The position numbers were made by a program, and so were the translations under genes. Of a stretch of DNA of 64,000 nt, positions 1 to 64,000 are shown piece by piece. The DNA is from a virus. Each line of letters begins with the position of its first letter. Within the stretch, counting starts at the first letter, position 1. Location of the stretch: positions 116,406-180,405 of IMG/VR virus record IMGVR_UViG_3300044712_002679. The stretch is one strand, 5' to 3'. A model generated the notes under the pieces. That model saw nothing but the letters and a program-made list of their open reading frames with translations. It did no database searches and was not told the origin of the DNA.

Positions 1-7977: not shown

Positions 7978-8053
7978 TGGACTGTATCGGATTTGCACCG
8001 ATTGTTAGCATAATTACTTTTTTGGTTTGCTATGCTTCAAAAAGCAACAGCCC
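7978..8053 (-). tRNA. tRNA-like gene with 17-nt anticodon loop and 4-nt D loop (probable pseudogene or non-canonical tRNA)
   Basis: Acceptor GGGCTGT/ACAGTCC, T arm ATCGG-TGCAAAT-CCGAT, stem TAGCA/TGCTA enclosing AACCAAAAAAGTAATTA; same 3' trailer as the two tRNA-Phe genes. Confidence 0.35.
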
Positions 8054-8055
8054 AT

Positions 8056-8676
8056 TTATTTTTTATATTTATTTTTATTTTTTCCACCATGTGTATCTAA
8101 TGTTGCATTACAATTTGGACATAATATTCTTAAATTTGTTAATCTATGATCATTATTTATCCCATTTATATGATCTAATATTAAACTTATATGTTTTCCT
8201 TTCCAATTTTCATCTTGTCCACACATTTCACACTTTCTTTTTTTTAATCCATCTTCATATAATCTTTCTTTCAAATGTGTTGTATTAAAATTGGAATTTT
8301 CAACTAATATTAATGATAAATCTATTTTTTTATTTAAATTTTTTATTTGAAATTCATATTTAATAAAATGATCAATATTTATATCATATTTTTTAATATA
8401 TTTTTTTAATGTGTTATAAGAAGAACCAAAATTATTAATATCTAATTTAATTAAACATTCTTTATATGTTTTTGAATTTTTAACAATTTCAATTAAATAA
8501 TCTTTTTCATATTTATTTTTTACACTATAATGTGCTTCTATTTTTAATTTTTTTCGTCTTTCCTCAATTGATCTTATTGATCTATCTAATTTAGTTAAAC
8601 AATATTTTAAACCATAAATAGGATAATTTTCAATCAATATATCATCTTCATTTTTTGTCCATTTTTTATTTTTCAT
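8056..8676 (-). CDS. HNH homing endonuclease (free-standing)
   Basis: CEMCGQDENWKGKHISLILDHINGINNDHRLTNLRILCPNCNA = HNH core with flanking CxxC pairs; embedded in tRNA array. Confidence 0.85.
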   Translation of the reverse strand: MKNKKWTKNEDDILIENYPIYGLKYCLTKLDRSIRSIEERRKKLKIEAHYSVKNKYEKDYLIEIVKNSKTYKECLIKLDINNFGSSYNTLKKYIKKYDINIDHFIKYEFQIKNLNKKIDLSLILVENSNFNTTHLKERLYEDGLKKRKCEMCGQDENWKGKHISLILDHINGINNDHRLTNLRILCPNCNATLDTHGGKNKNKYKK

Positions 8677-8767
8677 TTTAAGTTATTTTTTGTAGTATAT
8701 ATAAATATTTTAAACTACAAAAAATCACTATGAACTATAAAAATTCAAAAAAATAGTTATGGGAATG

Positions 8768-8848
8768 CACGACAGAGAGGATTCGAACCCCTGAACCTTT
8801 CGGTATAGTTTTGGAGACTATCAGCTTTAACCACTTGCATACTGCCGT
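8768..8848 (-). tRNA. Class II (long variable arm) tRNA, anticodon CCA (Trp codon UGG), discriminator G
   Basis: Acceptor ACGGCAG/CTGTCGT, class II-type D loop AAGTGGTTAAA, anticodon arm ATAGT-CTCCAAA-ACTAT, variable arm ACC-GAAA-GGT, T arm AGGGG-TTCGAAT-CCTCT; 81 nt. Confidence 0.65.
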
Positions 8849-8857
8849 ATATTTTTG

Positions 8858-8941
8858 CGGAGGCGAAGGGAATCGAACCCCCAAATCATTACTGATTTAC
8901 TTGTTTTCAAGACAAGCCCCTCGTCCATTCGGACCACCTCC
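8858..8941 (-). tRNA. tRNA-Ser (UGA), class II
   Basis: Acceptor GGAGGTG/CGCCTCC, anticodon arm CTTGT-CTTGAAA-ACAAG, variable arm AAATCA..TGATTT, T loop TTCGATT, discriminator G. Confidence 0.85.
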
Positions 8942-8991
8942 AAATACAATTTAAAAGATTGTTCGTTATTTTTTGCTGTATGTATTCTTTG
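8942..8991 (-). repeat. Spacer with conserved trailer and free anticodon-arm-like hairpin (loop CUUUUAA)
   Basis: CAAAGAATACATACAGCAAAAAA trailer after tRNA-Phe; ACAAT-CTTTTAA-ATTGT at 8946..8962, loop identical to the two UUU-anticodon tRNAs. Confidence 0.65.
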
Positions 8992-9067
8992 TGGGGTGAG
9001 GTGGATTCGAACCACCATCCCTGGATTTTCAGTCCAGTGCGAAACTGACCAACTGCGCTACCACCCC
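8992..9067 (-). tRNA. tRNA-Phe (GAA), canonical T-loop
   Basis: Acceptor GGGGTGG/TCACCCC, anticodon arm CTGGA-CTGAAAA-TCCAG, T arm GGTGG-TTCGAAT-CCACC, discriminator A. Confidence 0.9.
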
Positions 9068-9084
9068 AATAAGTATAACGTATG

Positions 9085-9157
9085 TGCGTCTGGTGGGTCA
9101 CGATCCCACGACTCCATCATTAAAAGTGATGTACTCTACCAACTGAGTTACAGACGC
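9085..9157 (-). tRNA. tRNA-Lys (UUU), swapped T-loop ATCGTGA
   Basis: Acceptor GCGTCTG/CAGACGC, D arm ACTC-AGTTGGTA-GAGT, anticodon arm CATCA-CTTTTAA-TGATG, T arm GTGGG-ATCGTGA-CCCAC, discriminator A. Confidence 0.8.
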
Positions 9158-9196
9158 AAAAATATTCAATATGTCAATGAACTTTAAAAAAAATTG

Positions 9197-9282
9197 TGAT
9201 CCCGATGGGACTCGAACCCATGTACAACTTTCGTATCCCACATTAAAAGTGTGGTGCCTCGTTCCAACTCGGCCACGGAATC
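9197..9282 (-). tRNA. Class II (long variable arm) tRNA, anticodon UUU (Lys), discriminator A
   Basis: Base-by-base reverse complement: GATTCCG TG GCC GAGTTGGAACGA GGC A CCACA CTTTTAA TGTGG GATACGAAAGTTGTAC ATGGG TTCGAGT CCCAT CGGGATC A; Ser-like D arm; 86 nt. Confidence 0.7.
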
Positions 9283-9308
9283 AATAAATAAAGAACGTAA
9301 CAAAAAAA

Positions 9309-9334
9309 AATCCGAACTTTTTACGGTTCGGATT
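9309..9334. terminator. Strong bidirectional terminator
   Basis: AATCCGAAC / GTTCGGATT 9-bp stem, 9 A upstream and 5 T downstream. Confidence 0.8.
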
Positions 9335-9580
9335 TTTCTGTTTTATCTTAATTAAAAATCAATTTATTTTGACTTATTAAGTAAGCATACGAAATCCGAA
9401 CCTGATCTATGTGACCAAAAGCTCTTAAAGGATTTACTATGTTTACTTACGTTTCTCATGATTTCTATTTTTTACTTTGTTTTACTTATATAGAAAATTA
9501 ATTCTATTTTGTTTATTTTTTCTTTTATATATTAACGTAAAAAAGTCATTTTTTTCTATTTTTGATTTTTGTGACTTTTC
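9335..9580 (-). ncRNA. Candidate non-coding RNA unit 1 (promoter to terminator, about 250 nt)
   Basis: Bounded by minus-strand TATATTTG box (9587..9594) and terminator 9309..9334. No ORF of 60 aa or more. Nested long hairpin 9378..9449 (TAAGTAAGCAT/ATGTTTACTTA outer, AAATCC/GGATTT inner). Confidence 0.4.
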
Positions 9581-9586
9581 ACGATA

Positions 9587-9594
9587 CAAATATA
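9587..9594 (-). promoter_or_regulatory. -7 promoter box TATATTTG (minus strand)
   Basis: Part of a ~55-nt block duplicated at 9827..9880 (ACAAATATACRCATTATTTTTAATCWACCAAAT). Confidence 0.55.
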
Positions 9595-9649
9595 CGCATT
9601 ATTTTTAATCTACCAAATTTTTTTAATGTTTTTTTTTAAAATAATTAAC

Positions 9650-9820
9650 AGAAAGAGTTTTAACCTTTCCGCAAGACTTTCGCAATAACTTTCTCAAGGT
9701 TGTTGTTAGTTCTTGTTTGTATCCAGTCTCTTATCCCCTTTGAGTTGGGTGTTTAGGTATTATAAGTGAACTCTCTTATAATCTTGCTTGGGCGCACATC
9801 CTAAACTTTACTTTTCAAAT
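9650..9820 (-). ncRNA. Candidate non-coding RNA unit 2 (about 170 nt, locally GC-richer)
   Basis: Downstream of minus-strand TATATTTG box 9827..9834. No ORF of 60 aa or more on the minus strand (the only track ORF here, 9788..9991 +, is antisense and AT-rich). Visibly higher G+C than surroundings. Ends with GAAAG..CTTTC hairpin and T-rich tract. Confidence 0.4.
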
Positions 9821-9826
9821 TCTTTA

Positions 9827-9834
9827 CAAATATA
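9827..9834 (-). promoter_or_regulatory. -7 promoter box TATATTTG (minus strand)
   Basis: Second copy of the duplicated promoter block. Confidence 0.55.
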
Positions 9835-9949
9835 CACATTATTTTTTAATCACCAAATATTTTTCAATATTTTTTCAATTAAATTCATTGGTTTACAATT
9901 GGTAATTGGCAAAATTACTAAAATTGGCAATAATAAATCAAATGTTTTT

Positions 9950-10270
9950 TCATTTATTTTTCATTTCGAATTCGAATGTTGCATCATATGATTCACAATA
10001 TCCTGGTTTATCGTAAGATATTTTCCAACCATAATCTCGATATAAGTCTTCAAAATCCATCCAATGATTTTTGTATATATGTTCACTTGTCATATGTTCG
10101 GGTGCAACTTTCATAATTTCTGTCATAATATCTTTTTGTCTTATCGTAAAACTAGATTTGACATAATTATTTTTAATTGCATTATTTATTCCGAGTATTA
10201 CAAAATCTGGAATATTACTTTTTGCTTCATTCCTAGCTTCTTCTGGTGTTATTGGCTTAATTTCTGACAT
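9950..10270 (-). CDS. Hypothetical protein
   Basis: 106-aa ORF, first gene of a long minus-strand block. Confidence 0.6.
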   Translation of the reverse strand: MSEIKPITPEEARNEAKSNIPDFVILGINNAIKNNYVKSSFTIRQKDIMTEIMKVAPEHMTSEHIYKNHWMDFEDLYRDYGWKISYDKPGYCESYDATFEFEMKNK

Positions 10271-10272
10271 AT

Positions 10273-10485
10273 TTAGAATATTTTATTATACCACTTAGTT
10301 TTATCTTCCCAATATTTTAATAATATTTCAAACCCTTCTTTGGTTTTATCATCAATTTCTCCGTTATTACGCATTTGGGCAATTCTTTTCTTCAAAGATT
10401 TAAGATACATACGTTTACGTATGATCATAAATAACAATAAAAAAAATGCATTAAATACTAAGTAAATTACAATTTTTGTTATCAT
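10273..10485 (-). CDS. Hypothetical membrane protein
   Basis: 70-aa ORF with N-terminal hydrophobic helix IVIYLVFNAFFLLLFMII; promoter box 27 nt upstream. Confidence 0.55.
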   Translation of the reverse strand: MITKIVIYLVFNAFFLLLFMIIRKRMYLKSLKKRIAQMRNNGEIDDKTKEGFEILLKYWEDKTKWYNKIF

Positions 10486-10512
10486 AAAATATAGTTTTTT
10501 AAATTACAAATG

Positions 10513-10520
10513 CAAATATA
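10513..10520 (-). promoter_or_regulatory. -7 promoter box TATATTTG (minus strand)
   Basis: CAAATATA on plus strand, 27 nt upstream of start 10485. Confidence 0.5.
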
Positions 10521-10542
10521 ATAAAAATATTTAAATATACAA

Positions 10543-11196
10543 TTATTTTTCACCAGAATTATAACTATTGTCTAACATTATGACACCATCTGAATTATAG
10601 ATATCAATTACATCTTTAACATAGTTTAATAGTCTTTTGGGTGCTTTATAAATTGAACAAGGTCTACCATCAATACCATTTTCTTCTTTTTCGTTAGTTT
10701 TTTTAAATAATACAGAAACACTTTCAGAAAATGATCCACCAACATGATGCCAATCTTCATAATTCACTTTATAATTATAAGTATTCCAAGTCATTCTTTT
10801 AATTCTTTCTTCAGTATCAAAATTATGAACAAATGTATATAATCTTCGTCTACTATAAATACCATCATTTATATATGCTACTAGCGATATTAGAAATATA
10901 TTAATTGTTGCTTGATTATATTCTTTTAATAAGTTATCAAATTGTTTATACCAAGATTTGATAAAATTTAATATATTTTCATCTATATCAATATCAAGGT
11001 CTAAATTAAATGCACGAGAAGCATTTAATGGTGTATCTGTTTTTATTTTTGGTGATATTTTTGTTTTTGGTGTATCTTTTACACCATATTTAGCTGGATC
11101 AAGTCCATTTCGTCTAAAGGTGTCTGCTAATGTTTCACCGGGTAGTGCTGATAATAATTCGAATAAAAAATCATCATAATTTTTTAATATTTTCAT
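10543..11196 (-). CDS. Hypothetical protein
   Basis: 217-aa ORF; no motif recognised. Confidence 0.65.
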   Translation of the reverse strand: MKILKNYDDFLFELLSALPGETLADTFRRNGLDPAKYGVKDTPKTKISPKIKTDTPLNASRAFNLDLDIDIDENILNFIKSWYKQFDNLLKEYNQATINIFLISLVAYINDGIYSRRRLYTFVHNFDTEERIKRMTWNTYNYKVNYEDWHHVGGSFSESVSVLFKKTNEKEENGIDGRPCSIYKAPKRLLNYVKDVIDIYNSDGVIMLDNSYNSGEK

Positions 11197-11230
11197 AAAA
11201 AATTTTATTGTTATATATAAAATTTTTATG

Positions 11231-11316
11231 AAAAAAAAAGTAAATAATAGCTTTTCATTTAATGAGGTTAATAAGCAATTAAGGATGTATCCTCTTATAC
11301 ACCCACTATTATTTAC
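11231..11316 (-). other. Large-loop terminator-like RNA element
   Basis: 11-bp arms GTAAATAATAG / CTATTATTTAC enclose 55 nt (with inner AGGAT-ACA-TCCT hairpin), followed on the minus strand by a 9-U tract. Confidence 0.35.
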
Positions 11317-11459
11317 GATTTTATTTTTTCACACAAATCTTTAAATATGTATTCAAATTCTTCATCATTAACAACTTTATTAATATAATCTTCGAAGGAT
11401 ATATTATTATCTTTTGAATATAATTCATAAGTTGTTTCGATTAATTTTTCTAATATCAT
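11313..11459 (-). CDS. Hypothetical small protein (48 aa)
   Basis: ORF below the track threshold, read by hand: MILEKLIETTYELYSKDNNISFEDYINKVVNDEEFEYIFKDLCEKIKS. Confidence 0.3.
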   Translation of the reverse strand: MILEKLIETTYELYSKDNNISFEDYINKVVNDEEFEYIFKDLCEKIKS

Positions 11460-11474
11460 AATTTAAATAAAGTG

Positions 11475-11570
11475 AAAAAAACAAGTAATTCTTAGTCATC
11501 CTATGTACTAATCAATATTCGTGCATTATAGAATCTGCCAATCAACCAAACACTTAATTACTTGTTTTTT
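11475..11570 (-). other. Large-loop terminator-like RNA element
   Basis: Arms AAAAAACAAGTAATT / AATTACTTGTTTTTT enclose 65 nt; sits between two minus-strand ORFs. Confidence 0.35.
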
Positions 11571-11574
11571 AATT

Positions 11575-11787
11575 TTAATTTTTGTTTTGGTTACTGTTAT
11601 ATGATTTGAATAAAATATTACTAAGAATATTTACACCAAGTGCTTGCCAAAATGTGATTTTTGTTAAGCCAAATAATATTGGCATTAGCCAATTCCACAA
11701 CCACATTGTTGGTAATGCTAAAATCAATGAAACAATAGCAATTAATACAATTACACCAAAAACTTTAAGAAATGCTTCCATAATCAA
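11575..11787 (-). CDS. Hypothetical membrane protein
   Basis: 70-aa ORF with two hydrophobic segments. Confidence 0.55.
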   Translation of the reverse strand: MIMEAFLKVFGVIVLIAIVSLILALPTMWLWNWLMPILFGLTKITFWQALGVNILSNILFKSYNSNQNKN

Positions 11788-11844
11788 TATTTTTAATTTA
11801 TTTATTATTTATTATATATTGAATATATGGATTTGTTTAATTAA

Positions 11845-12057
11845 TTACCATTCATCTTCGAAATATTCTTTATCTTTTTTGTCTTTAAGATATTTATTTC
11901 TTTTTTTTATCCATTTTTGTAATTTTTTCTTTAATTTTTCATTAATTCCAAATTCATCCATTTCTTGGGAATAAATACCTTTTTCTAAGATTTCAATAAA
12001 ATTTTCTAAAAATTCATCATCAATTTTTAATACATCTTTAGCCATTATTGTTTTCAT
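11845..12057 (-). CDS. Hypothetical protein
   Basis: 70-aa ORF, co-oriented and tightly packed. Confidence 0.5.
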   Translation of the reverse strand: MKTIMAKDVLKIDDEFLENFIEILEKGIYSQEMDEFGINEKLKKKLQKWIKKRNKYLKDKKDKEYFEDEW

Positions 12058-12060
12058 ACA

Positions 12061-12282
12061 TTATTTATCACTATTAAGAAATCTACGTGGATTCCAAATC
12101 ATTTCATTTATCACCATTGCTAAAATTTCAACTTCTTTCAGCGTAATATCATCAGGTAAGAATTGATGGAGTAAATTATTTATTTCTGGCTTTAATCTAT
12201 CCATATGTTCTTGTTTTTCTTCGATTGTAATATCGGGTTTTTCACACAATAATTCTTGTGTCATTCTAATTGCTTCTTGCAT
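12061..12282 (-). CDS. Hypothetical protein
   Basis: 73-aa ORF, co-oriented and tightly packed. Confidence 0.5.
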   Translation of the reverse strand: MQEAIRMTQELLCEKPDITIEEKQEHMDRLKPEINNLLHQFLPDDITLKEVEILAMVINEMIWNPRRFLNSDK

Positions 12283-12295
12283 AATTTTATCTGTT

Positions 12296-12763
12296 TTATT
12301 TTTTCATTCGATTTGATGTCTCCCCATCAAAATTATCTTGTTTTGCCTTATGTGGAAACATTGCATAAAATATTTTCCAAACTTTTTTTGATCGAGTTTT
12401 CTTTGGGTATCTGATTGAATTTTTGTTAGACCCACCACTACCAACATAGACACCTTTATTGTCTCTTGTTTCTTTTATACTATTTGTATCTAATGTTTTA
12501 TTTTTTTTATCAAATTCTTCCAAATAAATATTATGTAATTCTGTCATATCAATGTTAGTATCCATTACAATTGTTCGTATTTCTTTTAAAGCCAAATATC
12601 TTTCTTTCACTATACCCCTACAATGCTTATCTTCGTTTATGTTTGTTTCTAAATATGCTATTTGTTTATTTAAATGTTCGATATAAAGATTTTTATCTAC
12701 ATAATTACCACCATGTCCATCGTGTTTGTGAATAAGTGTTCTTAATTTTCTATATTTTTCCAT
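12296..12763 (-). CDS. Hypothetical protein
   Basis: 155-aa ORF. Confidence 0.6.
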   Translation of the reverse strand: MEKYRKLRTLIHKHDGHGGNYVDKNLYIEHLNKQIAYLETNINEDKHCRGIVKERYLALKEIRTIVMDTNIDMTELHNIYLEEFDKKNKTLDTNSIKETRDNKGVYVGSGGSNKNSIRYPKKTRSKKVWKIFYAMFPHKAKQDNFDGETSNRMKK

Positions 12764-12764
12764 A

Positions 12765-13322
12765 TTAATCTGTATAACTTAATACTGCAATTTTTATATT
12801 GTTGGTGTAGATACTATCTACTCGAATAAATAAGGCATCCCCATTTTCATATTTTTCATATAATTCATCATAATTGTCTTCTAATGATCCTATTATTTCT
12901 TTAATTTCTAAATAATAAAAATTAAAATCATATTCTTTTTCTAAATATTCATATTCTTTTTCTAATTTTTCTATCCATTTAGCTTGTTCATTAATATTTT
13001 TAAATGAATTCAATTTTGGTTTATATGAATTATCATCATATGCAATATAATCATAATCAACGATTAACATCAAATCTAATAATTCTTTGGCTTTTTCAGA
13101 CAATTTAGTCGATGTTATATGATCATCATAATCAACCAACAGTGAATCTATTTTACCGTCAATTTCTATATTTTCTCTTAGCCAATTATCCAAATGATGT
13201 TCTAAATTATCATATGTAAAAAAATTAGTATCAAAATTTTTCTTAAATTCTTCTATTAATTCTTGTCGTACTTCTAAGTATCTTTTTATTAATTCATTAT
13301 CTTTATTTACTATTGGTCTCAT
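12765..13322 (-). CDS. Hypothetical protein
   Basis: 185-aa acidic ORF. Confidence 0.6.
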   Translation of the reverse strand: MRPIVNKDNELIKRYLEVRQELIEEFKKNFDTNFFTYDNLEHHLDNWLRENIEIDGKIDSLLVDYDDHITSTKLSEKAKELLDLMLIVDYDYIAYDDNSYKPKLNSFKNINEQAKWIEKLEKEYEYLEKEYDFNFYYLEIKEIIGSLEDNYDELYEKYENGDALFIRVDSIYTNNIKIAVLSYTD

Positions 13323-13331
13323 ATTTTTTTA

Positions 13332-13877
13332 TTATTTTTTGTCACACATCAACCGTCTTTGTCTAATAAGATCAATTAATTCTATTGAAAAATCTTTATT
13401 AACTTCATTAGCTAACGGTAGAATATATTTTTCTGTTTGTTGTAAATATTCTAAAACTTTTTTATCTGTGTGTGTATCTAAATGTAAATCTGTCAAATTA
13501 CTAATTCTATCAGCGCATTTTAATATCTTTGCTCTTATTGAAATATATTGTAATCTTTGACAATATTCTTCTTTTGTTTCATCTTCACGTTTAGTAACTT
13601 CCAAAATTACATTAACGACTTCTGGTCCATCAATATCAAGTGATCTAATTTCATCTAAATTTGTTCCCAATTCTTCTATTAAATCGTGCAACAGACTAGA
13701 TTTCAATAATATGGGATCATAAAAATATTTGTAATCTAATAAAATACCCAATGTTGCAAAAGAATGTCTAAATTGATTTCCACCAACTTTTCTATGAACA
13801 CCAATTAAAGCAGTTGCTTTTAAAATGTATGGTGCAAGATTTAAATTTTGCAATGATATTAGGTTATTATTTGTCAT
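13332..13877 (-). CDS. HD-domain (p)ppGpp pyrophosphohydrolase (small alarmone hydrolase, SpoT/Mesh1-like)
   Basis: HRKVGGNQFRHSFATLGILL...LLKSSLLHDLIEELG...KILKCADRISNL parallels the SpoT hydrolase motifs H..Q.R..G.PY..HP..VA, LLHDvvEDT and KLADRlHNm. Confidence 0.7.
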   Translation of the reverse strand: MTNNNLISLQNLNLAPYILKATALIGVHRKVGGNQFRHSFATLGILLDYKYFYDPILLKSSLLHDLIEELGTNLDEIRSLDIDGPEVVNVILEVTKREDETKEEYCQRLQYISIRAKILKCADRISNLTDLHLDTHTDKKVLEYLQQTEKYILPLANEVNKDFSIELIDLIRQRRLMCDKK

Positions 13878-13952
13878 ATAAATATTGATTTATAGTAAAT
13901 AAAAATGTGGTTAATATATCATCAGGCATTTCTGTTTTAATTTTATACATAA

Positions 13953-14144
13953 TTATTTAAATCTTTTTTCAAAACTTTCTTTATTTAATGATACACCATT
14001 CTGAAATTTATAAAATCTTCCATCGAAAATAACATTAAATACATCACCAGATTTTGCATCTAATTTATTATCAATGCCATTTCGAACATTTTTTATTTGT
14101 ACATCTTCTGTACACGTTACAGTTTTTGTTATACTTTTTTTCAT
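13953..14144 (-). CDS. Hypothetical protein
   Basis: Start set at ATG 14144 (ATGA overlap with upstream stop); 63 aa. Confidence 0.45.
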   Translation of the reverse strand: MKKSITKTVTCTEDVQIKNVRNGIDNKLDAKSGDVFNVIFDGRFYKFQNGVSLNKESFEKRFK

Positions 14145-14608
14145 ATTGGTAATATGTGAAATTCTTTTAAAAATATATAATTTACAATATATTCCCAATT
14201 AGGGAATTCTTTAGAACCAAATTTTATAAATTCACCTTTAAAATCTAATTGTCCATGCATATCAGTATCATCAATTAGATAATCTCCAATATGTAAAGAT
14301 TTATCACATGACATATCAAGTCTTTCTAATGTTTCAAATCCTAAATGTTCAAGAACCCAATATGCTTTTTCTGTATAACTATTTAGATTATATATTGATG
14401 GTCGAGTTAAAATACGAACTTCAAAATATTCTTCAAGTTTTTTAAATGCTTTAATTGCACCTGGGATTTCTTCCAATTTAATAAAAAATCCAAACTGTGA
14501 TTGTGGATATTTTTGTGTTGGACATTTTTCCAAATCATTTAAATATGCCTTTGCAAAATTGCAAAGAACCCCATCTAAATCCACATATATTATTTTATTT
14601 TTTTTCAT
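14141..14608 (-). CDS. 5'(3')-deoxyribonucleotidase (NT5C family, HAD superfamily)
   Basis: KIIYVDLDGVLCNFAKAY (HAD DxDG motif near N-terminus) and IGDYLIDDTDMHG; longest ORF extends to 14632 but ATG 14608 avoids overlap with upstream gene. Confidence 0.7.
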   Translation of the reverse strand: MKKNKIIYVDLDGVLCNFAKAYLNDLEKCPTQKYPQSQFGFFIKLEEIPGAIKAFKKLEEYFEVRILTRPSIYNLNSYTEKAYWVLEHLGFETLERLDMSCDKSLHIGDYLIDDTDMHGQLDFKGEFIKFGSKEFPNWEYIVNYIFLKEFHILPI

Positions 14609-15389
14609 TTTTAAAATTTTTAAATTTTTCATATTTTCTATTCAAATATATATCAGACAAATTTTCTTCATAAATATAATTTAAAAAATTAAATGCATCT
14701 CTATACAAATATAATCTATTTGTTGAATAATGTTTTAAAATTTTTGTTTTTTTTGTTATTATTTTATTTTTTTCTAAAAAATCTTGAATTTGTTCTAAGC
14801 ATTCTTTAGTTGATATTAAATTTACTTTTATTCTATTATTATCTTTACCATATATTGTTAATGATCCATCACCATCAAACATACCAGCTATAAAATTCAA
14901 ATAATATTTTTCATCTATGTTTTTAATAATGAAATTATCACTTTTTTCAACATTTATATATTTTTGTAATTTTTTTGTGAATAAATTATTTGTAATAGAT
15001 ATTACATATGAAGTATATTCTTTATTGTTTCTTTTGTCAATAGTTGTATTTTTAACAATTTTATGTTCAGATTCTAATGACTTTTTAAATTTTATTAATA
15101 TTTCTTCATCTTTAGATACTAATCTAACTTTATTATTTTTTAAACAACCATCTGCAACAATAAAACCTAACCAATACGCTTTTTCTTTCGTGTCAATATT
15201 ATCAAAATATGATATATTGAATTTTAATTTGCTTTCATTTAACCTATTTCTATTTGTATTAATATTATTGTTTCTTAATATATTACTTACTGTTACTTGT
15301 GATATATTTAATTTTTTTGATATTTCAATTTGTTTATTTGTTAACGATAAATTAATTATTTCTGTTATTAAATCTTTATTTATTTTCAT
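14595..15389 (-). CDS. LAGLIDADG homing endonuclease (double-motif, free-standing)
   Basis: AYWLGFIVADGCL and NFIAGMFDGDGSL motifs about 100 aa apart; N-terminal HTH-like ISKKLNISQVTVSNILR. Confidence 0.85.
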   Translation of the reverse strand: MKINKDLITEIINLSLTNKQIEISKKLNISQVTVSNILRNNNINTNRNRLNESKLKFNISYFDNIDTKEKAYWLGFIVADGCLKNNKVRLVSKDEEILIKFKKSLESEHKIVKNTTIDKRNNKEYTSYVISITNNLFTKKLQKYINVEKSDNFIIKNIDEKYYLNFIAGMFDGDGSLTIYGKDNNRIKVNLISTKECLEQIQDFLEKNKIITKKTKILKHYSTNRLYLYRDAFNFLNYIYEENLSDIYLNRKYEKFKNFKNEKK

Positions 15390-15441
15390 TTATATTCCAT
15401 ATCATTTTTTTTATTTTAATATTTGTCCATATCAACATATA

Positions 15442-15882
15442 TTATATATTAATATTAAAATCTCGTTTTATTCTAATTTTTTCTTCTCGATCAAAAATAG
15501 AATTTTTTTTATCATACAGTTTTTTTCCTTTGGCAATACAAATTGTTACTTTACAAAGACCTTGTTTATTAACAAACATATTCAAAGGAATTATTGTTAA
15601 TCCTTTTTCTTTTATTTTGACTTTAAGTTTTTTTAATTCTTTTTTTGTTAATAATAATTTTTTTGGTCGTTTTGGATCATGATTAAATTGATTTGCAAAT
15701 TCATATTCATCAATATGACAATTTACTAAATATAAATCGTTTCCTGTAAACGAACAAAAACTTTCAGATAATGATGCTTTACCCTTTCTTATTGATTTTA
15801 TTTCTGAACCCACAAGCTGAATCCCCGCTACGATTTCATCTTCTATAAAAAATTCGTAGTATGCTTTTTTATTTTTTATCAT
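15442..15882 (-). CDS. smpB: SsrA-binding protein SmpB
   Basis: NKKAYYEFFIEDEIVAGIQLVGSEIKSIRKGKASL...DPKRPKKLLLTKKEL...KVTICIAKGKKLYDKK aligns along the full length with E. coli SmpB. Confidence 0.9.
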   Translation of the reverse strand: MIKNKKAYYEFFIEDEIVAGIQLVGSEIKSIRKGKASLSESFCSFTGNDLYLVNCHIDEYEFANQFNHDPKRPKKLLLTKKELKKLKVKIKEKGLTIIPLNMFVNKQGLCKVTICIAKGKKLYDKKNSIFDREEKIRIKRDFNINI

Positions 15883-16201
15883 ATCTGATTTTATTTATTT
15901 TTTGTAATTTTAACTTTCTATCATTTCGTAATATTAATACATTAATTTCATTAGCACCACTAACATTATCATCAATTTTTTTAACATTATCTAACATTTC
16001 AGAATTTAATATTTCAATACTATTACCCTTTAAATCATTTACTACACTACCTATTTTTGGATATGTTGGATATGTTAACGGTAATTTTGTTTTTCGGCAA
16101 AGAAATTCAAATATTAAAGTAGATCCATAATTTAAAGGATTCCAATCTTTTTCATTTGAAATAATCCATGTATTATAAAAAATATATCCATAATATTTCA
16201 T
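15869..16201 (-). CDS. Hypothetical protein
   Basis: 110-aa ORF overlapping neighbours by a few nt (operon-like). Confidence 0.55.
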   Translation of the reverse strand: MKYYGYIFYNTWIISNEKDWNPLNYGSTLIFEFLCRKTKLPLTYPTYPKIGSVVNDLKGNSIEILNSEMLDNVKKIDDNVSGANEINVLILRNDRKLKLQKINKIRYDKK

Positions 16202-17154
16202 AATAAAATTCTTCCTTTATTTGGAAATTTGTAATTTTTAACTATTTCGTTATATACTTTATCGACTGTTGGATGACATTTATAAATATTTGGATCAGGA
16301 TCAATATCTTGACCCACTGTTTCTGGATTATCTAAACAAAAAGCTACAGGTGGCATAATATTATATTTACTGTTATATTTAATGCAATATTTCATATCTG
16401 ATGCACAAAATAATTTACAATCACCTAAAATATATGAATATTTATAATTTTGATATCCTTTTCTATATGGTGATCTCAATCTTGGATCAATTGAACTACC
16501 CAATTGAATAATATGTGTATCTGTTGTACCAGCCAAATGTAATATTCCGGAGTCCATTGTAATTACCATTGATGATTTATTTAAAATATGCCAAGTCTGA
16601 TGAATATTTATTTTATTAATTAGATTAAGTCCATTTTTAACATCTATATCATAAACAGGCTTCTGTATTTTATAATTTCCGTGTTCAACAGCATCTTTAC
16701 CAATTAATACTATCGGAATATTAATTTTGTTTATTTCATTTACTAGTTCTTGCCATCGTTCTTTTTCCCAACTTCTAGATGGCCAAGATTTAACAGGATG
16801 CATCACAATATAATTTTCTGGTAAATTAGATATCTCTTCATATTCATCAGGAAAAAATTCAATTTTCATTTCTTCGGGTAATAATTGAAATCCGGCACTA
16901 ATAGAATGAATTTGTCTAATATCTGTTCTAGTGTGAAGAAATTTATCGGGTCTAAAAGTTTCAATAAATAAATCACCATCATCTGGTGTTTGGTTATCAG
17001 TCAATATTATATATGGATAATTTTTAAGTAATTCTTTTTGATATGTGTAAACATAAATATTTTGATCATAGATTTCACTAAGATATTTTATTGTTGGAAT
17101 AGCACATAATGTATCACCGACACTTTGAGAACCAATTAAAACTAATATTTTCAT
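16198..17154 (-). CDS. Glycosyltransferase family 9 (heptosyltransferase-like)
   Basis: MKILVLIGSQSVGDTLCAIPTIKYL and VITMDSGILHLAGTTDTHIIQLG match GT9 motifs (ILVIr.s.lGD....P and DSG..HLAaa.g.P...lfG); start set at ATG 17154. Confidence 0.7.
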   Translation of the reverse strand: MKILVLIGSQSVGDTLCAIPTIKYLSEIYDQNIYVYTYQKELLKNYPYIILTDNQTPDDGDLFIETFRPDKFLHTRTDIRQIHSISAGFQLLPEEMKIEFFPDEYEEISNLPENYIVMHPVKSWPSRSWEKERWQELVNEINKINIPIVLIGKDAVEHGNYKIQKPVYDIDVKNGLNLINKINIHQTWHILNKSSMVITMDSGILHLAGTTDTHIIQLGSSIDPRLRSPYRKGYQNYKYSYILGDCKLFCASDMKYCIKYNSKYNIMPPVAFCLDNPETVGQDIDPDPNIYKCHPTVDKVYNEIVKNYKFPNKGRILL

Positions 17155-17197
17155 TCTAATTATATACATTTTATAGTTTAAGTTTTAATAAAAATTG

Positions 17198-17205
17198 TAT
17201 ATTTG
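17198..17205 (+). promoter_or_regulatory. -7 promoter box TATATTTG
   Basis: 48 nt upstream of ATG 17254 in a divergent intergenic region. Confidence 0.5.
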
Positions 17206-17253
17206 CATAAAAAATTTTTTCATTTTTAATATATATCTAAAAAAAACAAAAAT

Positions 17254-17925
17254 ATGGCTAAATTATTAAAATATGAATCTTTTTTGAATGAAAAAAAATT
17301 GAATTTAGATAACACATATGAATATTTGAAAAAAGTTACTAAAAAATGTAATTATGAACAATCCCAACATTTTTATATGAAAGAACCAATTGAAATTGGA
17401 ACATGTAAAAGTGGTAAATTTTATTTAAATTATTTAAGTGTTAATTATTATGATGATCATTTAGCATTTTGGATTATATATAATGAAAGACCAGATAAAT
17501 TATTTGGCACATCTTGGGATTCATCCGTAATATGGGAAGAAGAAGGTAAATTGAATTATATTGATGAAAACATCAAAGAAGAATTTAAATTATATCCAAA
17601 TTTTATGGAAATTATTGCAGAAAAAATCAAATCATATGATGATTTAGATAACTGGTGTAAATATTTAGTTGATCTTGGTTTAAAATCTAGAAAATATCAT
17701 CGTTGGGCAATATCAGCATCTATAAAAGATAAATTAACATGGGATGAAAGAATAGAATGGACAAAAAATCAAATTGAAATTGACAAATTATTGAATCGTC
17801 ATTCTAAACCTGTTGAAGAAAAACGATTGAAAGATATGTTAACTTTGGGTGAAGTTGAATATGATAAAAAAATGAATAAACAGAATAAAGAAATTGAAGA
17901 TATTTTAAAAGAAATGGATTTATAA
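17254..17925 (+). CDS. Hypothetical protein
   Basis: 223-aa ORF. Confidence 0.65.
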   Translation: MAKLLKYESFLNEKKLNLDNTYEYLKKVTKKCNYEQSQHFYMKEPIEIGTCKSGKFYLNYLSVNYYDDHLAFWIIYNERPDKLFGTSWDSSVIWEEEGKLNYIDENIKEEFKLYPNFMEIIAEKIKSYDDLDNWCKYLVDLGLKSRKYHRWAISASIKDKLTWDERIEWTKNQIEIDKLLNRHSKPVEEKRLKDMLTLGEVEYDKKMNKQNKEIEDILKEMDL

Positions 17926-18615
17926 TAAGTGACATATTTTTTTAGCTGCTTCAACACAAGACAATACATCATGTTCACAATAGTTTTTAATTCTTTCTAA
18001 TTCACCACGTTCCCAATAACTAGTGTGGACTTCTTTTCCACACATATCAGTTTTTGGACTTTCGATATTTAAACAATATAACATATCATCGAATGATGAT
18101 GTTTCTAATGTTCCTATACTTCGCCACACTTCAGATAAATCGAATACTGGCATATCCCATGGTTTAACATCAAATGTTTTTAATATCTTAGGTATTTCTA
18201 AACCATATGACAACATTTTTTTATTCATCCAGGGAATGTCAAATCCCTTTATATAATATCCACATAGTTGATATAAAGTTTTATTTGCGTTAGAAAAAAT
18301 CGAATGTGATTTTTTCATGATTTTTTCTTCATCATCATCATAACATGATATGATTTTAACATTTCCTTTTGTTGCTGTTGCAATTGATACACAAACAGTT
18401 TTACCAAATTCAGGCATAATACCTGCCTTTTTAATATATACTATATTTGGATCACCTGCCCATTCAGCACTTCCTGATGCAGATGATGCCCTACGTCTTT
18501 CTAACTTATTCATAAATAAATCATATCCCCGTACATCATTTACTTTTAATGTTTCTAAATCGGGATATTTGCCGACAGTTTCTATATCGAAATATATTAA
18601 TTCACCATAATTCAT
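17920..18615 (-). CDS. Stand-alone 3'-5' exonuclease (DEDDy, PolB-exonuclease-like)
   Basis: ExoI IYFDIETVG, ExoII GYYIKGFDIPWM, ExoIII YCEHDVLSC. Confidence 0.75.
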   Translation of the reverse strand: MNYGELIYFDIETVGKYPDLETLKVNDVRGYDLFMNKLERRRASSASGSAEWAGDPNIVYIKKAGIMPEFGKTVCVSIATATKGNVKIISCYDDDEEKIMKKSHSIFSNANKTLYQLCGYYIKGFDIPWMNKKMLSYGLEIPKILKTFDVKPWDMPVFDLSEVWRSIGTLETSSFDDMLYCLNIESPKTDMCGKEVHTSYWERGELERIKNYCEHDVLSCVEAAKKICHLL

Positions 18616-18653
18616 ATTTTATTATAGTGAAAAAAATAAAAAAGGTTAAAAAA

Positions 18654-18671
18654 AAGAACCTTTCGGTTCTT
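18654..18671 (-). terminator. Rho-independent terminator
   Basis: AAGAACC TTTC GGTTCTT; on the minus strand followed by an 8-T run. Confidence 0.65.
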
Positions 18672-18976
18672 TCTTAATCAAATAATAAATCTTTTTATGT
18701 TATATTGTGTTCAAGATTATACAGCTTTATAATTTGATCATCTGTTACCCGATTTGGATCAAATGGTGTATCAAAACCATATTTCATCATCAACCACATC
18801 TGATCATCATTAGTTAAATTATTCCACCAAAGTCACGATAAAATTGCTTATGTCTTTTATATCGCACAATTCTCCTTTTTATAATAGGGATTATGTCGTA
18901 ATAGAATATACCAATTAACAATATTGTAAAAAATATTATTAGCATAATACTAAAAAAATGCATAATTTGTTCCATA

Positions 18977-19564
18977 TTATTTAATATATGCTAAACATTT
19001 GTTTTTTGCTTCTGTAAGTTCAATGAATTTATCTTGACTACCACCTTTATCAGGATGATATATTTTAGATAATTCACGATATTTAGACTGAACATCATCT
19101 TTAGTGGCATCAGTAGTCAACCCCAAGAAATCAAATGATTCTCTTGGTACTAAACTATTAAAGAATAAGGATGCCAAAAAACCGAAATGTGCAAATGGAT
19201 CAAATCCATCAAATGGATCATTCCATCTTCGATATTCTTCCCGTCTACGTTGATTTTCTTCTTTTTCTCTACGTCTACGTTCCATTTCTGTTGGAAACAA
19301 ATCTTCACGCATTTTAACTATAACTGATGCATAAAAATAATTCCAAAGTTTTTCTGGCAATTGACCAGCAGTTTTTTTATCAATACCATCCCATTTCATT
19401 CGAATTGCACGAACAGCATTTTCGAATCCTTTGATATTTTGATAAGAATTTCCAACTTCAAGTAGTGTTAGAAAATCTTGTGTTAAATCAGCAATAAATT
19501 CATTATGCTTAAAATTAACACCATGTAATAAATTGTACTTTTTTTGATAATCTAATGTTTTCAT
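18977..19564 (-). CDS. J-domain (DnaJ-like) protein, J domain at C-terminus
   Basis: DFLGLTTDATKDDVQSKYRELSKIYHPDKGGSQDKFIELTEAKNKC with HPD tripeptide; start set at ATG 19564 because the promoter box lies inside the longer ORF. Confidence 0.8.
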   Translation of the reverse strand: MKTLDYQKKYNLLHGVNFKHNEFIADLTQDFLTLLEVGNSYQNIKGFENAVRAIRMKWDGIDKKTAGQLPEKLWNYFYASVIVKMREDLFPTEMERRRREKEENQRRREEYRRWNDPFDGFDPFAHFGFLASLFFNSLVPRESFDFLGLTTDATKDDVQSKYRELSKIYHPDKGGSQDKFIELTEAKNKCLAYIK

Positions 19565-19588
19565 TGTTGTTGTTTTTAAATGATGACA

Positions 19589-19596
19589 CAAAGATA
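19589..19596 (-). promoter_or_regulatory. -7 promoter box TATCTTTG (minus strand) with conserved leader
   Basis: Minus-sense CTATCTTTGTGTCATCATTTAAAAACAACAATG; 24 nt to the ATG. Confidence 0.65.
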
Positions 19597-19647
19597 GTAA
19601 TAATTTTTTTAATATTACCAAAATATTGTAGTTTTTTCAAAAAAAAA

Positions 19648-19673
19648 GGAAGGCTATACAGTTTAAGCCTTCC
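19648..19673 (-). terminator. Rho-independent terminator
   Basis: GGAAGGC / GCCTTCC stem, 12-nt loop, T-run on the minus strand; 3' of gene 19928..20329. Confidence 0.6.
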
Positions 19674-19927
19674 CAAAAATTTTAAGATATTATTTTATTC
19701 AATGATCAATTGAATATGGGTCAATATTCTTAATAAACCCTTACGTTTGATTAGGTTACAAACCTTTAAAAAAACCGTTTCTCCACTATATTTTTCATTA
19801 ACGTTGAAAAACATCTCCAAACTAGAACCCAAAAAATCATACGACTGTCAAATTAAGATTATGATCCGATTAACGTTGAACGATCTTAATTTATATAATA
19901 TATAATGAAGTTAAAAAAAAGTTTATT

Positions 19928-20329
19928 TTATTTACAATAATAGCAAAAATTATAACCTGAATTAACCCGTCTAGTCAAACATTTTTGACACCATTCATTA
20001 TTTCCTTTGCGCAATTCTATTTCCGATTTAGTTAAAGCAACATTATAATTTTGTTTTCGATTGGTTATTTTATTTAATTTTGGATTATATTTTTTAATCA
20101 AGTCATATTCTAAATCAAGCATATCTGTTTGATTTTCACATATTTTTATTACTTCAAAAATCAAATCCTTTCCATTAGCTTTATGCCAACGAAATCTATC
20201 ATTTGGAACTTGGACTGTTGTACCAATATAGACAAGTTCTTTTGTTTTTTTATCAAGACCTTTATAAATATAAAAACCTTTTGAAAAAATAAGATTTTTA
20301 TTTTTTGCACACAATAAATCAGATTCCAT
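19928..20329 (-). CDS. GIY-YIG domain nuclease with C-terminal Zn finger
   Basis: GFYIYKG...LVYIGTT...NDRFRWHK...LEYDLIKKYNPKLN (GIY, YIG, R, H, E, N positions) and CQKC...CYYC. Confidence 0.7.
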   Translation of the reverse strand: MESDLLCAKNKNLIFSKGFYIYKGLDKKTKELVYIGTTVQVPNDRFRWHKANGKDLIFEVIKICENQTDMLDLEYDLIKKYNPKLNKITNRKQNYNVALTKSEIELRKGNNEWCQKCLTRRVNSGYNFCYYCK

Positions 20330-20706
20330 TATCCAAGTTTTCTTAAATAAATTAATTGTAGTGGACTAACTTTACCATATTTTTTCAATGTTGCTAATAT
20401 ACTTTTGTAGAATTTTCTGTCATTTACTGATAAACGACTATTTAGATCATATAACTGTTTGAAATGTGTATAGCTAACAGAAACCCAATCATCAGGTACT
20501 TTGTCCAACTTATTATCTAAATTGTTGTAAATTTTAGTCACAGCACCAAAAGATGCTTGTTTTTTACCATTATCTGTCGCAATTTTTATCGCTTTAATCC
20601 ACAATTCTGGTTCTTCAATATGTCGCATATCCTGCATCATAAAAAATTCTTTTGGATATACAGGTGATTTTACATTTTCGTTAAATTCAACAAATTTGGT
20701 TTTCAT
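20329..20706 (-). CDS. Hypothetical protein
   Basis: 125-aa ORF, start/stop overlap with downstream gene. Confidence 0.6.
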   Translation of the reverse strand: MKTKFVEFNENVKSPVYPKEFFMMQDMRHIEEPELWIKAIKIATDNGKKQASFGAVTKIYNNLDNKLDKVPDDWVSVSYTHFKQLYDLNSRLSVNDRKFYKSILATLKKYGKVSPLQLIYLRKLG

Positions 20707-20727
20707 ATACCTATATATATTAAAAAA

Positions 20728-20871
20728 TTATTTAATAAAATCGGATGTGTTTCTATGTTCCCAAAATTTTCTACATTTAACAGCAGTATTCTTTTTTTCG
20801 AGTTTACAGTTCCCATATTCTGCACATTTTCTACACAAGATGATGTATGATGTATTTTTTTCAGTTTTCAT
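20728..20871 (-). CDS. Hypothetical small Cys-rich protein (47 aa)
   Basis: Hand-read ORF MKTEKNTSYIILCRKCAEYGNCKLEKKNTAVKCRKFWEHRNTSDFIK; below track threshold. Confidence 0.3.
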   Translation of the reverse strand: MKTEKNTSYIILCRKCAEYGNCKLEKKNTAVKCRKFWEHRNTSDFIK

Positions 20872-20878
20872 ATACCAA

Positions 20879-21616
20879 TTATTTTAATCTTGTTATAGTT
20901 ATAATAACACCACCAACACTAGTTCCACTTGTTTTGAATGCACCCCTTGGAATATTTTCGATATTAGCATTAACTTCACTTAGCCAATTTCTAAATTCGG
21001 TTTCTTTTTTATTATTTGAATTTTTCCAATGTTCAGATGCGATTGATACCAATTTGCCACCACATTTCAATAATTCATACATATGTTTTACGTGGTCGAT
21101 ATCTTGATTGGCTGTGAATGGTGGATTTGCTATAATTTTATCATATACAGGTTGATTCGGAATCATTAAAAAATCTCCAACTTCATGATGAAAACCTTTT
21201 TTATTTAGTATTAATGAATTTGCTTCCATCAATTCAATTGCAAGAACTTGACAATCAATATTTTTTCTTAATATCGCTTCGATTATAGCACCTTGACCTG
21301 CACTAGGTTCTAATACAATATCATTTTCTTTTAAATCTGCCAAATTCACTAATTTATCTGCAAGTTCACTTGGTGTTTCAAAAAATTGATATTCTTTTTT
21401 TAAATTACGTTTTTCACCATTGGATATTTGATTAAGTAAATCAGTAGGATCAGAATTAAACACAAACCCAAACGTTTTACCACCAACCCATTTACCACCA
21501 ATCAAATTAAGTGATTTTGCTACATCTTGGTATAATTTTCTTTCGAGTTGAACATTTGGTAATTTAACAACATTACCATCAACGGTACATTGAATTAATA
21601 CTTCTTCTTTTGTCAT
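20879..21616 (-). CDS. N6-adenine DNA methyltransferase (orphan)
   Basis: SAM motif I VLEPSAGQGAII and catalytic motif IV IIANPPFT; no adjacent restriction gene. Confidence 0.8.
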   Translation of the reverse strand: MTKEEVLIQCTVDGNVVKLPNVQLERKLYQDVAKSLNLIGGKWVGGKTFGFVFNSDPTDLLNQISNGEKRNLKKEYQFFETPSELADKLVNLADLKENDIVLEPSAGQGAIIEAILRKNIDCQVLAIELMEANSLILNKKGFHHEVGDFLMIPNQPVYDKIIANPPFTANQDIDHVKHMYELLKCGGKLVSIASEHWKNSNNKKETEFRNWLSEVNANIENIPRGAFKTSGTSVGGVIITITRLK

Positions 21617-21641
21617 AAAATTGTTGTTTTAAATGATTGTG

Positions 21642-21649
21642 CAAAGATA
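21642..21649 (-). promoter_or_regulatory. -7 promoter box TATCTTTG (minus strand) with conserved leader
   Basis: Minus-sense CTATCTTTGCACAATCATTTAAAACAACAATTTTATG; 25 nt to the ATG. Confidence 0.65.
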
Positions 21650-21679
21650 GTTAATTTTTTATTAAATAACAAAAAAAAA

Positions 21680-21695
21680 GAGGATTTAAATCCCC
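21680..21695 (-). terminator. Rho-independent terminator
   Basis: Minus-sense GGGGAT TTAA ATCCTC followed by a 9-T run; 3' of gene 21700..23271. Confidence 0.55.
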
Positions 21696-21699
21696 TTTT

Positions 21700-23271
21700 T
21701 TAATCTAATGTTGTGTATTCAAACCCATCTTTGGTTTTAAAGAATACTATATGTTGAAATTTGCCTAATTTATTTATAATTCCGTGTGCATTAATCCAAG
21801 TAGTTAAACCCTTATTATAATTTAATCGTAATTGTGTAGATGTTCCAACACAACAACTTCCAGAAACCCTAGAAATTGCGTGTGTGTGTCCAACCACATT
21901 TTTAACCGACAATTTTGAAAATTGATTCATTCCACCACGACTGCCAGATGCACCTAAATTTCCATGCATTGAACACAAATATCCATTAACAACAATATTA
22001 TCATTATATGTTAAACAATGAAAATTTGGATATTTTTTATTAATAACATAAGGTACGATACCATTTGGTGCTTCACCTTTTAATATAACACTAGCATATT
22101 CCATATAAGGAATTGCATTTTTTAGTGAATTCATTTTTCTCCAATCAGTTTCACGCAAAAATCTATCAACATGTTCATCATGATTTGATTTCACTATATA
22201 AACATCATAATCTTTTATTTGTGATAACCATTCTAACATTTCATCCAATTCTTTTTGAAGCGAATTTGATCCGTTCATTTCCATTTCGTGTTGTAAAAAT
22301 GGATCATTTGTGTTATGATGTGTTATAGAATATGAATCCATTATATCATGAATAAACAATGTTTTTGGATATAATTTTTGACATAAATCATTTAATGTTT
22401 TATCAATAATTTCAGTATTTACACATTTTGTATGAATATCACCCATTATCAACGCATCAACAGTTTCAATTCTTTTAACAACACCATTATTTACATGATA
22501 AAACAAATCAATAAATTCGCCAGTATCTTTTGCGCTTACTTGTCTAAAGAAATAAGTATCTTCATCTTTTATTTCAACAATAGCAAACCCACTCGAAAAA
22601 TGAAATTCCCCTTTTTTACCAGCCTTTGTATCAGAAAAATTTTGTTTTGTAACTGCACCAGTAGTAAACATTAACTTTGGTTTATATTCATTTATAACTG
22701 GAACTGTTTTTAATTCTATTTTTGGATGTCCAACAACACAAGAATAATCACCTGTCATACCTTCAAGTCCCATTAATGGTGAATAAGCTGTTGGTTGTAT
22801 TTTAACATCACCTAGTACTTGTATTGATTTATTTAAGTTGTGCCTATTTAACGTTAAATGTGGTACAATTTTTTCATCCCACCAATCATTATCAGTATTT
22901 GTATTTATACTTGTTGGGTTGTGATAACGAAAAGGAATTACCAAAATTTCAGCATCAAGAACATCTTTATATGATAACATATTATTCCATAACCCAATAT
23001 TTACACTTGTTGCATTTTGTGCAGAAGTAATAAAATAATATTTTTTTGATTTATCGTGTTGTTTTAATTTTGCAAGTTTTATTTGTTCAGGTATAATAAT
23101 TACTTTTTCTTTTATTCCTAATTTTTCTGAACACCATCTTCTAAGTGTTCTTTCGGATTTATTTGTAAAATCCATAAGTATTTTCATCCTATCATCCCAA
23201 GTTTTTGTTCTATCCCAATATATACTACGAATTTTTTCAATATCTTCATCTTTTAGGTCTTTAAATTTCAT
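21700..23271 (-). CDS. Calcineurin-like metallophosphoesterase with N-terminal HTH-like region
   Basis: ALIMGDIHT, VKSNHDEHVDRF, VVGHTHA motifs in canonical order. Confidence 0.7.
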   Translation of the reverse strand: MKFKDLKDEDIEKIRSIYWDRTKTWDDRMKILMDFTNKSERTLRRWCSEKLGIKEKVIIIPEQIKLAKLKQHDKSKKYYFITSAQNATSVNIGLWNNMLSYKDVLDAEILVIPFRYHNPTSINTNTDNDWWDEKIVPHLTLNRHNLNKSIQVLGDVKIQPTAYSPLMGLEGMTGDYSCVVGHPKIELKTVPVINEYKPKLMFTTGAVTKQNFSDTKAGKKGEFHFSSGFAIVEIKDEDTYFFRQVSAKDTGEFIDLFYHVNNGVVKRIETVDALIMGDIHTKCVNTEIIDKTLNDLCQKLYPKTLFIHDIMDSYSITHHNTNDPFLQHEMEMNGSNSLQKELDEMLEWLSQIKDYDVYIVKSNHDEHVDRFLRETDWRKMNSLKNAIPYMEYASVILKGEAPNGIVPYVINKKYPNFHCLTYNDNIVVNGYLCSMHGNLGASGSRGGMNQFSKLSVKNVVGHTHAISRVSGSCCVGTSTQLRLNYNKGLTTWINAHGIINKLGKFQHIVFFKTKDGFEYTTLD

Positions 23272-23326
23272 ATTTAAATTTTTTTTTTTCTTATATAATA
23301 TATTTTAAATTATTTGTTTAATAATA

Positions 23327-23761
23327 TTATGTTAATTGTTGCTTATGATTCATCAACTTATAAAAATCATATTCAAAAATCATATTTTTTGGTATTGAAA
23401 AAGTTGAAAACATGTCAGCCATTTCTTGACACGAATAATTATTTAAATTATCACCAGTACCAGAATATGCTACAATAAATAGAAATTTTAATCCATTTTC
23501 ACTTTCAGCATATTCATATAATTCTTTAATTTGTTTAATTATAAAATCTTTTGAAATTGATGGATGTATTTTTTTTGTTAAATCTTTTGTTATAATTGCA
23601 TAAGAATTACCTTGTAATCCTGATGCTTGCCCGTAAATTGCCCCACATCTTAATCTTGCAAACAAAGCGGATCCTTTCCCGTGGCGACCTTGATTATTAG
23701 ATCCAAATACAAAAATTTGATTTGGTTTAATATTTTTTATTTTTCCTTTATAAACTAACAT
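23327..23761 (-). CDS. SLOG/DprA-LOG-like Rossmann-fold protein
   Basis: IFVFGSNNQGRHGKGSALFA...GLQGNSYAIITKD matches the FVFGSN..G.HG.G.A...G.SYAIpT signature seen in phage SLOG-type proteins (by memory of the pattern). Confidence 0.45.
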   Translation of the reverse strand: MLVYKGKIKNIKPNQIFVFGSNNQGRHGKGSALFARLRCGAIYGQASGLQGNSYAIITKDLTKKIHPSISKDFIIKQIKELYEYAESENGLKFLFIVAYSGTGDNLNNYSCQEMADMFSTFSIPKNMIFEYDFYKLMNHKQQLT

Positions 23762-23826
23762 AATATTATTTAATTCAATATTTTAAAAAAGTTTAACATT
23801 TATTGTACGATATTTAAAAACTTTTT

Positions 23827-23834
23827 TATATTTG
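23827..23834 (+). promoter_or_regulatory. -7 promoter box TATATTTG
   Basis: 47 nt upstream of ATG 23882 in a divergent intergenic region. Confidence 0.5.
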
Positions 23835-23881
23835 TCCACTAATATAGAATATTAATAATTTAAAAATTCAAAATAAACAAT

Positions 23882-25027
23882 ATGAGTGAAAATCAAGAAA
23901 ATATAAATTCTGAAAAAACATATAATAAGTTTTCTGTGAGATATATGTATACTAAAGATGAGTGTTATCAGGAATCATTAAATTATAATTCCCGAATTGA
24001 ATTCGCTAGGGAGTCAAAAAGTATTTATAAGTGTGCAGAATTGAATTGTTGGTTAAATGATTTTCCACATTTAAGAACAAAAGATACCCCAGTAAAAACA
24101 AGATATACTAAGTTTGAATGTTATAATATGTCATTGAAATGTAAAAACACAAGAGAATTTAAAGCTAAATATAAATTTTATTACATGTGTTCAGCATTAA
24201 ATGGTTGGTTGGATGAATTTAAATTAAACCAAAAAACTAAAACTAAAGAAAAATTAACAAAAGCACAATGTAAAAGATCAGCAAAAAATTATACTACCCG
24301 AAGTGAATTTGCAGCTAAAGGAAAAAAATATTATGAATTTGCTACTAAAAATGGATGGATAAAAGAAATATGTTCACATATGATTGAATCTGAACACGAT
24401 AAAAATTATTGGACAAAAGAAAATTGTAATAGTGAAGCCTTGATATATAAAACTAGAAAAGATTTTGAACTTGGGAATCCATCAGCTTATACACAATCAA
24501 AATTAAAGGGTTGGTTGGATGATATTTGTTCACATATGGAAATAGAAATTAAAGATGAATTTTGGACAAAACAACGTTGTCAAATTGAAGCTGCAAAATA
24601 TCCGAAAAAAAGTCATTTTTCTTATTATTCAGAACCAGCATATAGAATAGCAAGTCAAAATGGATGGTTAGATGATATATGTAAACATATGTTAGATGAT
24701 GATAATGAAAGATTTTTAAAACTAACAGAAAAAGAAATATGTTTCAATGAAGCTTTGAAATATTCTACAATGAAAGACTTTTTTGAAAATTCTCCTGAAA
24801 AATTTGAAAAATGTAGAATAAATAAATGGTTTTATGAAGCATGTAAACATATGCCATCACAAACTTTACCTGTTGATTATTGGACATATGAAAGATGTGC
24901 AATTGAAGCAAAAAAATATAAAACAATAAGAGATTTTAGATATCACGCTAAAGGTGCATACAATAAAATATTAGAATTCAAATGGAAAGAATTAGATCAG
25001 CATTTAAGAAATGATATTTCAATATGA
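23882..25027 (+). CDS. Tandem-repeat protein (7 x ~46-aa WTKE.C..EA.KY..R.EF......AY..A...GWLDDIC.HM)
   Basis: Seven successive repeats read in the translation; translationally coupled (ATGA overlap) to the primase gene. Confidence 0.75.
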   Translation: MSENQENINSEKTYNKFSVRYMYTKDECYQESLNYNSRIEFARESKSIYKCAELNCWLNDFPHLRTKDTPVKTRYTKFECYNMSLKCKNTREFKAKYKFYYMCSALNGWLDEFKLNQKTKTKEKLTKAQCKRSAKNYTTRSEFAAKGKKYYEFATKNGWIKEICSHMIESEHDKNYWTKENCNSEALIYKTRKDFELGNPSAYTQSKLKGWLDDICSHMEIEIKDEFWTKQRCQIEAAKYPKKSHFSYYSEPAYRIASQNGWLDDICKHMLDDDNERFLKLTEKEICFNEALKYSTMKDFFENSPEKFEKCRINKWFYEACKHMPSQTLPVDYWTYERCAIEAKKYKTIRDFRYHAKGAYNKILEFKWKELDQHLRNDISI

Positions 25028-26190
25028 CAGAAGAATTAGATAAAAGTTATATTAAGTCGGTTATTCAACTGATTTTAAATAAAGTTCACGTTGAACCACA
25101 GAAAAGAAACATTAAAGAATTTTCTGATAGATTTAATTTTGCTTGTCCAATATGTGGTGATAGTCATAAAAATATAAATGCAAAACGTGGAAATATGTAT
25201 TTCAATACGATGCATTATGTCTGTTTTAATGAAAAATGTGGTAGGTCATTTATAAAACTATTAAAAACATTTGAAGTTGATATTGATCTTCAAAAGAAAA
25301 TGGATATATATAATTATATTGATAATAATGTACATTGGAATAAAAAAGAAGATAATTATGTCTTGCAACGTCTTGATAAATTAATTGACATTGATTTTCT
25401 TATTGAAACTTTAAATAATAATCCATCATCGCAATTTTCAAAATTTGGACCAATTAAAACCAATTCAGCAGCATATCAATATTTGAAATTTGAACGGTTA
25501 ATTGATAACTTTGAAAATATATATGAAGCTGAATATACAGTAACACCTAAATGGAAAGAAAAAGTAATCGTCATTCTTAATAAAAGTGGTAATAAGGTAC
25601 TTGGATTACAAATACGTAACTTAAAATCTGGTGATAAAAGATGGTTTAAAATTTTTAATTTTGAAAAACTTCATAATATGGTTCATCCCGAAGATCCACT
25701 TGATGAACTTGAAGCATTATCTTATAATAAAATATCAAATTTTTATAATATATTAAATGTTGATTGGGATAAACCAGTAACTATATTTGAAGCTTATTTA
25801 GATTCAACATTTTTTCCCAACGCAATAGGTGCTATTGGACTAAATAGTATTAATGATATGGGGTTTTTATTAAGTGACGATCTTGATACCCGTTTTTTCT
25901 TTGATCAAGATGAAGTTGGAATAAAAAATTCAATAGTGATGTTAGACAAAGGTTATAAAGTATTTTTGTGGCAAAAATTGAATGTTGATTTTTTAAAAAA
26001 TAAAGTTGATAAATATCAAGCAGAAAAAATATTATTAAAAATAAAAGATTTAAATAAATTGGTACAGGATATGAAAAATACTGACCCTTATAATAAATTA
26101 AAATTAGATAAATATTTTTCAAATGACACATTTGATAAAATATATTTGGATTTTACAAAATACCCAAAAAATTCAAAATCTAAAAATTAA
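25024..26190 (+). CDS. DNA primase (Zn-ribbon + TOPRIM)
   Basis: CPICGDSHKNINAKRGNMYF...VCFNEKCG zinc ribbon; TOPRIM-like TIFEAYLDS and FFFDQDEVG. Confidence 0.7.
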   Translation: MTEELDKSYIKSVIQLILNKVHVEPQKRNIKEFSDRFNFACPICGDSHKNINAKRGNMYFNTMHYVCFNEKCGRSFIKLLKTFEVDIDLQKKMDIYNYIDNNVHWNKKEDNYVLQRLDKLIDIDFLIETLNNNPSSQFSKFGPIKTNSAAYQYLKFERLIDNFENIYEAEYTVTPKWKEKVIVILNKSGNKVLGLQIRNLKSGDKRWFKIFNFEKLHNMVHPEDPLDELEALSYNKISNFYNILNVDWDKPVTIFEAYLDSTFFPNAIGAIGLNSINDMGFLLSDDLDTRFFFDQDEVGIKNSIVMLDKGYKVFLWQKLNVDFLKNKVDKYQAEKILLKIKDLNKLVQDMKNTDPYNKLKLDKYFSNDTFDKIYLDFTKYPKNSKSKN

Positions 26191-27068
26191 TTTTCTTCGA
26201 AATATGAAAATTTGTGTAATTTTTTAATAAAAATTTGACCTTGCTTGCGTATATAAGCTTCCACTTTTTTAATATTCTTATTATCAAAATATTTTCCAAT
26301 ATTATTTTTTTCTGTTTTAGATAATTCATCAAAATTAAAATTAAAATTACACATATCTTTATAATACTTAAGTGGATATTTATTTTCTTCTTCTTTTATT
26401 GTATTTAATAAATTTTTGGATTTTTTCACTTTAAGATAAAATTCGTGTAATCTTGCGGATAATTCATCTTCGTTTGCCAAGTAACAATAAACTAAAAATT
26501 TTTTATATGATTCAGAACCATCGGTTGTTGAAGTTAAATCAGTAATTGATGCGATACTACCAAATCTAACTTCATGTATAAATAAGTCAACAATATCACC
26601 CTTAAAAATGCGTTTAGTATCATCTGAAAAAAATTCATTTCGACTACGAGAATATAATATCTTACTTTTAATAGTTCTATCTACTAAATGTTTAATTTCG
26701 TGAGTTAATAGTTCTTTAGTATCATATTCTTTATTTTCAATACCCAACATTATATCAACATAATATTTATTTCTTTTGTTTTTTTGTTTTTTTGGTATAA
26801 TATTAACTGAAGCTATTGCTCGATTATAATATATACTAACTATAATATTACTTATAAAAACTAATTCTGTATTTTTTAATTGCCATGATCCATTAATATA
26901 AACTTCATTGGGCTTTAAAATATTTATATTAAATTCTGAAATATCAACAATTGTTTGGGTTTCTTTTTTATCAATCGCATCTTCAATTTGTTTCCACATT
27001 TTTTCGACAATTTCAAGTGTTAATTTATTTACACCCAATTTTTCAAATATTTTAAAAGTTGTTATCAT
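26187..27068 (-). CDS. Hypothetical protein with HExxH motif (possible metallopeptidase)
   Basis: LLTHEIKHLVDR; no other support. Confidence 0.35.
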   Translation of the reverse strand: MITTFKIFEKLGVNKLTLEIVEKMWKQIEDAIDKKETQTIVDISEFNINILKPNEVYINGSWQLKNTELVFISNIIVSIYYNRAIASVNIIPKKQKNKRNKYYVDIMLGIENKEYDTKELLTHEIKHLVDRTIKSKILYSRSRNEFFSDDTKRIFKGDIVDLFIHEVRFGSIASITDLTSTTDGSESYKKFLVYCYLANEDELSARLHEFYLKVKKSKNLLNTIKEEENKYPLKYYKDMCNFNFNFDELSKTEKNNIGKYFDNKNIKKVEAYIRKQGQIFIKKLHKFSYFEEN

Positions 27069-28525
27069 AATTCAATAATTTTGATTTTTTTCTTTTTACA
27101 CAATGAAATCAATTTTTCTTTATTTTCTTGGTCTGATTCAGATACTTTAAGATAGTTATCAGTTAATCTGATTTCTTTAATGTAATTTATTGGTATTTTA
27201 TTTGCATGAATTTGAATTTCCGAATATAAATTATAAAATCTATCCCCTTCGATAAATACTTTACCTTTACTTGTTTCAAAAACACGACCATCATTTTTAT
27301 GATTTAAATTTTCTAAAATTGTTTTTGATTCATATTTATATTCTGGATAAAATTTTTCTTTTACTAAATTTGAATAAATTTTTTTTAATTCTTTTTTCTT
27401 ATATATTGTATCCACATTTTCTGCCACACTATCCAATAATGTAAAAGTCACTTTAAATTTTTCATAAATAGATGGTTTAAAATATATCATAACCGAACCA
27501 TGACCAGTTTCATATCCACCATCATTAAACCAATCCGGAATACAAAATATCAAATCTTCTGTTCCAAATTTTTCAAGTTCAATTTCTTTTCTTTCATTCC
27601 ACCAAGTTTCATTTTCATCTATAATTTGAATTTCTTTTTTTAATTCATTTCTACTCATCAAAAATCCTTTTTCAAGTATTGATATTACGGATTCATATGA
27701 TGATAAGTGTCTAGCAAATGGATATTCATCATTTTCAGCATCATTTTCAGCATCATTTTCAGCATCATTTTCAGCATCATTTTCAGCATCATTTTCAGCA
27801 TCATTTTCAGCATCATTTTCAGCATCATTAAATAATATACCAATTCCTTGTATTTGATTATTATTAGTTTGATATGTAAATTCTTTATATATTTTACCTT
27901 CTTTAATTTCATTCCAAAATTTAACAACACCTGGACAAGTTGAATCGTTAATGTCATGAAACATAACGATTTTAGCATATTTACCCAAATTTTCATAATC
28001 GGTAGATACACCTTCATATGAATGATCAGCATCAATAAATATAAAATCATATTTTTGACCTTTAAAATCTTCACTTGTTCCTATATGTAAATTAATGTAT
28101 TGTTTTATATCTTCAGTTAATCCTTTATCTGAAATATCAACACCAATAGATTTTAAATTTGGATTTTTGAGTTTTAAAATATTATCAATTAATATATGGG
28201 TTCCACCTTTAAATATACCCACCTCAACATATGTATTTATATCATATTTCAACAATTCTAATAAAGCATCAGCTATTTGTTTTGGGGTTTGAAACATAGC
28301 TTCTTCGTTTCTATCATAAACCATATATTGATTCCATTCACCATAACCATCTCTATCTTCTACACATAAACCATAATCGCAAACTAAATTTATAATATCA
28401 ACTTCTTTAATATCGGTCGCATTTAATTTAGAAATACTTTCAATTAATTTTTTATTTTTACTAAATTTGTTATCTTCAAATATATTTATATTTTTGTGCG
28501 TGAAATCACTAAACCGTTTAATCAT
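27065..28525 (-). CDS. Class I SAM-dependent methyltransferase fused through an (NDAE)x8 linker to an unknown C-terminal domain
   Basis: VEVGIFKGGTHILI...IGVDISD...YDFIFIDADHSYEGV...MFHDI (MT motifs); C-terminal FARHLSSYESVISILEKGFLMSRNEL; start set at ATG 28525. Confidence 0.65.
   Translation of the reverse strand: MIKRFSDFTHKNINIFEDNKFSKNKKLIESISKLNATDIKEVDIINLVCDYGLCVEDRDGYGEWNQYMVYDRNEEAMFQTPKQIADALLELLKYDINTYVEVGIFKGGTHILIDNILKLKNPNLKSIGVDISDKGLTEDIKQYINLHIGTSEDFKGQKYDFIFIDADHSYEGVSTDYENLGKYAKIVMFHDINDSTCPGVVKFWNEIKEGKIYKEFTYQTNNNQIQGIGILFNDAENDAENDAENDAENDAENDAENDAENDAENDEYPFARHLSSYESVISILEKGFLMSRNELKKEIQIIDENETWWNERKEIELEKFGTEDLIFCIPDWFNDGGYETGHGSVMIYFKPSIYEKFKVTFTLLDSVAENVDTIYKKKELKKIYSNLVKEKFYPEYKYESKTILENLNHKNDGRVFETSKGKVFIEGDRFYNLYSEIQIHANKIPINYIKEIRLTDNYLKVSESDQENKEKLISLCKKKKIKIIEL
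27727..27822. repeat. 12-bp tandem repeat x8 (CATCATTTTCAG), in-frame (NDAE x8)
   Basis: Read directly in sequence. Confidence 0.95.
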
Positions 28526-28620
28526 AATCAAAAAATCTATTTTACATATATATAAAAAAATTAAACAACATTCTAATAAAAAAAACATATATAAAACTGT
28601 ACAATAAATAAAAAATATTA

Positions 28621-29154
28621 ATGAAGCAAAAAGAATCAGAAAACAGAATTAATTATTCAATTAAAGATTTAACCGTAAGGTTAGTTGGTGATAATGTTAC
28701 AAATGGTGTAATTGACACTAAAAGTGCAATAAAATTGGCTAGAGATATGGAATTAGATTTGGTCGAAATTTCGGGTCCAGTTAACGGAAATCCATCAATT
28801 TGCAAAATAGTTGACTATCAAAAATATCTTTACGACAAAAAGAAAAAAGATAAAGATCAAAAGAAAAAGCAAAAATTAAGTCAGTCAGAAGTCAAAGAAA
28901 TTAGAATGACCCCGCATACTGATGAACACGATTTTAATTTTAAATTAAATCATGCTAAAAACTTCTTAACCAATAACGATAAAGTATTAGTTTCAGTATT
29001 CTTTAAGGGTAGAGAAATATCATATAAAGAACAAGGTCAAATTGTTTTATTAAAATTTGCAAAGGAATTGGAAGATATTGGCATACCTGAGTATTTACCT
29101 AAACTAGAAGGAAAAAAAATGCTAATGATGATTAAACCTAAACCAAAAAAATAA
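28621..29154 (+). CDS. infC: Translation initiation factor IF-3
   Basis: RINYSIKDLTVRLVGDN...MELDLVEIS...PSICKIVDYQKYLYDKKKK...VKEIRMTPHTDEHDFNFKLNHAKNFL...VFFKGREISYKEQG aligns along the full length with E. coli IF3. Confidence 0.9.
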   Translation: MKQKESENRINYSIKDLTVRLVGDNVTNGVIDTKSAIKLARDMELDLVEISGPVNGNPSICKIVDYQKYLYDKKKKDKDQKKKQKLSQSEVKEIRMTPHTDEHDFNFKLNHAKNFLTNNDKVLVSVFFKGREISYKEQGQIVLLKFAKELEDIGIPEYLPKLEGKKMLMMIKPKPKK

Positions 29155-29157
29155 AAA

Positions 29158-29173
29158 AGCAGAATAATCTGCT
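29158..29173. terminator. Terminator hairpin between convergent genes
   Basis: AGCAGA ATAA TCTGCT with A-run and T-run. Confidence 0.65.
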
Positions 29174-29183
29174 TTTTTATTTT

Positions 29184-29606
29184 TTAAAATTGGGGAATAT
29201 CACGCTTATTTATATTAATATTATAATCTTTTAATATATTAAACATTATATTTGCTGTTTTTCTATCTGCATATAGAGAATTACGAATACTATTATTATA
29301 ATATATTACATTGTTTTCAATATTAAATGTTATATTTTGAATTCGTACATCTTGAATTTCACCTGTTCCAATTAAGCATAACATTTTAGGATGTGGTAAT
29401 TCAATTTTAAACACATTAAAAAGAAATGGTGTCGTATCATCATCTACTGGTTTAAAAGTTATAGAATCACTTATATATTTTTTTAAAATTAAATCAGATG
29501 CCATTTTTATATATTGTTTATGTCTAAGATCATCATAATTTTTAACTTTATCTATATATGAATTATATGTGTTGACCATTAATTCATTAAATTTAAAAAT
29601 TTTCAT
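29184..29606 (-). CDS. Hypothetical protein
   Basis: 140-aa ORF. Confidence 0.6.
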   Translation of the reverse strand: MKIFKFNELMVNTYNSYIDKVKNYDDLRHKQYIKMASDLILKKYISDSITFKPVDDDTTPFLFNVFKIELPHPKMLCLIGTGEIQDVRIQNITFNIENNVIYYNNSIRNSLYADRKTANIMFNILKDYNININKRDIPQF

Positions 29607-29649
29607 ATTATTTTTTTTAATATATATATTAATTTAAAAATGATAAAAT

Positions 29650-30456
29650 ATGATAAAATTATTTGAAAAATGGTTAATTTTTGAAAGATTAAATTCTGCT
29701 AAAGGTCGAAATATGATGAAATTGGTCGATTATTTTGAAAAATCCATCAAAGAAAAAGAAGCAGAATTACCAGAATTCTTTCAAATACATTATCCCCACA
29801 TATTCGATAATTGGGCTTTAGAAAATTCAAACTATTTTGTAGAATTAGATGAATATGATTCAGAAGAAGAAGCATATGAAAATGTTATATATCCAACAAC
29901 ATATTATGAATTAGAATCTGATATTCTAGAAAAATACAAAAATTTTTTAATTGAAATTGTTGATAATGTTTTTAAAAAAAATCCATATAATTTAGATTTG
30001 TGTATATTACCATTATATGTAACATATACTTATGAAGATGATGTAATTGATGGGTGGCTAGTTCATTTTACTGATTATGAAAAAAATATTAAATCTATAC
30101 TAAAATCACAACACTTCCAAGGAATTCCAAATATGTATAATTTAGCAATAACAAGCACAAATGAAGATGATTATAGTGAAGATGGTTATTGTTTTGGATT
30201 TGATATATCTGATGTATATGAAAATTTTAAAGATGGATATTCACATTATGGTAATTTTGGTATTTTATTTAAATCTAGTGGAATAAAACTTTACCATAAT
30301 GGTGATGATGAACATCAAGTAGTATTCATTGGAAATCAAGTCAGTAATTTAATTCCTTTTTGGTATGATCCAAATACAAAAGAACTTTACAATAAAAATA
30401 AGACTATTAGGTCAAATGATTATGAATACTTTTTTGAACAAATCATTGAATCTTAA
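29650..30456 (+). CDS. Hypothetical protein
   Basis: 268-aa ORF; WLVHFTDYEKNIKSILKS resembles the HFT..N..sIL motif of 402..1793. Confidence 0.65.
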   Translation: MIKLFEKWLIFERLNSAKGRNMMKLVDYFEKSIKEKEAELPEFFQIHYPHIFDNWALENSNYFVELDEYDSEEEAYENVIYPTTYYELESDILEKYKNFLIEIVDNVFKKNPYNLDLCILPLYVTYTYEDDVIDGWLVHFTDYEKNIKSILKSQHFQGIPNMYNLAITSTNEDDYSEDGYCFGFDISDVYENFKDGYSHYGNFGILFKSSGIKLYHNGDDEHQVVFIGNQVSNLIPFWYDPNTKELYNKNKTIRSNDYEYFFEQIIES

Positions 30457-30707
30457 TTGTTGTGCTTATTATAATATTTAGATACAGTATAATTAAACCA
30501 ATTTTTTGCAACTAAGTTAGCTTCGATTGAATAAATTAATAAATCCTTTATTTTATTGAGAAAATTATAAGTCATTTCATTTTGAAACATAACATTAGAA
30601 AAAGAATTTTTAATTAAACCATCTTCATAATCAAAGCCAGATTTAATATTATCATTTATATGTTTTAATTCATATAATTCTTTTATTTGTATATCTTTTT
30701 CTATCAT
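30453..30707 (-). CDS. Hypothetical protein
   Basis: 84-aa ORF. Confidence 0.5.
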   Translation of the reverse strand: MIEKDIQIKELYELKHINDNIKSGFDYEDGLIKNSFSNVMFQNEMTYNFLNKIKDLLIYSIEANLVAKNWFNYTVSKYYNKHNN

Positions 30708-30716
30708 AGTATGTTA

Positions 30717-31307
30717 TTATTTTGTGTTTAAATCAAATTCCACTATTTTATCTTTTGGTTTGATTGTTATTATATTAACAATTTTTTTCATATTATATAA
30801 CACCATCATTTTACCATTACCAAATGGATTATTCATTAAATCGTAATCTACTCCATTTTTAATATAAAATTCCCTAAGATATTTGGTATTTGTTGATTTT
30901 ATTGCTTTTTCATTTAAAATAATGTTATTAAAAATATATCCTGGAACTTTACCATCTTTGATATATTTTTCTAATCTATTCATTACCATTTTTTTCAAAC
31001 TTCCAATTACATAAAATTTTATAAATTCTTTAACCTTTTCAATATCTAAAAATACTTTATTAATATCAACACCATATTCAACTGTAATCAAATATAATTT
31101 TCGACTTCCTTTTGCATATCGTATTGCGGTACTATAATCTGTTGCTATATATAAACCAGCACCATACTCATATCTACCATTTTTTTGTGCAATAATATCA
31201 TCATAATGGTCAAGATTTCCACCATGCCAAAAATTCATAGTGTTTGGTATGTTGGGTGGAAAAATTTCTTCTTCGTTTAATTTGAATTTATCAAATTGTA
31301 ATATCAT
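30717..31307 (-). CDS. Hypothetical protein (possible PARP/ART-like H-Y-E fold)
   Basis: FWHGGNLDH...YGAGLYIATDYSTAIRYA resembles hWHGs...G.GiYfA...S.s..Y of PARP-type ARTs; weak. Confidence 0.3.
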   Translation of the reverse strand: MILQFDKFKLNEEEIFPPNIPNTMNFWHGGNLDHYDDIIAQKNGRYEYGAGLYIATDYSTAIRYAKGSRKLYLITVEYGVDINKVFLDIEKVKEFIKFYVIGSLKKMVMNRLEKYIKDGKVPGYIFNNIILNEKAIKSTNTKYLREFYIKNGVDYDLMNNPFGNGKMMVLYNMKKIVNIITIKPKDKIVEFDLNTK

Positions 31308-31630
31308 AAACTACTTTTTCTTTCGATTGCTTCAGCAGATGGTATTTTATCAGTTACATATTCAATTAGATTTGATAATGATTCAACTTCATCTTTAACA
31401 TCATCATCTGATGATTCCATTTTTAAATACACATCATATGATTCATTGCCTACTTTATCAATTTCAATTTTTCTGATTTCTCCAGATTTGGGTATATAAA
31501 AAAATAAAGATTCGTCACCTCTTTGTAATTGAAATCCAAGTGTTTCTAATTTATCCATTTCTATTTCATTCCAAGCTGTATCACTTTTTGATTTTTTAAA
31601 AAACCCTTCATAAGTTTTAATTATTTTCAT
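31304..31630 (-). CDS. Hypothetical protein
   Basis: 108-aa ORF, 4-nt overlaps with both neighbours. Confidence 0.55.
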   Translation of the reverse strand: MKIIKTYEGFFKKSKSDTAWNEIEMDKLETLGFQLQRGDESLFFYIPKSGEIRKIEIDKVGNESYDVYLKMESSDDDVKDEVESLSNLIEYVTDKIPSAEAIERKSSL

Positions 31631-31908
31631 ATTATATTATATTTTTTTCCTTTCATTAAAATATCTAAATCTTTTGGATATAAATTTTCTGTTGTTGTTT
31701 TTTTAAGAAATACGGTATTATCTATTTTTTGATATTTTTTAAGTAATTTATACATATCATTTAAATCATATGGATTATATTTAATTGTATTTCCAAATTT
31801 ATCATTTGGTGTATCAAGTAATTCTTCATCATTATATTTATCTAAATGAAATAATTCATACTGTATATCTTCATCTATTTGAAAATTTTCAAATTTTTTT
31901 AAAATCAT
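31627..31908 (-). CDS. Hypothetical protein
   Basis: 93-aa ORF, 4-nt overlaps. Confidence 0.55.
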   Translation of the reverse strand: MILKKFENFQIDEDIQYELFHLDKYNDEELLDTPNDKFGNTIKYNPYDLNDMYKLLKKYQKIDNTVFLKKTTTENLYPKDLDILMKGKKYNII

Positions 31909-32453
31909 ACTGTTAATTTATCTTTTTTGTTACTCCAAATATAATAACCTTGATATTCATTTTCATATACCATTCCACCCAACGTTGATATGACATTTAA
32001 TGTTGTATCAAACGTTATTGTTTGTTGAAAAGTGTATTTTAATGATTCTTTATCAATAAAAGATAATGGTTTTAATTTAATACCAAATATATCCAATGAA
32101 TCTGGAATATCTGAATAAAATTCCGACAAAGCATAAGTTACTAAGTTTTCTCTAATATTTTCAATATCTTCTTTATCAAAAATATAACATTTAAATATTA
32201 CACGTTCAGAACCAAGAATATCGCCTGTTATATCATTTAGTTTATATAAATGTTTTTTCTTATCTAACAAATCCACATATTGATCATATGTTTTATAATA
32301 ATCAACAAGTGTTTTAGTATATTTATTTCCAGCTAATTTAATATTATAGAAAAATTCGTCTATTTTAACATTTGGAATTTGAAATTCGTATAACGAATTC
32401 CATTCTGTAAATTTTGTAATATTTAATGTTTCTTTCATATTTTTTTCATTCAA
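31905..32453 (-). CDS. Hypothetical protein
   Basis: 182-aa ORF. Confidence 0.6.
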   Translation of the reverse strand: MNEKNMKETLNITKFTEWNSLYEFQIPNVKIDEFFYNIKLAGNKYTKTLVDYYKTYDQYVDLLDKKKHLYKLNDITGDILGSERVIFKCYIFDKEDIENIRENLVTYALSEFYSDIPDSLDIFGIKLKPLSFIDKESLKYTFQQTITFDTTLNVISTLGGMVYENEYQGYYIWSNKKDKLTV

Positions 32454-32455
32454 TT

Positions 32456-32776
32456 TTAAATTAAATTAAAAGAATTAAATTCTTTTATATGTTTCAATTT
32501 TTTATTTTTGGAATTATCATCTTTTTCTTTAGCTATAAAATCATCTAAAATTTCATTTAATATTTCTTTCACTAATTGATGATATTCTATTTCATCTTTC
32601 ACTAGATTTATTCCTTTGTTCTTGATATCTTCTAAAATATCATTGAATCTTTTATTGTTTTTATAATATTTTTTAAGTGAACTTGGTTTTGCTCCTTTTT
32701 TAATATAAAAACTAATAATTGGATATAATTCTTTAAATATGTCCGATTTAGCTTGTTTTTTTATTGATTTTTCCAT
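32456..32776 (-). CDS. Hypothetical protein
   Basis: 106-aa Lys-rich ORF. Confidence 0.55.
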   Translation of the reverse strand: MEKSIKKQAKSDIFKELYPIISFYIKKGAKPSSLKKYYKNNKRFNDILEDIKNKGINLVKDEIEYHQLVKEILNEILDDFIAKEKDDNSKNKKLKHIKEFNSFNLI

Positions 32777-32896
32777 ATTCTATATATATAATTTTAAAAT
32801 TTTCATTTTTATATATATCATATGATTATATGGTGAAAATTGAATTGTCCTGTGTAGTAAATTCTAGAACAATCATAAATATGGATTACCTAAAAA

Positions 32897-33355
32897 TTAA
32901 ATTAATGATTGAAATTTTACATATTTTTTAGGACACAAATAAAAATTTCGATAACTTTTTTCTTTTTTATCATACAATTCTTTAAAAAACCAATTTTTAT
33001 ATGTACTACTATATATTATTAAACACTTGGTTTTAGAAGCATTTAATATTATATAGCAATATAATGTCCTTATATTTCTTTTATCTATTTTATATTTTTC
33101 ATCAACAATTATATCTTGGTATGGTACATCATCAAATGTCATAAAATCTATTTCTTTCCATTGTTTGACTTCAACCCGCATTGATATTTTTATATCACCA
33201 TCATCAGTATGTTCATATCTCGATTCTTCATCTGGTGTTACAGTATATGGTAAAATCTCACTATCAAAACCCAATTTTGTCATCCAATTATTAACAACAA
33301 TTGTTGCTTTTTTAGCATCATTTAAATTTTGCGTAAAAATGTTTCTGGGTTTCAT
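32897..33355 (-). CDS. Hypothetical protein, possible PD-(D/E)xK nuclease
   Basis: HTDDGDIKISMRVEVKQW fits D..(n)..E.K; 4-nt overlap with the polB fragment. Confidence 0.35.
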   Translation of the reverse strand: MKPRNIFTQNLNDAKKATIVVNNWMTKLGFDSEILPYTVTPDEESRYEHTDDGDIKISMRVEVKQWKEIDFMTFDDVPYQDIIVDEKYKIDKRNIRTLYCYIILNASKTKCLIIYSSTYKNWFFKELYDKKEKSYRNFYLCPKKYVKFQSLI

Positions 33356-34722
33356 ATTGAAAATATTGAATTTAATACTGACAATCTTTTATTTATTGTT
33401 GGTAATCCTATTGGTTCGAGAAAACGATTCACAATATGTAAGAATGTTAAATCAAATTGTTCATCAAAATCAATTTTAACACCTTCTTTTTCTACAATTT
33501 CATATGGATGCATACTTCTTTGAAAAGCAAAAACATTATTTTTAGGATGATTACAATAATAATATTTTATTCTTCCACCTCTTATATTATCATATTTTAC
33601 TTTATATTCCGAATTTTTGTTTAATAAATAATTGTGTAATGCTGCAGCTTTAACACCAAAATGCGCACCTTTAATACATACAACATCGGTTACATCATCT
33701 ATACACTTAATTGAATAATTACTACAACTAGTGGTCATACTAATATCTTCGATATCTGCCATTATAAATTCTCGCTTCATATCTTTAACCAATTTTAAAA
33801 CTTTTCTAATATCAATATTATTAGGATTTCCAAATATATACCTTAAAAAATCATAAATATTTTCTCTAACAAATGGTGGTGTAGAAGATTTAACAATCTC
33901 AACACCCTTTGGATAAAAATATGTCAAATTTTCATAAAAAATTCCATCTTCCCAAACAACATTGTTTATGTAATTCTTTTTTTGAATATGTAATGCTGAA
34001 CGATTAATTGTTTCAAGTTCAAATACATGAAGATTTTTAACACCATATCTTGATGCATATTCAACAAGCCAACTGTTATATAATTTTTCAACAAATATTC
34101 TATTAGCATGTAATATCCAATCCAATTCTTCACCCATATAATTAGATGAATCAATCATTGGTTTAAAAGAAATATATAATGAATCGGTATCACCATATAT
34201 GATTATTGGCTTTTCTTTTGGAATTTGTTCTATATGTGAAAAGTCACCAATTATTCTTTTAAATAAAATATTATAACTTTTAAATTCTTTCTTATCTTCA
34301 ATTAAATCGAATTTATTTATATTTAACTTTTTTAATAACCCATCATCACCATCTAATGAATTGTGTGGATAATTAATATTCATTCCATTAATATCCAACA
34401 AGAAATATTTACCTTCTTTTTCGGCTATATATTCTAAACCTAATCTTTTGTGGGTTTCGATATCCAAATGCCACTCATTATAAAAATATTGTTCAATTTT
34501 TTTCAACATAAAATTTATAACATCACGACCATGTGCAGTAATAGCATTTGCTATATGTGAATTTGATATTACAAAATGCGGATTTGCGAATGCGCCGTAT
34601 GTTCCGTTAATCACGAGCTTAAGTGCTAATTGCATCGCTTTCGCTCTATCATATTCAGCTTTTGTTTCGTCTATTCGACTTTTTAATTCCGCAATTTTTT
34701 GTCTTTTTTCATCAGGTGTCAT
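33352..34722 (-). CDS. Family-B DNA polymerase, C-terminal half only (fingers motif B, palm motif C, thumb)
   Basis: KLVINGTYG (motif B KxxxNSxYG) about 35 codons after its own ATG, and IIYGDTDSLY (motif C). No exonuclease motifs or motif A in this ORF. The upstream neighbour is on the other strand. Confidence 0.85.
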   Translation of the reverse strand: MTPDEKRQKIAELKSRIDETKAEYDRAKAMQLALKLVINGTYGAFANPHFVISNSHIANAITAHGRDVINFMLKKIEQYFYNEWHLDIETHKRLGLEYIAEKEGKYFLLDINGMNINYPHNSLDGDDGLLKKLNINKFDLIEDKKEFKSYNILFKRIIGDFSHIEQIPKEKPIIIYGDTDSLYISFKPMIDSSNYMGEELDWILHANRIFVEKLYNSWLVEYASRYGVKNLHVFELETINRSALHIQKKNYINNVVWEDGIFYENLTYFYPKGVEIVKSSTPPFVRENIYDFLRYIFGNPNNIDIRKVLKLVKDMKREFIMADIEDISMTTSCSNYSIKCIDDVTDVVCIKGAHFGVKAAALHNYLLNKNSEYKVKYDNIRGGRIKYYYCNHPKNNVFAFQRSMHPYEIVEKEGVKIDFDEQFDLTFLHIVNRFLEPIGLPTINKRLSVLNSIFSI

Positions 34723-34815
34723 TTAATATAATATATTTTTCTATATTTAGCATAAAAAAATTTTTTTGTTTATAAATTGTTTTCTGTTTTTAATATATAA
34801 GAAAAAAAATACAAT

Positions 34816-35217
34816 ATGCATATACAATTATTTAATGAACATCATAATGATTTAGAAATTTGGAAAAAAATGATGGATGAATATGATTTAAAATATTTTA
34901 CAGAATTAAGTCAATTATCTAAATCTGATTTAGAACAAATGAGGGAAGATTGGAAAGCGATGAGAAGATATGCGTTATATAAATTAAATCTAGAATTAAA
35001 TAATTCTGGTAAAATTGGACAATTATTGAATGTTGATGTTGAAGATTCAGAATTATATCCATATTTAGATGATAAAGAAGCCAAATTCGGTGGAAATAAA
35101 GAACATTTAACATATAAACAATTATTCTTTAAATATTCTAGAATATTAGATTTTAATGATGGATATAAGCCAAAAAATTTAATATTGATAACCAAAGAAT
35201 TGAAAAATCTCAAATAG
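34816..35217 (+). CDS. Hypothetical protein
   Basis: 133-aa ORF; overlapping antisense ORFs judged spurious. Confidence 0.55.
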   Translation: MHIQLFNEHHNDLEIWKKMMDEYDLKYFTELSQLSKSDLEQMREDWKAMRRYALYKLNLELNNSGKIGQLLNVDVEDSELYPYLDDKEAKFGGNKEHLTYKQLFFKYSRILDFNDGYKPKNLILITKELKNLK

Positions 35218-36454
35218 TTTTTAATCCAACTTGCCAATATGTTTTACCAGATAATATAATAGACACTTGATTACTTAATCCATTTATAGTGTGTTCTAAT
35301 ATATTATTTGTATTTGAAAAATTAATTATACCGCCATCCCAAGCTGAAATATTCATTAATGATGCAATTCTATCAATTCTACATGCATATCCATAATAAC
35401 AATCATTTCCGATATATGATCCGGCAAAAACTAATCCGATAATTTTTTTAACTCCCGAAAAATCAGCAATTAACGCAGAACCAGAATCACCACGATTTAT
35501 AGGATATGGACAATCTGGGTGCATTGGCTGTGTTGAACCTGTTGTAGCAACAAATTCAATTAGATCAGAATAGCTAACGTTTATATATTTTCCTTGTTTT
35601 TTATAATAAATATTTGAAATAACTGATGGAAATTGTGAAATTCGTAATTTTGTAATCCCTTCACCTTTCCCACCTGTTGTTCTTCCTGCACTATATAATA
35701 ATGGATTATATGATGATGATCCAGGAATTAAAATATTATTAATTTCTTCAGTTGTCGCAAATGGTAGTGGGTTTGTAAAACTCAATCCTTCATATTTATA
35801 TGATGTATTATTTGAAAATGTGTCTCCTGAATTAATTGTTGTTAATGCAACATCGACATAATTATAACCATATGAACTTATTGGATAATATTTTTTAACA
35901 ACACCAATTGGATGATTATCAGATATGCTTTCGTGTGGTTGTGTTACGATATTATTCTTAATGTTACTAATTATGCTAGTTGAACTTCTTTCCGAGCATA
36001 TAAAAGCATCATCAATAAAAACATGATTATTAGATACACCAACCAAAGAATTAGTATCATTATCTTTAGCAATAAATCCCAATGTGCCTGTTGAGTTTGG
36101 CATTGATGTAATATTACTTGCTGATATTCCACCTTTCAATGGTCTAAAAATATTTTTATTTGATATCGTTGTACCAGACCAAATGTAAAATTTAGGATCA
36201 CAACCCAATAATTTAAAATCTTTTTGTACAACATCAGTTTTAATAAATTGATCATTTATATTAATCTCATTTGGTAATAACTGATCTTCAGTCAATTGAT
36301 CTTTTGGTATTTTTTCTTTAACTGAAAAAACGATTGATTTTTCATCTGTTAATATTCCATTAACAGATTTATATCCATATCCAACACCAATTATATTGTC
36401 ATCTGTATTTTGATGGTATTCTTCAATAGTCTTTAATAATTCTTCATGGCCCAT
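35210..36454 (-). CDS. Trypsin-like (S1 family) serine peptidase
   Basis: Catalytic triad candidates in order: VSNNHVF (His), YVDVALT (Asp), NRGDSGSALIA (Ser, GDSG motif). Confidence 0.65.
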   Translation of the reverse strand: MGHEELLKTIEEYHQNTDDNIIGVGYGYKSVNGILTDEKSIVFSVKEKIPKDQLTEDQLLPNEININDQFIKTDVVQKDFKLLGCDPKFYIWSGTTISNKNIFRPLKGGISASNITSMPNSTGTLGFIAKDNDTNSLVGVSNNHVFIDDAFICSERSSTSIISNIKNNIVTQPHESISDNHPIGVVKKYYPISSYGYNYVDVALTTINSGDTFSNNTSYKYEGLSFTNPLPFATTEEINNILIPGSSSYNPLLYSAGRTTGGKGEGITKLRISQFPSVISNIYYKKQGKYINVSYSDLIEFVATTGSTQPMHPDCPYPINRGDSGSALIADFSGVKKIIGLVFAGSYIGNDCYYGYACRIDRIASLMNISAWDGGIINFSNTNNILEHTINGLSNQVSIILSGKTYWQVGLKTI

Positions 36455-36458
36455 AATA

Positions 36459-37232
36459 TTATAATAAATTTGGGATGTGTATAAACACAGTTACTATTCT
36501 AGTTGTCGTCGTCGTTGTCGTAGGTGCTACGGTTGTCGTCGTCGTTGTCGTAGGTGCTACGGTTGTCGTCGTCGTTGTTATTGGTCTTCTAGTAGTTGTC
36601 GTCGTTGTTATTGGTCTTCTAGTAGTTGTCGTCGTTGTTATTGGTCTTCTAGTAGTTGTCGTCGTTGTTATTGGTCTTCTAGTAGTTGTTGTCGTTGTTG
36701 TTATTGGTCTTCTAGTAGTTGTTGTCGTTGTTGTTATTGGTCTTCTAGTAGTTGTTGTCGTTGTTGTTATTGGTCTTCTAGTAGTTTTTGGTCTATTTGT
36801 TATTATTTTTGATCTATTTACAGATGATAATAATACAATTGTTGTAGTAATTGTTGTAGTTGGAACAAAAATAAAATCAGATTCAAATATTCGTAAATTC
36901 ATAGTATGCCAATCTGTTGCTGTTTCTGAAAAAGCAAAAAATATATTTGTTCCTGTTGAATATTTAATTTTAGCTATTGAAATTATATAATAATTTAAAA
37001 ATTTATTTATTAATAAATAATTTGAATTATTATTTGATAAATATTGTACTAAATTTTTGCTATAACCCTTACCTCTTAAAGATAATGGAATTGTATTGAA
37101 ATCAATTTCAACTTCAGCTAAAAATGTGATATTATTTTTTTCAAAAAAATCAAATATATTAGAATATGTGCCAGATTTAAGTTTAAATTTAACATAATGA
37201 TCATTTAACCAACAATATCCAACATTTGTCAT
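36459..37232 (-). CDS. Thr-rich (mucin-like) repeat protein
   Basis: About 125-aa N-terminal domain followed by RRPITTTTTT(T) x7 and VAPTTTTTTT x2. Confidence 0.7.
   Translation of the reverse strand: MTNVGYCWLNDHYVKFKLKSGTYSNIFDFFEKNNITFLAEVEIDFNTIPLSLRGKGYSKNLVQYLSNNNSNYLLINKFLNYYIISIAKIKYSTGTNIFFAFSETATDWHTMNLRIFESDFIFVPTTTITTTIVLLSSVNRSKIITNRPKTTRRPITTTTTTTRRPITTTTTTTRRPITTTTTTTRRPITTTTTTRRPITTTTTTRRPITTTTTTRRPITTTTTTVAPTTTTTTTVAPTTTTTTTRIVTVFIHIPNLL
36497..36790. repeat. 30/33-bp tandem repeats encoding the poly-Thr linker
   Basis: GGTCTTCTAGTAGTTGT(TGT)CGTCGTTGTTATT units read directly. Confidence 0.9.
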
Positions 37233-37286
37233 TTTTATAATTATTTAATTTTTTTATATATTAAAATTAAATAATGATAAAAATAA

Positions 37287-37574
37287 TCACCAACTATTCG
37301 CAAATCGAATTTTGTGTACACCATCTGGTATTTCCGATACAATGATTTCAAATCCATCTGTCATATCTTTACTGTATTCGTGTTTTGGTATAGGTATTTC
37401 TAATTTTTCATCTAATAATGACAAATATGGATACTTATTCCCAAAATATTCAGCAGTTTCTTTTGGTAATTCTTTAATACCTGCTTCTAAACAAGCAATC
37501 AATACTTTTGATTGTTTCTTATAATTTTCATTTTCGGGTGAAACAAACCCTGTGATTTTCGTTGACATTCCCAT
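37287..37574 (-). CDS. Hypothetical protein
   Basis: 95-aa ORF. Confidence 0.55.
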   Translation of the reverse strand: MGMSTKITGFVSPENENYKKQSKVLIACLEAGIKELPKETAEYFGNKYPYLSLLDEKLEIPIPKHEYSKDMTDGFEIIVSEIPDGVHKIRFANSW

Positions 37575-37585
37575 TTTTTAATAAT

Positions 37586-38122
37586 TTATTTATTAATTAA
37601 TTCTTTAATTGCATTTATTCCGTTTTCATTAATGTTCCTCGTACCGATTCCAGCAAATTTTTTTGTTAATTTTGGTATTTCTTCATATATTTCAAAACTT
37701 TCTGATTCATAATCATAATAATACCATTGATTAGCAGTTTGTTCAAACAAAAAAATTGGTTTTTTATTATCTATTGCACAAGATACTGCATATCCTGTTC
37801 CACCACATACGTTATTTATATCATCTAACATACCAATAGCAAAAATAGTATCTGAACATTTTACTTGAAACCAATCTCTTGATATTAAATTTTTAATATA
37901 CGATGATAGATTTGAAATATTTCGATTTAATCTAACATTAGCAATTTTAATATGTTCATATCCTTCTTTAAGCTGTTTTGGTGACAATATATGACGGTTC
38001 TTTGAATCTGTATCGTGACCATCAAAAGAAAATGCGACTACATCAAAACCTTTCTTTATAGCTTCATTTTCGAATATAGTATCTGATCCTTTTGCACCCC
38101 CAGAATAACAAGTATATTTCAT
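37586..38122 (-). CDS. SLOG-like Rossmann-fold protein (GGAxGxD motif)
   Basis: MKYTCYSGGAKGSDTIFENEAIKKG at the N-terminus, as in DprA/LOG/DUF2493-type SLOG domains. Confidence 0.4.
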   Translation of the reverse strand: MKYTCYSGGAKGSDTIFENEAIKKGFDVVAFSFDGHDTDSKNRHILSPKQLKEGYEHIKIANVRLNRNISNLSSYIKNLISRDWFQVKCSDTIFAIGMLDDINNVCGGTGYAVSCAIDNKKPIFLFEQTANQWYYYDYESESFEIYEEIPKLTKKFAGIGTRNINENGINAIKELINK

Positions 38123-38721
38123 ATTTTTAAATTAAAATTCAATTTTAAAAAATTAGAATCATCATCAATTCTAGTATCATCAATTTTTTTCATTTTATCA
38201 ATAATCTTTCTAAAATTTGAATTGGATATATCTAAAATATTAAAAATACAAGATAATCTACAAGGATAATATCCATCTATTGATATTGTTCCAAATCTAT
38301 TGTTTTTTTGTGGTTCTTCTTGATCACCCAAATAATATTCTAATGTCATATTATCTAAATTTATTATATAGCCATATTCACAATATAACGATTCTTTTAT
38401 AAATTGATTATCTATAATATAATCTTCTATTTTTCCATCATACATTTCAATAAGCCATTCTGTGCTTTGTATATCACTAAATAAATCAGAATTATTTGGA
38501 CTTGTGTATTGTTTATATTTGTCGATCATTTCTTTGTCAGTAATATCGACATTTTTTAATTTTGATGATCGTTCTTTAAAAGTTTTCCAACCTTTTTCAT
38601 TATTTATTCTAACAATCAAATCTAAAACATCTTCACCCAATCCATCAGGATCAGAATTTTCATTATTATAACCCAATGATAATTTATCCTGATAAATTAT
38701 TCCTACTACACCTTTACACAT
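38119..38721 (-). CDS. Hypothetical protein
   Basis: 200-aa ORF. Confidence 0.6.
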   Translation of the reverse strand: MCKGVVGIIYQDKLSLGYNNENSDPDGLGEDVLDLIVRINNEKGWKTFKERSSKLKNVDITDKEMIDKYKQYTSPNNSDLFSDIQSTEWLIEMYDGKIEDYIIDNQFIKESLYCEYGYIINLDNMTLEYYLGDQEEPQKNNRFGTISIDGYYPCRLSCIFNILDISNSNFRKIIDKMKKIDDTRIDDDSNFLKLNFNLKI

Positions 38722-38733
38722 ATTTAACTTAAT

Positions 38734-39498
38734 TTATATTGTTAATTCTAATGCTATTAATAAACTGGTATTTTGATTATCTATAAATAAAAAAGTGTCA
38801 AACACATAGACTGTAATATCATCTTCTGTGAATGTTATAGATTTAAAATATTTTTTGGGGAATGTTATTGATAAGTCATCGTGGGTTATATCACAAATTT
38901 TAAGATTCCATTGTATATCTTCACCAATCGAAAGACTATTATCAGTTATATCTAATGTAAGAATATCATTTTCATTATCAACTGCTCCAATTTTTTTAAT
39001 TTTTGTAAATGAATTTTTATCTAATGTGAATTTAAAATCCATATTATTTATATTGACAGTTTTTTTAATTTTTTCGATATCAATATTTGTGTTCATACCC
39101 CGAATATCACCACCAATAATACTTAATTTTAATTTAGAATTTTTTAATTTTAAATTATCTGCATACGTATCATCGTTCATAAAAAATTCACAATTGACAC
39201 TTTCATCATAATCTAAATAATTTTTAAGTGTACTTTCAAATTTAGCACCCTTTTTGACGATATATCTAATTTCTTGTGTTATATCATCAGTAAATGAAAA
39301 AACTTCATTTGTTTTAAAAATAAATGATTTAAATGCATTTACATTTGATTTTTCACCTACAACCACATAAAATAATGTGTCATTTTTATTTATTTTAAAA
39401 AGAATTTCATCATCAATTGATAAAAGATCATGGATTTTATCCAAGAAAAAGTTTAACTGTTGTATTGACATGCTAAACTTGTATGAAATATTCGACAT
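38734..39498 (-). CDS. Possible DNA polymerase sliding clamp
   Basis: 254 aa, beta-rich two-halves pattern and size typical of phage gp45/PCNA-like clamps; no diagnostic motif, judged by overall look only. Confidence 0.3.
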   Translation of the reverse strand: MSNISYKFSMSIQQLNFFLDKIHDLLSIDDEILFKINKNDTLFYVVVGEKSNVNAFKSFIFKTNEVFSFTDDITQEIRYIVKKGAKFESTLKNYLDYDESVNCEFFMNDDTYADNLKLKNSKLKLSIIGGDIRGMNTNIDIEKIKKTVNINNMDFKFTLDKNSFTKIKKIGAVDNENDILTLDITDNSLSIGEDIQWNLKICDITHDDLSITFPKKYFKSITFTEDDITVYVFDTFLFIDNQNTSLLIALELTI

Positions 39499-39611
39499 AG
39501 TTATATTTTTACTTTTTTATAGATTAAAAATAAATTAGAGTTTATTTTATTTTATTTGATCTAATTATTTTCGAATTATATTTATTTTGTTTCATGTTGT
39601 TGAATTTTTAT

Positions 39612-39619
39612 TATCTTTG
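39612..39619 (+). promoter_or_regulatory. -7 promoter box TATCTTTG
   Basis: 61 nt upstream of ATG 39681 at the major strand switch. Confidence 0.5.
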
Positions 39620-39680
39620 CACAATTAATGACACCAATCATCATATCAACGGGTGTGGTTAAATTATTTAAATTCATAAA

Positions 39681-40418
39681 ATGTCAAAAATAATCGAATT
39701 AATAAAGATCCATTTTGGTGATAATTCATTTACACCATATGGGCAATGGATTAAAATATTTAAACTTTTTGTTGAAAATTCATCTGAATCAACCAAACAT
39801 AAAATTGATCAAATAGATGAATTTATAAATAAATGGATTGAAAAAGAATATGGTGATTGGTCTATTCCAAATACAATTATAGAAGCCAAAGAAAAATTAG
39901 AAAATAAAATTAATGTTTTTTATGAAATATTAAAAGAATATTCTATAAATAATGAAAAAATTAAAAAAATTATAATAATTCCTGATACTAATGCGCTAAT
40001 ACAAAAACCTGATCCAAAGTCATATAAACAATTAATGAATAACGATAATCTAACGATTATTTTTTTACCTACTGTGTTAAGTGAACTAGATGAACTTAAA
40101 ATTAAAACTTCAAATTTAGATTTTCAAGAAAAAGTAAAATCAGTAATAAATAGATTAAAAGGATATAGAAAACAAGGCAACTTAATTGATGATGATGTAA
40201 CAGTCGAAAAAACAATAAAACTTAAAATGGTTGCATCAGAACCAAATTTTGATAAAACGTTATCTTGGCTTGATAGAAATAACAATGATGATCGGATAGT
40301 TGCAAGTGCATTAGAAATTCAACGGGATAATCCTTCTTCTGTTGTTTGTTTAATAACAAGTGACATAAATTTTCAAAATAAAATAATGATGGCAAAATTA
40401 CCATACAAAGATATATAG
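39681..40418 (+). CDS. PIN-domain protein (putative ribonuclease)
   Basis: C-terminal half: IIIPDTNALI, LPTVLSELDEL, NNNDDRIVASAL, LITSDINFQNK supply the four acidic PIN positions in order. Confidence 0.65.
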   Translation: MSKIIELIKIHFGDNSFTPYGQWIKIFKLFVENSSESTKHKIDQIDEFINKWIEKEYGDWSIPNTIIEAKEKLENKINVFYEILKEYSINNEKIKKIIIIPDTNALIQKPDPKSYKQLMNNDNLTIIFLPTVLSELDELKIKTSNLDFQEKVKSVINRLKGYRKQGNLIDDDVTVEKTIKLKMVASEPNFDKTLSWLDRNNNDDRIVASALEIQRDNPSSVVCLITSDINFQNKIMMAKLPYKDI

Positions 40419-40457
40419 AAAGAAGTTTAAAAAACTTCTTTTTTGTTAAAAATTTTG

Positions 40458-40465
40458 TATCTTTG
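40458..40465 (+). promoter_or_regulatory. -7 promoter box TATCTTTG
   Basis: 23 nt upstream of ATG 40489. Confidence 0.6.
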
Positions 40466-40488
40466 CAAATATTTTTTAACATTCAATT

Positions 40489-41808
40489 ATGACAAAAACA
40501 GAAGAATTTATCCAAAAAGCGAAACTTGTTCACGGGGATAAATATAATTATTCTAAAGTCGAATATATTAATAATCACACTAAAGTTACTATTATTTGTC
40601 CAAAGCATGGTGAATTTAAACAACAACCAGCAAATCATTTAAATAATATGGGTTGTCCAAAATGTGTTGGCAATATAAAATTAACAACAACAGATTTTTT
40701 ATCAAAAGCAAAAGAAATTCATGGGGATAAATATGATTATTCAAAAGTTGAATATGTCGGAATATTTAATCACGTGAAAATAATTTGTCCAATTCATGGG
40801 GAATTTGAACAAACACCAAGACAACATCTTAAAGGTCGTGGGTGTTATAAATGTGGTGGTACACAAAAATATACACAAAATGAATATGTTATAAAAGCAA
40901 AGGAACTTCACGGGGATAAATATGATTATTCAAAAGTTAATTATTTGGGTGGTAGAAAAGATATAATTATAATTTGTCCTAAACACGGTGAATTTAAACA
41001 AAAAGCTGGTCAACATATACATGGTTCAGGTTGTCCAAATTGTGCTGGATTAGGGTTTATATTTCTATCATTTGAAGAAGCAAAAATTTTTGTTAAAAAT
41101 CTTAATTTACAAACACAAAATGAATGGCAAAAATATTGTAAATCGGGAAATAAACCTGATAATATACCAATAGCACCCGAAATTGTTTATAAAAAAGTTT
41201 GGATTAACTGGGGTGATTGGTTGGGTACATTTAAAATTTCAAATCAAAAAAAAGAATATTGGACATTTGAAGAAGCTAGAATATTTGTTAGAAATCTTAA
41301 TTTAAAATCAATAACAGAATGGAAAAGATATTGTAAAAATGAAAATAAACCTAGCAATATTCCAAATGATCCATACGGAACGTATAATAAATATGGTTGG
41401 TTAAATTGGGGTGATTTTTTAGGCTCATTTACATTAGCACCAAAAGATAGACAATATTTATCATTTGAAGAAGCAAGAAATTTTGTTAGAACACTTAATT
41501 TAAATTCAAAAGAAAAATGGGTAAATTATTGTAAATCGGGAAGTAAGCCTAACAATATTCCAAATGATCCATATAGTTATTATAAAGATGATGGTTGGAT
41601 TGATATGGGGGATTGGTTGGGTACATTTACAATTGCCCCACGATATAAACAATTAAATTATCTTTCAGAAGAAGAATTCATACAATTTATTAAAGATACA
41701 TTTCCAAATTTATATGGTGCTGAACTTCATAAAGCATATGAAGCTTGGTGGGATGAAAATAAACCAGAATATTTACCAAAGGATGTTGCTAAATATTATA
41801 ATAAATAA
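40489..41808 (+). CDS. WGDWLG-repeat family protein 1 (3 Zn-ribbon modules + 3 repeats + conserved tail)
   Basis: HGDKY.YSKV.Y...V.IICP.HGEF.Q....H..G.GCP.C x3; F.EAR.FVR.LNLKS..EW..YCKSG.KP.NIP..P...Y...GW..WGDWLG x3; tail NYLSEEEFIQFIKDTFP...AWWDENKPEYLPKDVAKYYNK. Confidence 0.85.
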   Translation: MTKTEEFIQKAKLVHGDKYNYSKVEYINNHTKVTIICPKHGEFKQQPANHLNNMGCPKCVGNIKLTTTDFLSKAKEIHGDKYDYSKVEYVGIFNHVKIICPIHGEFEQTPRQHLKGRGCYKCGGTQKYTQNEYVIKAKELHGDKYDYSKVNYLGGRKDIIIICPKHGEFKQKAGQHIHGSGCPNCAGLGFIFLSFEEAKIFVKNLNLQTQNEWQKYCKSGNKPDNIPIAPEIVYKKVWINWGDWLGTFKISNQKKEYWTFEEARIFVRNLNLKSITEWKRYCKNENKPSNIPNDPYGTYNKYGWLNWGDFLGSFTLAPKDRQYLSFEEARNFVRTLNLNSKEKWVNYCKSGSKPNNIPNDPYSYYKDDGWIDMGDWLGTFTIAPRYKQLNYLSEEEFIQFIKDTFPNLYGAELHKAYEAWWDENKPEYLPKDVAKYYNK

Positions 41809-41811
41809 TTT

Positions 41812-43515
41812 ATGTCAAAAAAACGACCTTTTTTATCATTTGAAAATGCTAGATTTTTTTCACGATCTATTAATTTAAAAAGTGGGAAAGAATGGAAAGA
41901 ATTTTGCAAATCAGGTAATAAGCCTGATAATATACCAACAAATCCATATGAAGTATACAAAAAAGAATGGATTAGTATGGGTGATTGGTTAGGGACATTT
42001 TCGGTTCATACTAAAAATTTTTTATCATTTAATGAAGCAAGAATTTTTGCTAGATCAAATAATTTCAAAAATAGAGAAGATTGGAAATTATATTGTAAAT
42101 CGGAAAATAAACCTAATAATATTCCGACAAATCCATATGAAGTATACAATAAAGAATGGATTAGTTGGGGGGATTGGCTAGGAACAAAAATAGGATTTGA
42201 AGGATTTTTATCATTTGAAGAAGCTAGAAATTATGTTAGAAATCTGAACTTAAAATCAAATAAAGAATGGTATAAATATTGTAAGTCAGGAGATAAGCCT
42301 GATAATATTCCATCTACACCAAATAAAAAATATAAAAATTGTGGTTGGACTAATTGGTATGATTGGTTTGGAACAAAAATTGAATTTGAAGGATTTTTAT
42401 CATTTGAAGAAGCTAGAAATTATGTTAGAAACCTGAATATAAAATCATCAAATGATTGGGCTAAATATTGTAAATCTGGAAATAAACCTAATAATATTCC
42501 AAGTAATCCACGTGAAGTATATAAAAATGAATGGAATGATTGGGGTGATTGGTTAGGAACATTTACTATATCAACACAAAACTATGTGTATTTATCATTT
42601 GATGATGCAAGAAATTTTGCTAGAAATCTTAATCTAAAAACACAAACATATTGGAGGAAGTATTGTAAATCGGGAAATAAACCTGATAATATACCAAGTG
42701 ATCCATCCAAAGGTTATAAAGATAAAGGTTGGCTTAGTTGGGGTGATTGGTTAGGTACAAAAATTGGATTTAATGGGTTTTTACCATTTGAAGATGCAAG
42801 AAATTTTGTTAGAAATCTTAATCTAAAAACCCAATATGAATGGAAAGTGTATCTTAATAGTGGAAACAAACCTAACAATATTCCAAATAAACCACGGGAT
42901 GTATATAAAGATTGGATTAGTATGGATGATTGGTTAGGTACTTTTGTGATATCAACCCATAAACAAAAATTTTTATCATTTGATGAAGCAAGAATATTTG
43001 TTAAAAATCTTAGATTAATCGGTAAAGATGATTGGTATAATTATTGTAAAAGCGGAAACAAACCAACGGATATTCCAACTACACCCAATACCGTTTATAG
43101 TGAATGGGTGGGTTGGGGTGATTGGTTAGGAACATATAATATAGCATCATTTGATAAAGAATTTTTATTGTTTAATGATGCGAGAAATATTATTAGAAAC
43201 AAAAATTTTAAAAATCAAAATGAATGGTTTGAATATTGCAAATCGGGAAATAAGCCAAAAAACATTCCAAGTGATCCATCAAAAACCTATATAAATGATT
43301 GGATTGATTGGGGTGATTGGTTGGGTACATTTACTATTGCAACCCAAAATAAACAATTAAATTATCTTTCAGAAGAAGATTTCATACAATTTATTAAAGA
43401 CACATTTCCAAATATTCCACCTGGAATTGAACTTCGCAAAGCATATGAAGCTTGGTGGGATGAAAATAAACCTGATTATTTACCAAAGGATGTTGCAGGA
43501 TACTACAATAAATAA
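41812..43515 (+). CDS. WGDWLG-repeat family protein 2 (8 repeats + tail)
   Basis: Eight consecutive ~57-aa repeats counted in the translation; tail nearly identical to protein 1. Confidence 0.85.
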   Translation: MSKKRPFLSFENARFFSRSINLKSGKEWKEFCKSGNKPDNIPTNPYEVYKKEWISMGDWLGTFSVHTKNFLSFNEARIFARSNNFKNREDWKLYCKSENKPNNIPTNPYEVYNKEWISWGDWLGTKIGFEGFLSFEEARNYVRNLNLKSNKEWYKYCKSGDKPDNIPSTPNKKYKNCGWTNWYDWFGTKIEFEGFLSFEEARNYVRNLNIKSSNDWAKYCKSGNKPNNIPSNPREVYKNEWNDWGDWLGTFTISTQNYVYLSFDDARNFARNLNLKTQTYWRKYCKSGNKPDNIPSDPSKGYKDKGWLSWGDWLGTKIGFNGFLPFEDARNFVRNLNLKTQYEWKVYLNSGNKPNNIPNKPRDVYKDWISMDDWLGTFVISTHKQKFLSFDEARIFVKNLRLIGKDDWYNYCKSGNKPTDIPTTPNTVYSEWVGWGDWLGTYNIASFDKEFLLFNDARNIIRNKNFKNQNEWFEYCKSGNKPKNIPSDPSKTYINDWIDWGDWLGTFTIATQNKQLNYLSEEDFIQFIKDTFPNIPPGIELRKAYEAWWDENKPDYLPKDVAGYYNK

Positions 43516-43518
43516 TTT

Positions 43519-44823
43519 ATGTCAAAAAAATTAACAACAGAAGAATTCATTATTAAAGCCAAAGGTGTTCATGGTGATAAATATGATTATTCTAAAGTTG
43601 ATTATGTTAATAATCATATTAAAGTTACTATTATTTGTCCAATACATGGTATTTTTGAACAAACACCAAGTAATCATTTACAAGGTAAGAATTGTATTAA
43701 TTGTGGTTCTTATAATCAATCTAATACCATAAAAAATAAAAATATATCATTTGAAGAATCAAGAAATTTTGTTAGAAATCTTAATTTGAAATCGCAAAAA
43801 GAATGGAATAAATATATTAAATCAGGTAATAAACCTGATAATATTCCAAGTATGCCAAATCGAATATATAAAAATAAAGGTTGGATTAGTATGGGTGATT
43901 GGTTAGGAACTTTTACAATAGCATCATATAAAAAAATTTTTTTACCATTTGAAGAAGCAAGAATTTTTGCTAGAAATCTTAATTTAAATTCACAAAAAGA
44001 ATGGTTAAAATATCGAAAATCTGATAATAAACCTGATAATATTCCAAGTAATCCATATAGTGTATATAAAAATGATGGTTGGTTATCATGGGGTGATTGG
44101 TTAGGAACAAAAAATGATTTTAATGGATTTTTACCATTTGATGATGCTAGAAATTTTGCTAGAAATCTTAATTTAAAACCATATGATAAATGGAAAAAAT
44201 ATTGTAAATCAGGAAATAAACCTAACAATATTCCAAGTAGTCCTGATAAAGTATATAAAAATAAAGGTTGGATTGATTTTGGTGATTGGTTAGGTTATAA
44301 AAAAGATTTTTTATCATTTGAAGAAGCCAGAACTTTTGTTAGAAATCTTAATTTAAAATCACAAAAAGAATGGATTGAATATTGTAAATTAGGAAATATG
44401 TTAGATAATATACCAAGTAATCCACAACATACTTATAAAAATAAAGGTTGGATTAGTTGGGGTGATTGGTTAGGCACATTTACTATTTATAAAAACAATT
44501 TTTTACCATTTGAAGAAGCAAGAATATTCGCAAGAAATCTTAATTTAAAATACAAAAAGAAATGGATTGATTATTGTAAATATGGTAATAAACCAAATAA
44601 TATTCCATCTGATCCATATCGTACATATAAAAATAATGGATGGGTTAGTTTTGGTAATTGGTTAGGTACTGAATATTTATCGGAAGAAGAATTCCAACAA
44701 TTTATTATTGATAATTTTTCAGATGTTCATCCTGATGATATGAATAAATTTTATGAAATATGGTGGAATGATAATCAACCAATTAATTTACCAAAATATC
44801 CAAAAGAATATTATAATAAATAA
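43519..44823 (+). CDS. WGDWLG-repeat family protein 3 (1 Zn-ribbon module + 5 repeats + tail)
   Basis: As above; gene junction ATAAATAATTTATGTCAAAAAAA identical to the junction between proteins 1 and 2. Confidence 0.85.
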   Translation: MSKKLTTEEFIIKAKGVHGDKYDYSKVDYVNNHIKVTIICPIHGIFEQTPSNHLQGKNCINCGSYNQSNTIKNKNISFEESRNFVRNLNLKSQKEWNKYIKSGNKPDNIPSMPNRIYKNKGWISMGDWLGTFTIASYKKIFLPFEEARIFARNLNLNSQKEWLKYRKSDNKPDNIPSNPYSVYKNDGWLSWGDWLGTKNDFNGFLPFDDARNFARNLNLKPYDKWKKYCKSGNKPNNIPSSPDKVYKNKGWIDFGDWLGYKKDFLSFEEARTFVRNLNLKSQKEWIEYCKLGNMLDNIPSNPQHTYKNKGWISWGDWLGTFTIYKNNFLPFEEARIFARNLNLKYKKKWIDYCKYGNKPNNIPSDPYRTYKNNGWVSFGNWLGTEYLSEEEFQQFIIDNFSDVHPDDMNKFYEIWWNDNQPINLPKYPKEYYNK

Positions 44824-44877
44824 AATAAAAATTTTTTAAAAAACTTACAATAAATTTGCTTTTTCGTAATAAAAACT

Positions 44878-44885
44878 TATATTTG
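44878..44885 (+). promoter_or_regulatory. -7 promoter box TATATTTG
   Basis: 28 nt upstream of ATG 44914; a second match TAAATTTG at 44851..44858. Confidence 0.55.
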
Positions 44886-44913
44886 CACAATGTTTAATTA
44901 AAAATATAAGTTT

Positions 44914-45546
44914 ATGAAAAAGTTTTTATCATTTGAAGAAGCAAAGGCATTTGCACAAAGTTTAAATTTAAAATCCTTAAAGGATTGGAAAGATTACTGT
45001 AAATCGGGTAACAAACCTAATAATATTCCAAATGATCCGTACAGTGCATATAAAAACAACAATTGGATTTCGTGGGGTGATTGGTTGGGTACATTTAGGG
45101 TTTCGAATAGGAACAAACAGTTCATATCTTTTGAAGAAGCAAAAGAAATTATCAAAAAATTAAATTTGAAAAACCGAAAAGATTATGAAAAATATCAATC
45201 AGATATGATTGAAAAACTTAATAATGCGACTGTACCAACAAATCCAAATGTTGTATATAGTAGTTCTTGGAAAAGTTGGAATGATTTTTTGGGTATAGAA
45301 CCAAATGAATTTCTTCCATTTGAAGAAGCAAGGAATTTTGTGCGATCACTTAATTTAAAAAGTGTTCGGGATTGGGAAAAATACAGAAAACAAAAACCTG
45401 ATAATATTCCATCTTTACCAAGTAGTTATTATAAAGAAAAATGGATAAATTGGGGGGATTGGTTAGGAACAAACAATGTTGCTACTAAATACGTATCATT
45501 CGAAGATGCAAAAAATATTGTTCGTAAATTAAAAGATTCAAAATGA
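44914..45546 (+). CDS. WGDWLG-repeat family protein 4 (3 repeats + truncated 4th, no tail)
   Basis: Ends inside a repeat (YVSFEDAKNIVRKLKDSK*), ATGA overlap with the next gene. Confidence 0.8.
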   Translation: MKKFLSFEEAKAFAQSLNLKSLKDWKDYCKSGNKPNNIPNDPYSAYKNNNWISWGDWLGTFRVSNRNKQFISFEEAKEIIKKLNLKNRKDYEKYQSDMIEKLNNATVPTNPNVVYSSSWKSWNDFLGIEPNEFLPFEEARNFVRSLNLKSVRDWEKYRKQKPDNIPSLPSSYYKEKWINWGDWLGTNNVATKYVSFEDAKNIVRKLKDSK

Positions 45547-46670
45547 AAAAGGAATTTTTACCATTTGAAGAAGCAAGAACATTCGTAAGATGCCTTAATT
45601 TAAAATCTTTTAAAGATTGGAAAAAATATTGTAAATCTGGAAATAAACCTATTAATATCCCATCTTGTCCTCATGTTATATATAAAAATGATTGGATTAG
45701 TTGGGGGGATTGGATAGGAACATTTTCAGTTCATACTAAAGAATTTTTACCTTTCGAAGAAGCAAGAAATTTTGTTTATACTAAAAATTTGAAAAATCAA
45801 GCTGAATGGTGGATATATTGTAAATCTGGAAATAAACCTGATAATGTGCCGTGTTCACCTGACATAATTTATAAAAATAATGGTTGGAATGGTTGGTATG
45901 ATTGGTTTGGATATGATAAAATATCGGTTTTAAAAAATAACTTCATAATAAAAGCTAACATTGTCCATAATAATAAATTTGATTATTCAAAAGTTAATTA
46001 TATTAATGTTAAAAATAAAGTTATAATTGGATGTCCCATACATGGTGATTTTGAACAAACTATAAATGGACATTTAAATGGTAGGGGGTGTTCAAAATGT
46101 GCTAAAATTGATTATAGATCATTTGAAAATGCTAGAAATTTTGTTCATTCTTTAAATTTACAAACGAATGCGGAATGGATAATTTTTAATAAAAGCGAAA
46201 ATATGCCTAAAGATATTCCACATAACCCAAATGTTGTATATAAAGATAATGGTTGGATTAGCATAGGTGATTGGTTAGGAACAAATTCAATTGCACCACA
46301 ATATATGAAATATAGAACATTTGAAGAAGCTAAAATTTTTGCACAAAAGCAAAATTTAAAATCTAAAGATGAATGGAAAGTATTTAAAAAATCCGAAAAT
46401 TTTCCTATTGATATACCTAAAAATCCAAACGTTACATATAAAGATAATGGATGGATTTCTTGGGGTGATTTTTTAGGTACATTTACATTAGCACCAAAAA
46501 ATATATCAAAAAATTATTTATCGGAAGAAGCAGCCAAACAATTTCTTATTGCTAATTTTTCAGATGTTCATCCCGATGATATGGATGATGCTTATGAAAA
46601 ATGGTGGAATAATAATCAACCAATTAATTTACCAAAACATATAAAATTACATTATAAATTGTTTTATTAA
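45543..46670 (+). CDS. WGDWLG-repeat family protein 5 (2 repeats + Zn-ribbon module + 2 repeats + tail)
   Basis: Module order read from the translation. Confidence 0.85.
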   Translation: MKKEFLPFEEARTFVRCLNLKSFKDWKKYCKSGNKPINIPSCPHVIYKNDWISWGDWIGTFSVHTKEFLPFEEARNFVYTKNLKNQAEWWIYCKSGNKPDNVPCSPDIIYKNNGWNGWYDWFGYDKISVLKNNFIIKANIVHNNKFDYSKVNYINVKNKVIIGCPIHGDFEQTINGHLNGRGCSKCAKIDYRSFENARNFVHSLNLQTNAEWIIFNKSENMPKDIPHNPNVVYKDNGWISIGDWLGTNSIAPQYMKYRTFEEAKIFAQKQNLKSKDEWKVFKKSENFPIDIPKNPNVTYKDNGWISWGDFLGTFTLAPKNISKNYLSEEAAKQFLIANFSDVHPDDMDDAYEKWWNNNQPINLPKHIKLHYKLFY

Positions 46671-46673
46671 AAA

Positions 46674-47426
46674 ATGAAAAAGGAATTCTTATTATTTGAA
46701 GAAGCTAGAAATTTTGTTAGAAATCTTAAATTAAAATCACAAAAAGAATGGAACAAATATATTAAATCAGGAAATAAACCTGATAATATTCCAAGTGATC
46801 CATATATTGCTTATAAAGATAATGGTTGGCTTAATTGGGGTGATTGGTTAGGTACATTTACTATAAAAAATAAAGATTTTTTACCATTTGAAGAATCAAG
46901 AAATTTTGTTAGAACACTTAAATTTAACAATAGAAAAAAATGGAAATTGTATTGTAAATCTGGTAAACCTGATAATATTCCAAGTAATCCAAACGTTGTA
47001 TATAAAGATAATGGTTGGTATAATTGGGGTGATTGGTTAGGAACATATACAATTGCAACATTTAATAAAGAATATTTATCATTTTATGATGCTAAAATAT
47101 ATGTTCATACATTAAATTTAAAAACCAAAATTGAATATGTTAAATATATTAAATCTGGTAATAAACCTGATAATATTCCAAGTGATCCATATAAGGTTTA
47201 TTACGATAAAGGTTGGATTAATTGGGGTGATTGGTTAGGTACATTTACTATTTCAAATCAAAATAAACAATTATATTATTTATCAGAAGAAGAATTTCAA
47301 CAATTTATTATTGCTAATTTTTCAGATATTCATCCAGATGATATGGATGAAGCTTATAGTAATTTTTGGAATAAAAATGAACCTATAAATTTACCAAAAT
47401 ATCCAAAAATATTTTATAATCAATAA
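46674..47426 (+). CDS. WGDWLG-repeat family protein 6 (3 repeats + tail)
   Basis: Module order read from the translation. Confidence 0.85.
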   Translation: MKKEFLLFEEARNFVRNLKLKSQKEWNKYIKSGNKPDNIPSDPYIAYKDNGWLNWGDWLGTFTIKNKDFLPFEESRNFVRTLKFNNRKKWKLYCKSGKPDNIPSNPNVVYKDNGWYNWGDWLGTYTIATFNKEYLSFYDAKIYVHTLNLKTKIEYVKYIKSGNKPDNIPSDPYKVYYDKGWINWGDWLGTFTISNQNKQLYYLSEEEFQQFIIANFSDIHPDDMDEAYSNFWNKNEPINLPKYPKIFYNQ

Positions 47427-47434
47427 AAAATGTT

Positions 47435-47442
47435 TATATTTG
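47435..47442 (+). promoter_or_regulatory. -7 promoter box TATATTTG
   Basis: 15 nt upstream of ATG 47458. Confidence 0.5.
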
Positions 47443-47457
47443 TATTAAATTTATAAA

Positions 47458-50097
47458 ATGAAAAAAGTACCAAATAATGAATGGTGGTATGTTATTAAAA
47501 ATGAACAACCACCACGATTACAAAAGTTAGAATTGTTAAATAAATTGGAACATGATTTAAAATATTGTGAACCATATGAACTTCAACTAATAATTGATTC
47601 TGGCTTGATTCCAAAAGAATTTAGTGAAGTTATTAAATATGAAGCAGGATCAAGTGGTCGATTAAAAATTTTTGAAAAATTAAAAGAAAAATTTGAAGAT
47701 CCATTCTATAAAGATAATAATGAATCAGAATCAGAATCAGAATCAGAATCAAAAACAGATGAAGAAATTAATCAAAAAGATGAAATTGATGCTACAATCA
47801 CAGAAGAAAATAATGAAACTGAACCATCTTTACCATCGTTAACAATTATTCAAGATTTATATAATATTGATAATTATAATTATAATGCAGATGATGAACG
47901 TTTAGAAGCATTAATTCAATTTAAATTAAGAAAGGCTTGGAATACCGCATTAAATGATAATAATTTTATATCTTTATTAAAAGATAAAGATGGTGGTGAA
48001 AGATATAATATTATCAAACAATTGTTTTTTGATGAATATGATGAAGTTATTAAATATATACCACCTAAAGGTTACAATTTTAAAATAGAAAATAAAATAG
48101 CACCGCCATTGTTAATGCAATCATTAACCGTATATAGATTATTGAAATATAAAATATATGGTAATTGGTCTGGAACTGGTGCAGGAAAAACATTATCTTA
48201 CATATTAGCAAGTAGATCAATTGATGCTAAAATTACATTAGTTGTTGTTTTGAATTCAATTATAAAGCAAACAGTACGAGTAATAAATTCAGTATATCCT
48301 GATAGTGTTATATATACACAATATGATAAAAAATTAAAAATTGACACATCAAAAAATAATTATATCATATTGAATTATGAAAAATTTCAACAAAATTATT
48401 CTGAAGAATTATATCAACATTTAAATATTAATCATAAAATTGATTTTATTGTAATTGATGAAATTCATAATATAAAACATAGAGAAGATGGCAGAAAGCC
48501 AAAAGATGATCCAAAAGAATCAATTAGACGACAAGTTTTGAGTAGGATTATTGGTAGATCAAAAGAAAAAAATCCAAACTTATATCTTTTAGCGTTGTCA
48601 GCAACACCCATAATAAATGATATATCAGAAGCAAAATCATTATTAGAATTAATGACAGGATATTCTTATGATGATATAGGTAATAGTCCTACTATTGATA
48701 ATGGAAGAGAAATGTTTAAAGCATTATCATTAAATGGGCTAAGATATATTCCAAAATATGATATAACGATAAATGAATTAAATGGACACAATACACCCGA
48801 ATTGAATATTAATGGTGATCATTTAGCTGATCAATTATCAAATATATCATCTAAAAAAACATTAGATATTGAAAAAATTTTAATTCCTGATAAATTAAAT
48901 GCGATTAAAAAATTTTTAAAGAAAGGTACTGTCATTTATTCATATTTTAAAACTGATATTATAAATCAAGTAATATCATATGTTGAAGATTTGGGATTTA
49001 AAATCGGAACATATACAGGTGATGATGATGTTGATGATAGAGATAAAACTTTTGAAAAGTTTAAAAATGGTGAAATTGATATTCTTATTGGAACAAAACC
49101 AATTGGTACAGGATTAGATGAATTGCAAAAATGTTGTAATCAGATGATATTACTTAATTTACCTTGGACTCATGCTGAATATATTCAACTTATTGGTCGT
49201 TTGATAAGAAAAGGTAATTTATTTGAAAAAGTTGATATTATCATTCCACAAATTAAAATAAATTTAGATAATGATGTTTGGTCTTGGGATATTCAAAGGT
49301 TCAATCGCATAAAGTTCAAAAAAACATTATCAGATTTAGTTATTGATGGTATAATACCATCAGATAAAATGCCATCAATTGAAACAATGCGCAGACAAGC
49401 TATTCAAGCATTACAGAATTGGAAAGATCGAATTGCATCAGGTAATATTATTGAAATTAACAGAAAGAAATTAGAAATTGATTTATATCCAGAAATTTTA
49501 GATTATAGTCAAAAACTTGAACATATTAATTCCGAACTTCAAGATATTATAAGAAAAGCTAAAACTAGTAAATCTAGCACAACACATAAAGAATTTATTA
49601 CTAAACCCGAAAATTGGTTTAGATATCATGCATTAAGAGATGAAAGTATGAAATCCTGGTCTGAAATTCCATATGAATACATAGCCAAGAAAATAAAAAA
49701 TAAACGCCATTATGTTGCTGATTTTGGTTGTGGTGAAAACAAATTAAAAGATTTGATTCCTAAGAATAAAGTTATTTCTTTTGATCATATTGCATTTGAT
49801 GATACAGTACACGCATGTGATATGAAAGATGTTAGTGAATATATTAAAGATGAAGAACTTGACATTGCAGTATTTAGTTTAGCACTTTGGGGGATAAATT
49901 ACAAAGATTATTTGGTTGAAGCATATAGAACATTGTGTTATGGTGGGTTTATTTATATTGCAGAACCATCTAAAAAATATGATGGTGAAGATGGACAAGA
50001 AGAATTAAAAAAATTGATAGTTGAAGCAGGATTTAAGTTGGTTGGTGATATTGAAACTAGAGGAAAATTCATTTACATTACAGGAACTAAAGTATAA
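47458..50097 (+). CDS. SF2 helicase fused to a C-terminal Rrp8-like (Methyltransf_8-type) SAM methyltransferase
   Basis: Helicase: GNWSGTGAGKT (I), VIDEIHNIK (II), LALSATP (III), QLIGRLIRKG (VI). MTase: YVADFGCGENKL...VISFDHIA...VHACDM...LDIAVFSLALWGINYKDYLVEAYRTLCYGGFIYIAEP parallels eukaryotic Rrp8. Acidic (ES)x5 tract near the N-terminus. Confidence 0.8.
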   Translation: MKKVPNNEWWYVIKNEQPPRLQKLELLNKLEHDLKYCEPYELQLIIDSGLIPKEFSEVIKYEAGSSGRLKIFEKLKEKFEDPFYKDNNESESESESESKTDEEINQKDEIDATITEENNETEPSLPSLTIIQDLYNIDNYNYNADDERLEALIQFKLRKAWNTALNDNNFISLLKDKDGGERYNIIKQLFFDEYDEVIKYIPPKGYNFKIENKIAPPLLMQSLTVYRLLKYKIYGNWSGTGAGKTLSYILASRSIDAKITLVVVLNSIIKQTVRVINSVYPDSVIYTQYDKKLKIDTSKNNYIILNYEKFQQNYSEELYQHLNINHKIDFIVIDEIHNIKHREDGRKPKDDPKESIRRQVLSRIIGRSKEKNPNLYLLALSATPIINDISEAKSLLELMTGYSYDDIGNSPTIDNGREMFKALSLNGLRYIPKYDITINELNGHNTPELNINGDHLADQLSNISSKKTLDIEKILIPDKLNAIKKFLKKGTVIYSYFKTDIINQVISYVEDLGFKIGTYTGDDDVDDRDKTFEKFKNGEIDILIGTKPIGTGLDELQKCCNQMILLNLPWTHAEYIQLIGRLIRKGNLFEKVDIIIPQIKINLDNDVWSWDIQRFNRIKFKKTLSDLVIDGIIPSDKMPSIETMRRQAIQALQNWKDRIASGNIIEINRKKLEIDLYPEILDYSQKLEHINSELQDIIRKAKTSKSSTTHKEFITKPENWFRYHALRDESMKSWSEIPYEYIAKKIKNKRHYVADFGCGENKLKDLIPKNKVISFDHIAFDDTVHACDMKDVSEYIKDEELDIAVFSLALWGINYKDYLVEAYRTLCYGGFIYIAEPSKKYDGEDGQEELKKLIVEAGFKLVGDIETRGKFIYITGTKV

Positions 50098-50376
50098 ATT
50101 AAAAATATGAAAGAAGATGAAAAAAGTGTAATTGGGGATTTCACAATAAACATTGTGTTATATATTATGATATTAAAACCTGTATTAAAACTAAAACCAG
50201 GTTTTTGGGAATATCTAAAGGAATCTGATTATTTGGATAAAATATGTTATATAGAAAACGATCAAACGATTTATTTTAATTGATGGAATATATTTTAAAG
50301 AATAAATTAGTATATGTTTAGCATGTTTTAATGATATAAGAATTGCACATAATTATTTAAATGATACGAATTAAAA

Positions 50377-50694
50377 TTGGCAAAAAAGTTAAAATATGGT
50401 AGGGAAGTTGTTTGGATAAATCACAATCGAAAAAGATTTAGCAAATCTGAACGGGAATTTATATTTAAACGGGACAATTATATTTGTCAATTATGTAAAA
50501 AAGATTTATATTTGTATCCACATAAACGAATATTAGATCACAAAGTACCATTATCTCAACTTGGGTCGAATGATTTTACTAACATATGGTTATTGTGTGA
50601 TGAATGTGATAAAAATAAAAAATCAGAAATATTACCATCTGTGATTAAAGAAAGATTATTATTTTTGCAAAATAAATATGGTCACATTAAATGA
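50377..50694 (+). CDS. HNH endonuclease
   Basis: CQLCKKDL...ILDHKVPLSQLGSNDFTNIWLLCDECDKNK; TTG start as given by the track; 4-nt overlap with denV. Confidence 0.65.
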   Translation: MAKKLKYGREVVWINHNRKRFSKSEREFIFKRDNYICQLCKKDLYLYPHKRILDHKVPLSQLGSNDFTNIWLLCDECDKNKKSEILPSVIKERLLFLQNKYGHIK

Positions 50695-51119
50695 CACGAA
50701 TTAATTCATCAATTAAGCCTAGAAATCTAACAGATCAGCATTTAATAGCTGAACTTCGGGAATTACCAAGGATATTCACAGCAGTTAATAAACGTTTAAT
50801 TTTGGGAAGGTCATTTAATGATATTCCAAAGGAATTTACTTTAGGTGTTGGGCATTGTAAATTTTTCTACGATAAATTGGATTTTTTATATTTACGACAC
50901 ATAGAATTAAAAAACGAATATTTGTTAAGATTCGATAAAAAATGGAAATATGACATAGAATATTTATGTCGATTTAAATCATATATTCCGACTGACAAAG
51001 AAAGGCGAATTCTTATTGATCGTATATCACAACGAATACTAGATAGTAGTCAAATTCCAAGATATTATGGTAAATCCATATCAAAAGATGATGCAATTGA
51101 AATTTTACAAAATTGTTAA
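50691..51119 (+). CDS. denV: Pyrimidine-dimer DNA glycosylase (T4 endonuclease V family)
   Basis: MTRINSSIKPRNLTDQHLIAELRELPRIFTAV...GVGHCKFFYDKLDFLYLRHIEL closely parallels T4 DenV [31 protein letters not shown]...GAGHVTFFYDKLEFL. Confidence 0.9.
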   Translation: MTRINSSIKPRNLTDQHLIAELRELPRIFTAVNKRLILGRSFNDIPKEFTLGVGHCKFFYDKLDFLYLRHIELKNEYLLRFDKKWKYDIEYLCRFKSYIPTDKERRILIDRISQRILDSSQIPRYYGKSISKDDAIEILQNC

Positions 51120-51159
51120 ATTTTTTTGTCAATTTTTTGCATAATTAAAATATCTTATT

Positions 51160-51167
51160 TATGTTTG
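51160..51167 (+). promoter_or_regulatory. -7 promoter box TATGTTTG
   Basis: 30 nt upstream of ATG 51198. Confidence 0.45.
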
Positions 51168-51197
51168 TGTGTTATAGAAAATGTATAAAGATATATT

Positions 51198-51482
51198 ATG
51201 GAAAGAACGATAGGTGATGGTTTTTTTGTATCAAAAGATGAAAATGGTAATGATTGCAAAATTGGTGATAGTGTCATAATATCAGAACCACCTTGTAGAA
51301 TTTATAGTAGTGAACGAAATGCATATATTGAAACCGAACGTAAAAATTACGAAGGTATTTTAATGCTTAGTTTAGAAAATGGATATTATTTAAAAGGTGA
51401 TGGAATTCATTTTCAACCACCAAAACACGGAACACCAAGTATTTTTGGTGGAAAAGAACTATGGTTGTGGCGACTTAAATAA
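51198..51482 (+). CDS. Hypothetical protein
   Basis: 94-aa ORF. Confidence 0.55.
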   Translation: MERTIGDGFFVSKDENGNDCKIGDSVIISEPPCRIYSSERNAYIETERKNYEGILMLSLENGYYLKGDGIHFQPPKHGTPSIFGGKELWLWRLK

Positions 51483-51490
51483 AATAAGAT

Positions 51491-51763
51491 ATGAAAGAAT
51501 ATATTTGTTATAGAACCAAAGATTTAGAAGGTGATATTTGGTGTGAAAGAGCATTTTTATTTGAACGTGGTCAAGATGTAGAAAGATTTTTCACAAAAGA
51601 AAAAATTGCTGAATTATTTTTTGAAGGTGAGATTGAAAGTGTAAGGTCTATTGTTTTTCACAAGGTTAATCCAACTAATGAAACACCATATAACATTGAA
51701 ATAAATGGTGGTGATGTCGAAATAGTTGCAATGTTTAATGGTATTTTTATTAAATCTTTTTAA
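51491..51763 (+). CDS. Hypothetical protein
   Basis: 90-aa ORF. Confidence 0.55.
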   Translation: MKEYICYRTKDLEGDIWCERAFLFERGQDVERFFTKEKIAELFFEGEIESVRSIVFHKVNPTNETPYNIEINGGDVEIVAMFNGIFIKSF

Positions 51764-51764
51764 T

Positions 51765-52613
51765 ATGACAGTTGTCGAAAAAATTCACAATGACATTGAT
51801 TCAGCACAAATTAGACTTTTGGCTGAATGTAAAAAAAATGTTATTTCCATAGAAATGGAAGAAAAAAGTAGTGGTATTATAGAAAAAGCAGAAAGACTAA
51901 AAAAGTTAGGATTTGTTAATAATATTGAAGTTAAAAATGTCGAAAAAACATTAGAAATTTTAACATTAAGTAAAAAACAAATTGAATATTTAGAATATTT
52001 AACAAATAAGTATCCTTTTCATAAATTTATTACAATTGATGAATTTGATAAAATTTGTAAAAAATATAAATTAATTTATGCATCAGTTGATAATTATTTA
52101 AAAGAAGTTCCGAATAAAAATTTGTTAGAAATTGAAAATGGAAAACAATTAGAATCTGTTGATAAATTGGGGGTAGGGTATAAAATTGAAATCGTTAATG
52201 ATGTTGTAATTTGTGATAAATTTCTTAAAATGTTTAACCTTGATGAAAATTTTATAACAGATGATGAAGTTAAAGAATTACATTTAAAATATCGGAAATC
52301 TGAACCTAAAAATTGGTACTTTAGGGATGATTCATCTATGGTATTTTATGATGCTATGAAAGAAACTGGATTAAATTTTAATATTAAAAAATATTCGGAA
52401 ATTAATAAAAATGGATATTTTATTGCTGCACCAAAATCGCATTTTAATTTAAGGGGATTAAAATCCCAAGGATTAGGATACTTTTTAAATAAAACTTTCG
52501 AAGTAAAGGATCCAATTGTTTTTCAATATTGTAAAAATAAATTTTTGAGGATTGAAACTAAGTGGGGATTAGAAGCTGAAGATGATAATTTAATATTACC
52601 AATATCAAACTAA
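51765..52613 (+). CDS. Hypothetical protein
   Basis: Start set at ATG 51765 (just after the upstream stop) within track ORF 51726..52613. Confidence 0.6.
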   Translation: MTVVEKIHNDIDSAQIRLLAECKKNVISIEMEEKSSGIIEKAERLKKLGFVNNIEVKNVEKTLEILTLSKKQIEYLEYLTNKYPFHKFITIDEFDKICKKYKLIYASVDNYLKEVPNKNLLEIENGKQLESVDKLGVGYKIEIVNDVVICDKFLKMFNLDENFITDDEVKELHLKYRKSEPKNWYFRDDSSMVFYDAMKETGLNFNIKKYSEINKNGYFIAAPKSHFNLRGLKSQGLGYFLNKTFEVKDPIVFQYCKNKFLRIETKWGLEAEDDNLILPISN

Positions 52614-52723
52614 TGACTAAGAAGAAAATAATTTTGTATTATGTTATTATGTGTATTTTATTGCTTGTTGTAGGATTATCAATAATAATTTCAAGTTTAT
52701 TGTAATAATTGAAATAATTTTAT

Positions 52724-52731
52724 TATATTTG
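52724..52731 (+). promoter_or_regulatory. -7 promoter box TATATTTG
   Basis: 24 nt upstream of ATG 52756. Confidence 0.55.
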
Positions 52732-52755
52732 CATCGTAAATAAATACTCAAGAAT

Positions 52756-53109
52756 ATGAAAGAATATAAACTTTGGTTGAATCCAGAAAAATTTAAAGTC
52801 GTTGGATATTATCCATACACATCAGGTGTAGAAAGAAAAATATTATCACAATGTCATAATTACAAAACAGATGATCATGATTATCTTGATGATTTTTGTA
52901 ATTCTGTAAAAGATATGGCAATAGCCAAAGGTTGTGTTTGGGATAATAAGGTTGTTATCGAACTCGAACCAATATCGACAAATCATAATCACGTTAAAGC
53001 ATCCAATATTTTTGTTGGTTGTTATGATGGTCTTTGGTCAGTTGGATTGGGTGTTTGGCAAGATGTGTGGCTTGAAAAAAATGGTGCAAATAAATATTTT
53101 ACGGAATGA
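52756..53109 (+). CDS. Hypothetical protein
   Basis: 117-aa ORF. Confidence 0.6.
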   Translation: MKEYKLWLNPEKFKVVGYYPYTSGVERKILSQCHNYKTDDHDYLDDFCNSVKDMAIAKGCVWDNKVVIELEPISTNHNHVKASNIFVGCYDGLWSVGLGVWQDVWLEKNGANKYFTE

Positions 53110-53294
53110 AAAAAATACCAATTGAACTACAAATAATTTTTAAAATCCTTGGATATTGTATTTTAGGCATCCTTCTTGGGATGATATTAGTATATATTTT
53201 AGGAACATCAAAAGGTACACCACAGGAAAAGGAATGGCATTTCAGGGATAGTGTAAATAAAGCTTGGGTTTATAAACACGATAGTATAAAATAG
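53106..53294 (+). CDS. Hypothetical membrane protein
   Basis: 62-aa ORF with hydrophobic helix ILGYCILGILLGMILVYIL. Confidence 0.5.
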   Translation: MKKIPIELQIIFKILGYCILGILLGMILVYILGTSKGTPQEKEWHFRDSVNKAWVYKHDSIK

Positions 53295-53302
53295 TTTAAA
53301 TT

Positions 53303-53671
53303 ATGGAAAAAATTATTTTAGAAATACCAAAAGAAGATATTGAAGAAGTTATACACTTACTGAGATATGCAATGTACGAAGAACCTACAAGTAATGATGT
53401 TTGGACATTACTTGCACCATTTTGTGAAGAACACAGTAGTATTAAATTTGATGGAAGAGAAGAAGAATTTTTGATGAATAAGTCAAAAAATTCAGGCAAT
53501 ACCACTAATACTATGTTAGATATTCTTCAATCAAAAGAAGAATTGTTGGAATGTATCCAAAATTTGATGGGTGTATTTGATACACCAGTTTCAAGAAGAT
53601 TAATAAAGGGTGATTTTACAGATGAAGTTCGTAAGATAGGTCGCCAAATTTTGGAAAGTAATGGCAAATAA
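53303..53671 (+). CDS. Hypothetical protein
   Basis: 122-aa ORF. Confidence 0.6.
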   Translation: MEKIILEIPKEDIEEVIHLLRYAMYEEPTSNDVWTLLAPFCEEHSSIKFDGREEEFLMNKSKNSGNTTNTMLDILQSKEELLECIQNLMGVFDTPVSRRLIKGDFTDEVRKIGRQILESNGK

Positions 53672-53678
53672 ATGACTT

Positions 53679-54203
53679 ATGAAAAAGAAAATTAAAAAAC
53701 ATAATCCAGATAGGTATGGTGAAACATACGATATCAATTGGATAAATACCCAAATTGAAGTTTTGGTCAATATAAGACCATGGATTATTTTATCTGGTGG
53801 GTGGGCTTGGCATTTCATTTCACCACCACATACCGAATATAAACACATTCATGATCATAAAGATATTGACATTTTTGTACTACCAGAAAATTTCACAATA
53901 GTACAATTAGCACTCGAATCAATTGGTTTTTATCGAATGAAAACTAAATATGATAATAATACTTTCATTCGGTATGAAAAAATTGATAATGATAAAAAAA
54001 TTGTTATTGATATGTTCAAATCTAAAGTTCCATTCATTACTGTTAAAGGGTGGAATGTAGTTGATCCTACACATTTATTGACATTGTACTATTCAGTTCA
54101 TCAAAGTGATCATTGTATAGCGGTTAAAGCATCCAGGATGCTTATTGAACAGGGTATAGACATAATAGATAATGAAGAACTGGTAAAAATCCCAAATAAT
54201 TAA
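53679..54203 (+). CDS. Hypothetical protein (possible nucleotidyltransferase fold)
   Basis: SGGWAWHF...HDHKDIDIFV loosely fits the G[GS]...D.D NTase signature; weak. Confidence 0.3.
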   Translation: MKKKIKKHNPDRYGETYDINWINTQIEVLVNIRPWIILSGGWAWHFISPPHTEYKHIHDHKDIDIFVLPENFTIVQLALESIGFYRMKTKYDNNTFIRYEKIDNDKKIVIDMFKSKVPFITVKGWNVVDPTHLLTLYYSVHQSDHCIAVKASRMLIEQGIDIIDNEELVKIPNN

Positions 54204-54465
54204 ATCATTTTTTAGCGATGGGAAAATTTAAAAAAATGTTTATAATGTTGAAATCAAAAGAATGTAATTTCTTTTTTTATACAACAAGCGGAAGTTATGG
54301 AATGTATTGCGAACAAATAAGGCATAAGTGTTTTTGCATTCCGTTTTTAGTTGGAATTAGATATACGGTTTCGTGGGGTGGCTAATATGTTGTACATGAA
54401 AATATAGAAATAGTGAAATAACAAAAAAAAAGTTAAAAAACATATAGGAATTTGAAATTTTTTCG

Positions 54466-54473
54466 TATCTTTG
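54466..54473 (+). promoter_or_regulatory. -7 promoter box TATCTTTG with conserved leader
   Basis: TTTTTCGTATCTTTGTATCGTAATTAAAACAACAACAAATG; 23 nt to ATG 54497; near-identical to the 1831..1874 block. Confidence 0.65.
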
Positions 54474-54496
54474 TATCGTAATTAAAACAACAACAA

Positions 54497-54883
54497 ATGA
54501 AAGTATTTGAAATAATCTACACAAAAGAATCGGAAAAATTAACATTACCATATGGTAGTTTGAATACATATTATGTAAAAGATGACAATGTATGTTTTTC
54601 TGTTGATGTATATATTGAAACGGTAAAAGATATCGTTGAAAGTAAAAGTGAAATTGCTGTTACTGAAAAATATAGTAATTTCAATATTGTTTCAATAAAA
54701 CATATTGGTAATAAAGATTACCAATTTGAAGCTATTGCACCCGATGATTACGTTAAAATAAATTCATCAGATGTTTTAAATTCTGTAAAAAATGGACAAC
54801 GTGATAGGGTTTGTTCCGAAGAAGTGCAAGAATTTCAGAAAAATGGTAAACGAATACCACATCCTACATATTCGGAATTTTAG
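54497..54883 (+). CDS. Hypothetical protein
   Basis: 128-aa ORF. Confidence 0.6.
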   Translation: MKVFEIIYTKESEKLTLPYGSLNTYYVKDDNVCFSVDVYIETVKDIVESKSEIAVTEKYSNFNIVSIKHIGNKDYQFEAIAPDDYVKINSSDVLNSVKNGQRDRVCSEEVQEFQKNGKRIPHPTYSEF

Positions 54884-54971
54884 AAAACAAATTATTAAAA
54901 TATTACTATATACTTTATGATTAAATTTTATAATTCGCTTTCTCCACCTTCATATTCCATTAAACTAGAAT

Positions 54972-55196
54972 ATGAAAGCAATTTCGAAACTGCGACTTTG
55001 GAGAGTTGCAATCGTACACCGTAATGGTTACGAAGCACCATCAATATTGGTGGAAGCTAAAGCAAATGATGTACACGATGAAGTACGAAAATTAAATCTG
55101 AGACTTTTAGATTTTCCTGACAAATGGAGTTATCATTTGTTAGACCTCAAAAAAAAATTTGATGATAAAAGGGGAAAATGGGTAACAGAAGAATGA
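54972..55196 (+). CDS. Hypothetical protein
   Basis: 74-aa ORF followed by a terminator. Confidence 0.5.
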   Translation: MKAISKLRLWRVAIVHRNGYEAPSILVEAKANDVHDEVRKLNLRLLDFPDKWSYHLLDLKKKFDDKRGKWVTEE

Positions 55197-55201
55197 AAAA
55201 A

Positions 55202-55223
55202 AAGGTTGTCAAATGGCAACCTT
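55202..55223. terminator. Bidirectional terminator between convergent genes
   Basis: AAGGTTG TCAAATGG CAACCTT with A-run and T-run. Confidence 0.65.
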
Positions 55224-55239
55224 TTCTTTTTTATGTATC

Positions 55240-55752
55240 TTATTTATCAGATTTGACCTGATCTAATTGATTTAAACCATAATCTGGCTTATCTAATACA
55301 TCAAAATCAAAATCATATAATTTATATTTTATAATATAATGTAAAACTTTAGTGTACCAGTTAGGATCGGCTGAATAACCTTTTCGTATTTCATTCAACC
55401 AAACTTTATAATCTGTTATTTTGTTTTGAGTCAAGTTGTTGTAATATTTCTTTTTTGAAATAAATGTACAAAAATGTTGAAATGATAATGTATCAGTTTC
55501 ATATCCACGATAATGACTTCCATACTTTACACCAAAAAAATTGTTTTTATATTTACACAATTTACTATTACCATAAGCACTTTCGTGCATTGATATTCCT
55601 AATATAATACTTGGTGGAATTTCATATTCTTTCATAAGTTCAATTGAAATACTATCATATTTTTCAATAAAAGTTAATGGTGTGTGTTTTTGTGCATTTA
55701 AAATTAAAGTAAAAAATAACATTACTATTACTAGTTTAATTTTTTTTATCAT
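55240..55752 (-). CDS. Peptidoglycan hydrolase, GH73 glucosaminidase family, with signal peptide
   Basis: N-terminal MIKKIKLVIVMLFFTLILNAQ; IPPSIILGISMHESAYGNSKLCKYKNNFFGVK matches the GH73 core (..ESg.G.S.la...nN.FGiK). Confidence 0.75.
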   Translation of the reverse strand: MIKKIKLVIVMLFFTLILNAQKHTPLTFIEKYDSISIELMKEYEIPPSIILGISMHESAYGNSKLCKYKNNFFGVKYGSHYRGYETDTLSFQHFCTFISKKKYYNNLTQNKITDYKVWLNEIRKGYSADPNWYTKVLHYIIKYKLYDFDFDVLDKPDYGLNQLDQVKSDK

Positions 55753-55967
55753 ATTTTTTGTTGTTTTTTATTGATAAAATACTATAATAATTTCACCTAT
55801 TATCTTCCGCTTTGGTTTTAATTGAAAAGATTTTTTGAATAGCGGATTGTGATTTTTTATCAATAATAATTCACCTAAGAATTATTGTCATTTTTAAAAA
55901 GCTAAAAATTATTTTTTACATATATATAAAAAATTCTAATTTGTTTTTTAAATTGAATAATTTATTG

Positions 55968-55975
55968 TATATTTG
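55968..55975 (+). promoter_or_regulatory. -7 promoter box TATATTTG
   Basis: 22 nt upstream of ATG 55998. Confidence 0.55.
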
Positions 55976-55997
55976 TTGAAATTTTAAAATGTGAATT

Positions 55998-56222
55998 ATG
56001 AAAAAAGAACTTTTTTGCGTAGCGTTATATCACCCAGTTAAAAACGATTTTAATGGTGAATTTGATTCTTTTGCTATTGATGCTAAATGTACTACTGATG
56101 ATTTGGCAAAATTAAAAACTGATGATGATCTTGGTTATATTGAGTTAGTTGGATGGTTACCAATTAAACATTATAATGGTGCTACAGTTAGCGAATCAAA
56201 TGATTATTTTGTACGTTGGTAA
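55998..56222 (+). CDS. Hypothetical protein
   Basis: 74-aa ORF. Confidence 0.55.
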   Translation: MKKELFCVALYHPVKNDFNGEFDSFAIDAKCTTDDLAKLKTDDDLGYIELVGWLPIKHYNGATVSESNDYFVRW

Positions 56223-56223
56223 A

Positions 56224-56433
56224 ATGGAAGAAAAATTATATGAAACATTAAAAAAAGTATTTGACTTAACACATGGTGCTTGGGATGATCCTGTAATAAG
56301 TGAAGAATTGTATAATGAAATGGAAAATGTTTTGATTGAATATGAAAAAAATATTCAGACAAATGGTAGAAAATATCGAATAACAAACGATATCACAATG
56401 ACAATAAATGATATTAAACCTGATAAATTATGA
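56224..56433 (+). CDS. Hypothetical protein
   Basis: Start set at ATG 56224 within track ORF 56149..56433, avoiding overlap with the upstream gene. Confidence 0.5.
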   Translation: MEEKLYETLKKVFDLTHGAWDDPVISEELYNEMENVLIEYEKNIQTNGRKYRITNDITMTINDIKPDKL

Positions 56434-57065
56434 AAAATTTAGCTACTAGTTCAACCGATCCTAAAGTATTAGAAGATTTAGATAATACTATTTGTGAAGA
56501 ACTCAAATTAGCCGGAATACCAATAATAAAACTTGAAGAACGATCAGGTGAAGTACCAACAATATTTGGTGGAAAAATTGGGAATTGGACTTTTCGTAGA
56601 GCTTGGTATTATTGGGTTGCATCAACAGAAAACGTGGAAGATGGATTACCATTAAAATTAGCATTGGAATTGCACAATAAATCAATAACTAGTATCACTG
56701 GTGTCGAATATGATATTCTTGGTAAATATATTCGATCTGGTGGTGATTGTTCATGTCCATCACCCGATGGTTATACTTCACAACCAAAGTATAATGAAGA
56801 ATTGGAAGAAAGATTAATCGAATTAGGATATATACGAAAGACATTTAAAGGTAGTGATAAAGAATATTCTTATATTGATATCAATTGTGGTGATGTTGCT
56901 AAATTGTGCAATGAAGGTAAATTAAATGTTGAACGATATGTAGATTGCTATCATATAGATGAACAATTTGGATTAAATGAACTTGCGTATGCAATATTTA
57001 ATCACAATGTTAGAATAGGAAATTCTATATTAGAATCATTAAAAATAAAAGGATTAATAAAGTAA
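56430..57065 (+). CDS. Hypothetical protein
   Basis: 211-aa ORF. Confidence 0.6.
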   Translation: MKNLATSSTDPKVLEDLDNTICEELKLAGIPIIKLEERSGEVPTIFGGKIGNWTFRRAWYYWVASTENVEDGLPLKLALELHNKSITSITGVEYDILGKYIRSGGDCSCPSPDGYTSQPKYNEELEERLIELGYIRKTFKGSDKEYSYIDINCGDVAKLCNEGKLNVERYVDCYHIDEQFGLNELAYAIFNHNVRIGNSILESLKIKGLIK

Positions 57066-57069
57066 TAAA

Positions 57070-58158
57070 ATGACAAAATACGAAAAATTAGTAATAAAAC
57101 CGATATTTGATATAATTGAAAAATATCAAGAATATTTAACCCAACCAGAAAATTTACCACAATTAGCTAAGATTGGATATATTTACAATAAATTGTATTA
57201 TGCTGGAAGAATTGCATATGGTTATAGTGGTATAGTCAAAAAAGGAAGTACTTGTGAAAATAACCCCAAAGATTGGTTGGAAAATGTTAATTATTTAAAT
57301 GAAAAAATTGATTATCTTGTTTATGATGCTTGGGGAATGCATGTATCAAATGATGGTAATATACTAAGTTTTGAAGAAATAAAAAATCTTGTTTTTGAAG
57401 GTAAAACATTAACAGAATTTGAAATTAAACAAAGAAAACCGAACAAAACCTTCGATGAATGGGTTGAAATTTTAACAGACAAACAATATAAGTATTATAC
57501 ATTATTTCCAAATAGAAGAAAAGTTGCAGATTATTTATTGTGTGTTATTGGTACTGATTTTGGCTACAATAAAAAAAGTGGATATATTATAGAAGAAGCT
57601 GGTGGTGCAGATCAAGATATTGATTTATATGGTTATTGGGAAAATTCAGTTATTTGTTCTGAAATAAAACCAATTATTGAAAAAATATTTGAATATACTG
57701 AAGTTAAAATTGCACTTGATGCTGTAAGTGATTATGTGAAATCATTAAGAATCAAAAGACAAAAAGAAGAACAAAAATCTTGGGATGTTTTTTATAAAAT
57801 TATAAATGAACAAAGGAAAGAAAATAATTTACCAGAACTTGATATATCTGATCCAAATACTTTACCTATTATTCAGGATTTTATAAATGATGAAATTTCA
57901 AAAATTGATAAAGTTGATAAAGTTGATAAAGTTGATAAAGTTGATAAAGTTGATAAACCACGTTTATATTATCCAATAAGTAATTATTCAATCATAACAT
58001 TATTTGATGAAAATACACATATTTCATACATTAATGCTGGTATCGAAGTTTGTGAAGATATTTTATTGCATAAAAATGATTATTTAATTAAAAATGATGT
58101 TGGTTATGAAAAAAACATCATATTTGCTGAAAAATTCTTAAAAAAATTTAAAAAATGA
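57070..58158 (+). CDS. Hypothetical protein with (KVD)x5 repeat
   Basis: 362-aa ORF; GATAAAGTT x5 at 57907..57951. Confidence 0.65.
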   Translation: MTKYEKLVIKPIFDIIEKYQEYLTQPENLPQLAKIGYIYNKLYYAGRIAYGYSGIVKKGSTCENNPKDWLENVNYLNEKIDYLVYDAWGMHVSNDGNILSFEEIKNLVFEGKTLTEFEIKQRKPNKTFDEWVEILTDKQYKYYTLFPNRRKVADYLLCVIGTDFGYNKKSGYIIEEAGGADQDIDLYGYWENSVICSEIKPIIEKIFEYTEVKIALDAVSDYVKSLRIKRQKEEQKSWDVFYKIINEQRKENNLPELDISDPNTLPIIQDFINDEISKIDKVDKVDKVDKVDKVDKPRLYYPISNYSIITLFDENTHISYINAGIEVCEDILLHKNDYLIKNDVGYEKNIIFAEKFLKKFKK

Positions 58159-59207
58159 AAACTGTAAATATTAAAAATAATATTTGGTTGGTGGGTCGAA
58201 GTACTAAATTTAATTTAACTAGAATTACAAAAATTCATATATTATTGGGGGATGAAATTATTTATAGTGGTAAAACTTCCGATGCTCCTGTTGAATATAT
58301 TAAGTATGTCGGTGACGAAGAATATTGCTTAATATATAAAAAGATAAAAAAAGTTAATTGGATAATAGATAAATATGTTTTCGATGATTACGAAGAAAAA
58401 TTAGAAACTGCTATAAAAAATAGTGGTCATAATGTTTTATTTTATGATGATTTCATTTTTGAAAATCTTACTGAATTTTTCAATAAAAAGTTTGAATGGA
58501 AAGGTATATCAAATCCAATTACAATTTTTCACGGATCATATCAAACTGCTAAACAATTGAATAAGTATGCATATTATCCTGGAATTTATTTGACATTGGA
58601 CAATTATGAATGTTTCAAATATTATGGTTTATTTGGAGATAATCTATTAAATTCCAACTATTTTATGATGGGATTAAATGATGTATTGCGAAATAAAGAT
58701 AAATTCTTCGACATATTTAAAACTGACGGCATCTTCATCAGACCTTCAGATGGATTCAAATCTTTTCCTGGTCAAACATTACCGAAAGATAACTTTGATT
58801 TTGAATTTAATGTATTTTTACAATCATATGGTGGTTTAGATACTGACACACTTGTTGTTGTTTCTGCAATTCAAGATATTGAAGAAGAATATAGATTTAT
58901 TGTTGTTGATAATATTGTTGTTTCAGGTTCATTGTATATGGATAAGAATAATCGTGATAGTCACAATGCATATTACGATAAATTATGTACTGATCAAAAT
59001 GCTTGGGATTTCGCTGTTGAAATGTCAAAAATTTATCAACCAGATAAAGCATATGTAATAGATGTATGTAAATTATCAAATGGTGAATACAAAATGATTG
59101 AATTGAATTCGTTTTGTTGTGGTTCTATGTATGGAAATGATTATGATAAAGTTGTAGATGCTGTAAATAATTTATGTATTAAAGATTTTGAAGATGTTTA
59201 TGAATAA
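58155..59207 (+). CDS. ATP-grasp-like protein (phage R2K-type), paralog of 2315..3121
   Basis: EEEYRFIVVDNIVVSGSLYMD...AYVIDVCKLSNGEYKMIELNSFCCGSMYG. Confidence 0.55.
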   Translation: MKTVNIKNNIWLVGRSTKFNLTRITKIHILLGDEIIYSGKTSDAPVEYIKYVGDEEYCLIYKKIKKVNWIIDKYVFDDYEEKLETAIKNSGHNVLFYDDFIFENLTEFFNKKFEWKGISNPITIFHGSYQTAKQLNKYAYYPGIYLTLDNYECFKYYGLFGDNLLNSNYFMMGLNDVLRNKDKFFDIFKTDGIFIRPSDGFKSFPGQTLPKDNFDFEFNVFLQSYGGLDTDTLVVVSAIQDIEEEYRFIVVDNIVVSGSLYMDKNNRDSHNAYYDKLCTDQNAWDFAVEMSKIYQPDKAYVIDVCKLSNGEYKMIELNSFCCGSMYGNDYDKVVDAVNNLCIKDFEDVYE

Positions 59208-59217
59208 ATAAAATAAA

Positions 59218-59628
59218 ATGAAAAAAGACACAAAAAAAATAACAATAAGATCATTTCTTAAAGAATGGTTTAAAAATACAAATGAAGATATTATTATTGA
59301 TTCAGAAAAAAATATTTCAGTTAAAAATAAAAATATGCGATTTTTTTTCGAAGAATTTTTAACAGCATTTTTAAATAATTCTGGTCATTATAGAATTGTT
59401 GGATGTGATTTAGCATCATCATTTAAAATAAATTTTTCGGAAGAAGAAACAATGTTAAAAATTGCACAAGATATTTGGGATAATCCACATGATTATTTCA
59501 AATTTAATAAAAAAGAAAATGAATATTATGAATTTTTAAAATATTTATGGGTTGAAACCCCTAATAGTAAAATGAGATTGACTGATTGTGTGAATACTGG
59601 TATTCCAGAAGAATTAAAAACGAATTAA
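59218..59628 (+). CDS. Hypothetical protein
   Basis: 136-aa ORF. Confidence 0.6.
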   Translation: MKKDTKKITIRSFLKEWFKNTNEDIIIDSEKNISVKNKNMRFFFEEFLTAFLNNSGHYRIVGCDLASSFKINFSEEETMLKIAQDIWDNPHDYFKFNKKENEYYEFLKYLWVETPNSKMRLTDCVNTGIPEELKTN

Positions 59629-59629
59629 A

Positions 59630-60031
59630 ATGAAAACAAAAAAAGTTTGTTCAAATGATCATTTTCTTAAATTATTGAAACAATTTAAGAAAATAAGTTG
59701 TCGTGTAATACTTGATCATAAAGAAAGCAAATATTACAAATTATATTGTGATTTTGCTTTTGGTGATTTTATAAATAAATCACCATTTGATCACATATTG
59801 GACGATTTATTTAAAAACTTTAAAGCAAATCCAATAAAAACCAATTCTGGTCTTACTGATGAAATGTGTAGTGAATATATGAACAAATTTTATGTGACAT
59901 ATACATTCGAAAACGAATTAGGTAAACGTTCAATTGATTCTAATTATATTGTATTCCGAATTTATGTTAAAATTGGAACAATTAGGAAAAAACGATTAGT
60001 TAAATGGTCAGTACCAATAATATGGAATTAA
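59630..60031 (+). CDS. Hypothetical protein
   Basis: 133-aa ORF. Confidence 0.6.
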   Translation: MKTKKVCSNDHFLKLLKQFKKISCRVILDHKESKYYKLYCDFAFGDFINKSPFDHILDDLFKNFKANPIKTNSGLTDEMCSEYMNKFYVTYTFENELGKRSIDSNYIVFRIYVKIGTIRKKRLVKWSVPIIWN

Positions 60032-60582
60032 AAAATATTATATTTGAAGGAATAACAATAAAACCAAAAAATGGTTTTTATAAATGTCCATTTAAGTGTG
60101 GTGTTCCAAATTATCCAACACCCAAATGGAAAACTGAAAATGGTTTTATGAAACATTTAGAAAAATGTTATAAAAGACCATCATTAATTACTAAACATGA
60201 AAATGATAAGCAAGAATTGTTGGATGAATTAGAAAAGGTTAAACAAGAATATTTGCCAACAATCAAATATAAAATAGGTGATAAAATTTGGTTTGTTCGA
60301 AAAATTGTTGAAAAAGATACCCACGAATGGCGATTCAATAGATCAGTAAAAGTTAGATATGAACCAATATTAAGATTTGATGCTGAAGAAACAATAATTA
60401 ATAGTATCAATTTTGATAACCCATATTTTCATGTTACATTAGAAAATATTGAAAGATTGTTATATTTCAATAATGAAATTAGACCTTCTGATATAATGAA
60501 TAAAGAAGATGCTATTAAAACTGCAAAACAAAAAACAATTGAAGATAAAGAATATAGAGATGAATGTTCACGTTACAGATAA
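60004..60582 (+). CDS. Hypothetical protein
   Basis: 192-aa ORF; alternative start ATG 60022 reduces overlap with the upstream gene. Confidence 0.6.
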   Translation: MVSTNNMELKNIIFEGITIKPKNGFYKCPFKCGVPNYPTPKWKTENGFMKHLEKCYKRPSLITKHENDKQELLDELEKVKQEYLPTIKYKIGDKIWFVRKIVEKDTHEWRFNRSVKVRYEPILRFDAEETIINSINFDNPYFHVTLENIERLLYFNNEIRPSDIMNKEDAIKTAKQKTIEDKEYRDECSRYR

Positions 60583-61000
60583 TAAAAATATTAGTTCTGA
60601 TTTAGAAGATGATAGTTTTGCTAATGGATTACGTGCATTGTTTACTCGTGGTGAATTTTGTAAAAAATGTAGATTAAATAATAAAATCAAAAATATTTTA
60701 AGTTTAATGTTAAATGAAACAAGTGAAGATACTTGTTTTATGGAAGAATCCCAATTTGAACTATTTATGCAAGCAAAAATTTGGATAAATAAACAAATTG
60801 GTTTATCTTCGGAAAAACAAATATTAACAGCACGATTAGCTGGATTTATATATCATTGGATGAATGTTGATTTTAAATATTATCCATTCGATAATGAAAA
60901 TGATTATAATCAAGCTTGTGAATGGATTATGAATAAATTGAGTGATAAATATTCTGTTTCTGAAATGACTATTGGTTCAGATGAAAAAATAAGAAAATGA
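60560..61000 (+). CDS. Hypothetical protein
   Basis: Start set at ATG 60560 within track ORF 60509..61000. Confidence 0.55.
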   Translation: MNVHVTDNKNISSDLEDDSFANGLRALFTRGEFCKKCRLNNKIKNILSLMLNETSEDTCFMEESQFELFMQAKIWINKQIGLSSEKQILTARLAGFIYHWMNVDFKYYPFDNENDYNQACEWIMNKLSDKYSVSEMTIGSDEKIRK

Positions 61001-61275
61001 AAATTAAATTAAAAAATTTAATACTTGGTTTAAAAGAACAATGTCCAATTAAACGAGCATTTAGAAATTTCATTATTACAGGAAATGCTTGGGGGTTATT
61101 TAGCATTAGAAGCCACCAAAGAGCTGATGGTAAAGAAAAAGTAATGTATAATACTAAAGCAACAGCACAAAAAGCTGCTGATAGTATGAAGATAAAAATG
61201 AAAAAACACTTTTCGGTATATAAATGTATCTATTGTGATGGTTATCATTTAGGTAAAAATAGGGAAAATAAATAA
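60997..61275 (+). CDS. Hypothetical protein
   Basis: 92-aa basic ORF, C-terminal CIYCDGYH. Confidence 0.55.
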   Translation: MKIKLKNLILGLKEQCPIKRAFRNFIITGNAWGLFSIRSHQRADGKEKVMYNTKATAQKAADSMKIKMKKHFSVYKCIYCDGYHLGKNRENK

Positions 61276-61286
61276 AATTAAACGAT

Positions 61287-61730
61287 ATGAAATTAAAATC
61301 ACCATTTGGAATGTCACCAACAGGTGTGGGTCCAAAAATATATGCAAGTGCGATACCATTTATTGTAATTGGATGTTTGTTTCCATCACATAGTTCAAAT
61401 ATATTATTGCAACTTATTGGGATATGCTTTATTTTATTGGGTATCATTGTATTTATATTAACAATGATTCAACTTATAATTAAATTTAATGAAGGGAAAT
61501 TAGCAACAACTGGTGCTTTTAAGTTTTCTAGAAATCCATTATATTCATGTTGGATTGTATTTATAATTCCTGGTTTGGCGTTATTGTGCCTTAATTGGTG
61601 GTTTATATTGGGTTCTGTTTCAATGACTATAACATTAAATATTTTCATAAAGAAAGAAGAAAATATGTTATTGAATGCGTTTGGTCAAGAATATTTAGAT
61701 TATAAAAAAGAAGTTGGTAGAATAATTTAA
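61287..61730 (+). CDS. Membrane methyltransferase of the isoprenylcysteine carboxyl / phospholipid methyltransferase family
   Basis: Four hydrophobic segments; LATTGAFKFSRNPLYSCW...EENMLLNAFGQEYLDYKKEVGRII matches G.Y...RhP.Y...EE..L...FG..Y..Y. Confidence 0.7.
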   Translation: MKLKSPFGMSPTGVGPKIYASAIPFIVIGCLFPSHSSNILLQLIGICFILLGIIVFILTMIQLIIKFNEGKLATTGAFKFSRNPLYSCWIVFIIPGLALLCLNWWFILGSVSMTITLNIFIKKEENMLLNAFGQEYLDYKKEVGRII

Positions 61731-61736
61731 AATACT

Positions 61737-62045
61737 ATGGGACTAGAAATTAAAAGAAATGCTAAAGGTAAATATCAACTGAAATCAACGATATCAGATG
61801 AAAAATTACATAAAGATTGGATAACTGAAGATGAAGCTAAAAAAATTTTAATTGAAAGAGAATATTGGAGATTTATTGAAGAAACAATTAAAATTTATTT
61901 GGATTTTCCAAATGGTTGTATGGTCAATGGTAAATATGAAGCTAAAAATTTCCAAGGAAATAAATTTATTATTGAACATTGGAATGATGGTAAAATTGAA
62001 GAAAAATATAAAGAAATAATTAGTCAATTAAATATAGTGTTGTAA
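61737..62045 (+). CDS. Hypothetical protein
   Basis: 102-aa ORF. Confidence 0.55.
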   Translation: MGLEIKRNAKGKYQLKSTISDEKLHKDWITEDEAKKILIEREYWRFIEETIKIYLDFPNGCMVNGKYEAKNFQGNKFIIEHWNDGKIEEKYKEIISQLNIVL

Positions 62046-62046
62046 A

Positions 62047-62580
62047 ATGAAACGAATTAAAACAGAAGAAATCAAACAATGGAATGTAGCGAAAAAAACT
62101 AAATCCATTAAAGCAAAACCATTAATTTCTATTATGGTTGATAAAAGTGTTATGAGTAAATTTCTTGTTGATACATTGGAAGGTAAAGAACCATTAGGTG
62201 ATGGTGCCATCATTTGTATTGGGGAAAGTAATGATGTTTGGCAACAAATGCCAAAAAAGCTTCTTCAAAAATATGATGTAACTGCAATTGATAATGATGG
62301 ATGGATGGTTTGTGAACCTAAACCTGATAATTCTGTTGAAGCAATTGAAATAACTGAAAATTTAAAAGAATATATTGATAATGTTGATACATTTATTGGT
62401 GATAATGAAGATTTTTATATTATCGGTCTTTGGGGTGAAAAAACAGTATTATTAGATGTTCCAATTCAAATTCAACGTGCAGATATTGGTGATTTTATTT
62501 GTCGAAATCGGGAAGATAAAACAGATGTTTGGATTGTTAAAAGAAAAATATTCATTAACACATATAATATTATTGGATAA
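62047..62580 (+). CDS. Hypothetical protein
   Basis: 177-aa ORF. Confidence 0.6.
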   Translation: MKRIKTEEIKQWNVAKKTKSIKAKPLISIMVDKSVMSKFLVDTLEGKEPLGDGAIICIGESNDVWQQMPKKLLQKYDVTAIDNDGWMVCEPKPDNSVEAIEITENLKEYIDNVDTFIGDNEDFYIIGLWGEKTVLLDVPIQIQRADIGDFICRNREDKTDVWIVKRKIFINTYNIIG

Positions 62581-62631
62581 TAAACTTTTTTGTTTTTATA
62601 ATCTATAAATTATAAAAAAAGTTGTTGATGC

Positions 62632-62970
62632 ATGTATTCTTTTGTAATAAGAGGAATTAAAATTAAAGTTGATGATTTGATGAAATTATTAAATATTGAA
62701 CAACATCAAATCGGACTTAAAGATTATAATTTTCAATTTTTTAAAGATTTGTTAAAAACGTTTTCAGTTGAACCAACAGGTAATTATTTTGGAAATATTG
62801 ATTACGAAACAATTATAATTGGTGATGACATTGGTTATATTGAAAATGGTGAAGTTGAAGAATTTGAAGATAGGACTAAATTTCAAGATGATGCATTACT
62901 TAATAGATTAAATGAAGTCGGAATTACTGGAACGTTGAAAACATATATCCAAGTAATTTCAAAAAAATAA
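62632..62970 (+). CDS. Hypothetical protein
   Basis: 112-aa ORF; its 3' end lies in the 51-bp duplication. Confidence 0.55.
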   Translation: MYSFVIRGIKIKVDDLMKLLNIEQHQIGLKDYNFQFFKDLLKTFSVEPTGNYFGNIDYETIIIGDDIGYIENGEVEEFEDRTKFQDDALLNRLNEVGITGTLKTYIQVISKK

Positions 62971-63042
62971 AGATTAATGAAAACAGTTAAAACATATATT
63001 CAAGTAATTTCAAAAAAATAAAGATTAATGAAAACAGTTAAA
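62941..63042. repeat. 51-bp tandem duplication (2 copies, 1 mismatch) spanning a gene junction
   Basis: ACATATAT(C/T)CAAGTAATTTCAAAAAAATAAAGATTAATGAAAACAGTTAAA x2; duplicates the stop of 62632..62970 and the ATG plus first codons of 63028..63303. Confidence 0.9.
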
Positions 63043-63303
63043 ACAATTATAGGTGTTGTAGCAGAATATAATGGGAAATATTGGGGAACACAATATGCAG
63101 ATGAAAAATTTACAGTTAATGAATTTGGTGATATTAAAAATGCAAAAATATGTGATCCAAAATATTGTCTTAAACCAACAGATATGACTTGGGATCCAAA
63201 AAATACATTAGGAAATAATCACGAATATGATTTGTTGAAAAATGCAAAATTAGTAAAGATAAAAAAAATAATAACTACTGAAATAGAATTAGAATTAAAA
63301 TAA
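63028..63303 (+). CDS. Hypothetical protein
   Basis: 91-aa ORF. Confidence 0.55.
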   Translation: MKTVKTIIGVVAEYNGKYWGTQYADEKFTVNEFGDIKNAKICDPKYCLKPTDMTWDPKNTLGNNHEYDLLKNAKLVKIKKIITTEIELELK

Positions 63304-63319
63304 AAAATAATAAATAAAT

Positions 63320-64000
63320 ATGATAAGACAAGACATAAAATTTGATTTTGATGATATTTTAATTGTACCAAAAAATCAAAGTTCAATAGATACAAGAAGC
63401 ATTATTAATGTGTATGATGAAAATGAAATGCTTCCATTATTTACAGCACCAATGGATACTGTTGTTGGAAATAAAAATATGGAAATATTTAAACAAAATA
63501 AAATATATCCAATAATACCTAGAACATATAAGCTATCATTTGGACCAGGTACTAATGATTCTTGGATTGATGAATGGGTGGCATTAGGGTTAAATGATTT
63601 TGAAAAATTATTAAATATCACTAATCCATATTTTGATTTAGATCATGTTGATACCAAATATATTCTTATTGATATTGCCAATGGTAATATGAAAAAAATG
63701 CATGATTTAATTGTAAAATCAAAAAATATTTATGGTGATAAATTACAATTAATGGTTGGTAATGTCGCTAATCCTGAAACATATAAAATAGTATCAGAAT
63801 TAGGTGCTGATTATGTGCGAATTGGTGTGGGTAATGGTGGTGGGTGTTTTGTAGAAAACACAAAAGTTATAACTAAAAGAGGAATTATAAATATTCAAGA
63901 TGTCATAATTGGTGATGAAGTATTAACCCACACTGGTGAATATAAGAGAGTATATAATACAATATCATATGAAACTTTTGAAGATTTAATTCAAATTAAT
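63320..64000 (+). CDS. GMP reductase-like enzyme (IMPDH/GMPR family), interrupted by an intein; partial, runs off the window
   Basis: Hand-translated (not in track): FDFDDILIVPKNQS, LFTAPMDTVVG, ILIDIANGN, MVGNVANPET, GADYVRIGVGNGGGC parallel E. coli GuaC (..DVLIRPKRS, ANMDTV, IDVANG, GNVVTGE, GADIVKVGIGPGSVCTTR). Confidence 0.8.
   Translation, partial: MIRQDIKFDFDDILIVPKNQSSIDTRSIINVYDENEMLPLFTAPMDTVVGNKNMEIFKQNKIYPIIPRTYKLSFGPGTNDSWIDEWVALGLNDFEKLLNITNPYFDLDHVDTKYILIDIANGNMKKMHDLIVKSKNIYGDKLQLMVGNVANPETYKIVSELGADYVRIGVGNGGGCFVENTKVITKRGIINIQDVIIGDEVLTHTGEYKRVYNTISYETFEDLIQIN
63845..64000 (+). mobile_element. Intein N-terminal part (Hint domain block A) inserted at the catalytic-Cys position
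   Basis: After GVGNGGG the frame continues CFVENTKVITKRGIINIQDVIIGDEVLTHTGEYKRV instead of CTTR; this is a typical Cys1 + hydrophobic + T.V...G......D....GD.V intein start. Confidence 0.75.

What the first reader, a model, noticed from the sequence alone, without database searches (positions are those of the whole stretch)
23882..25027. Seven-fold ~46-aa repeat protein translationally coupled to the primase
The protein is almost entirely seven copies of W-T-K-E-x-C-xx-E-A-x-K-Y-x-(T/S)-R-x-(E/D)-F-x(6-7)-A-Y-xx-A-xx-N-G-W-L-D-(D/E)-I-C-x-H-M. Its stop overlaps the primase start (ATGA). The repeat has the same skeleton as the WGDWLG repeat of the 40-47 kb array (aromatic-S/T-x-E-E-[AC]...[YL]..S...[FW]...Y...GW). 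The two may be distant relatives. The coupling suggests a DNA- or replisome-associated role.
Basis: seen in the sequence. Interest (0 to 1): 0.5.

Follow-up and report, generated by a model that had tools for sequence, protein, structure and literature searches.

The report
Nuclease-less homing-endonuclease DNA-binding repeat protein
A gene just upstream of the primase in a huge AT-rich phage encodes seven copies of a small helical module that in thousands of other proteins is fused to mobile DNA-cutting enzymes. This copy has no cutting domain, so it is best read as a derivative of a selfish homing-endonuclease gene, not as a part of the replication machinery.

Summary
ORF 23882-25027 (381 aa) is seven copies of a W-T-K-E-x-C...G-W-L-D-E-I-C-x-H-M module, with a period of 51-54 aa. 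Its stop overlaps the ATG of a T4 gp61-type primase gene.

The module defines a large, apparently uncharacterised family: 5500 cluster representatives, and PHROG 20046 of unknown function. In about three quarters of members, a 5-16 repeat array carries one GIY-YIG nuclease domain, usually embedded inside the array. Other members carry HNH, helicase or zinc-finger partners. In vibriophages the nuclease-bearing genes are presence/absence cassettes.

The window copy and its 62-84% relatives have no nuclease yet show purifying selection (dN/dS 0.18-0.28). Linkage to primase is confined to the closest clade. In other relatives of this primase, the upstream slot holds a zinc-finger gene with a Vsr-like tail, or neither repeat-type gene. 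The ATGA overlap is absent even in the 84% relatives.

Profile-profile comparison with the 40-47 kb repeat (Pfam INT_rpt) finds no homology (probability about 1%).

Most likely this is a sequence-specific DNA-binding protein descended from a free-standing homing endonuclease. DNA binding itself is inferred, not shown.

The parts
23882..25027 (+). ORF of 381 aa: nuclease-free array of seven ~50-aa helical modules (PHROG 20046 family)
   Evidence: AF2 model with pLDDT 86.6 and pTM 0.32
23939..24085 (+). repeat 1 (aa 20-68); atypical ending WLNDFPHL, no C-x-H-M
   Evidence: E = 2.1e-13
24095..24244 (+). repeat 2 (aa 72-121); no C-x-H-M ending
   Evidence: E = 1.6e-9
24245..24394 (+). repeat 3 (aa 122-171)
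   Evidence: E = 1.9e-18
24401..24550 (+). repeat 4 (aa 174-223), closest to the family consensus
   Evidence: E = 4.9e-25
24554..24703 (+). repeat 5 (aa 225-274)
   Evidence: E = 9.5e-22
24716..24865 (+). repeat 6 (aa 279-328)
   Evidence: E = 3.4e-15
24872..25018 (+). repeat 7 (aa 331-379), divergent terminal copy as in most family members
   Evidence: E = 2.8e-15
25024..25027 (+). ATGA stop/start overlap with the primase gene; specific to this genome
25024..26190 (+). T4 gp61-type DNA primase (388 aa); conserved backbone gene, not part of the repeat family
23762..23881 (.). 120-nt AT-rich intergenic region between the divergently oriented 144-aa A1S_2505-family ORF and the repeat gene; presumed promoter region, not demonstrated
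   Evidence: the promoter scan gives no more sites than shuffled sequence
17170..25023 (.). variable block, with the repeat gene at its right edge. It is absent from relative L028, where the glycosyltransferase-like gene (window 16198-17169) lies 53 nt from the primase start

Best explanation
The ORF encodes a nuclease-free member of a large family built from a ~50-aa four-helix module. That module normally serves as the DNA-targeting array of free-standing, mobile nucleases, mostly with one GIY-YIG catalytic domain embedded in or attached to the array.

The seven modules fold independently and are joined by flexible linkers. Inferred mechanism: they lie along DNA like beads on a string. Conserved basic and polar residues would contact the backbone, and the variable exposed residues of helices 2-3 would read the sequence.

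The gene occupies a variable slot directly upstream of a conserved primase gene. Such slots next to conserved genes are where free-standing homing-endonuclease genes insert (background knowledge). The tight junction with the primase is a by-product of that insertion, not a sign of partnership.

This lineage has no nuclease but is under purifying selection. It most likely acts as a sequence-specific DNA-binding protein: a regulator, or a protector of a homing site.

Shown: family membership, absence of a nuclease, modular fold, selective constraint, variability of the slot, and mobility of nuclease-bearing relatives. Inferred: DNA binding, and the present function.
For: 1. Fusion partners. Of the 120 best homologues, 113 carry a non-repeat segment longer than 60 aa, almost always a single one of about 95 aa lying inside a 5-11 repeat array. 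Pfam calls this segment GIY-YIG (PF01541) in every example tested.

2. Non-redundant sample. Among 128 cluster representatives, 97 have one GIY-YIG, 1 has two, and about 19 are repeat-only. Others carry HNH (PF01844), ResIII/DEAD helicase, or DUF4379 zinc fingers. Some carry Vsr-like, PD-(D/E)xK-like or T5orf172-like tails, judged by eye.

3. Family size. There are 5500 representatives at E <= 1e-3.

4. Mobility of nuclease-bearing members.
- Vibriophage R11Z has two tandem genes, RRR-GIY-RRR and RR-GIY-RRR.
- The collinear phage ValKK3 (85-98% nt identity) lacks exactly those 2.4 kb.
- A ~45-nt sequence is repeated at each cassette border.
- Related vibriophages carry 1-9 matching places per genome.
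- In BcepSauron the homologue is a lone plus-strand gene inside a minus-strand block.

5. Variable slot. Primase relatives L011, L012 and L033 carry a gene with DUF723-type zinc fingers and a Vsr-like tail directly upstream of the primase. L013, L015-L018, L028, L030 and L031 carry neither repeat type there.

6. No nuclease. There is no PF01541 hit, no hit to the family-specific GIY profile, and no unassigned stretch long enough to hold one.

7. Constraint. dN/dS is 0.18, 0.24 and 0.28 against the 84%, 70% and 62% relatives, all of which are also nuclease-free.

8. Structure. Seven modules have pLDDT above 90, linkers have low confidence, and pTM is 0.32.

9. Charge. Family modules average +3.15 net charge per 50 aa, and 84% of them are positive. 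The window protein has pI 8.9.

Against: Repeats 4 and 5 of the window protein are slightly acidic.

No target site could be identified.

Family members also flank a primase-domain gene, with 4-nt overlaps, in an unrelated Rhizobium phage. A recurrent link to primase genes is therefore not fully excluded, although that 68-kb genome has seven matching places.

Some repeat-only representatives from metagenomes may be truncated gene calls, so the nuclease-free fraction is uncertain.
Confidence: 0.7

Rival explanations
1. Replisome or primase accessory factor: the protein is made together with the primase through translational coupling and works with it on DNA.
For: ATGA overlap and no terminator between the two genes. 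Synteny holds in the closest clade, with equal divergence of both genes (84% and 84.7%). Family members flank a primase-domain gene in Rhizobium phage RHph_TM3_3_9.
Against: The overlap is absent in the 84% relatives. The 70% and 62% homologues are not next to a primase. Thirteen relatives of this primase lack the gene, and three of them have a different nuclease-type gene in the slot. Most family members are nuclease fusions standing alone in bacterial chromosomes or phage genomes.
Confidence: 0.07
2. Targeting subunit of a split nuclease: the array guides a separately encoded catalytic subunit, for example the stand-alone 133-aa GIY-YIG ORF at 19928-20329, so homing activity is retained in trans.
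For: A catalytic-domain-only GIY-YIG ORF lies 3.5 kb away (PF01541 at 5.3e-7). The array is under purifying selection.
Against: That ORF matches the family-specific embedded-GIY profile only weakly (E = 5e-4, 16 bits) and matches generic PF01541 better. It is on the other strand, with several unrelated genes in between. Co-occurrence in relatives was not tested.
Confidence: 0.08
3. Decaying remnant of a homing endonuclease gene with no present function.
For: The nuclease domain is missing. Repeats 1, 2 and 7 deviate from the consensus.
Against: The frame is intact. dN/dS is 0.18-0.28 over dS up to 0.93. The nuclease-free state is shared by relatives down to 62% identity, and the atypical ending of repeat 1 (WLNDFPHLRTK) recurs in a homologue.
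Confidence: 0.08
4. The module is a very distant homologue of the INT_rpt repeat of the 40-47 kb array (common origin of the two repeat types).
For: Both are four-helix modules of 50-64 aa strung on flexible linkers. Both start with an S/T-x-E-E-A/C helix and have aromatic anchors. Both types occur in nuclease-associated genes. DUF723/DUF4379 zinc fingers, which accompany INT_rpt in the window, also occur together with the present module in P0212, and by eye in P0223.
Against: hhalign probability is 0.4% and 1.2%, with at most 11 well-aligned columns. The spacing of the aromatic anchors differs: F22-Y30-W38 here against W22-Y43-W47 in INT_rpt. INT_rpt has an 11-residue proline-rich loop with no counterpart here. 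No Pfam INT_rpt hit was found for 75 single modules even at E <= 10.
Confidence: 0.12
5. The array binds something other than DNA, such as a protein or a cell-surface ligand.
For: There is no fold match to known DNA-binding domains. Helical repeat proteins often mediate protein-protein contacts.
Against: The module is combined with GIY-YIG and HNH nuclease domains (plus nuclease-like tails judged by eye), a helicase and nucleic-acid-type zinc fingers. Modules are basic on average. There is no signal peptide or structural-gene context.
Confidence: 0.05

Closest known systems
Free-standing GIY-YIG homing endonucleases (I-TevI, I-BmoI, T4 Seg proteins)
   Same: Family members combine a GIY-YIG catalytic domain with a modular, extended DNA-targeting region. 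They are solitary genes inserted between conserved genes, multi-copy in phage genomes, and polymorphic for presence among close relatives. Rhizobium phage EVB39_125 has the classical order, with the nuclease at the N-terminus and three modules at the C-terminus.
   Different: The window protein has no nuclease domain at all. In most relatives the nuclease is embedded inside the array, with modules on both sides. Canonical GIY-YIG homing endonucleases instead have an N-terminal nuclease and a C-terminal DNA-binding domain (abstract of PMC3664794). The targeting module is a 50-aa four-helix unit repeated 5-16 times, not the zinc finger, minor-groove helix and helix-turn-helix of I-TevI (background knowledge). 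Cleavage and homing were not tested for any member.
NUMOD / IENR nuclease-associated modular DNA-binding domains
   Same: The concept is the same: short modules, often repeated, shared among different homing-nuclease classes (background knowledge). The present module occurs with GIY-YIG and HNH domains, and with Vsr-like and T5orf172-like tails judged by eye.
   Different: No sequence match to any Pfam model, including the NUMOD models, for the whole protein or for 75 single modules.
PHROG 20046 and a probable newer Pfam model PF26058
   Same: The window protein matches phrog_20046 at 1.8e-39. PF26058 is precomputed on homologues, including P0057, which consists of six repeats only, so it probably models this module.
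   Different: The PHROG has no assigned function. PF26058 is not in the local Pfam copy, so its name and boundaries are unknown, and no paper mentions it.
INT_rpt (PF14882) with DUF723/DUF4379 zinc-finger arrays, as in window 40489-47426
   Same: These are also arrays of small helical modules on flexible linkers and are nuclease-free in this window. Zinc-finger relatives with a Vsr-like tail occupy the same slot upstream of the primase in sister phages.
   Different: No detectable sequence homology. Unit length and loop structure differ.
TALE and TALE-like programmable repeat arrays
   Same: Tandem array of helical modules, probably DNA-binding, with conserved core positions and a few highly variable exposed positions.
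   Different: Modules are 20-41% identical rather than near-identical. The prediction is beads on a string (pTM 0.32), not a continuous superhelix. No one-module-one-base code is known or tested.

Membership tests
Repeat family of PHROG 20046 (GIY-YIG-associated ~50-aa module) | Several tandem copies of the W-T-K-E-x-C ... G-W-L-D-E-I-C-x-H-M module | tested here: met
   Seven copies with E from 1.6e-9 to 4.9e-25 against a 778-unit profile; phrog_20046 at 1.8e-39; 908 and 5500 homologues
GIY-YIG homing endonuclease | GIY-YIG catalytic domain | tested here: not met
   No PF01541 hit. No hit to the family-specific embedded-GIY profile in this ORF. Residues 20-379 are fully occupied by repeats.
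GIY-YIG homing endonuclease | DNA-targeting region shared with active family members | tested here: met
   Same module as in 113 of 120 top homologues that carry a non-repeat segment, identified as GIY-YIG where tested
GIY-YIG homing endonuclease | Free-standing gene in a variable slot between conserved genes, with presence/absence among relatives | tested here: met
   Slot upstream of the primase is occupied differently or lacks both repeat types in 13 relatives. Clean cassette indel for nuclease-bearing members in vibriophages.
GIY-YIG homing endonuclease | Site-specific cleavage of the gene-less allele and homing | not testable with these tools
   Needs in vitro cleavage or co-infection experiments
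INT_rpt (Pfam PF14882) | Match to the INT_rpt profile or detectable profile-profile homology | tested here: not met
   No Pfam hit; hhalign probability 0.4% and 1.2%
Primase/replisome accessory protein | Conserved linkage with the primase gene across relatives | tested here: not met
   Linked only in the closest clade. Absent next to 13 related primases. The 62-70% homologues sit elsewhere.
Primase/replisome accessory protein | Conserved translational coupling | tested here: not met
   L002-L005 have TAA plus a 12-nt spacer before the primase ATG
NUMOD/IENR modules | Match to Pfam NUMOD models | tested here: not met
   No hit at E <= 1 for the protein or E <= 10 for 75 modules; HMMER filters may hide very weak matches
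TALE-like programmable arrays | Near-identical repeats forming a continuous superhelix, with specificity residues at fixed positions | tested here: not met
   20-41% identity between repeats. Independent modules, pTM 0.32. Variable positions exist, but a code is untested.
Known anti-phage defence systems (PADLOC) | Match to a defence-system protein model | tested here: not met
   No hit for the window protein or for P0004; one weak sub-threshold hit for P0006

The most novel reading that the evidence does not exclude
The ~50-aa module could be a general, modular DNA-recognition unit: each module would read a fixed few base pairs through the variable exposed residues of helices 2-3. Nature would then combine it freely with GIY-YIG, HNH, Vsr-like and helicase domains. 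Nuclease-free arrays such as this one would be domesticated sequence-specific binders, for example occupying and protecting the phage's own homing site near the primase gene against related endonucleases, or regulating the replication module. If so, the family would be a new programmable DNA-targeting scaffold with an unusual architecture in which the nuclease sits in the middle of the array.
Probability: 0.15. Interest if true: 0.75.

Novelty: new variant of a known kind. Interest (0 to 1): 0.35.

Why it matters
For this window, the result removes a tempting but wrong inference. The repeat protein is not a conserved partner of the primase. It marks a hot spot where selfish nuclease genes land next to a conserved replication gene in huge phages.

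More broadly, the module defines a very large family with no described function that I could find (5500 cluster representatives). Its architecture is unusual for GIY-YIG enzymes, because the nuclease sits inside a long array of independent helical modules. The family also contains lineages that lost the nuclease yet stay under selection.

That makes it a candidate for two things: a new DNA-targeting scaffold, and a case study of how homing-endonuclease parts are domesticated. All of this rests on inference from domain fusions. No member has been tested, as far as the searched literature shows.

Tried and rejected
**Database searches on the protein**
- Pfam, NCBIfam and PADLOC scans found nothing usable.
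- A Pfam scan of 75 single modules at E <= 10 found no consistent family.
- PDB sequence searches with the protein and with a single-module profile found nothing below E = 0.4.

**Fold searches**
- Foldseek against PDB gave best E = 1.7.
- Foldseek against viral models found only family members, plus one 'endonuclease-like protein' at E = 7e-3.
- The afdb50 library was unavailable.

**Sequence scans around the gene**
- The promoter scan gave no more sites than shuffled sequence, and no terminator was found.
- DNA repeat searches found only the coding repeats and no candidate binding-site array.

**Literature**
- Five searches found no description of this module or of PF26058.
- The paper on systematic discovery of DNA-binding tandem repeat proteins (PMC11417379) does not mention GIY-YIG or phages.

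**Ideas considered and dropped**
- The stand-alone GIY-YIG ORF at 19928-20329 as the lost nuclease half: only a weak match to the family-type nuclease.
- A defence-system role for the bacterial homologues: they are solitary genes among housekeeping genes and have no PADLOC match.

Full report
**Observation**

The window is 25% G+C. ORF 23882..25027 (+) encodes 381 aa. Anchoring on the G-W dipeptide shows seven repeats at residues 20-68, 72-121, 122-171, 174-223, 225-274, 279-328 and 331-379.

Each copy matches a profile built from 778 units of homologous proteins, with E from 1.6e-9 to 4.9e-25. In a six-frame search of the window, only this ORF matches.

The copies are 20-41% identical to each other. 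At the DNA level the period is 153-162 nt with 60-80% identity, too diverged for Tandem Repeats Finder. The repeat is therefore real, ancient and protein-level. The period is 51-54 aa rather than 46.

The TGA stop overlaps the ATG of ORF 25024..26190. That ORF is a primase: phrog_47 at 8.3e-19, and tblastn matches to annotated gp61-type primases and to 460-735-kb uncultured phages and Lak phages. The exact repeat protein is recorded on a contig of the 0.2-1 Mb class, so the window comes from a huge phage.

**What the module is**

Pfam, NCBIfam, PADLOC and PDB sequence searches give nothing for the protein. It does match PHROG 20046, of unknown function, at 1.8e-39.

A word-indexed search found 908 homologues. 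An exhaustive search of 1.84 billion cluster representatives found 5500 at E <= 1e-3 and 757 at E <= 1e-30.

I mapped the repeats on the best 120 hits. Of these, 113 carry a non-repeat segment longer than 60 aa. It is almost always a single segment of about 95 aa between two repeats, most often after the third or fourth of 5-11 repeats. Pfam identifies this segment as the GIY-YIG catalytic domain, for example P0004 residues 164-239, P0006 425-501 and P0009 403-477.

In the less redundant sample of 128 representatives:
- 97 have one such domain and 1 has two.
- About 19 are repeat-only.
- The rest combine the module with other partners:
  - HNH (PF01844, P0198);
  - a ResIII/DEAD helicase (P0219);
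  - DUF4379 zinc fingers (P0212);
  - by eye only: a DUF723-like finger (P0223), Vsr-like or PD-(D/E)xK motifs (P0172, P0190) and T5orf172-like tails (P0150, P0186, P0196, P0012).

A small module shared among several nuclease classes is what nuclease-associated DNA-binding modules look like (background knowledge on NUMOD domains). That is the main basis for inferring DNA binding.

The consensus is (K/R)xYWTKExCxEEAxKYxTRxEFxxxSxxAYxxAxKNGWLDEICSHM. The hydrophobic core is conserved, as is a Cys9/Cys43/His45 triad (82%, 88% and 96%). Positions 8, 10, 17, 20, 23-28, 31, 32 and 34 are highly variable. Modules carry a mean net charge of +3.15.

PF26058, a model absent from the local Pfam copy, is precomputed on P0057, which consists only of six repeats. 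It probably models this module. I found no paper on it.

**Structure**

AlphaFold2 with a 57-sequence alignment gives mean pLDDT 86.6 but pTM 0.32. The model shows seven well-predicted units, each with helices of about 8, 7, 9 and 4 residues, joined by low-confidence linkers. The array is therefore beads on a string, not a solenoid.

Helices 2 and 3 are separated by one residue and carry most of the variable positions. A helix-turn-helix-like reading head is plausible but not shown.

**Mobility of the family**

Twenty-five phage records hold homologues, often several per genome, with 1-9 matching places among near-identical KVP40-like vibriophages.

- In R11Z, two adjacent genes have the architectures RRR-GIY-RRR and RR-GIY-RRR.
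- ValKK3 is collinear at 85-98% nt identity but lacks exactly the 2.4 kb that holds both genes.
- A ~45-nt intergenic sequence recurs at each cassette border.
- In BcepSauron the homologue is a lone plus-strand gene in a minus-strand block.
- In bacterial genomes (a Shewanella chromosome and large bacterial-type metagenome contigs) the genes stand alone among housekeeping genes.

This is the behaviour of free-standing homing-endonuclease genes. Cleavage itself has not been tested.

**The window copy**

It has no nuclease. There is no PF01541 match, no match to a profile of the family's own embedded domain, and no unassigned stretch.

Its relatives at 84% (P0001, P0002), 70% (P0003) and 62% (P0005, eight repeats) are also nuclease-free. 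Nei-Gojobori dN/dS against them is 0.18, 0.24 and 0.28, with dS up to 0.93. This is a long-lived, constrained, nuclease-free lineage and not a fresh pseudogene. The nearest nuclease-bearing homologues are below 45% identity.

**Linkage to the primase**

- **Closest clade (L002-L005).** The gene precedes the primase and both genes are about 84% identical to the window's. There, however, the stop is TAA and the homologous primase ATG lies 12 nt downstream. The ATGA overlap is private to the window genome.
- **The 70% and 62% homologues.** Neither is next to a primase.
- **Relatives of the primase at about 40-72% identity.**
  - L011 and L012 carry, directly upstream, a gene with four or five DUF723/DUF4379 zinc fingers and a C-terminal FDF...IEY-G-QH tail. 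L012 gives a sub-threshold DUF2726 hit, and I read the tail as Vsr-like by eye.
  - L033 has a truncated ORF with the same Vsr-like tail motif.
  - L013, L015-L018, L028, L030 and L031 carry neither repeat type in the slot, and no repeat gene was found upstream in L034 or L035.
- **Backbone.** In L028 the order is glycosyltransferase-like gene, 53 nt, primase, IF-3. The window has 7.85 kb and 2.4 kb of extra genes at the two junctions.

The slot is thus a hot spot for different nuclease-type genes, and the repeat gene is a lineage-specific occupant.

One caveat remains. In the unrelated Rhizobium phage RHph_TM3_3_9, two annotated GIY-YIG genes flank a primase-domain gene with 4-nt overlaps, and the downstream one was confirmed here to carry three modules. 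That 68-kb genome has seven matching places, and conserved replication genes are typical neighbours of homing endonuclease genes (background knowledge).

**Relation to the 40-47 kb repeat**

Those six genes consist of Pfam INT_rpt (PF14882) units, some with DUF723/DUF4379 zinc fingers.

- Profile-profile comparison gives probability 0.4% (P = 0.16) and 1.15% over 11 columns.
- Neither profile hits the other's proteins.
- An AlphaFold2 model of ORF 46674-47423 (pLDDT 80, pTM 0.33) shows 64-aa units with helices of 10, 9, 5 and 5 residues and an 11-residue proline-rich loop.

The two modules share a general style: a four-helix bead starting with an acidic helix, plus aromatic anchors. Anchor spacing and loops differ, however.

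Homology is unsupported. Functional analogy is plausible, because both module types occur in nuclease-associated genes, and the zinc fingers that accompany INT_rpt here also occur together with the present module.

**Conclusion**

The best-supported reading is a nuclease-free, selectively maintained DNA-binding derivative of a free-standing homing endonuclease, sitting in a variable slot next to the primase (confidence about 0.7).

The current function is open. It could be a regulator, a site protector, or a targeting subunit for a separate nuclease such as the stand-alone GIY-YIG ORF at 19928-20329.

The specific gene is fairly ordinary. The family is large and unusual in architecture, and I found no description of it in the searched literature.

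Noticed in passing
window 28621-29154 (+): Phage-encoded translation initiation factor IF-3 (infC, TIGR00168 at 1.3e-49). It lies directly downstream of the primase in relatives L011, L028 and L030, so it is part of the conserved backbone of this huge-phage clade.
   Followed up: partly
window 19928-20329 (-): Stand-alone 133-aa GIY-YIG catalytic-domain ORF (PF01541 at 5.3e-7) with no DNA-binding region, 3.5 kb from the nuclease-less repeat gene. It matches the family-type embedded nuclease only weakly.
   Followed up: partly
window 40489-47426 (+): Six tandem paralogous genes made of INT_rpt (PF14882) units, some with DUF723/DUF4379 treble-clef zinc fingers, and none with a recognisable nuclease. 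Related zinc-finger genes with a Vsr-like tail sit upstream of the primase in sister phages (L011, L012, L033).
   Followed up: partly
window 27727-27829, inside ORF 27065-28588 (-): Perfect 12-nt tandem repeat of 8.6 copies, encoding (NDAE)n inside a methyltransferase-like protein (PF13578).
   Followed up: no
L004 60-458 (close relative of the window): A 132-aa ORF with a Cas12f1-like_TNB (TnpB-type) domain lies directly upstream of the repeat gene. The window has the A1S_2505-family ORF in that position, so another mobile-element trace lies at the same hot spot.
   Followed up: no
window 17170-25023 and 26191-28620: Relative L028 has the glycosyltransferase-like gene, primase and IF-3 almost contiguous. 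The window carries 7.85 kb (nine ORFs, including DnaJ-domain, exonuclease, methyltransferase and phrog_1745 'DNA transfer protein') and 2.4 kb of extra genes at these junctions, which marks a hyperplastic region.
   Followed up: partly
family-wide; window aa positions 9, 43 and 45 of each repeat: A conserved Cys/Cys/His triad (82%, 88%, 96%) in the module suggests a possible metal site with an unidentified fourth ligand. It is missing from repeats 1, 2 and 7 of the window protein.
   Followed up: no
P0001, P0008, P0090 (homologues): JGI names these repeat proteins 'isopentenyldiphosphate isomerase', which looks like a spurious annotation.
   Followed up: no
window 39681-40418 (+) and 47458-50097 (+): A PIN-domain ORF (PF13638 at 3.3e-14) precedes the INT_rpt gene array. 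An 879-aa ORF follows it, which by eye looks like a helicase with a methyltransferase-like tail; it was not scanned.
   Followed up: no
L023 1226-1273, 2519-2561, 3655-3700 (Vibrio phage R11Z): A ~45-nt intergenic sequence is repeated before and after each GIY-YIG/repeat cassette. It may be the promoter-type motif that mediates cassette shuffling in T4-like phages.
   Followed up: partly

What the first reader, a model, noticed from the sequence alone, without database searches (positions are those of the whole stretch)
33352..34722. Split family-B DNA polymerase: only the motif B/C/thumb half is here, as an independent gene
The ORF begins with its own ATG about 35 codons before motif B (KLVINGTYG) and contains YGDTDS (motif C) and a thumb. 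It has no exonuclease domain or motif A. The DNA immediately upstream encodes an opposite-strand gene, then a protease and a Thr-rich protein. The N-terminal half is therefore not adjacent. Split gp43 genes are known in a few T4-like phages, where a mobile insertion separates the two halves. Here the halves appear to be separated by much more, or the N-half may be replaced (see the stand-alone exonuclease at 17920). A possible PD-(D/E)xK nuclease overlaps the 3' end by 4 nt.
Basis: partly seen in the sequence, partly recalled or inferred. Interest (0 to 1): 0.65.

Follow-up and report, generated by a model that had tools for sequence, protein, structure and literature searches.

The report
Stand-alone C-terminal half of phage PolB
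This gene encodes only the back half of a huge phage's replicative DNA polymerase. In related phages the front half is a separate gene 80-280 kb away, so the enzyme is most likely built from two separately made proteins, a known trick in an unusually scattered layout.

Summary
ORF 33352-34722 (-) encodes 456 aa that match only positions 136-453 of the 453-position Pfam family-B polymerase model. It has motif B (KLVINGTYG), motif C (YGDTDS), KKNY and a thumb, but no exonuclease domain and no motif A.

No N-terminal half lies anywhere in the 64-kb window.

The split is real and clade-wide:
- More than 120 protein clusters of close relatives are all 318-619 aa.
- dN/dS is 0.05-0.16.
- Complete huge-phage genomes (735-kb LR756501, LR756502, LR756504, LR745206, LR756500, Lak-A2) each carry one N-half ORF (about 470-515 aa, with Exo I-III and motif A) and one C-half, 13-281 kb apart.
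- In a window-clade contig with a C-half 76% identical to the window's, the halves lie 85 kb apart.

The break falls at the finger tip, about RB69 gp43 residues 505-535. This is the same place as the known bicistronic gp43 splits of T4-like phages. It is a clean cut: 24 + 34 residues against 61 in an intact relative.

I found no intein, intron or recombination repeats at the break. Non-covalent assembly into a composite active site is therefore the best model.

The stand-alone exonuclease at 17920 is not a replacement for the N-half.

This is a new member of a known kind. The unlinked arrangement in megaphages appears undescribed in the literature I could search.

The parts
33352..34722 (-). 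Gene for the C-terminal subunit of a split family-B DNA polymerase (456 aa): second fingers helix, C-terminal part of the palm, thumb and C-terminal tail
   Evidence: The ORF was listed. PF00136 matches profile positions 136-453 of 453 (E 1.9e-15). PHROG 1918 matches at E 1.7e-47. It is 48% identical to a stand-alone ORF of the 735-kb phage LR756501. dN/dS against relatives is 0.05-0.16. The AF2 model matches RB69 gp43.
34621..34722 (-). N-terminal 34 residues (MTPDEKRQKIAELKSRIDETKAEYDRAKAMQLAL): the C-terminal side of the finger tip, predicted to be one long helix that runs into motif B. Proposed docking surface for the tail of the N-half.
   Evidence: Coordinates were verified. The model shows a helix over residues 3-38. 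The start (MT..EKR.KI.ELK) is conserved in relatives. The N-half tail (24 aa) plus this head (34 aa) gives 58 aa, against 61 aa in the intact MaF61 finger tip.
34594..34620 (-). Motif B, KLVINGTYG (equivalent to RB69 K560/N564/Y567), which binds the incoming dNTP
   Evidence: verified the coordinates. The profile aligns to RB69 537-606. K35, N39, Y42 and G43 are invariant in 30 relatives.
34180..34197 (-). Motif C, YGDTDS, holding the catalytic aspartates (equivalent to RB69 D621/D623)
   Evidence: verified the coordinates. The motif aligns to RB69 from residue 614. It is invariant in relatives. In many relatives it is a hot spot for 0.5-kb or 1.6-1.7-kb insertions, but it is uninterrupted here.
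33970..33981 (-). KKNY, the KKxY primer-terminus binding motif of the palm
   Evidence: verified the coordinates. It aligns to the RB69 KKRY region. K249 and Y251 are invariant.
33355..33393 (-). Conserved C-terminal tail NKRLSVLNSIFSI, inferred to be the sliding-clamp-binding peptide
   Evidence: N444, K445, R446, L447, V449, L450, S452 and F454 are invariant or nearly so. The function is inferred by analogy with the C-terminal clamp-binding tail of T4/RB69 gp43 (my own knowledge, not tested).
34723..34815 (.). 93-bp AT-rich intergenic region between the C-half gene and the divergent 133-aa ORF. Presumed own promoter and translation start region.
   Evidence: The sequence was read. The consensus promoter scan is uninformative in this roughly 25% GC DNA (24 sites found, 30 expected). 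No Rfam match at E<=1.
32897..33355 (-). Downstream 152-aa ORF whose ATG overlaps the polymerase stop (ATGA). Possibly co-translated; function unknown.
   Evidence: The overlap was seen. It has no Pfam or PHROG hit. It is not conserved next to the C-half in the 76%-identical relative.

Best explanation
The ORF is one of two subunits of the phage's replicative family-B (T4 gp43-type) DNA polymerase.

1. The ancestral gene was cut at the tip of the fingers hairpin.
2. This gene makes the second fingers helix with motif B, the part of the palm with motif C and KKxY, the thumb, and a conserved C-terminal tail.
3. A separate gene outside the window is predicted to make the N-terminal domain, the 3'-5' exonuclease, motif A and the first fingers helix. 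In the closest relatives it lies about 85-96 kb away.
4. The two proteins are translated independently. They reassemble non-covalently by re-forming the antiparallel fingers hairpin and the palm sheet.
5. This gives a composite active site: the motif A aspartate comes from one chain and the motif C aspartates from the other.

Shown: the domain content, the break position, the independent conserved start and stop, purifying selection, one N-half plus one C-half in every complete relative, and their wide separation.

Inferred: that this particular genome holds the N-half, that the halves bind each other, and that the complex is the active replicase.
For: Domain content and motifs.

Break position:
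- The window-clade N-half aligns to MaF61 PolB residues 14-558, and the window ORF residues 8-454 align to MaF61 561-994.
- The N-half profile aligns to RB69 113-504. The C-half profile starts at RB69 about 537.
- Tail plus head is 58 aa against 61 aa in the intact finger tip.

It is a real gene:
- dN/dS is 0.14-0.16 against 75-77%-identical relatives, and 0.05 between closer relatives.
- The exact protein occurs in an independent Logan assembly.
- The best 120 relatives of the C-half are 318-619 aa. Those of the N-half are 455-543 aa.
- Of the best 150 representatives of 50%-identity clusters, only about nine are full length.

Pairing in complete genomes, one place each:
- LR756501: N 90290-91693 (-), C 709490-710920 (+).
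- LR756504: 281 kb apart.
- LR756502: 132 kb apart.
- LR745206: 101 kb apart.
- LR756500: 13 kb apart.
- Lak-A2: 221 kb apart.

Pairing on single IMG/VR contigs:
- 3300029923_000008: C-half 76% identical to the window, halves 85 kb apart.
- 3300028859_000009: about 96 kb apart.
- 3300035208_009193: about 118 kb apart.
- 3300037067_007156: about 117 kb apart.
- 3300042261_001186: about 81 kb apart.

N-halves carry Exo I (FVDIENE) and motif A (DFASLYP) and end in a charged helical tail.

Precedents that such halves work:
- Finger-tip-split gp43 of T4-like phages, and an engineered finger-tip split of Pfu that keeps full activity (PMC3061061).
- PhiKZ gp82+gp50, which form a stable 1:1 split PolB with motif A and motif C on different chains (PMC13648687).
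Against: - The N-half of this very genome was not seen. Only 64 kb are available, and the only other assembly carrying the exact protein is 8.7 kb long.
- No physical or structural test of the N-C interaction could be run.
- The single-chain model has low confidence at residues 27-56 and 241-276. That is expected if these regions need the partner, but it is not proof.
- The promoter scan was uninformative.
Confidence: 0.85

Rival explanations
1. The two halves are joined after expression into one chain, or one gene is re-formed. The routes would be protein trans-splicing by a split intein at the break (as in Nanoarchaeum PolB), RNA trans-splicing by split intron halves, or a programmed DNA inversion that brings the halves together.
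For: - Inteins do occur in this lineage. Relatives have inteins at motif C (P0049 has PF14890; Lak-A2). The window has a Hint domain in an IMPDH-like ORF at its right end.
- In several genomes the halves lie on opposite strands, so a single inversion could fuse them (coordinates).
Against: - The C-half begins MTPDEKRQK..., with no C-intein (no ...HN followed by C/S/T) and no Hint or intein Pfam hit.
- N-halves carry only PF03104 and PF00136, and end in a short helical tail rather than an N-intein of about 100 aa.
- The tail and head lengths add up to an intact finger tip.
- The start codon and MT start are conserved.
- No Rfam intron turns up at E<=1 or E<=0.1 at either break flank.
- Break flanks share no repeats beyond 11-15-nt chance matches in AT-rich DNA.
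Confidence: 0.05
2. The ORF is a decaying fragment left over from a disrupted PolB. Replication relies on another, intact polymerase elsewhere in the genome.
For: The chain lacks motif A and cannot be catalytic alone. The rest of this genome was not seen.
Against: - Purifying selection is strong (dN/dS 0.05-0.16).
- All catalytic motifs are invariant across 30 relatives.
- The same architecture recurs in more than 120 clusters, and in complete genomes ranging from Lak phages to the 735-kb phage.
- Those genomes show no intact PolB: one N place and one C place per record.
Confidence: 0.03
3. The N-half has been replaced. The C-half works with the stand-alone exonuclease at 17920-18615, or another protein, instead of a canonical N-half.
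For: The window encodes a 231-aa exonuclease. It matches PF10108 DNA_pol_B_exo2 (E 4e-14) and PHROG 25228 '3'-5' exonuclease', and more weakly PHROG 403 'DNA polymerase exonuclease subunit'.
Against: - That protein has no palm or motif A, so it cannot supply the second catalytic aspartate.
- Every relative examined, including two contigs of the window's own clade, keeps a canonical N-half with motif A.
Confidence: 0.03
4. Assembly or sequencing artefact: a frameshift or chimeric join cut a normal PolB gene.
For: None found.
Against: - The identical protein, in the same local gene order, is in an independent Logan assembly.
- The same start and stop occur in many independent metagenomes.
- The upstream neighbour is on the opposite strand.
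- No PolB N-terminal similarity appears in any frame of the window.
Confidence: 0.01

Closest known systems
Bicistronic, finger-tip-split gp43 (43A/43B) of T4-related phages 133, 44RR, 31, 25 and 65 (Petrov et al. 2006, 2010, as summarised in PMC3061061)
   Same: The polymerase lineage is the same: RB69 gp43 is the best solved relative. The break is in the same place, between the two fingers helices. Both have two independently translated chains and no intein.
   Different: There the two cistrons are adjacent, 2 bp to 3 kb apart, and often separated by a mobile insertion. Here no N-half lies within 29-33 kb on either side, and relatives have it 81-281 kb away, often on the other strand.
Sphingomonas phage PAU gp105 + gp110, and Chryseobacterium phage MA9V-1 gp135 + gp138 (cultured jumbo phages, each pair annotated as two DNA polymerase CDSs)
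   Same: Both show the same finger-tip split. N-halves are 487 and 495 aa, ending after the first fingers helix. C-halves are 404 and 425 aa, starting before motif B. These are the nearest cultured relatives with the split.
   Different: The halves are collinear and only 2.2-2.4 kb apart, with 2-4 genes between them. In PAU the gene just upstream of the C-half is the sliding clamp gp109 (PMC4889955). C-half identity to the window is only 22-23%.
PhiKZ split PolB, DNAP-N (gp82) + DNAP-C (gp50) (PMC13648687)
   Same: It is a jumbo-phage family-B polymerase made of two separately encoded chains. It forms a stable 1:1 complex, with the motif A aspartate on one chain and the motif C aspartate on the other.
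   Different: The split lies in a large palm insertion, before the fingers, so DNAP-C keeps both fingers helices. It belongs to a very divergent PolB clade and has an extra Rhc subunit.
Methanothermobacter thermautotrophicus split PolB (Kelman et al. 1999, cited in PMC3061061)
   Same: The two halves are encoded by genes far apart (85 kb) and form an active enzyme.
   Different: It is archaeal, and the split is in the palm, about 83 residues C-terminal to the finger-tip position.
Flavobacterium phage MaF61 PolB (994 aa, intact)
   Same: It is the closest uninterrupted homologue found. The window ORF aligns to its residues 561-994, and the window-clade N-half to residues 14-558.
   Different: It is a single chain with a continuous 61-aa finger tip.

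Membership tests
Family B DNA polymerase, polymerase domain (Pfam PF00136) | Motif B (Kx3NSxYG) in the second fingers helix | tested here: met
   KLVINGTYG at residues 35-43. It aligns to RB69 537-606. K, N, Y and G are invariant in relatives.
Family B DNA polymerase, polymerase domain (Pfam PF00136) | Motif C (YGDTDS) with the catalytic aspartates, KKxY, and a thumb reaching the end of the profile | tested here: met
   YGDTDS at 176-181 and KKNY at 248-251. The Pfam match runs to position 453 of 453. Foldseek best hits are RB69 gp43.
Family B DNA polymerase, polymerase domain (Pfam PF00136) | Motif A (DxxSLYPS) and the Exo I-III domain on the same polypeptide | tested here: not met
   Profile positions 1-135 are absent and there is no PF03104 hit. 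No such sequence occurs anywhere in the window. The ORF is therefore a subunit, not a complete PolB.
Finger-tip-split gp43-type polymerase (43A/43B) | Break between the two antiparallel fingers helices | tested here: met
   N-halves end at RB69 about 504-509 and the C-half begins at RB69 about 526-537. The break maps to MaF61 residues 558/561.
Finger-tip-split gp43-type polymerase (43A/43B) | A partner ORF carrying the N-terminal domain, Exo I-III, motif A and the first fingers helix in the same genome | not testable with these tools
   Only 64 kb of this genome is available. The feature is met in every relative with enough sequence: six complete GenBank genomes and five IMG/VR contigs.
Finger-tip-split gp43-type polymerase (43A/43B) | The two cistrons adjacent (2 bp to 3 kb apart, per PMC3061061) | tested here: not met
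   No N-half lies within 33 kb on one side or 29 kb on the other. Relatives have the halves 13-281 kb apart.
Finger-tip-split gp43-type polymerase (43A/43B) | The halves associate and give polymerase activity | not testable with these tools
   This needs biochemistry or multimer modelling. It is supported only by precedent (PMC3061061, PMC13648687).
PHROG 1918 (stand-alone 'DNA polymerase' C-half family, 382 positions) | Full-length match to the family profile | tested here: met
   E 1.7e-47, with residues 7-454 matching profile positions 15-380 of 382.
Split-intein trans-spliced PolB (Nanoarchaeum type) | N-intein at the end of the N-half and C-intein at the start of the C-half | tested here: not met
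   The window ORF has no intein or Hint Pfam hit, and neither do the N-halves (precomputed Pfam). The termini are short helical segments that sum to a normal finger tip.

The most novel reading that the evidence does not exclude
The finger-tip split with unlinked halves may be an ancient shared trait of a very large radiation of megaphages: Lak, the 630-735-kb 'uncultured phage' genomes, and the window clade. The largest known phages would then replicate with an obligate two-subunit PolB. Unlinking the genes may be functional rather than neutral. It could allow separate timing or stoichiometry of the two subunits. It could also allow the C-half, which carries the thumb and the inferred clamp-binding tail, to pair with alternative partners such as the stand-alone PolB-like exonuclease at 17920.
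Probability: 0.12. Interest if true: 0.6.

Novelty: new member of a known kind. Interest (0 to 1): 0.35.

Why it matters
For annotation, half-size PolB genes in huge-phage bins should not be called fragments, pseudogenes or signs of incompleteness. PolB-based phylogenies and completeness checks must look for two genes that can lie hundreds of kb apart.

For biology, the replicase of the largest known phages is probably a heterodimer with a composite active site. That gives a natural series for studying how an essential enzyme tolerates gene fission and later dispersal:
- intact (MaF61);
- 2 kb apart (PAU, MA9V-1);
- 13 kb apart (LR756500);
- 80-280 kb apart (Lak and the 630-735-kb genomes).

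For enzymology, natural finger-tip-split polymerases may be of interest. An engineered split at this site in Pfu, combined with a Q484R point mutation, broadened the range of nucleotide analogues accepted (PMC3061061).

Tried and rejected
1. Searching the window for the N-half with the intact MaF61 PolB and nine stand-alone N-halves found nothing.
2. Megablast of 10 kb of the window against GenBank phages gave no match, so the source genome is not in that collection.
3. Looking up the exact protein gave only an 8.7-kb Logan contig, so the partner gene of this genome could not be reached.
4. I tried to get the coordinates of both halves on a 711,471-bp contig. That is the longest contig listed for both P0010 (C-half) and P0242 (N-half), which suggests but does not prove that they share it. 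The look-ups returned shorter contigs only.
5. The consensus promoter/terminator scan was uninformative in roughly 25% GC DNA.
6. The test for recombination-site repeats at the break flanks in three genomes gave only chance-level 11-15-mers.
7. Rfam scans for intron pieces found nothing.
8. I guessed that ORF 38734-39498 is the sliding clamp, by analogy with PAU gp109 next to gp110. This stayed inconclusive:
 - BLASTP against gp109 was negative.
 - There was no Pfam or PHROG hit.
 - The single-sequence model had pLDDT 45.
 - Foldseek gave only weak scattered clamp hits at E>0.1.
9. The PD-(D/E)xK call for the downstream 152-aa ORF found no support in Pfam or PHROGs.
10. Literature searches for a description of unlinked PolB halves in Lak phages or huge phages found none. 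This is not proof that none exists, because subscription journals and supplements were not covered.
Full report
**What is in the window.** The window is about 25% G+C. It looks like part of a very large phage genome:
- twelve tRNA genes;
- an IF3 homologue;
- a primase-like gene, a helicase and methyltransferases.

ORF 33352-34722 on the minus strand encodes 456 aa. Pfam PF00136 (DNA_pol_B) matches residues 11-438 to profile positions 136-453 of 453, at E 1.9e-15. The front of the polymerase domain, which holds motif A, is therefore absent, and so is the whole exonuclease domain.
- motif B, KLVINGTYG, residues 35-43;
- motif C, YGDTDS, residues 176-181;
- KKNY, residues 248-251;
- a conserved C-terminal tail, NKRLSVLNSIFSI.

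A profile built from relatives aligns to RB69 gp43 residues 537-606 and 614-788. An AlphaFold model (pLDDT 76.5) has RB69 gp43 as its best structural matches (Foldseek E 1e-8, probability 1.0). The upstream neighbour is a 133-aa ORF on the other strand. Beyond it lie a protease-like gene and a Thr-rich repeat protein. The stop codon overlaps the ATG of a 152-aa ORF in the sequence ATGA.

**Is the other half nearby?** No. I ran tblastn on all six frames of the window with the intact PolB of Flavobacterium phage MaF61 and with nine stand-alone N-halves from relatives. Two of those N-halves come from the window's own clade. The only real hit was the C-half ORF itself. Everything else had E of 0.01 or worse. 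The window covers about 33 kb on one side of the gene and 29 kb on the other.

**Is the split real?** Yes, on five lines of evidence.
1. The exact protein, with the same neighbours, occurs in an independent Logan assembly.
2. The best 120 relatives in the 5.8-billion-protein collection, at 52-87% identity, are all 318-619 aa long. None is full length.
3. Among the best 150 representatives of 50%-identity clusters, only about nine are full-length polymerases of 747-980 aa. The rest are stand-alone C-halves or pieces of them.
4. PHROGs already holds a 382-position family of such proteins, which the window ORF matches end to end (PHROG 1918, E 1.7e-47).
5. Pairwise dN/dS is 0.14-0.16 between the window gene and 75-77%-identical relatives, and 0.05 between closer relatives. 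The start (MT..EKR.KI.ELK) and all catalytic residues are conserved.

**Where is the N-half in relatives?** The nearest GenBank genomes are the uncultured huge phages LR756501/503 (735 kb; C-half 48% identical to the window's), LR756502, LR745206, LR756504 and LR756500, and the Prevotella Lak megaphages. tblastn with N-terminal halves finds exactly one place in each genome. Each is a stand-alone ORF of about 470-515 aa. It carries Exo I (FIDIETE or FVDIENE) and motif A (DFASLYP), and it ends shortly after the first fingers helix.

| Genome | N-half | C-half | Separation |
|---|---|---|---|
| LR756501 | 90290-91693 (-) | 709490-710920 (+) | about 618 kb as the record is laid out; about 115 kb if the genome is circular |
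| LR756504 | 255890-257326 (+) | 537995-539212 (-) | 281 kb |
| LR756502 | 253889-255310 (+) | 120498-121907 (-) | 132 kb |
| LR745206 | 232839-234272 (+) | 130580-131992 (-) | 101 kb |
| LR756500 | 262680-263870 (-) | 248786-249598 (-) | 13 kb, collinear |
| Lak-A2 | 123184-124479 (-) | 345589-347614 (+) | 221 kb |

In IMG/VR, five contigs carry both halves.

| Contig | C-half identity to window | Separation |
|---|---|---|
| 3300029923_000008 | 76% | about 85 kb |
| 3300028859_000009 | 79% over a partial match | about 96 kb |
| 3300035208_009193 | not window clade | about 118 kb |
| 3300037067_007156 | not window clade | about 117 kb |
| 3300042261_001186 | not window clade | about 81 kb |

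The first two belong to the window's own clade. Stand-alone N-halves of that clade are also numerous, at 455-502 aa. A separation of about 85-96 kb explains why a 64-kb window shows only one half.

**Where exactly is the break?**
- The window-clade N-half aligns to MaF61 PolB residues 14-558.
- The window ORF, residues 8-454, aligns to MaF61 residues 561-994.
- Against RB69 gp43, N-halves align through residues 504-509. The C-half begins around residue 537, or about 526 if extrapolated to its first residue.

The cut therefore falls in the loop at the tip of the two-helix fingers domain. Count from the conserved R-K-x-x-K of the first helix to motif B of the second. The window clade has 24 residues on the N-half plus 34 on the C-half, which is 58 in total. 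The uninterrupted MaF61 protein has 61. This is a clean fission. No dimerisation domain was added and no polymerase sequence was lost. Both new ends are charged and helical...NQKHEELEKLKDELKKLEETAL on the N-half, and MTPDEKRQKIAELKSRIDETKAEYDRAKAMQLAL on the C-half. The model places a helix over residues 3-38.

**How the enzyme most likely works.** No single chain holds a full active site. The motif A aspartate lies on the N-half, and the motif C aspartates lie on this ORF. The simplest model has four steps:
1. The two genes are translated independently.
2. The chains associate non-covalently.
3. This re-forms the fingers hairpin and the palm sheet.
4. The complex acts as the replicase.

The C-half also supplies the thumb. 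It probably supplies the clamp-binding tail too. That last point is an inference from T4/RB69 gp43 and rests on my own knowledge.

Three precedents make the model credible:
- T4-like phages 133, 44RR, 31, 25 and 65 have natural finger-tip splits (PMC3061061).
- Pfu polymerase split at the finger tip keeps wild-type kinetics and PCR performance, even when rebuilt from separately purified fragments (PMC3061061).
- PhiKZ gp82 and gp50 form a stable 1:1 split PolB, with motif A and motif C on different chains, shown by cryo-EM (PMC13648687).

**Rivals tested.**
- *Covalent rejoining.* I found no support. No intein domain sits at either terminus. No Rfam intron match appears at E<=1 around the window start site, or at E<=0.1 around three break flanks of relatives. 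The DNA upstream of the C-half and downstream of the N-half shares no repeats beyond chance in three genomes.
- *Pseudogene.* This conflicts with the purifying selection and the conservation described above. Complete relatives also have no intact PolB.
- *Replacement by the exonuclease.* The 231-aa protein at 17920-18615 matches PF10108 and PHROG 25228. It has no palm or motif A, and every relative keeps a true N-half.
- *Assembly artefact.* This is excluded because the same structure recurs in many independent assemblies.

**Comparison with what is known.** The protein belongs to the gp43-type PolB lineage and to the known class of finger-tip-split polymerases. Two cultured jumbo phages show the same split:
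- PAU: gp105 (487 aa) and gp110 (404 aa).
- Chryseobacterium phage MA9V-1: gp135 (495 aa) and gp138 (425 aa).

In both, the halves are collinear and only 2.2-2.4 kb apart. Each half is annotated as a DNA polymerase. In PAU the gene immediately upstream of the C-half is the sliding clamp (PMC4889955).

What differs here is the loss of linkage. The halves are tens to hundreds of kb apart, often on opposite strands, and in non-conserved contexts. Even the 76%-identical relative has different neighbours. The examples form a graded series:

| Stage | Example |
|---|---|
| Intact | MaF61 |
| About 2 kb apart | PAU, MA9V-1 |
| 13 kb apart | LR756500 |
| 80-280 kb apart | Lak, the 630-735-kb phages, the window clade |

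Unlinked split PolBs are already known in Methanothermobacter (palm split, genes 85 kb apart). PhiKZ also has a split PolB made from two separate gene products (gp82 and gp50, split in a palm insertion). Iyer et al. noted a split Pol III alpha encoded by distant genes in Lak-type phages, but described their PolB as 'classic' (PMC7824862). I found no paper describing unlinked PolB halves in Lak phages or huge phages. That search does not cover subscription journals or supplements.

**Verdict.** The feature is a genuine and strongly conserved gene for one subunit of a two-piece replicative polymerase. Mechanistically it is a new member of a known kind. The modest novelty is that the fission products have become unlinked across a large radiation of megaphages. 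This matters mainly for annotation, phylogenetics and completeness estimates of huge-phage genomes. Interest: 0.35.

Noticed in passing
window 5092-9282 (-): A cluster of 12 tRNA genes on the minus strand. One match spans 135 nt (5309-5443), which suggests an intron or insertion in that tRNA.
   Followed up: no
window 63314-64000 (+), ORF runs off the window end: An IMPDH/GMP-reductase-like ORF (PF00478) is interrupted from residue 178 by a Hint/intein domain (PF13403 Hint_2; sequence ...GNGGGCFVENTKV...). Inteins are therefore active in this genome, although none sits in the polymerase gene.
   Followed up: partly
window 17920-18615 (-): A stand-alone 231-aa 3'-5' exonuclease of the PolB-exo2 type: PF10108 at E 4e-14, PHROG 25228 at E 9.5e-35, and a weaker match to PHROG 403 'DNA polymerase exonuclease subunit'. 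Its role next to a PolB that already has its own exonuclease half is unexplained.
   Followed up: partly
L010, L012, L015 (about 1.6-1.7 kb); L014 and L144 (about 0.5 kb); L019 (Lak-A2): In many relatives the C-half gene is itself interrupted exactly at motif C (around residue 180). The insert is either a mini-intein of about 160 aa (P0049 carries PF14890) or a 1.6-1.7-kb element. Lak-A2 has an intein after DTDS. The window's copy is uninterrupted.
   Followed up: partly
window 38734-39498 (-): A 254-aa ORF 4 kb from the polymerase gene. Its first half is predicted to have a beta-alpha-beta-beta-beta pattern like a sliding-clamp domain. BLASTP against the PAU clamp gp109 was negative, it has no Pfam or PHROG hit, the model has pLDDT 45, and only weak clamp hits appeared (E>0.1). 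Its identity is unresolved.
   Followed up: partly
window 40489-47426 (+): Six consecutive large ORFs are built from many copies of a module of about 60 aa (LSFEEARxFVRxLNLKSxxEWxxYCKSGNKPxNIPxxPxxxYKxxGWxxWGDWLGT). Some have zinc-ribbon-like N-termini. This is an expanded paralogous family of unknown function (translations).
   Followed up: no
window 36459-37232 (-): A protein with seven tandem copies of RRPITTTTTT(T), followed by VAPTTTTTTT repeats. The complementary strand gives a spurious Val-rich ORF.
   Followed up: no
window 28621-29154 (+): A phage-encoded translation initiation factor IF3 homologue (PF05198 and PF00707 on the identical gene in L006).
   Followed up: no
L001 7845-9545 (LR756501) and relatives P0065, P0075, P0082: C-halves of the LR756501-like clade carry an extra N-terminal segment of about 47 aa before the conserved head. 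Many also carry long acidic C-terminal tails ending in DDFW(N/S) or DDLLD, which the window clade lacks.
   Followed up: no
window 32897-33355 (-): A 152-aa ORF coupled to the polymerase stop by ATGA. It has no Pfam or PHROG hit, and it is not conserved downstream of the C-half in a 76%-identical relative.
   Followed up: partly
window 30717-31307 (-), 37586-38122 (-), 39681-40418 (+), 21700-23271 (-): Other annotated neighbours, in the order of the coordinates given: a weak PARP/ADP-ribosyltransferase-like protein; a DprA-like protein (PHROG 768); a PIN-domain protein (PF13638); and a 523-aa match to PHROG 1745 'DNA transfer protein' at E 9e-134.
   Followed up: no
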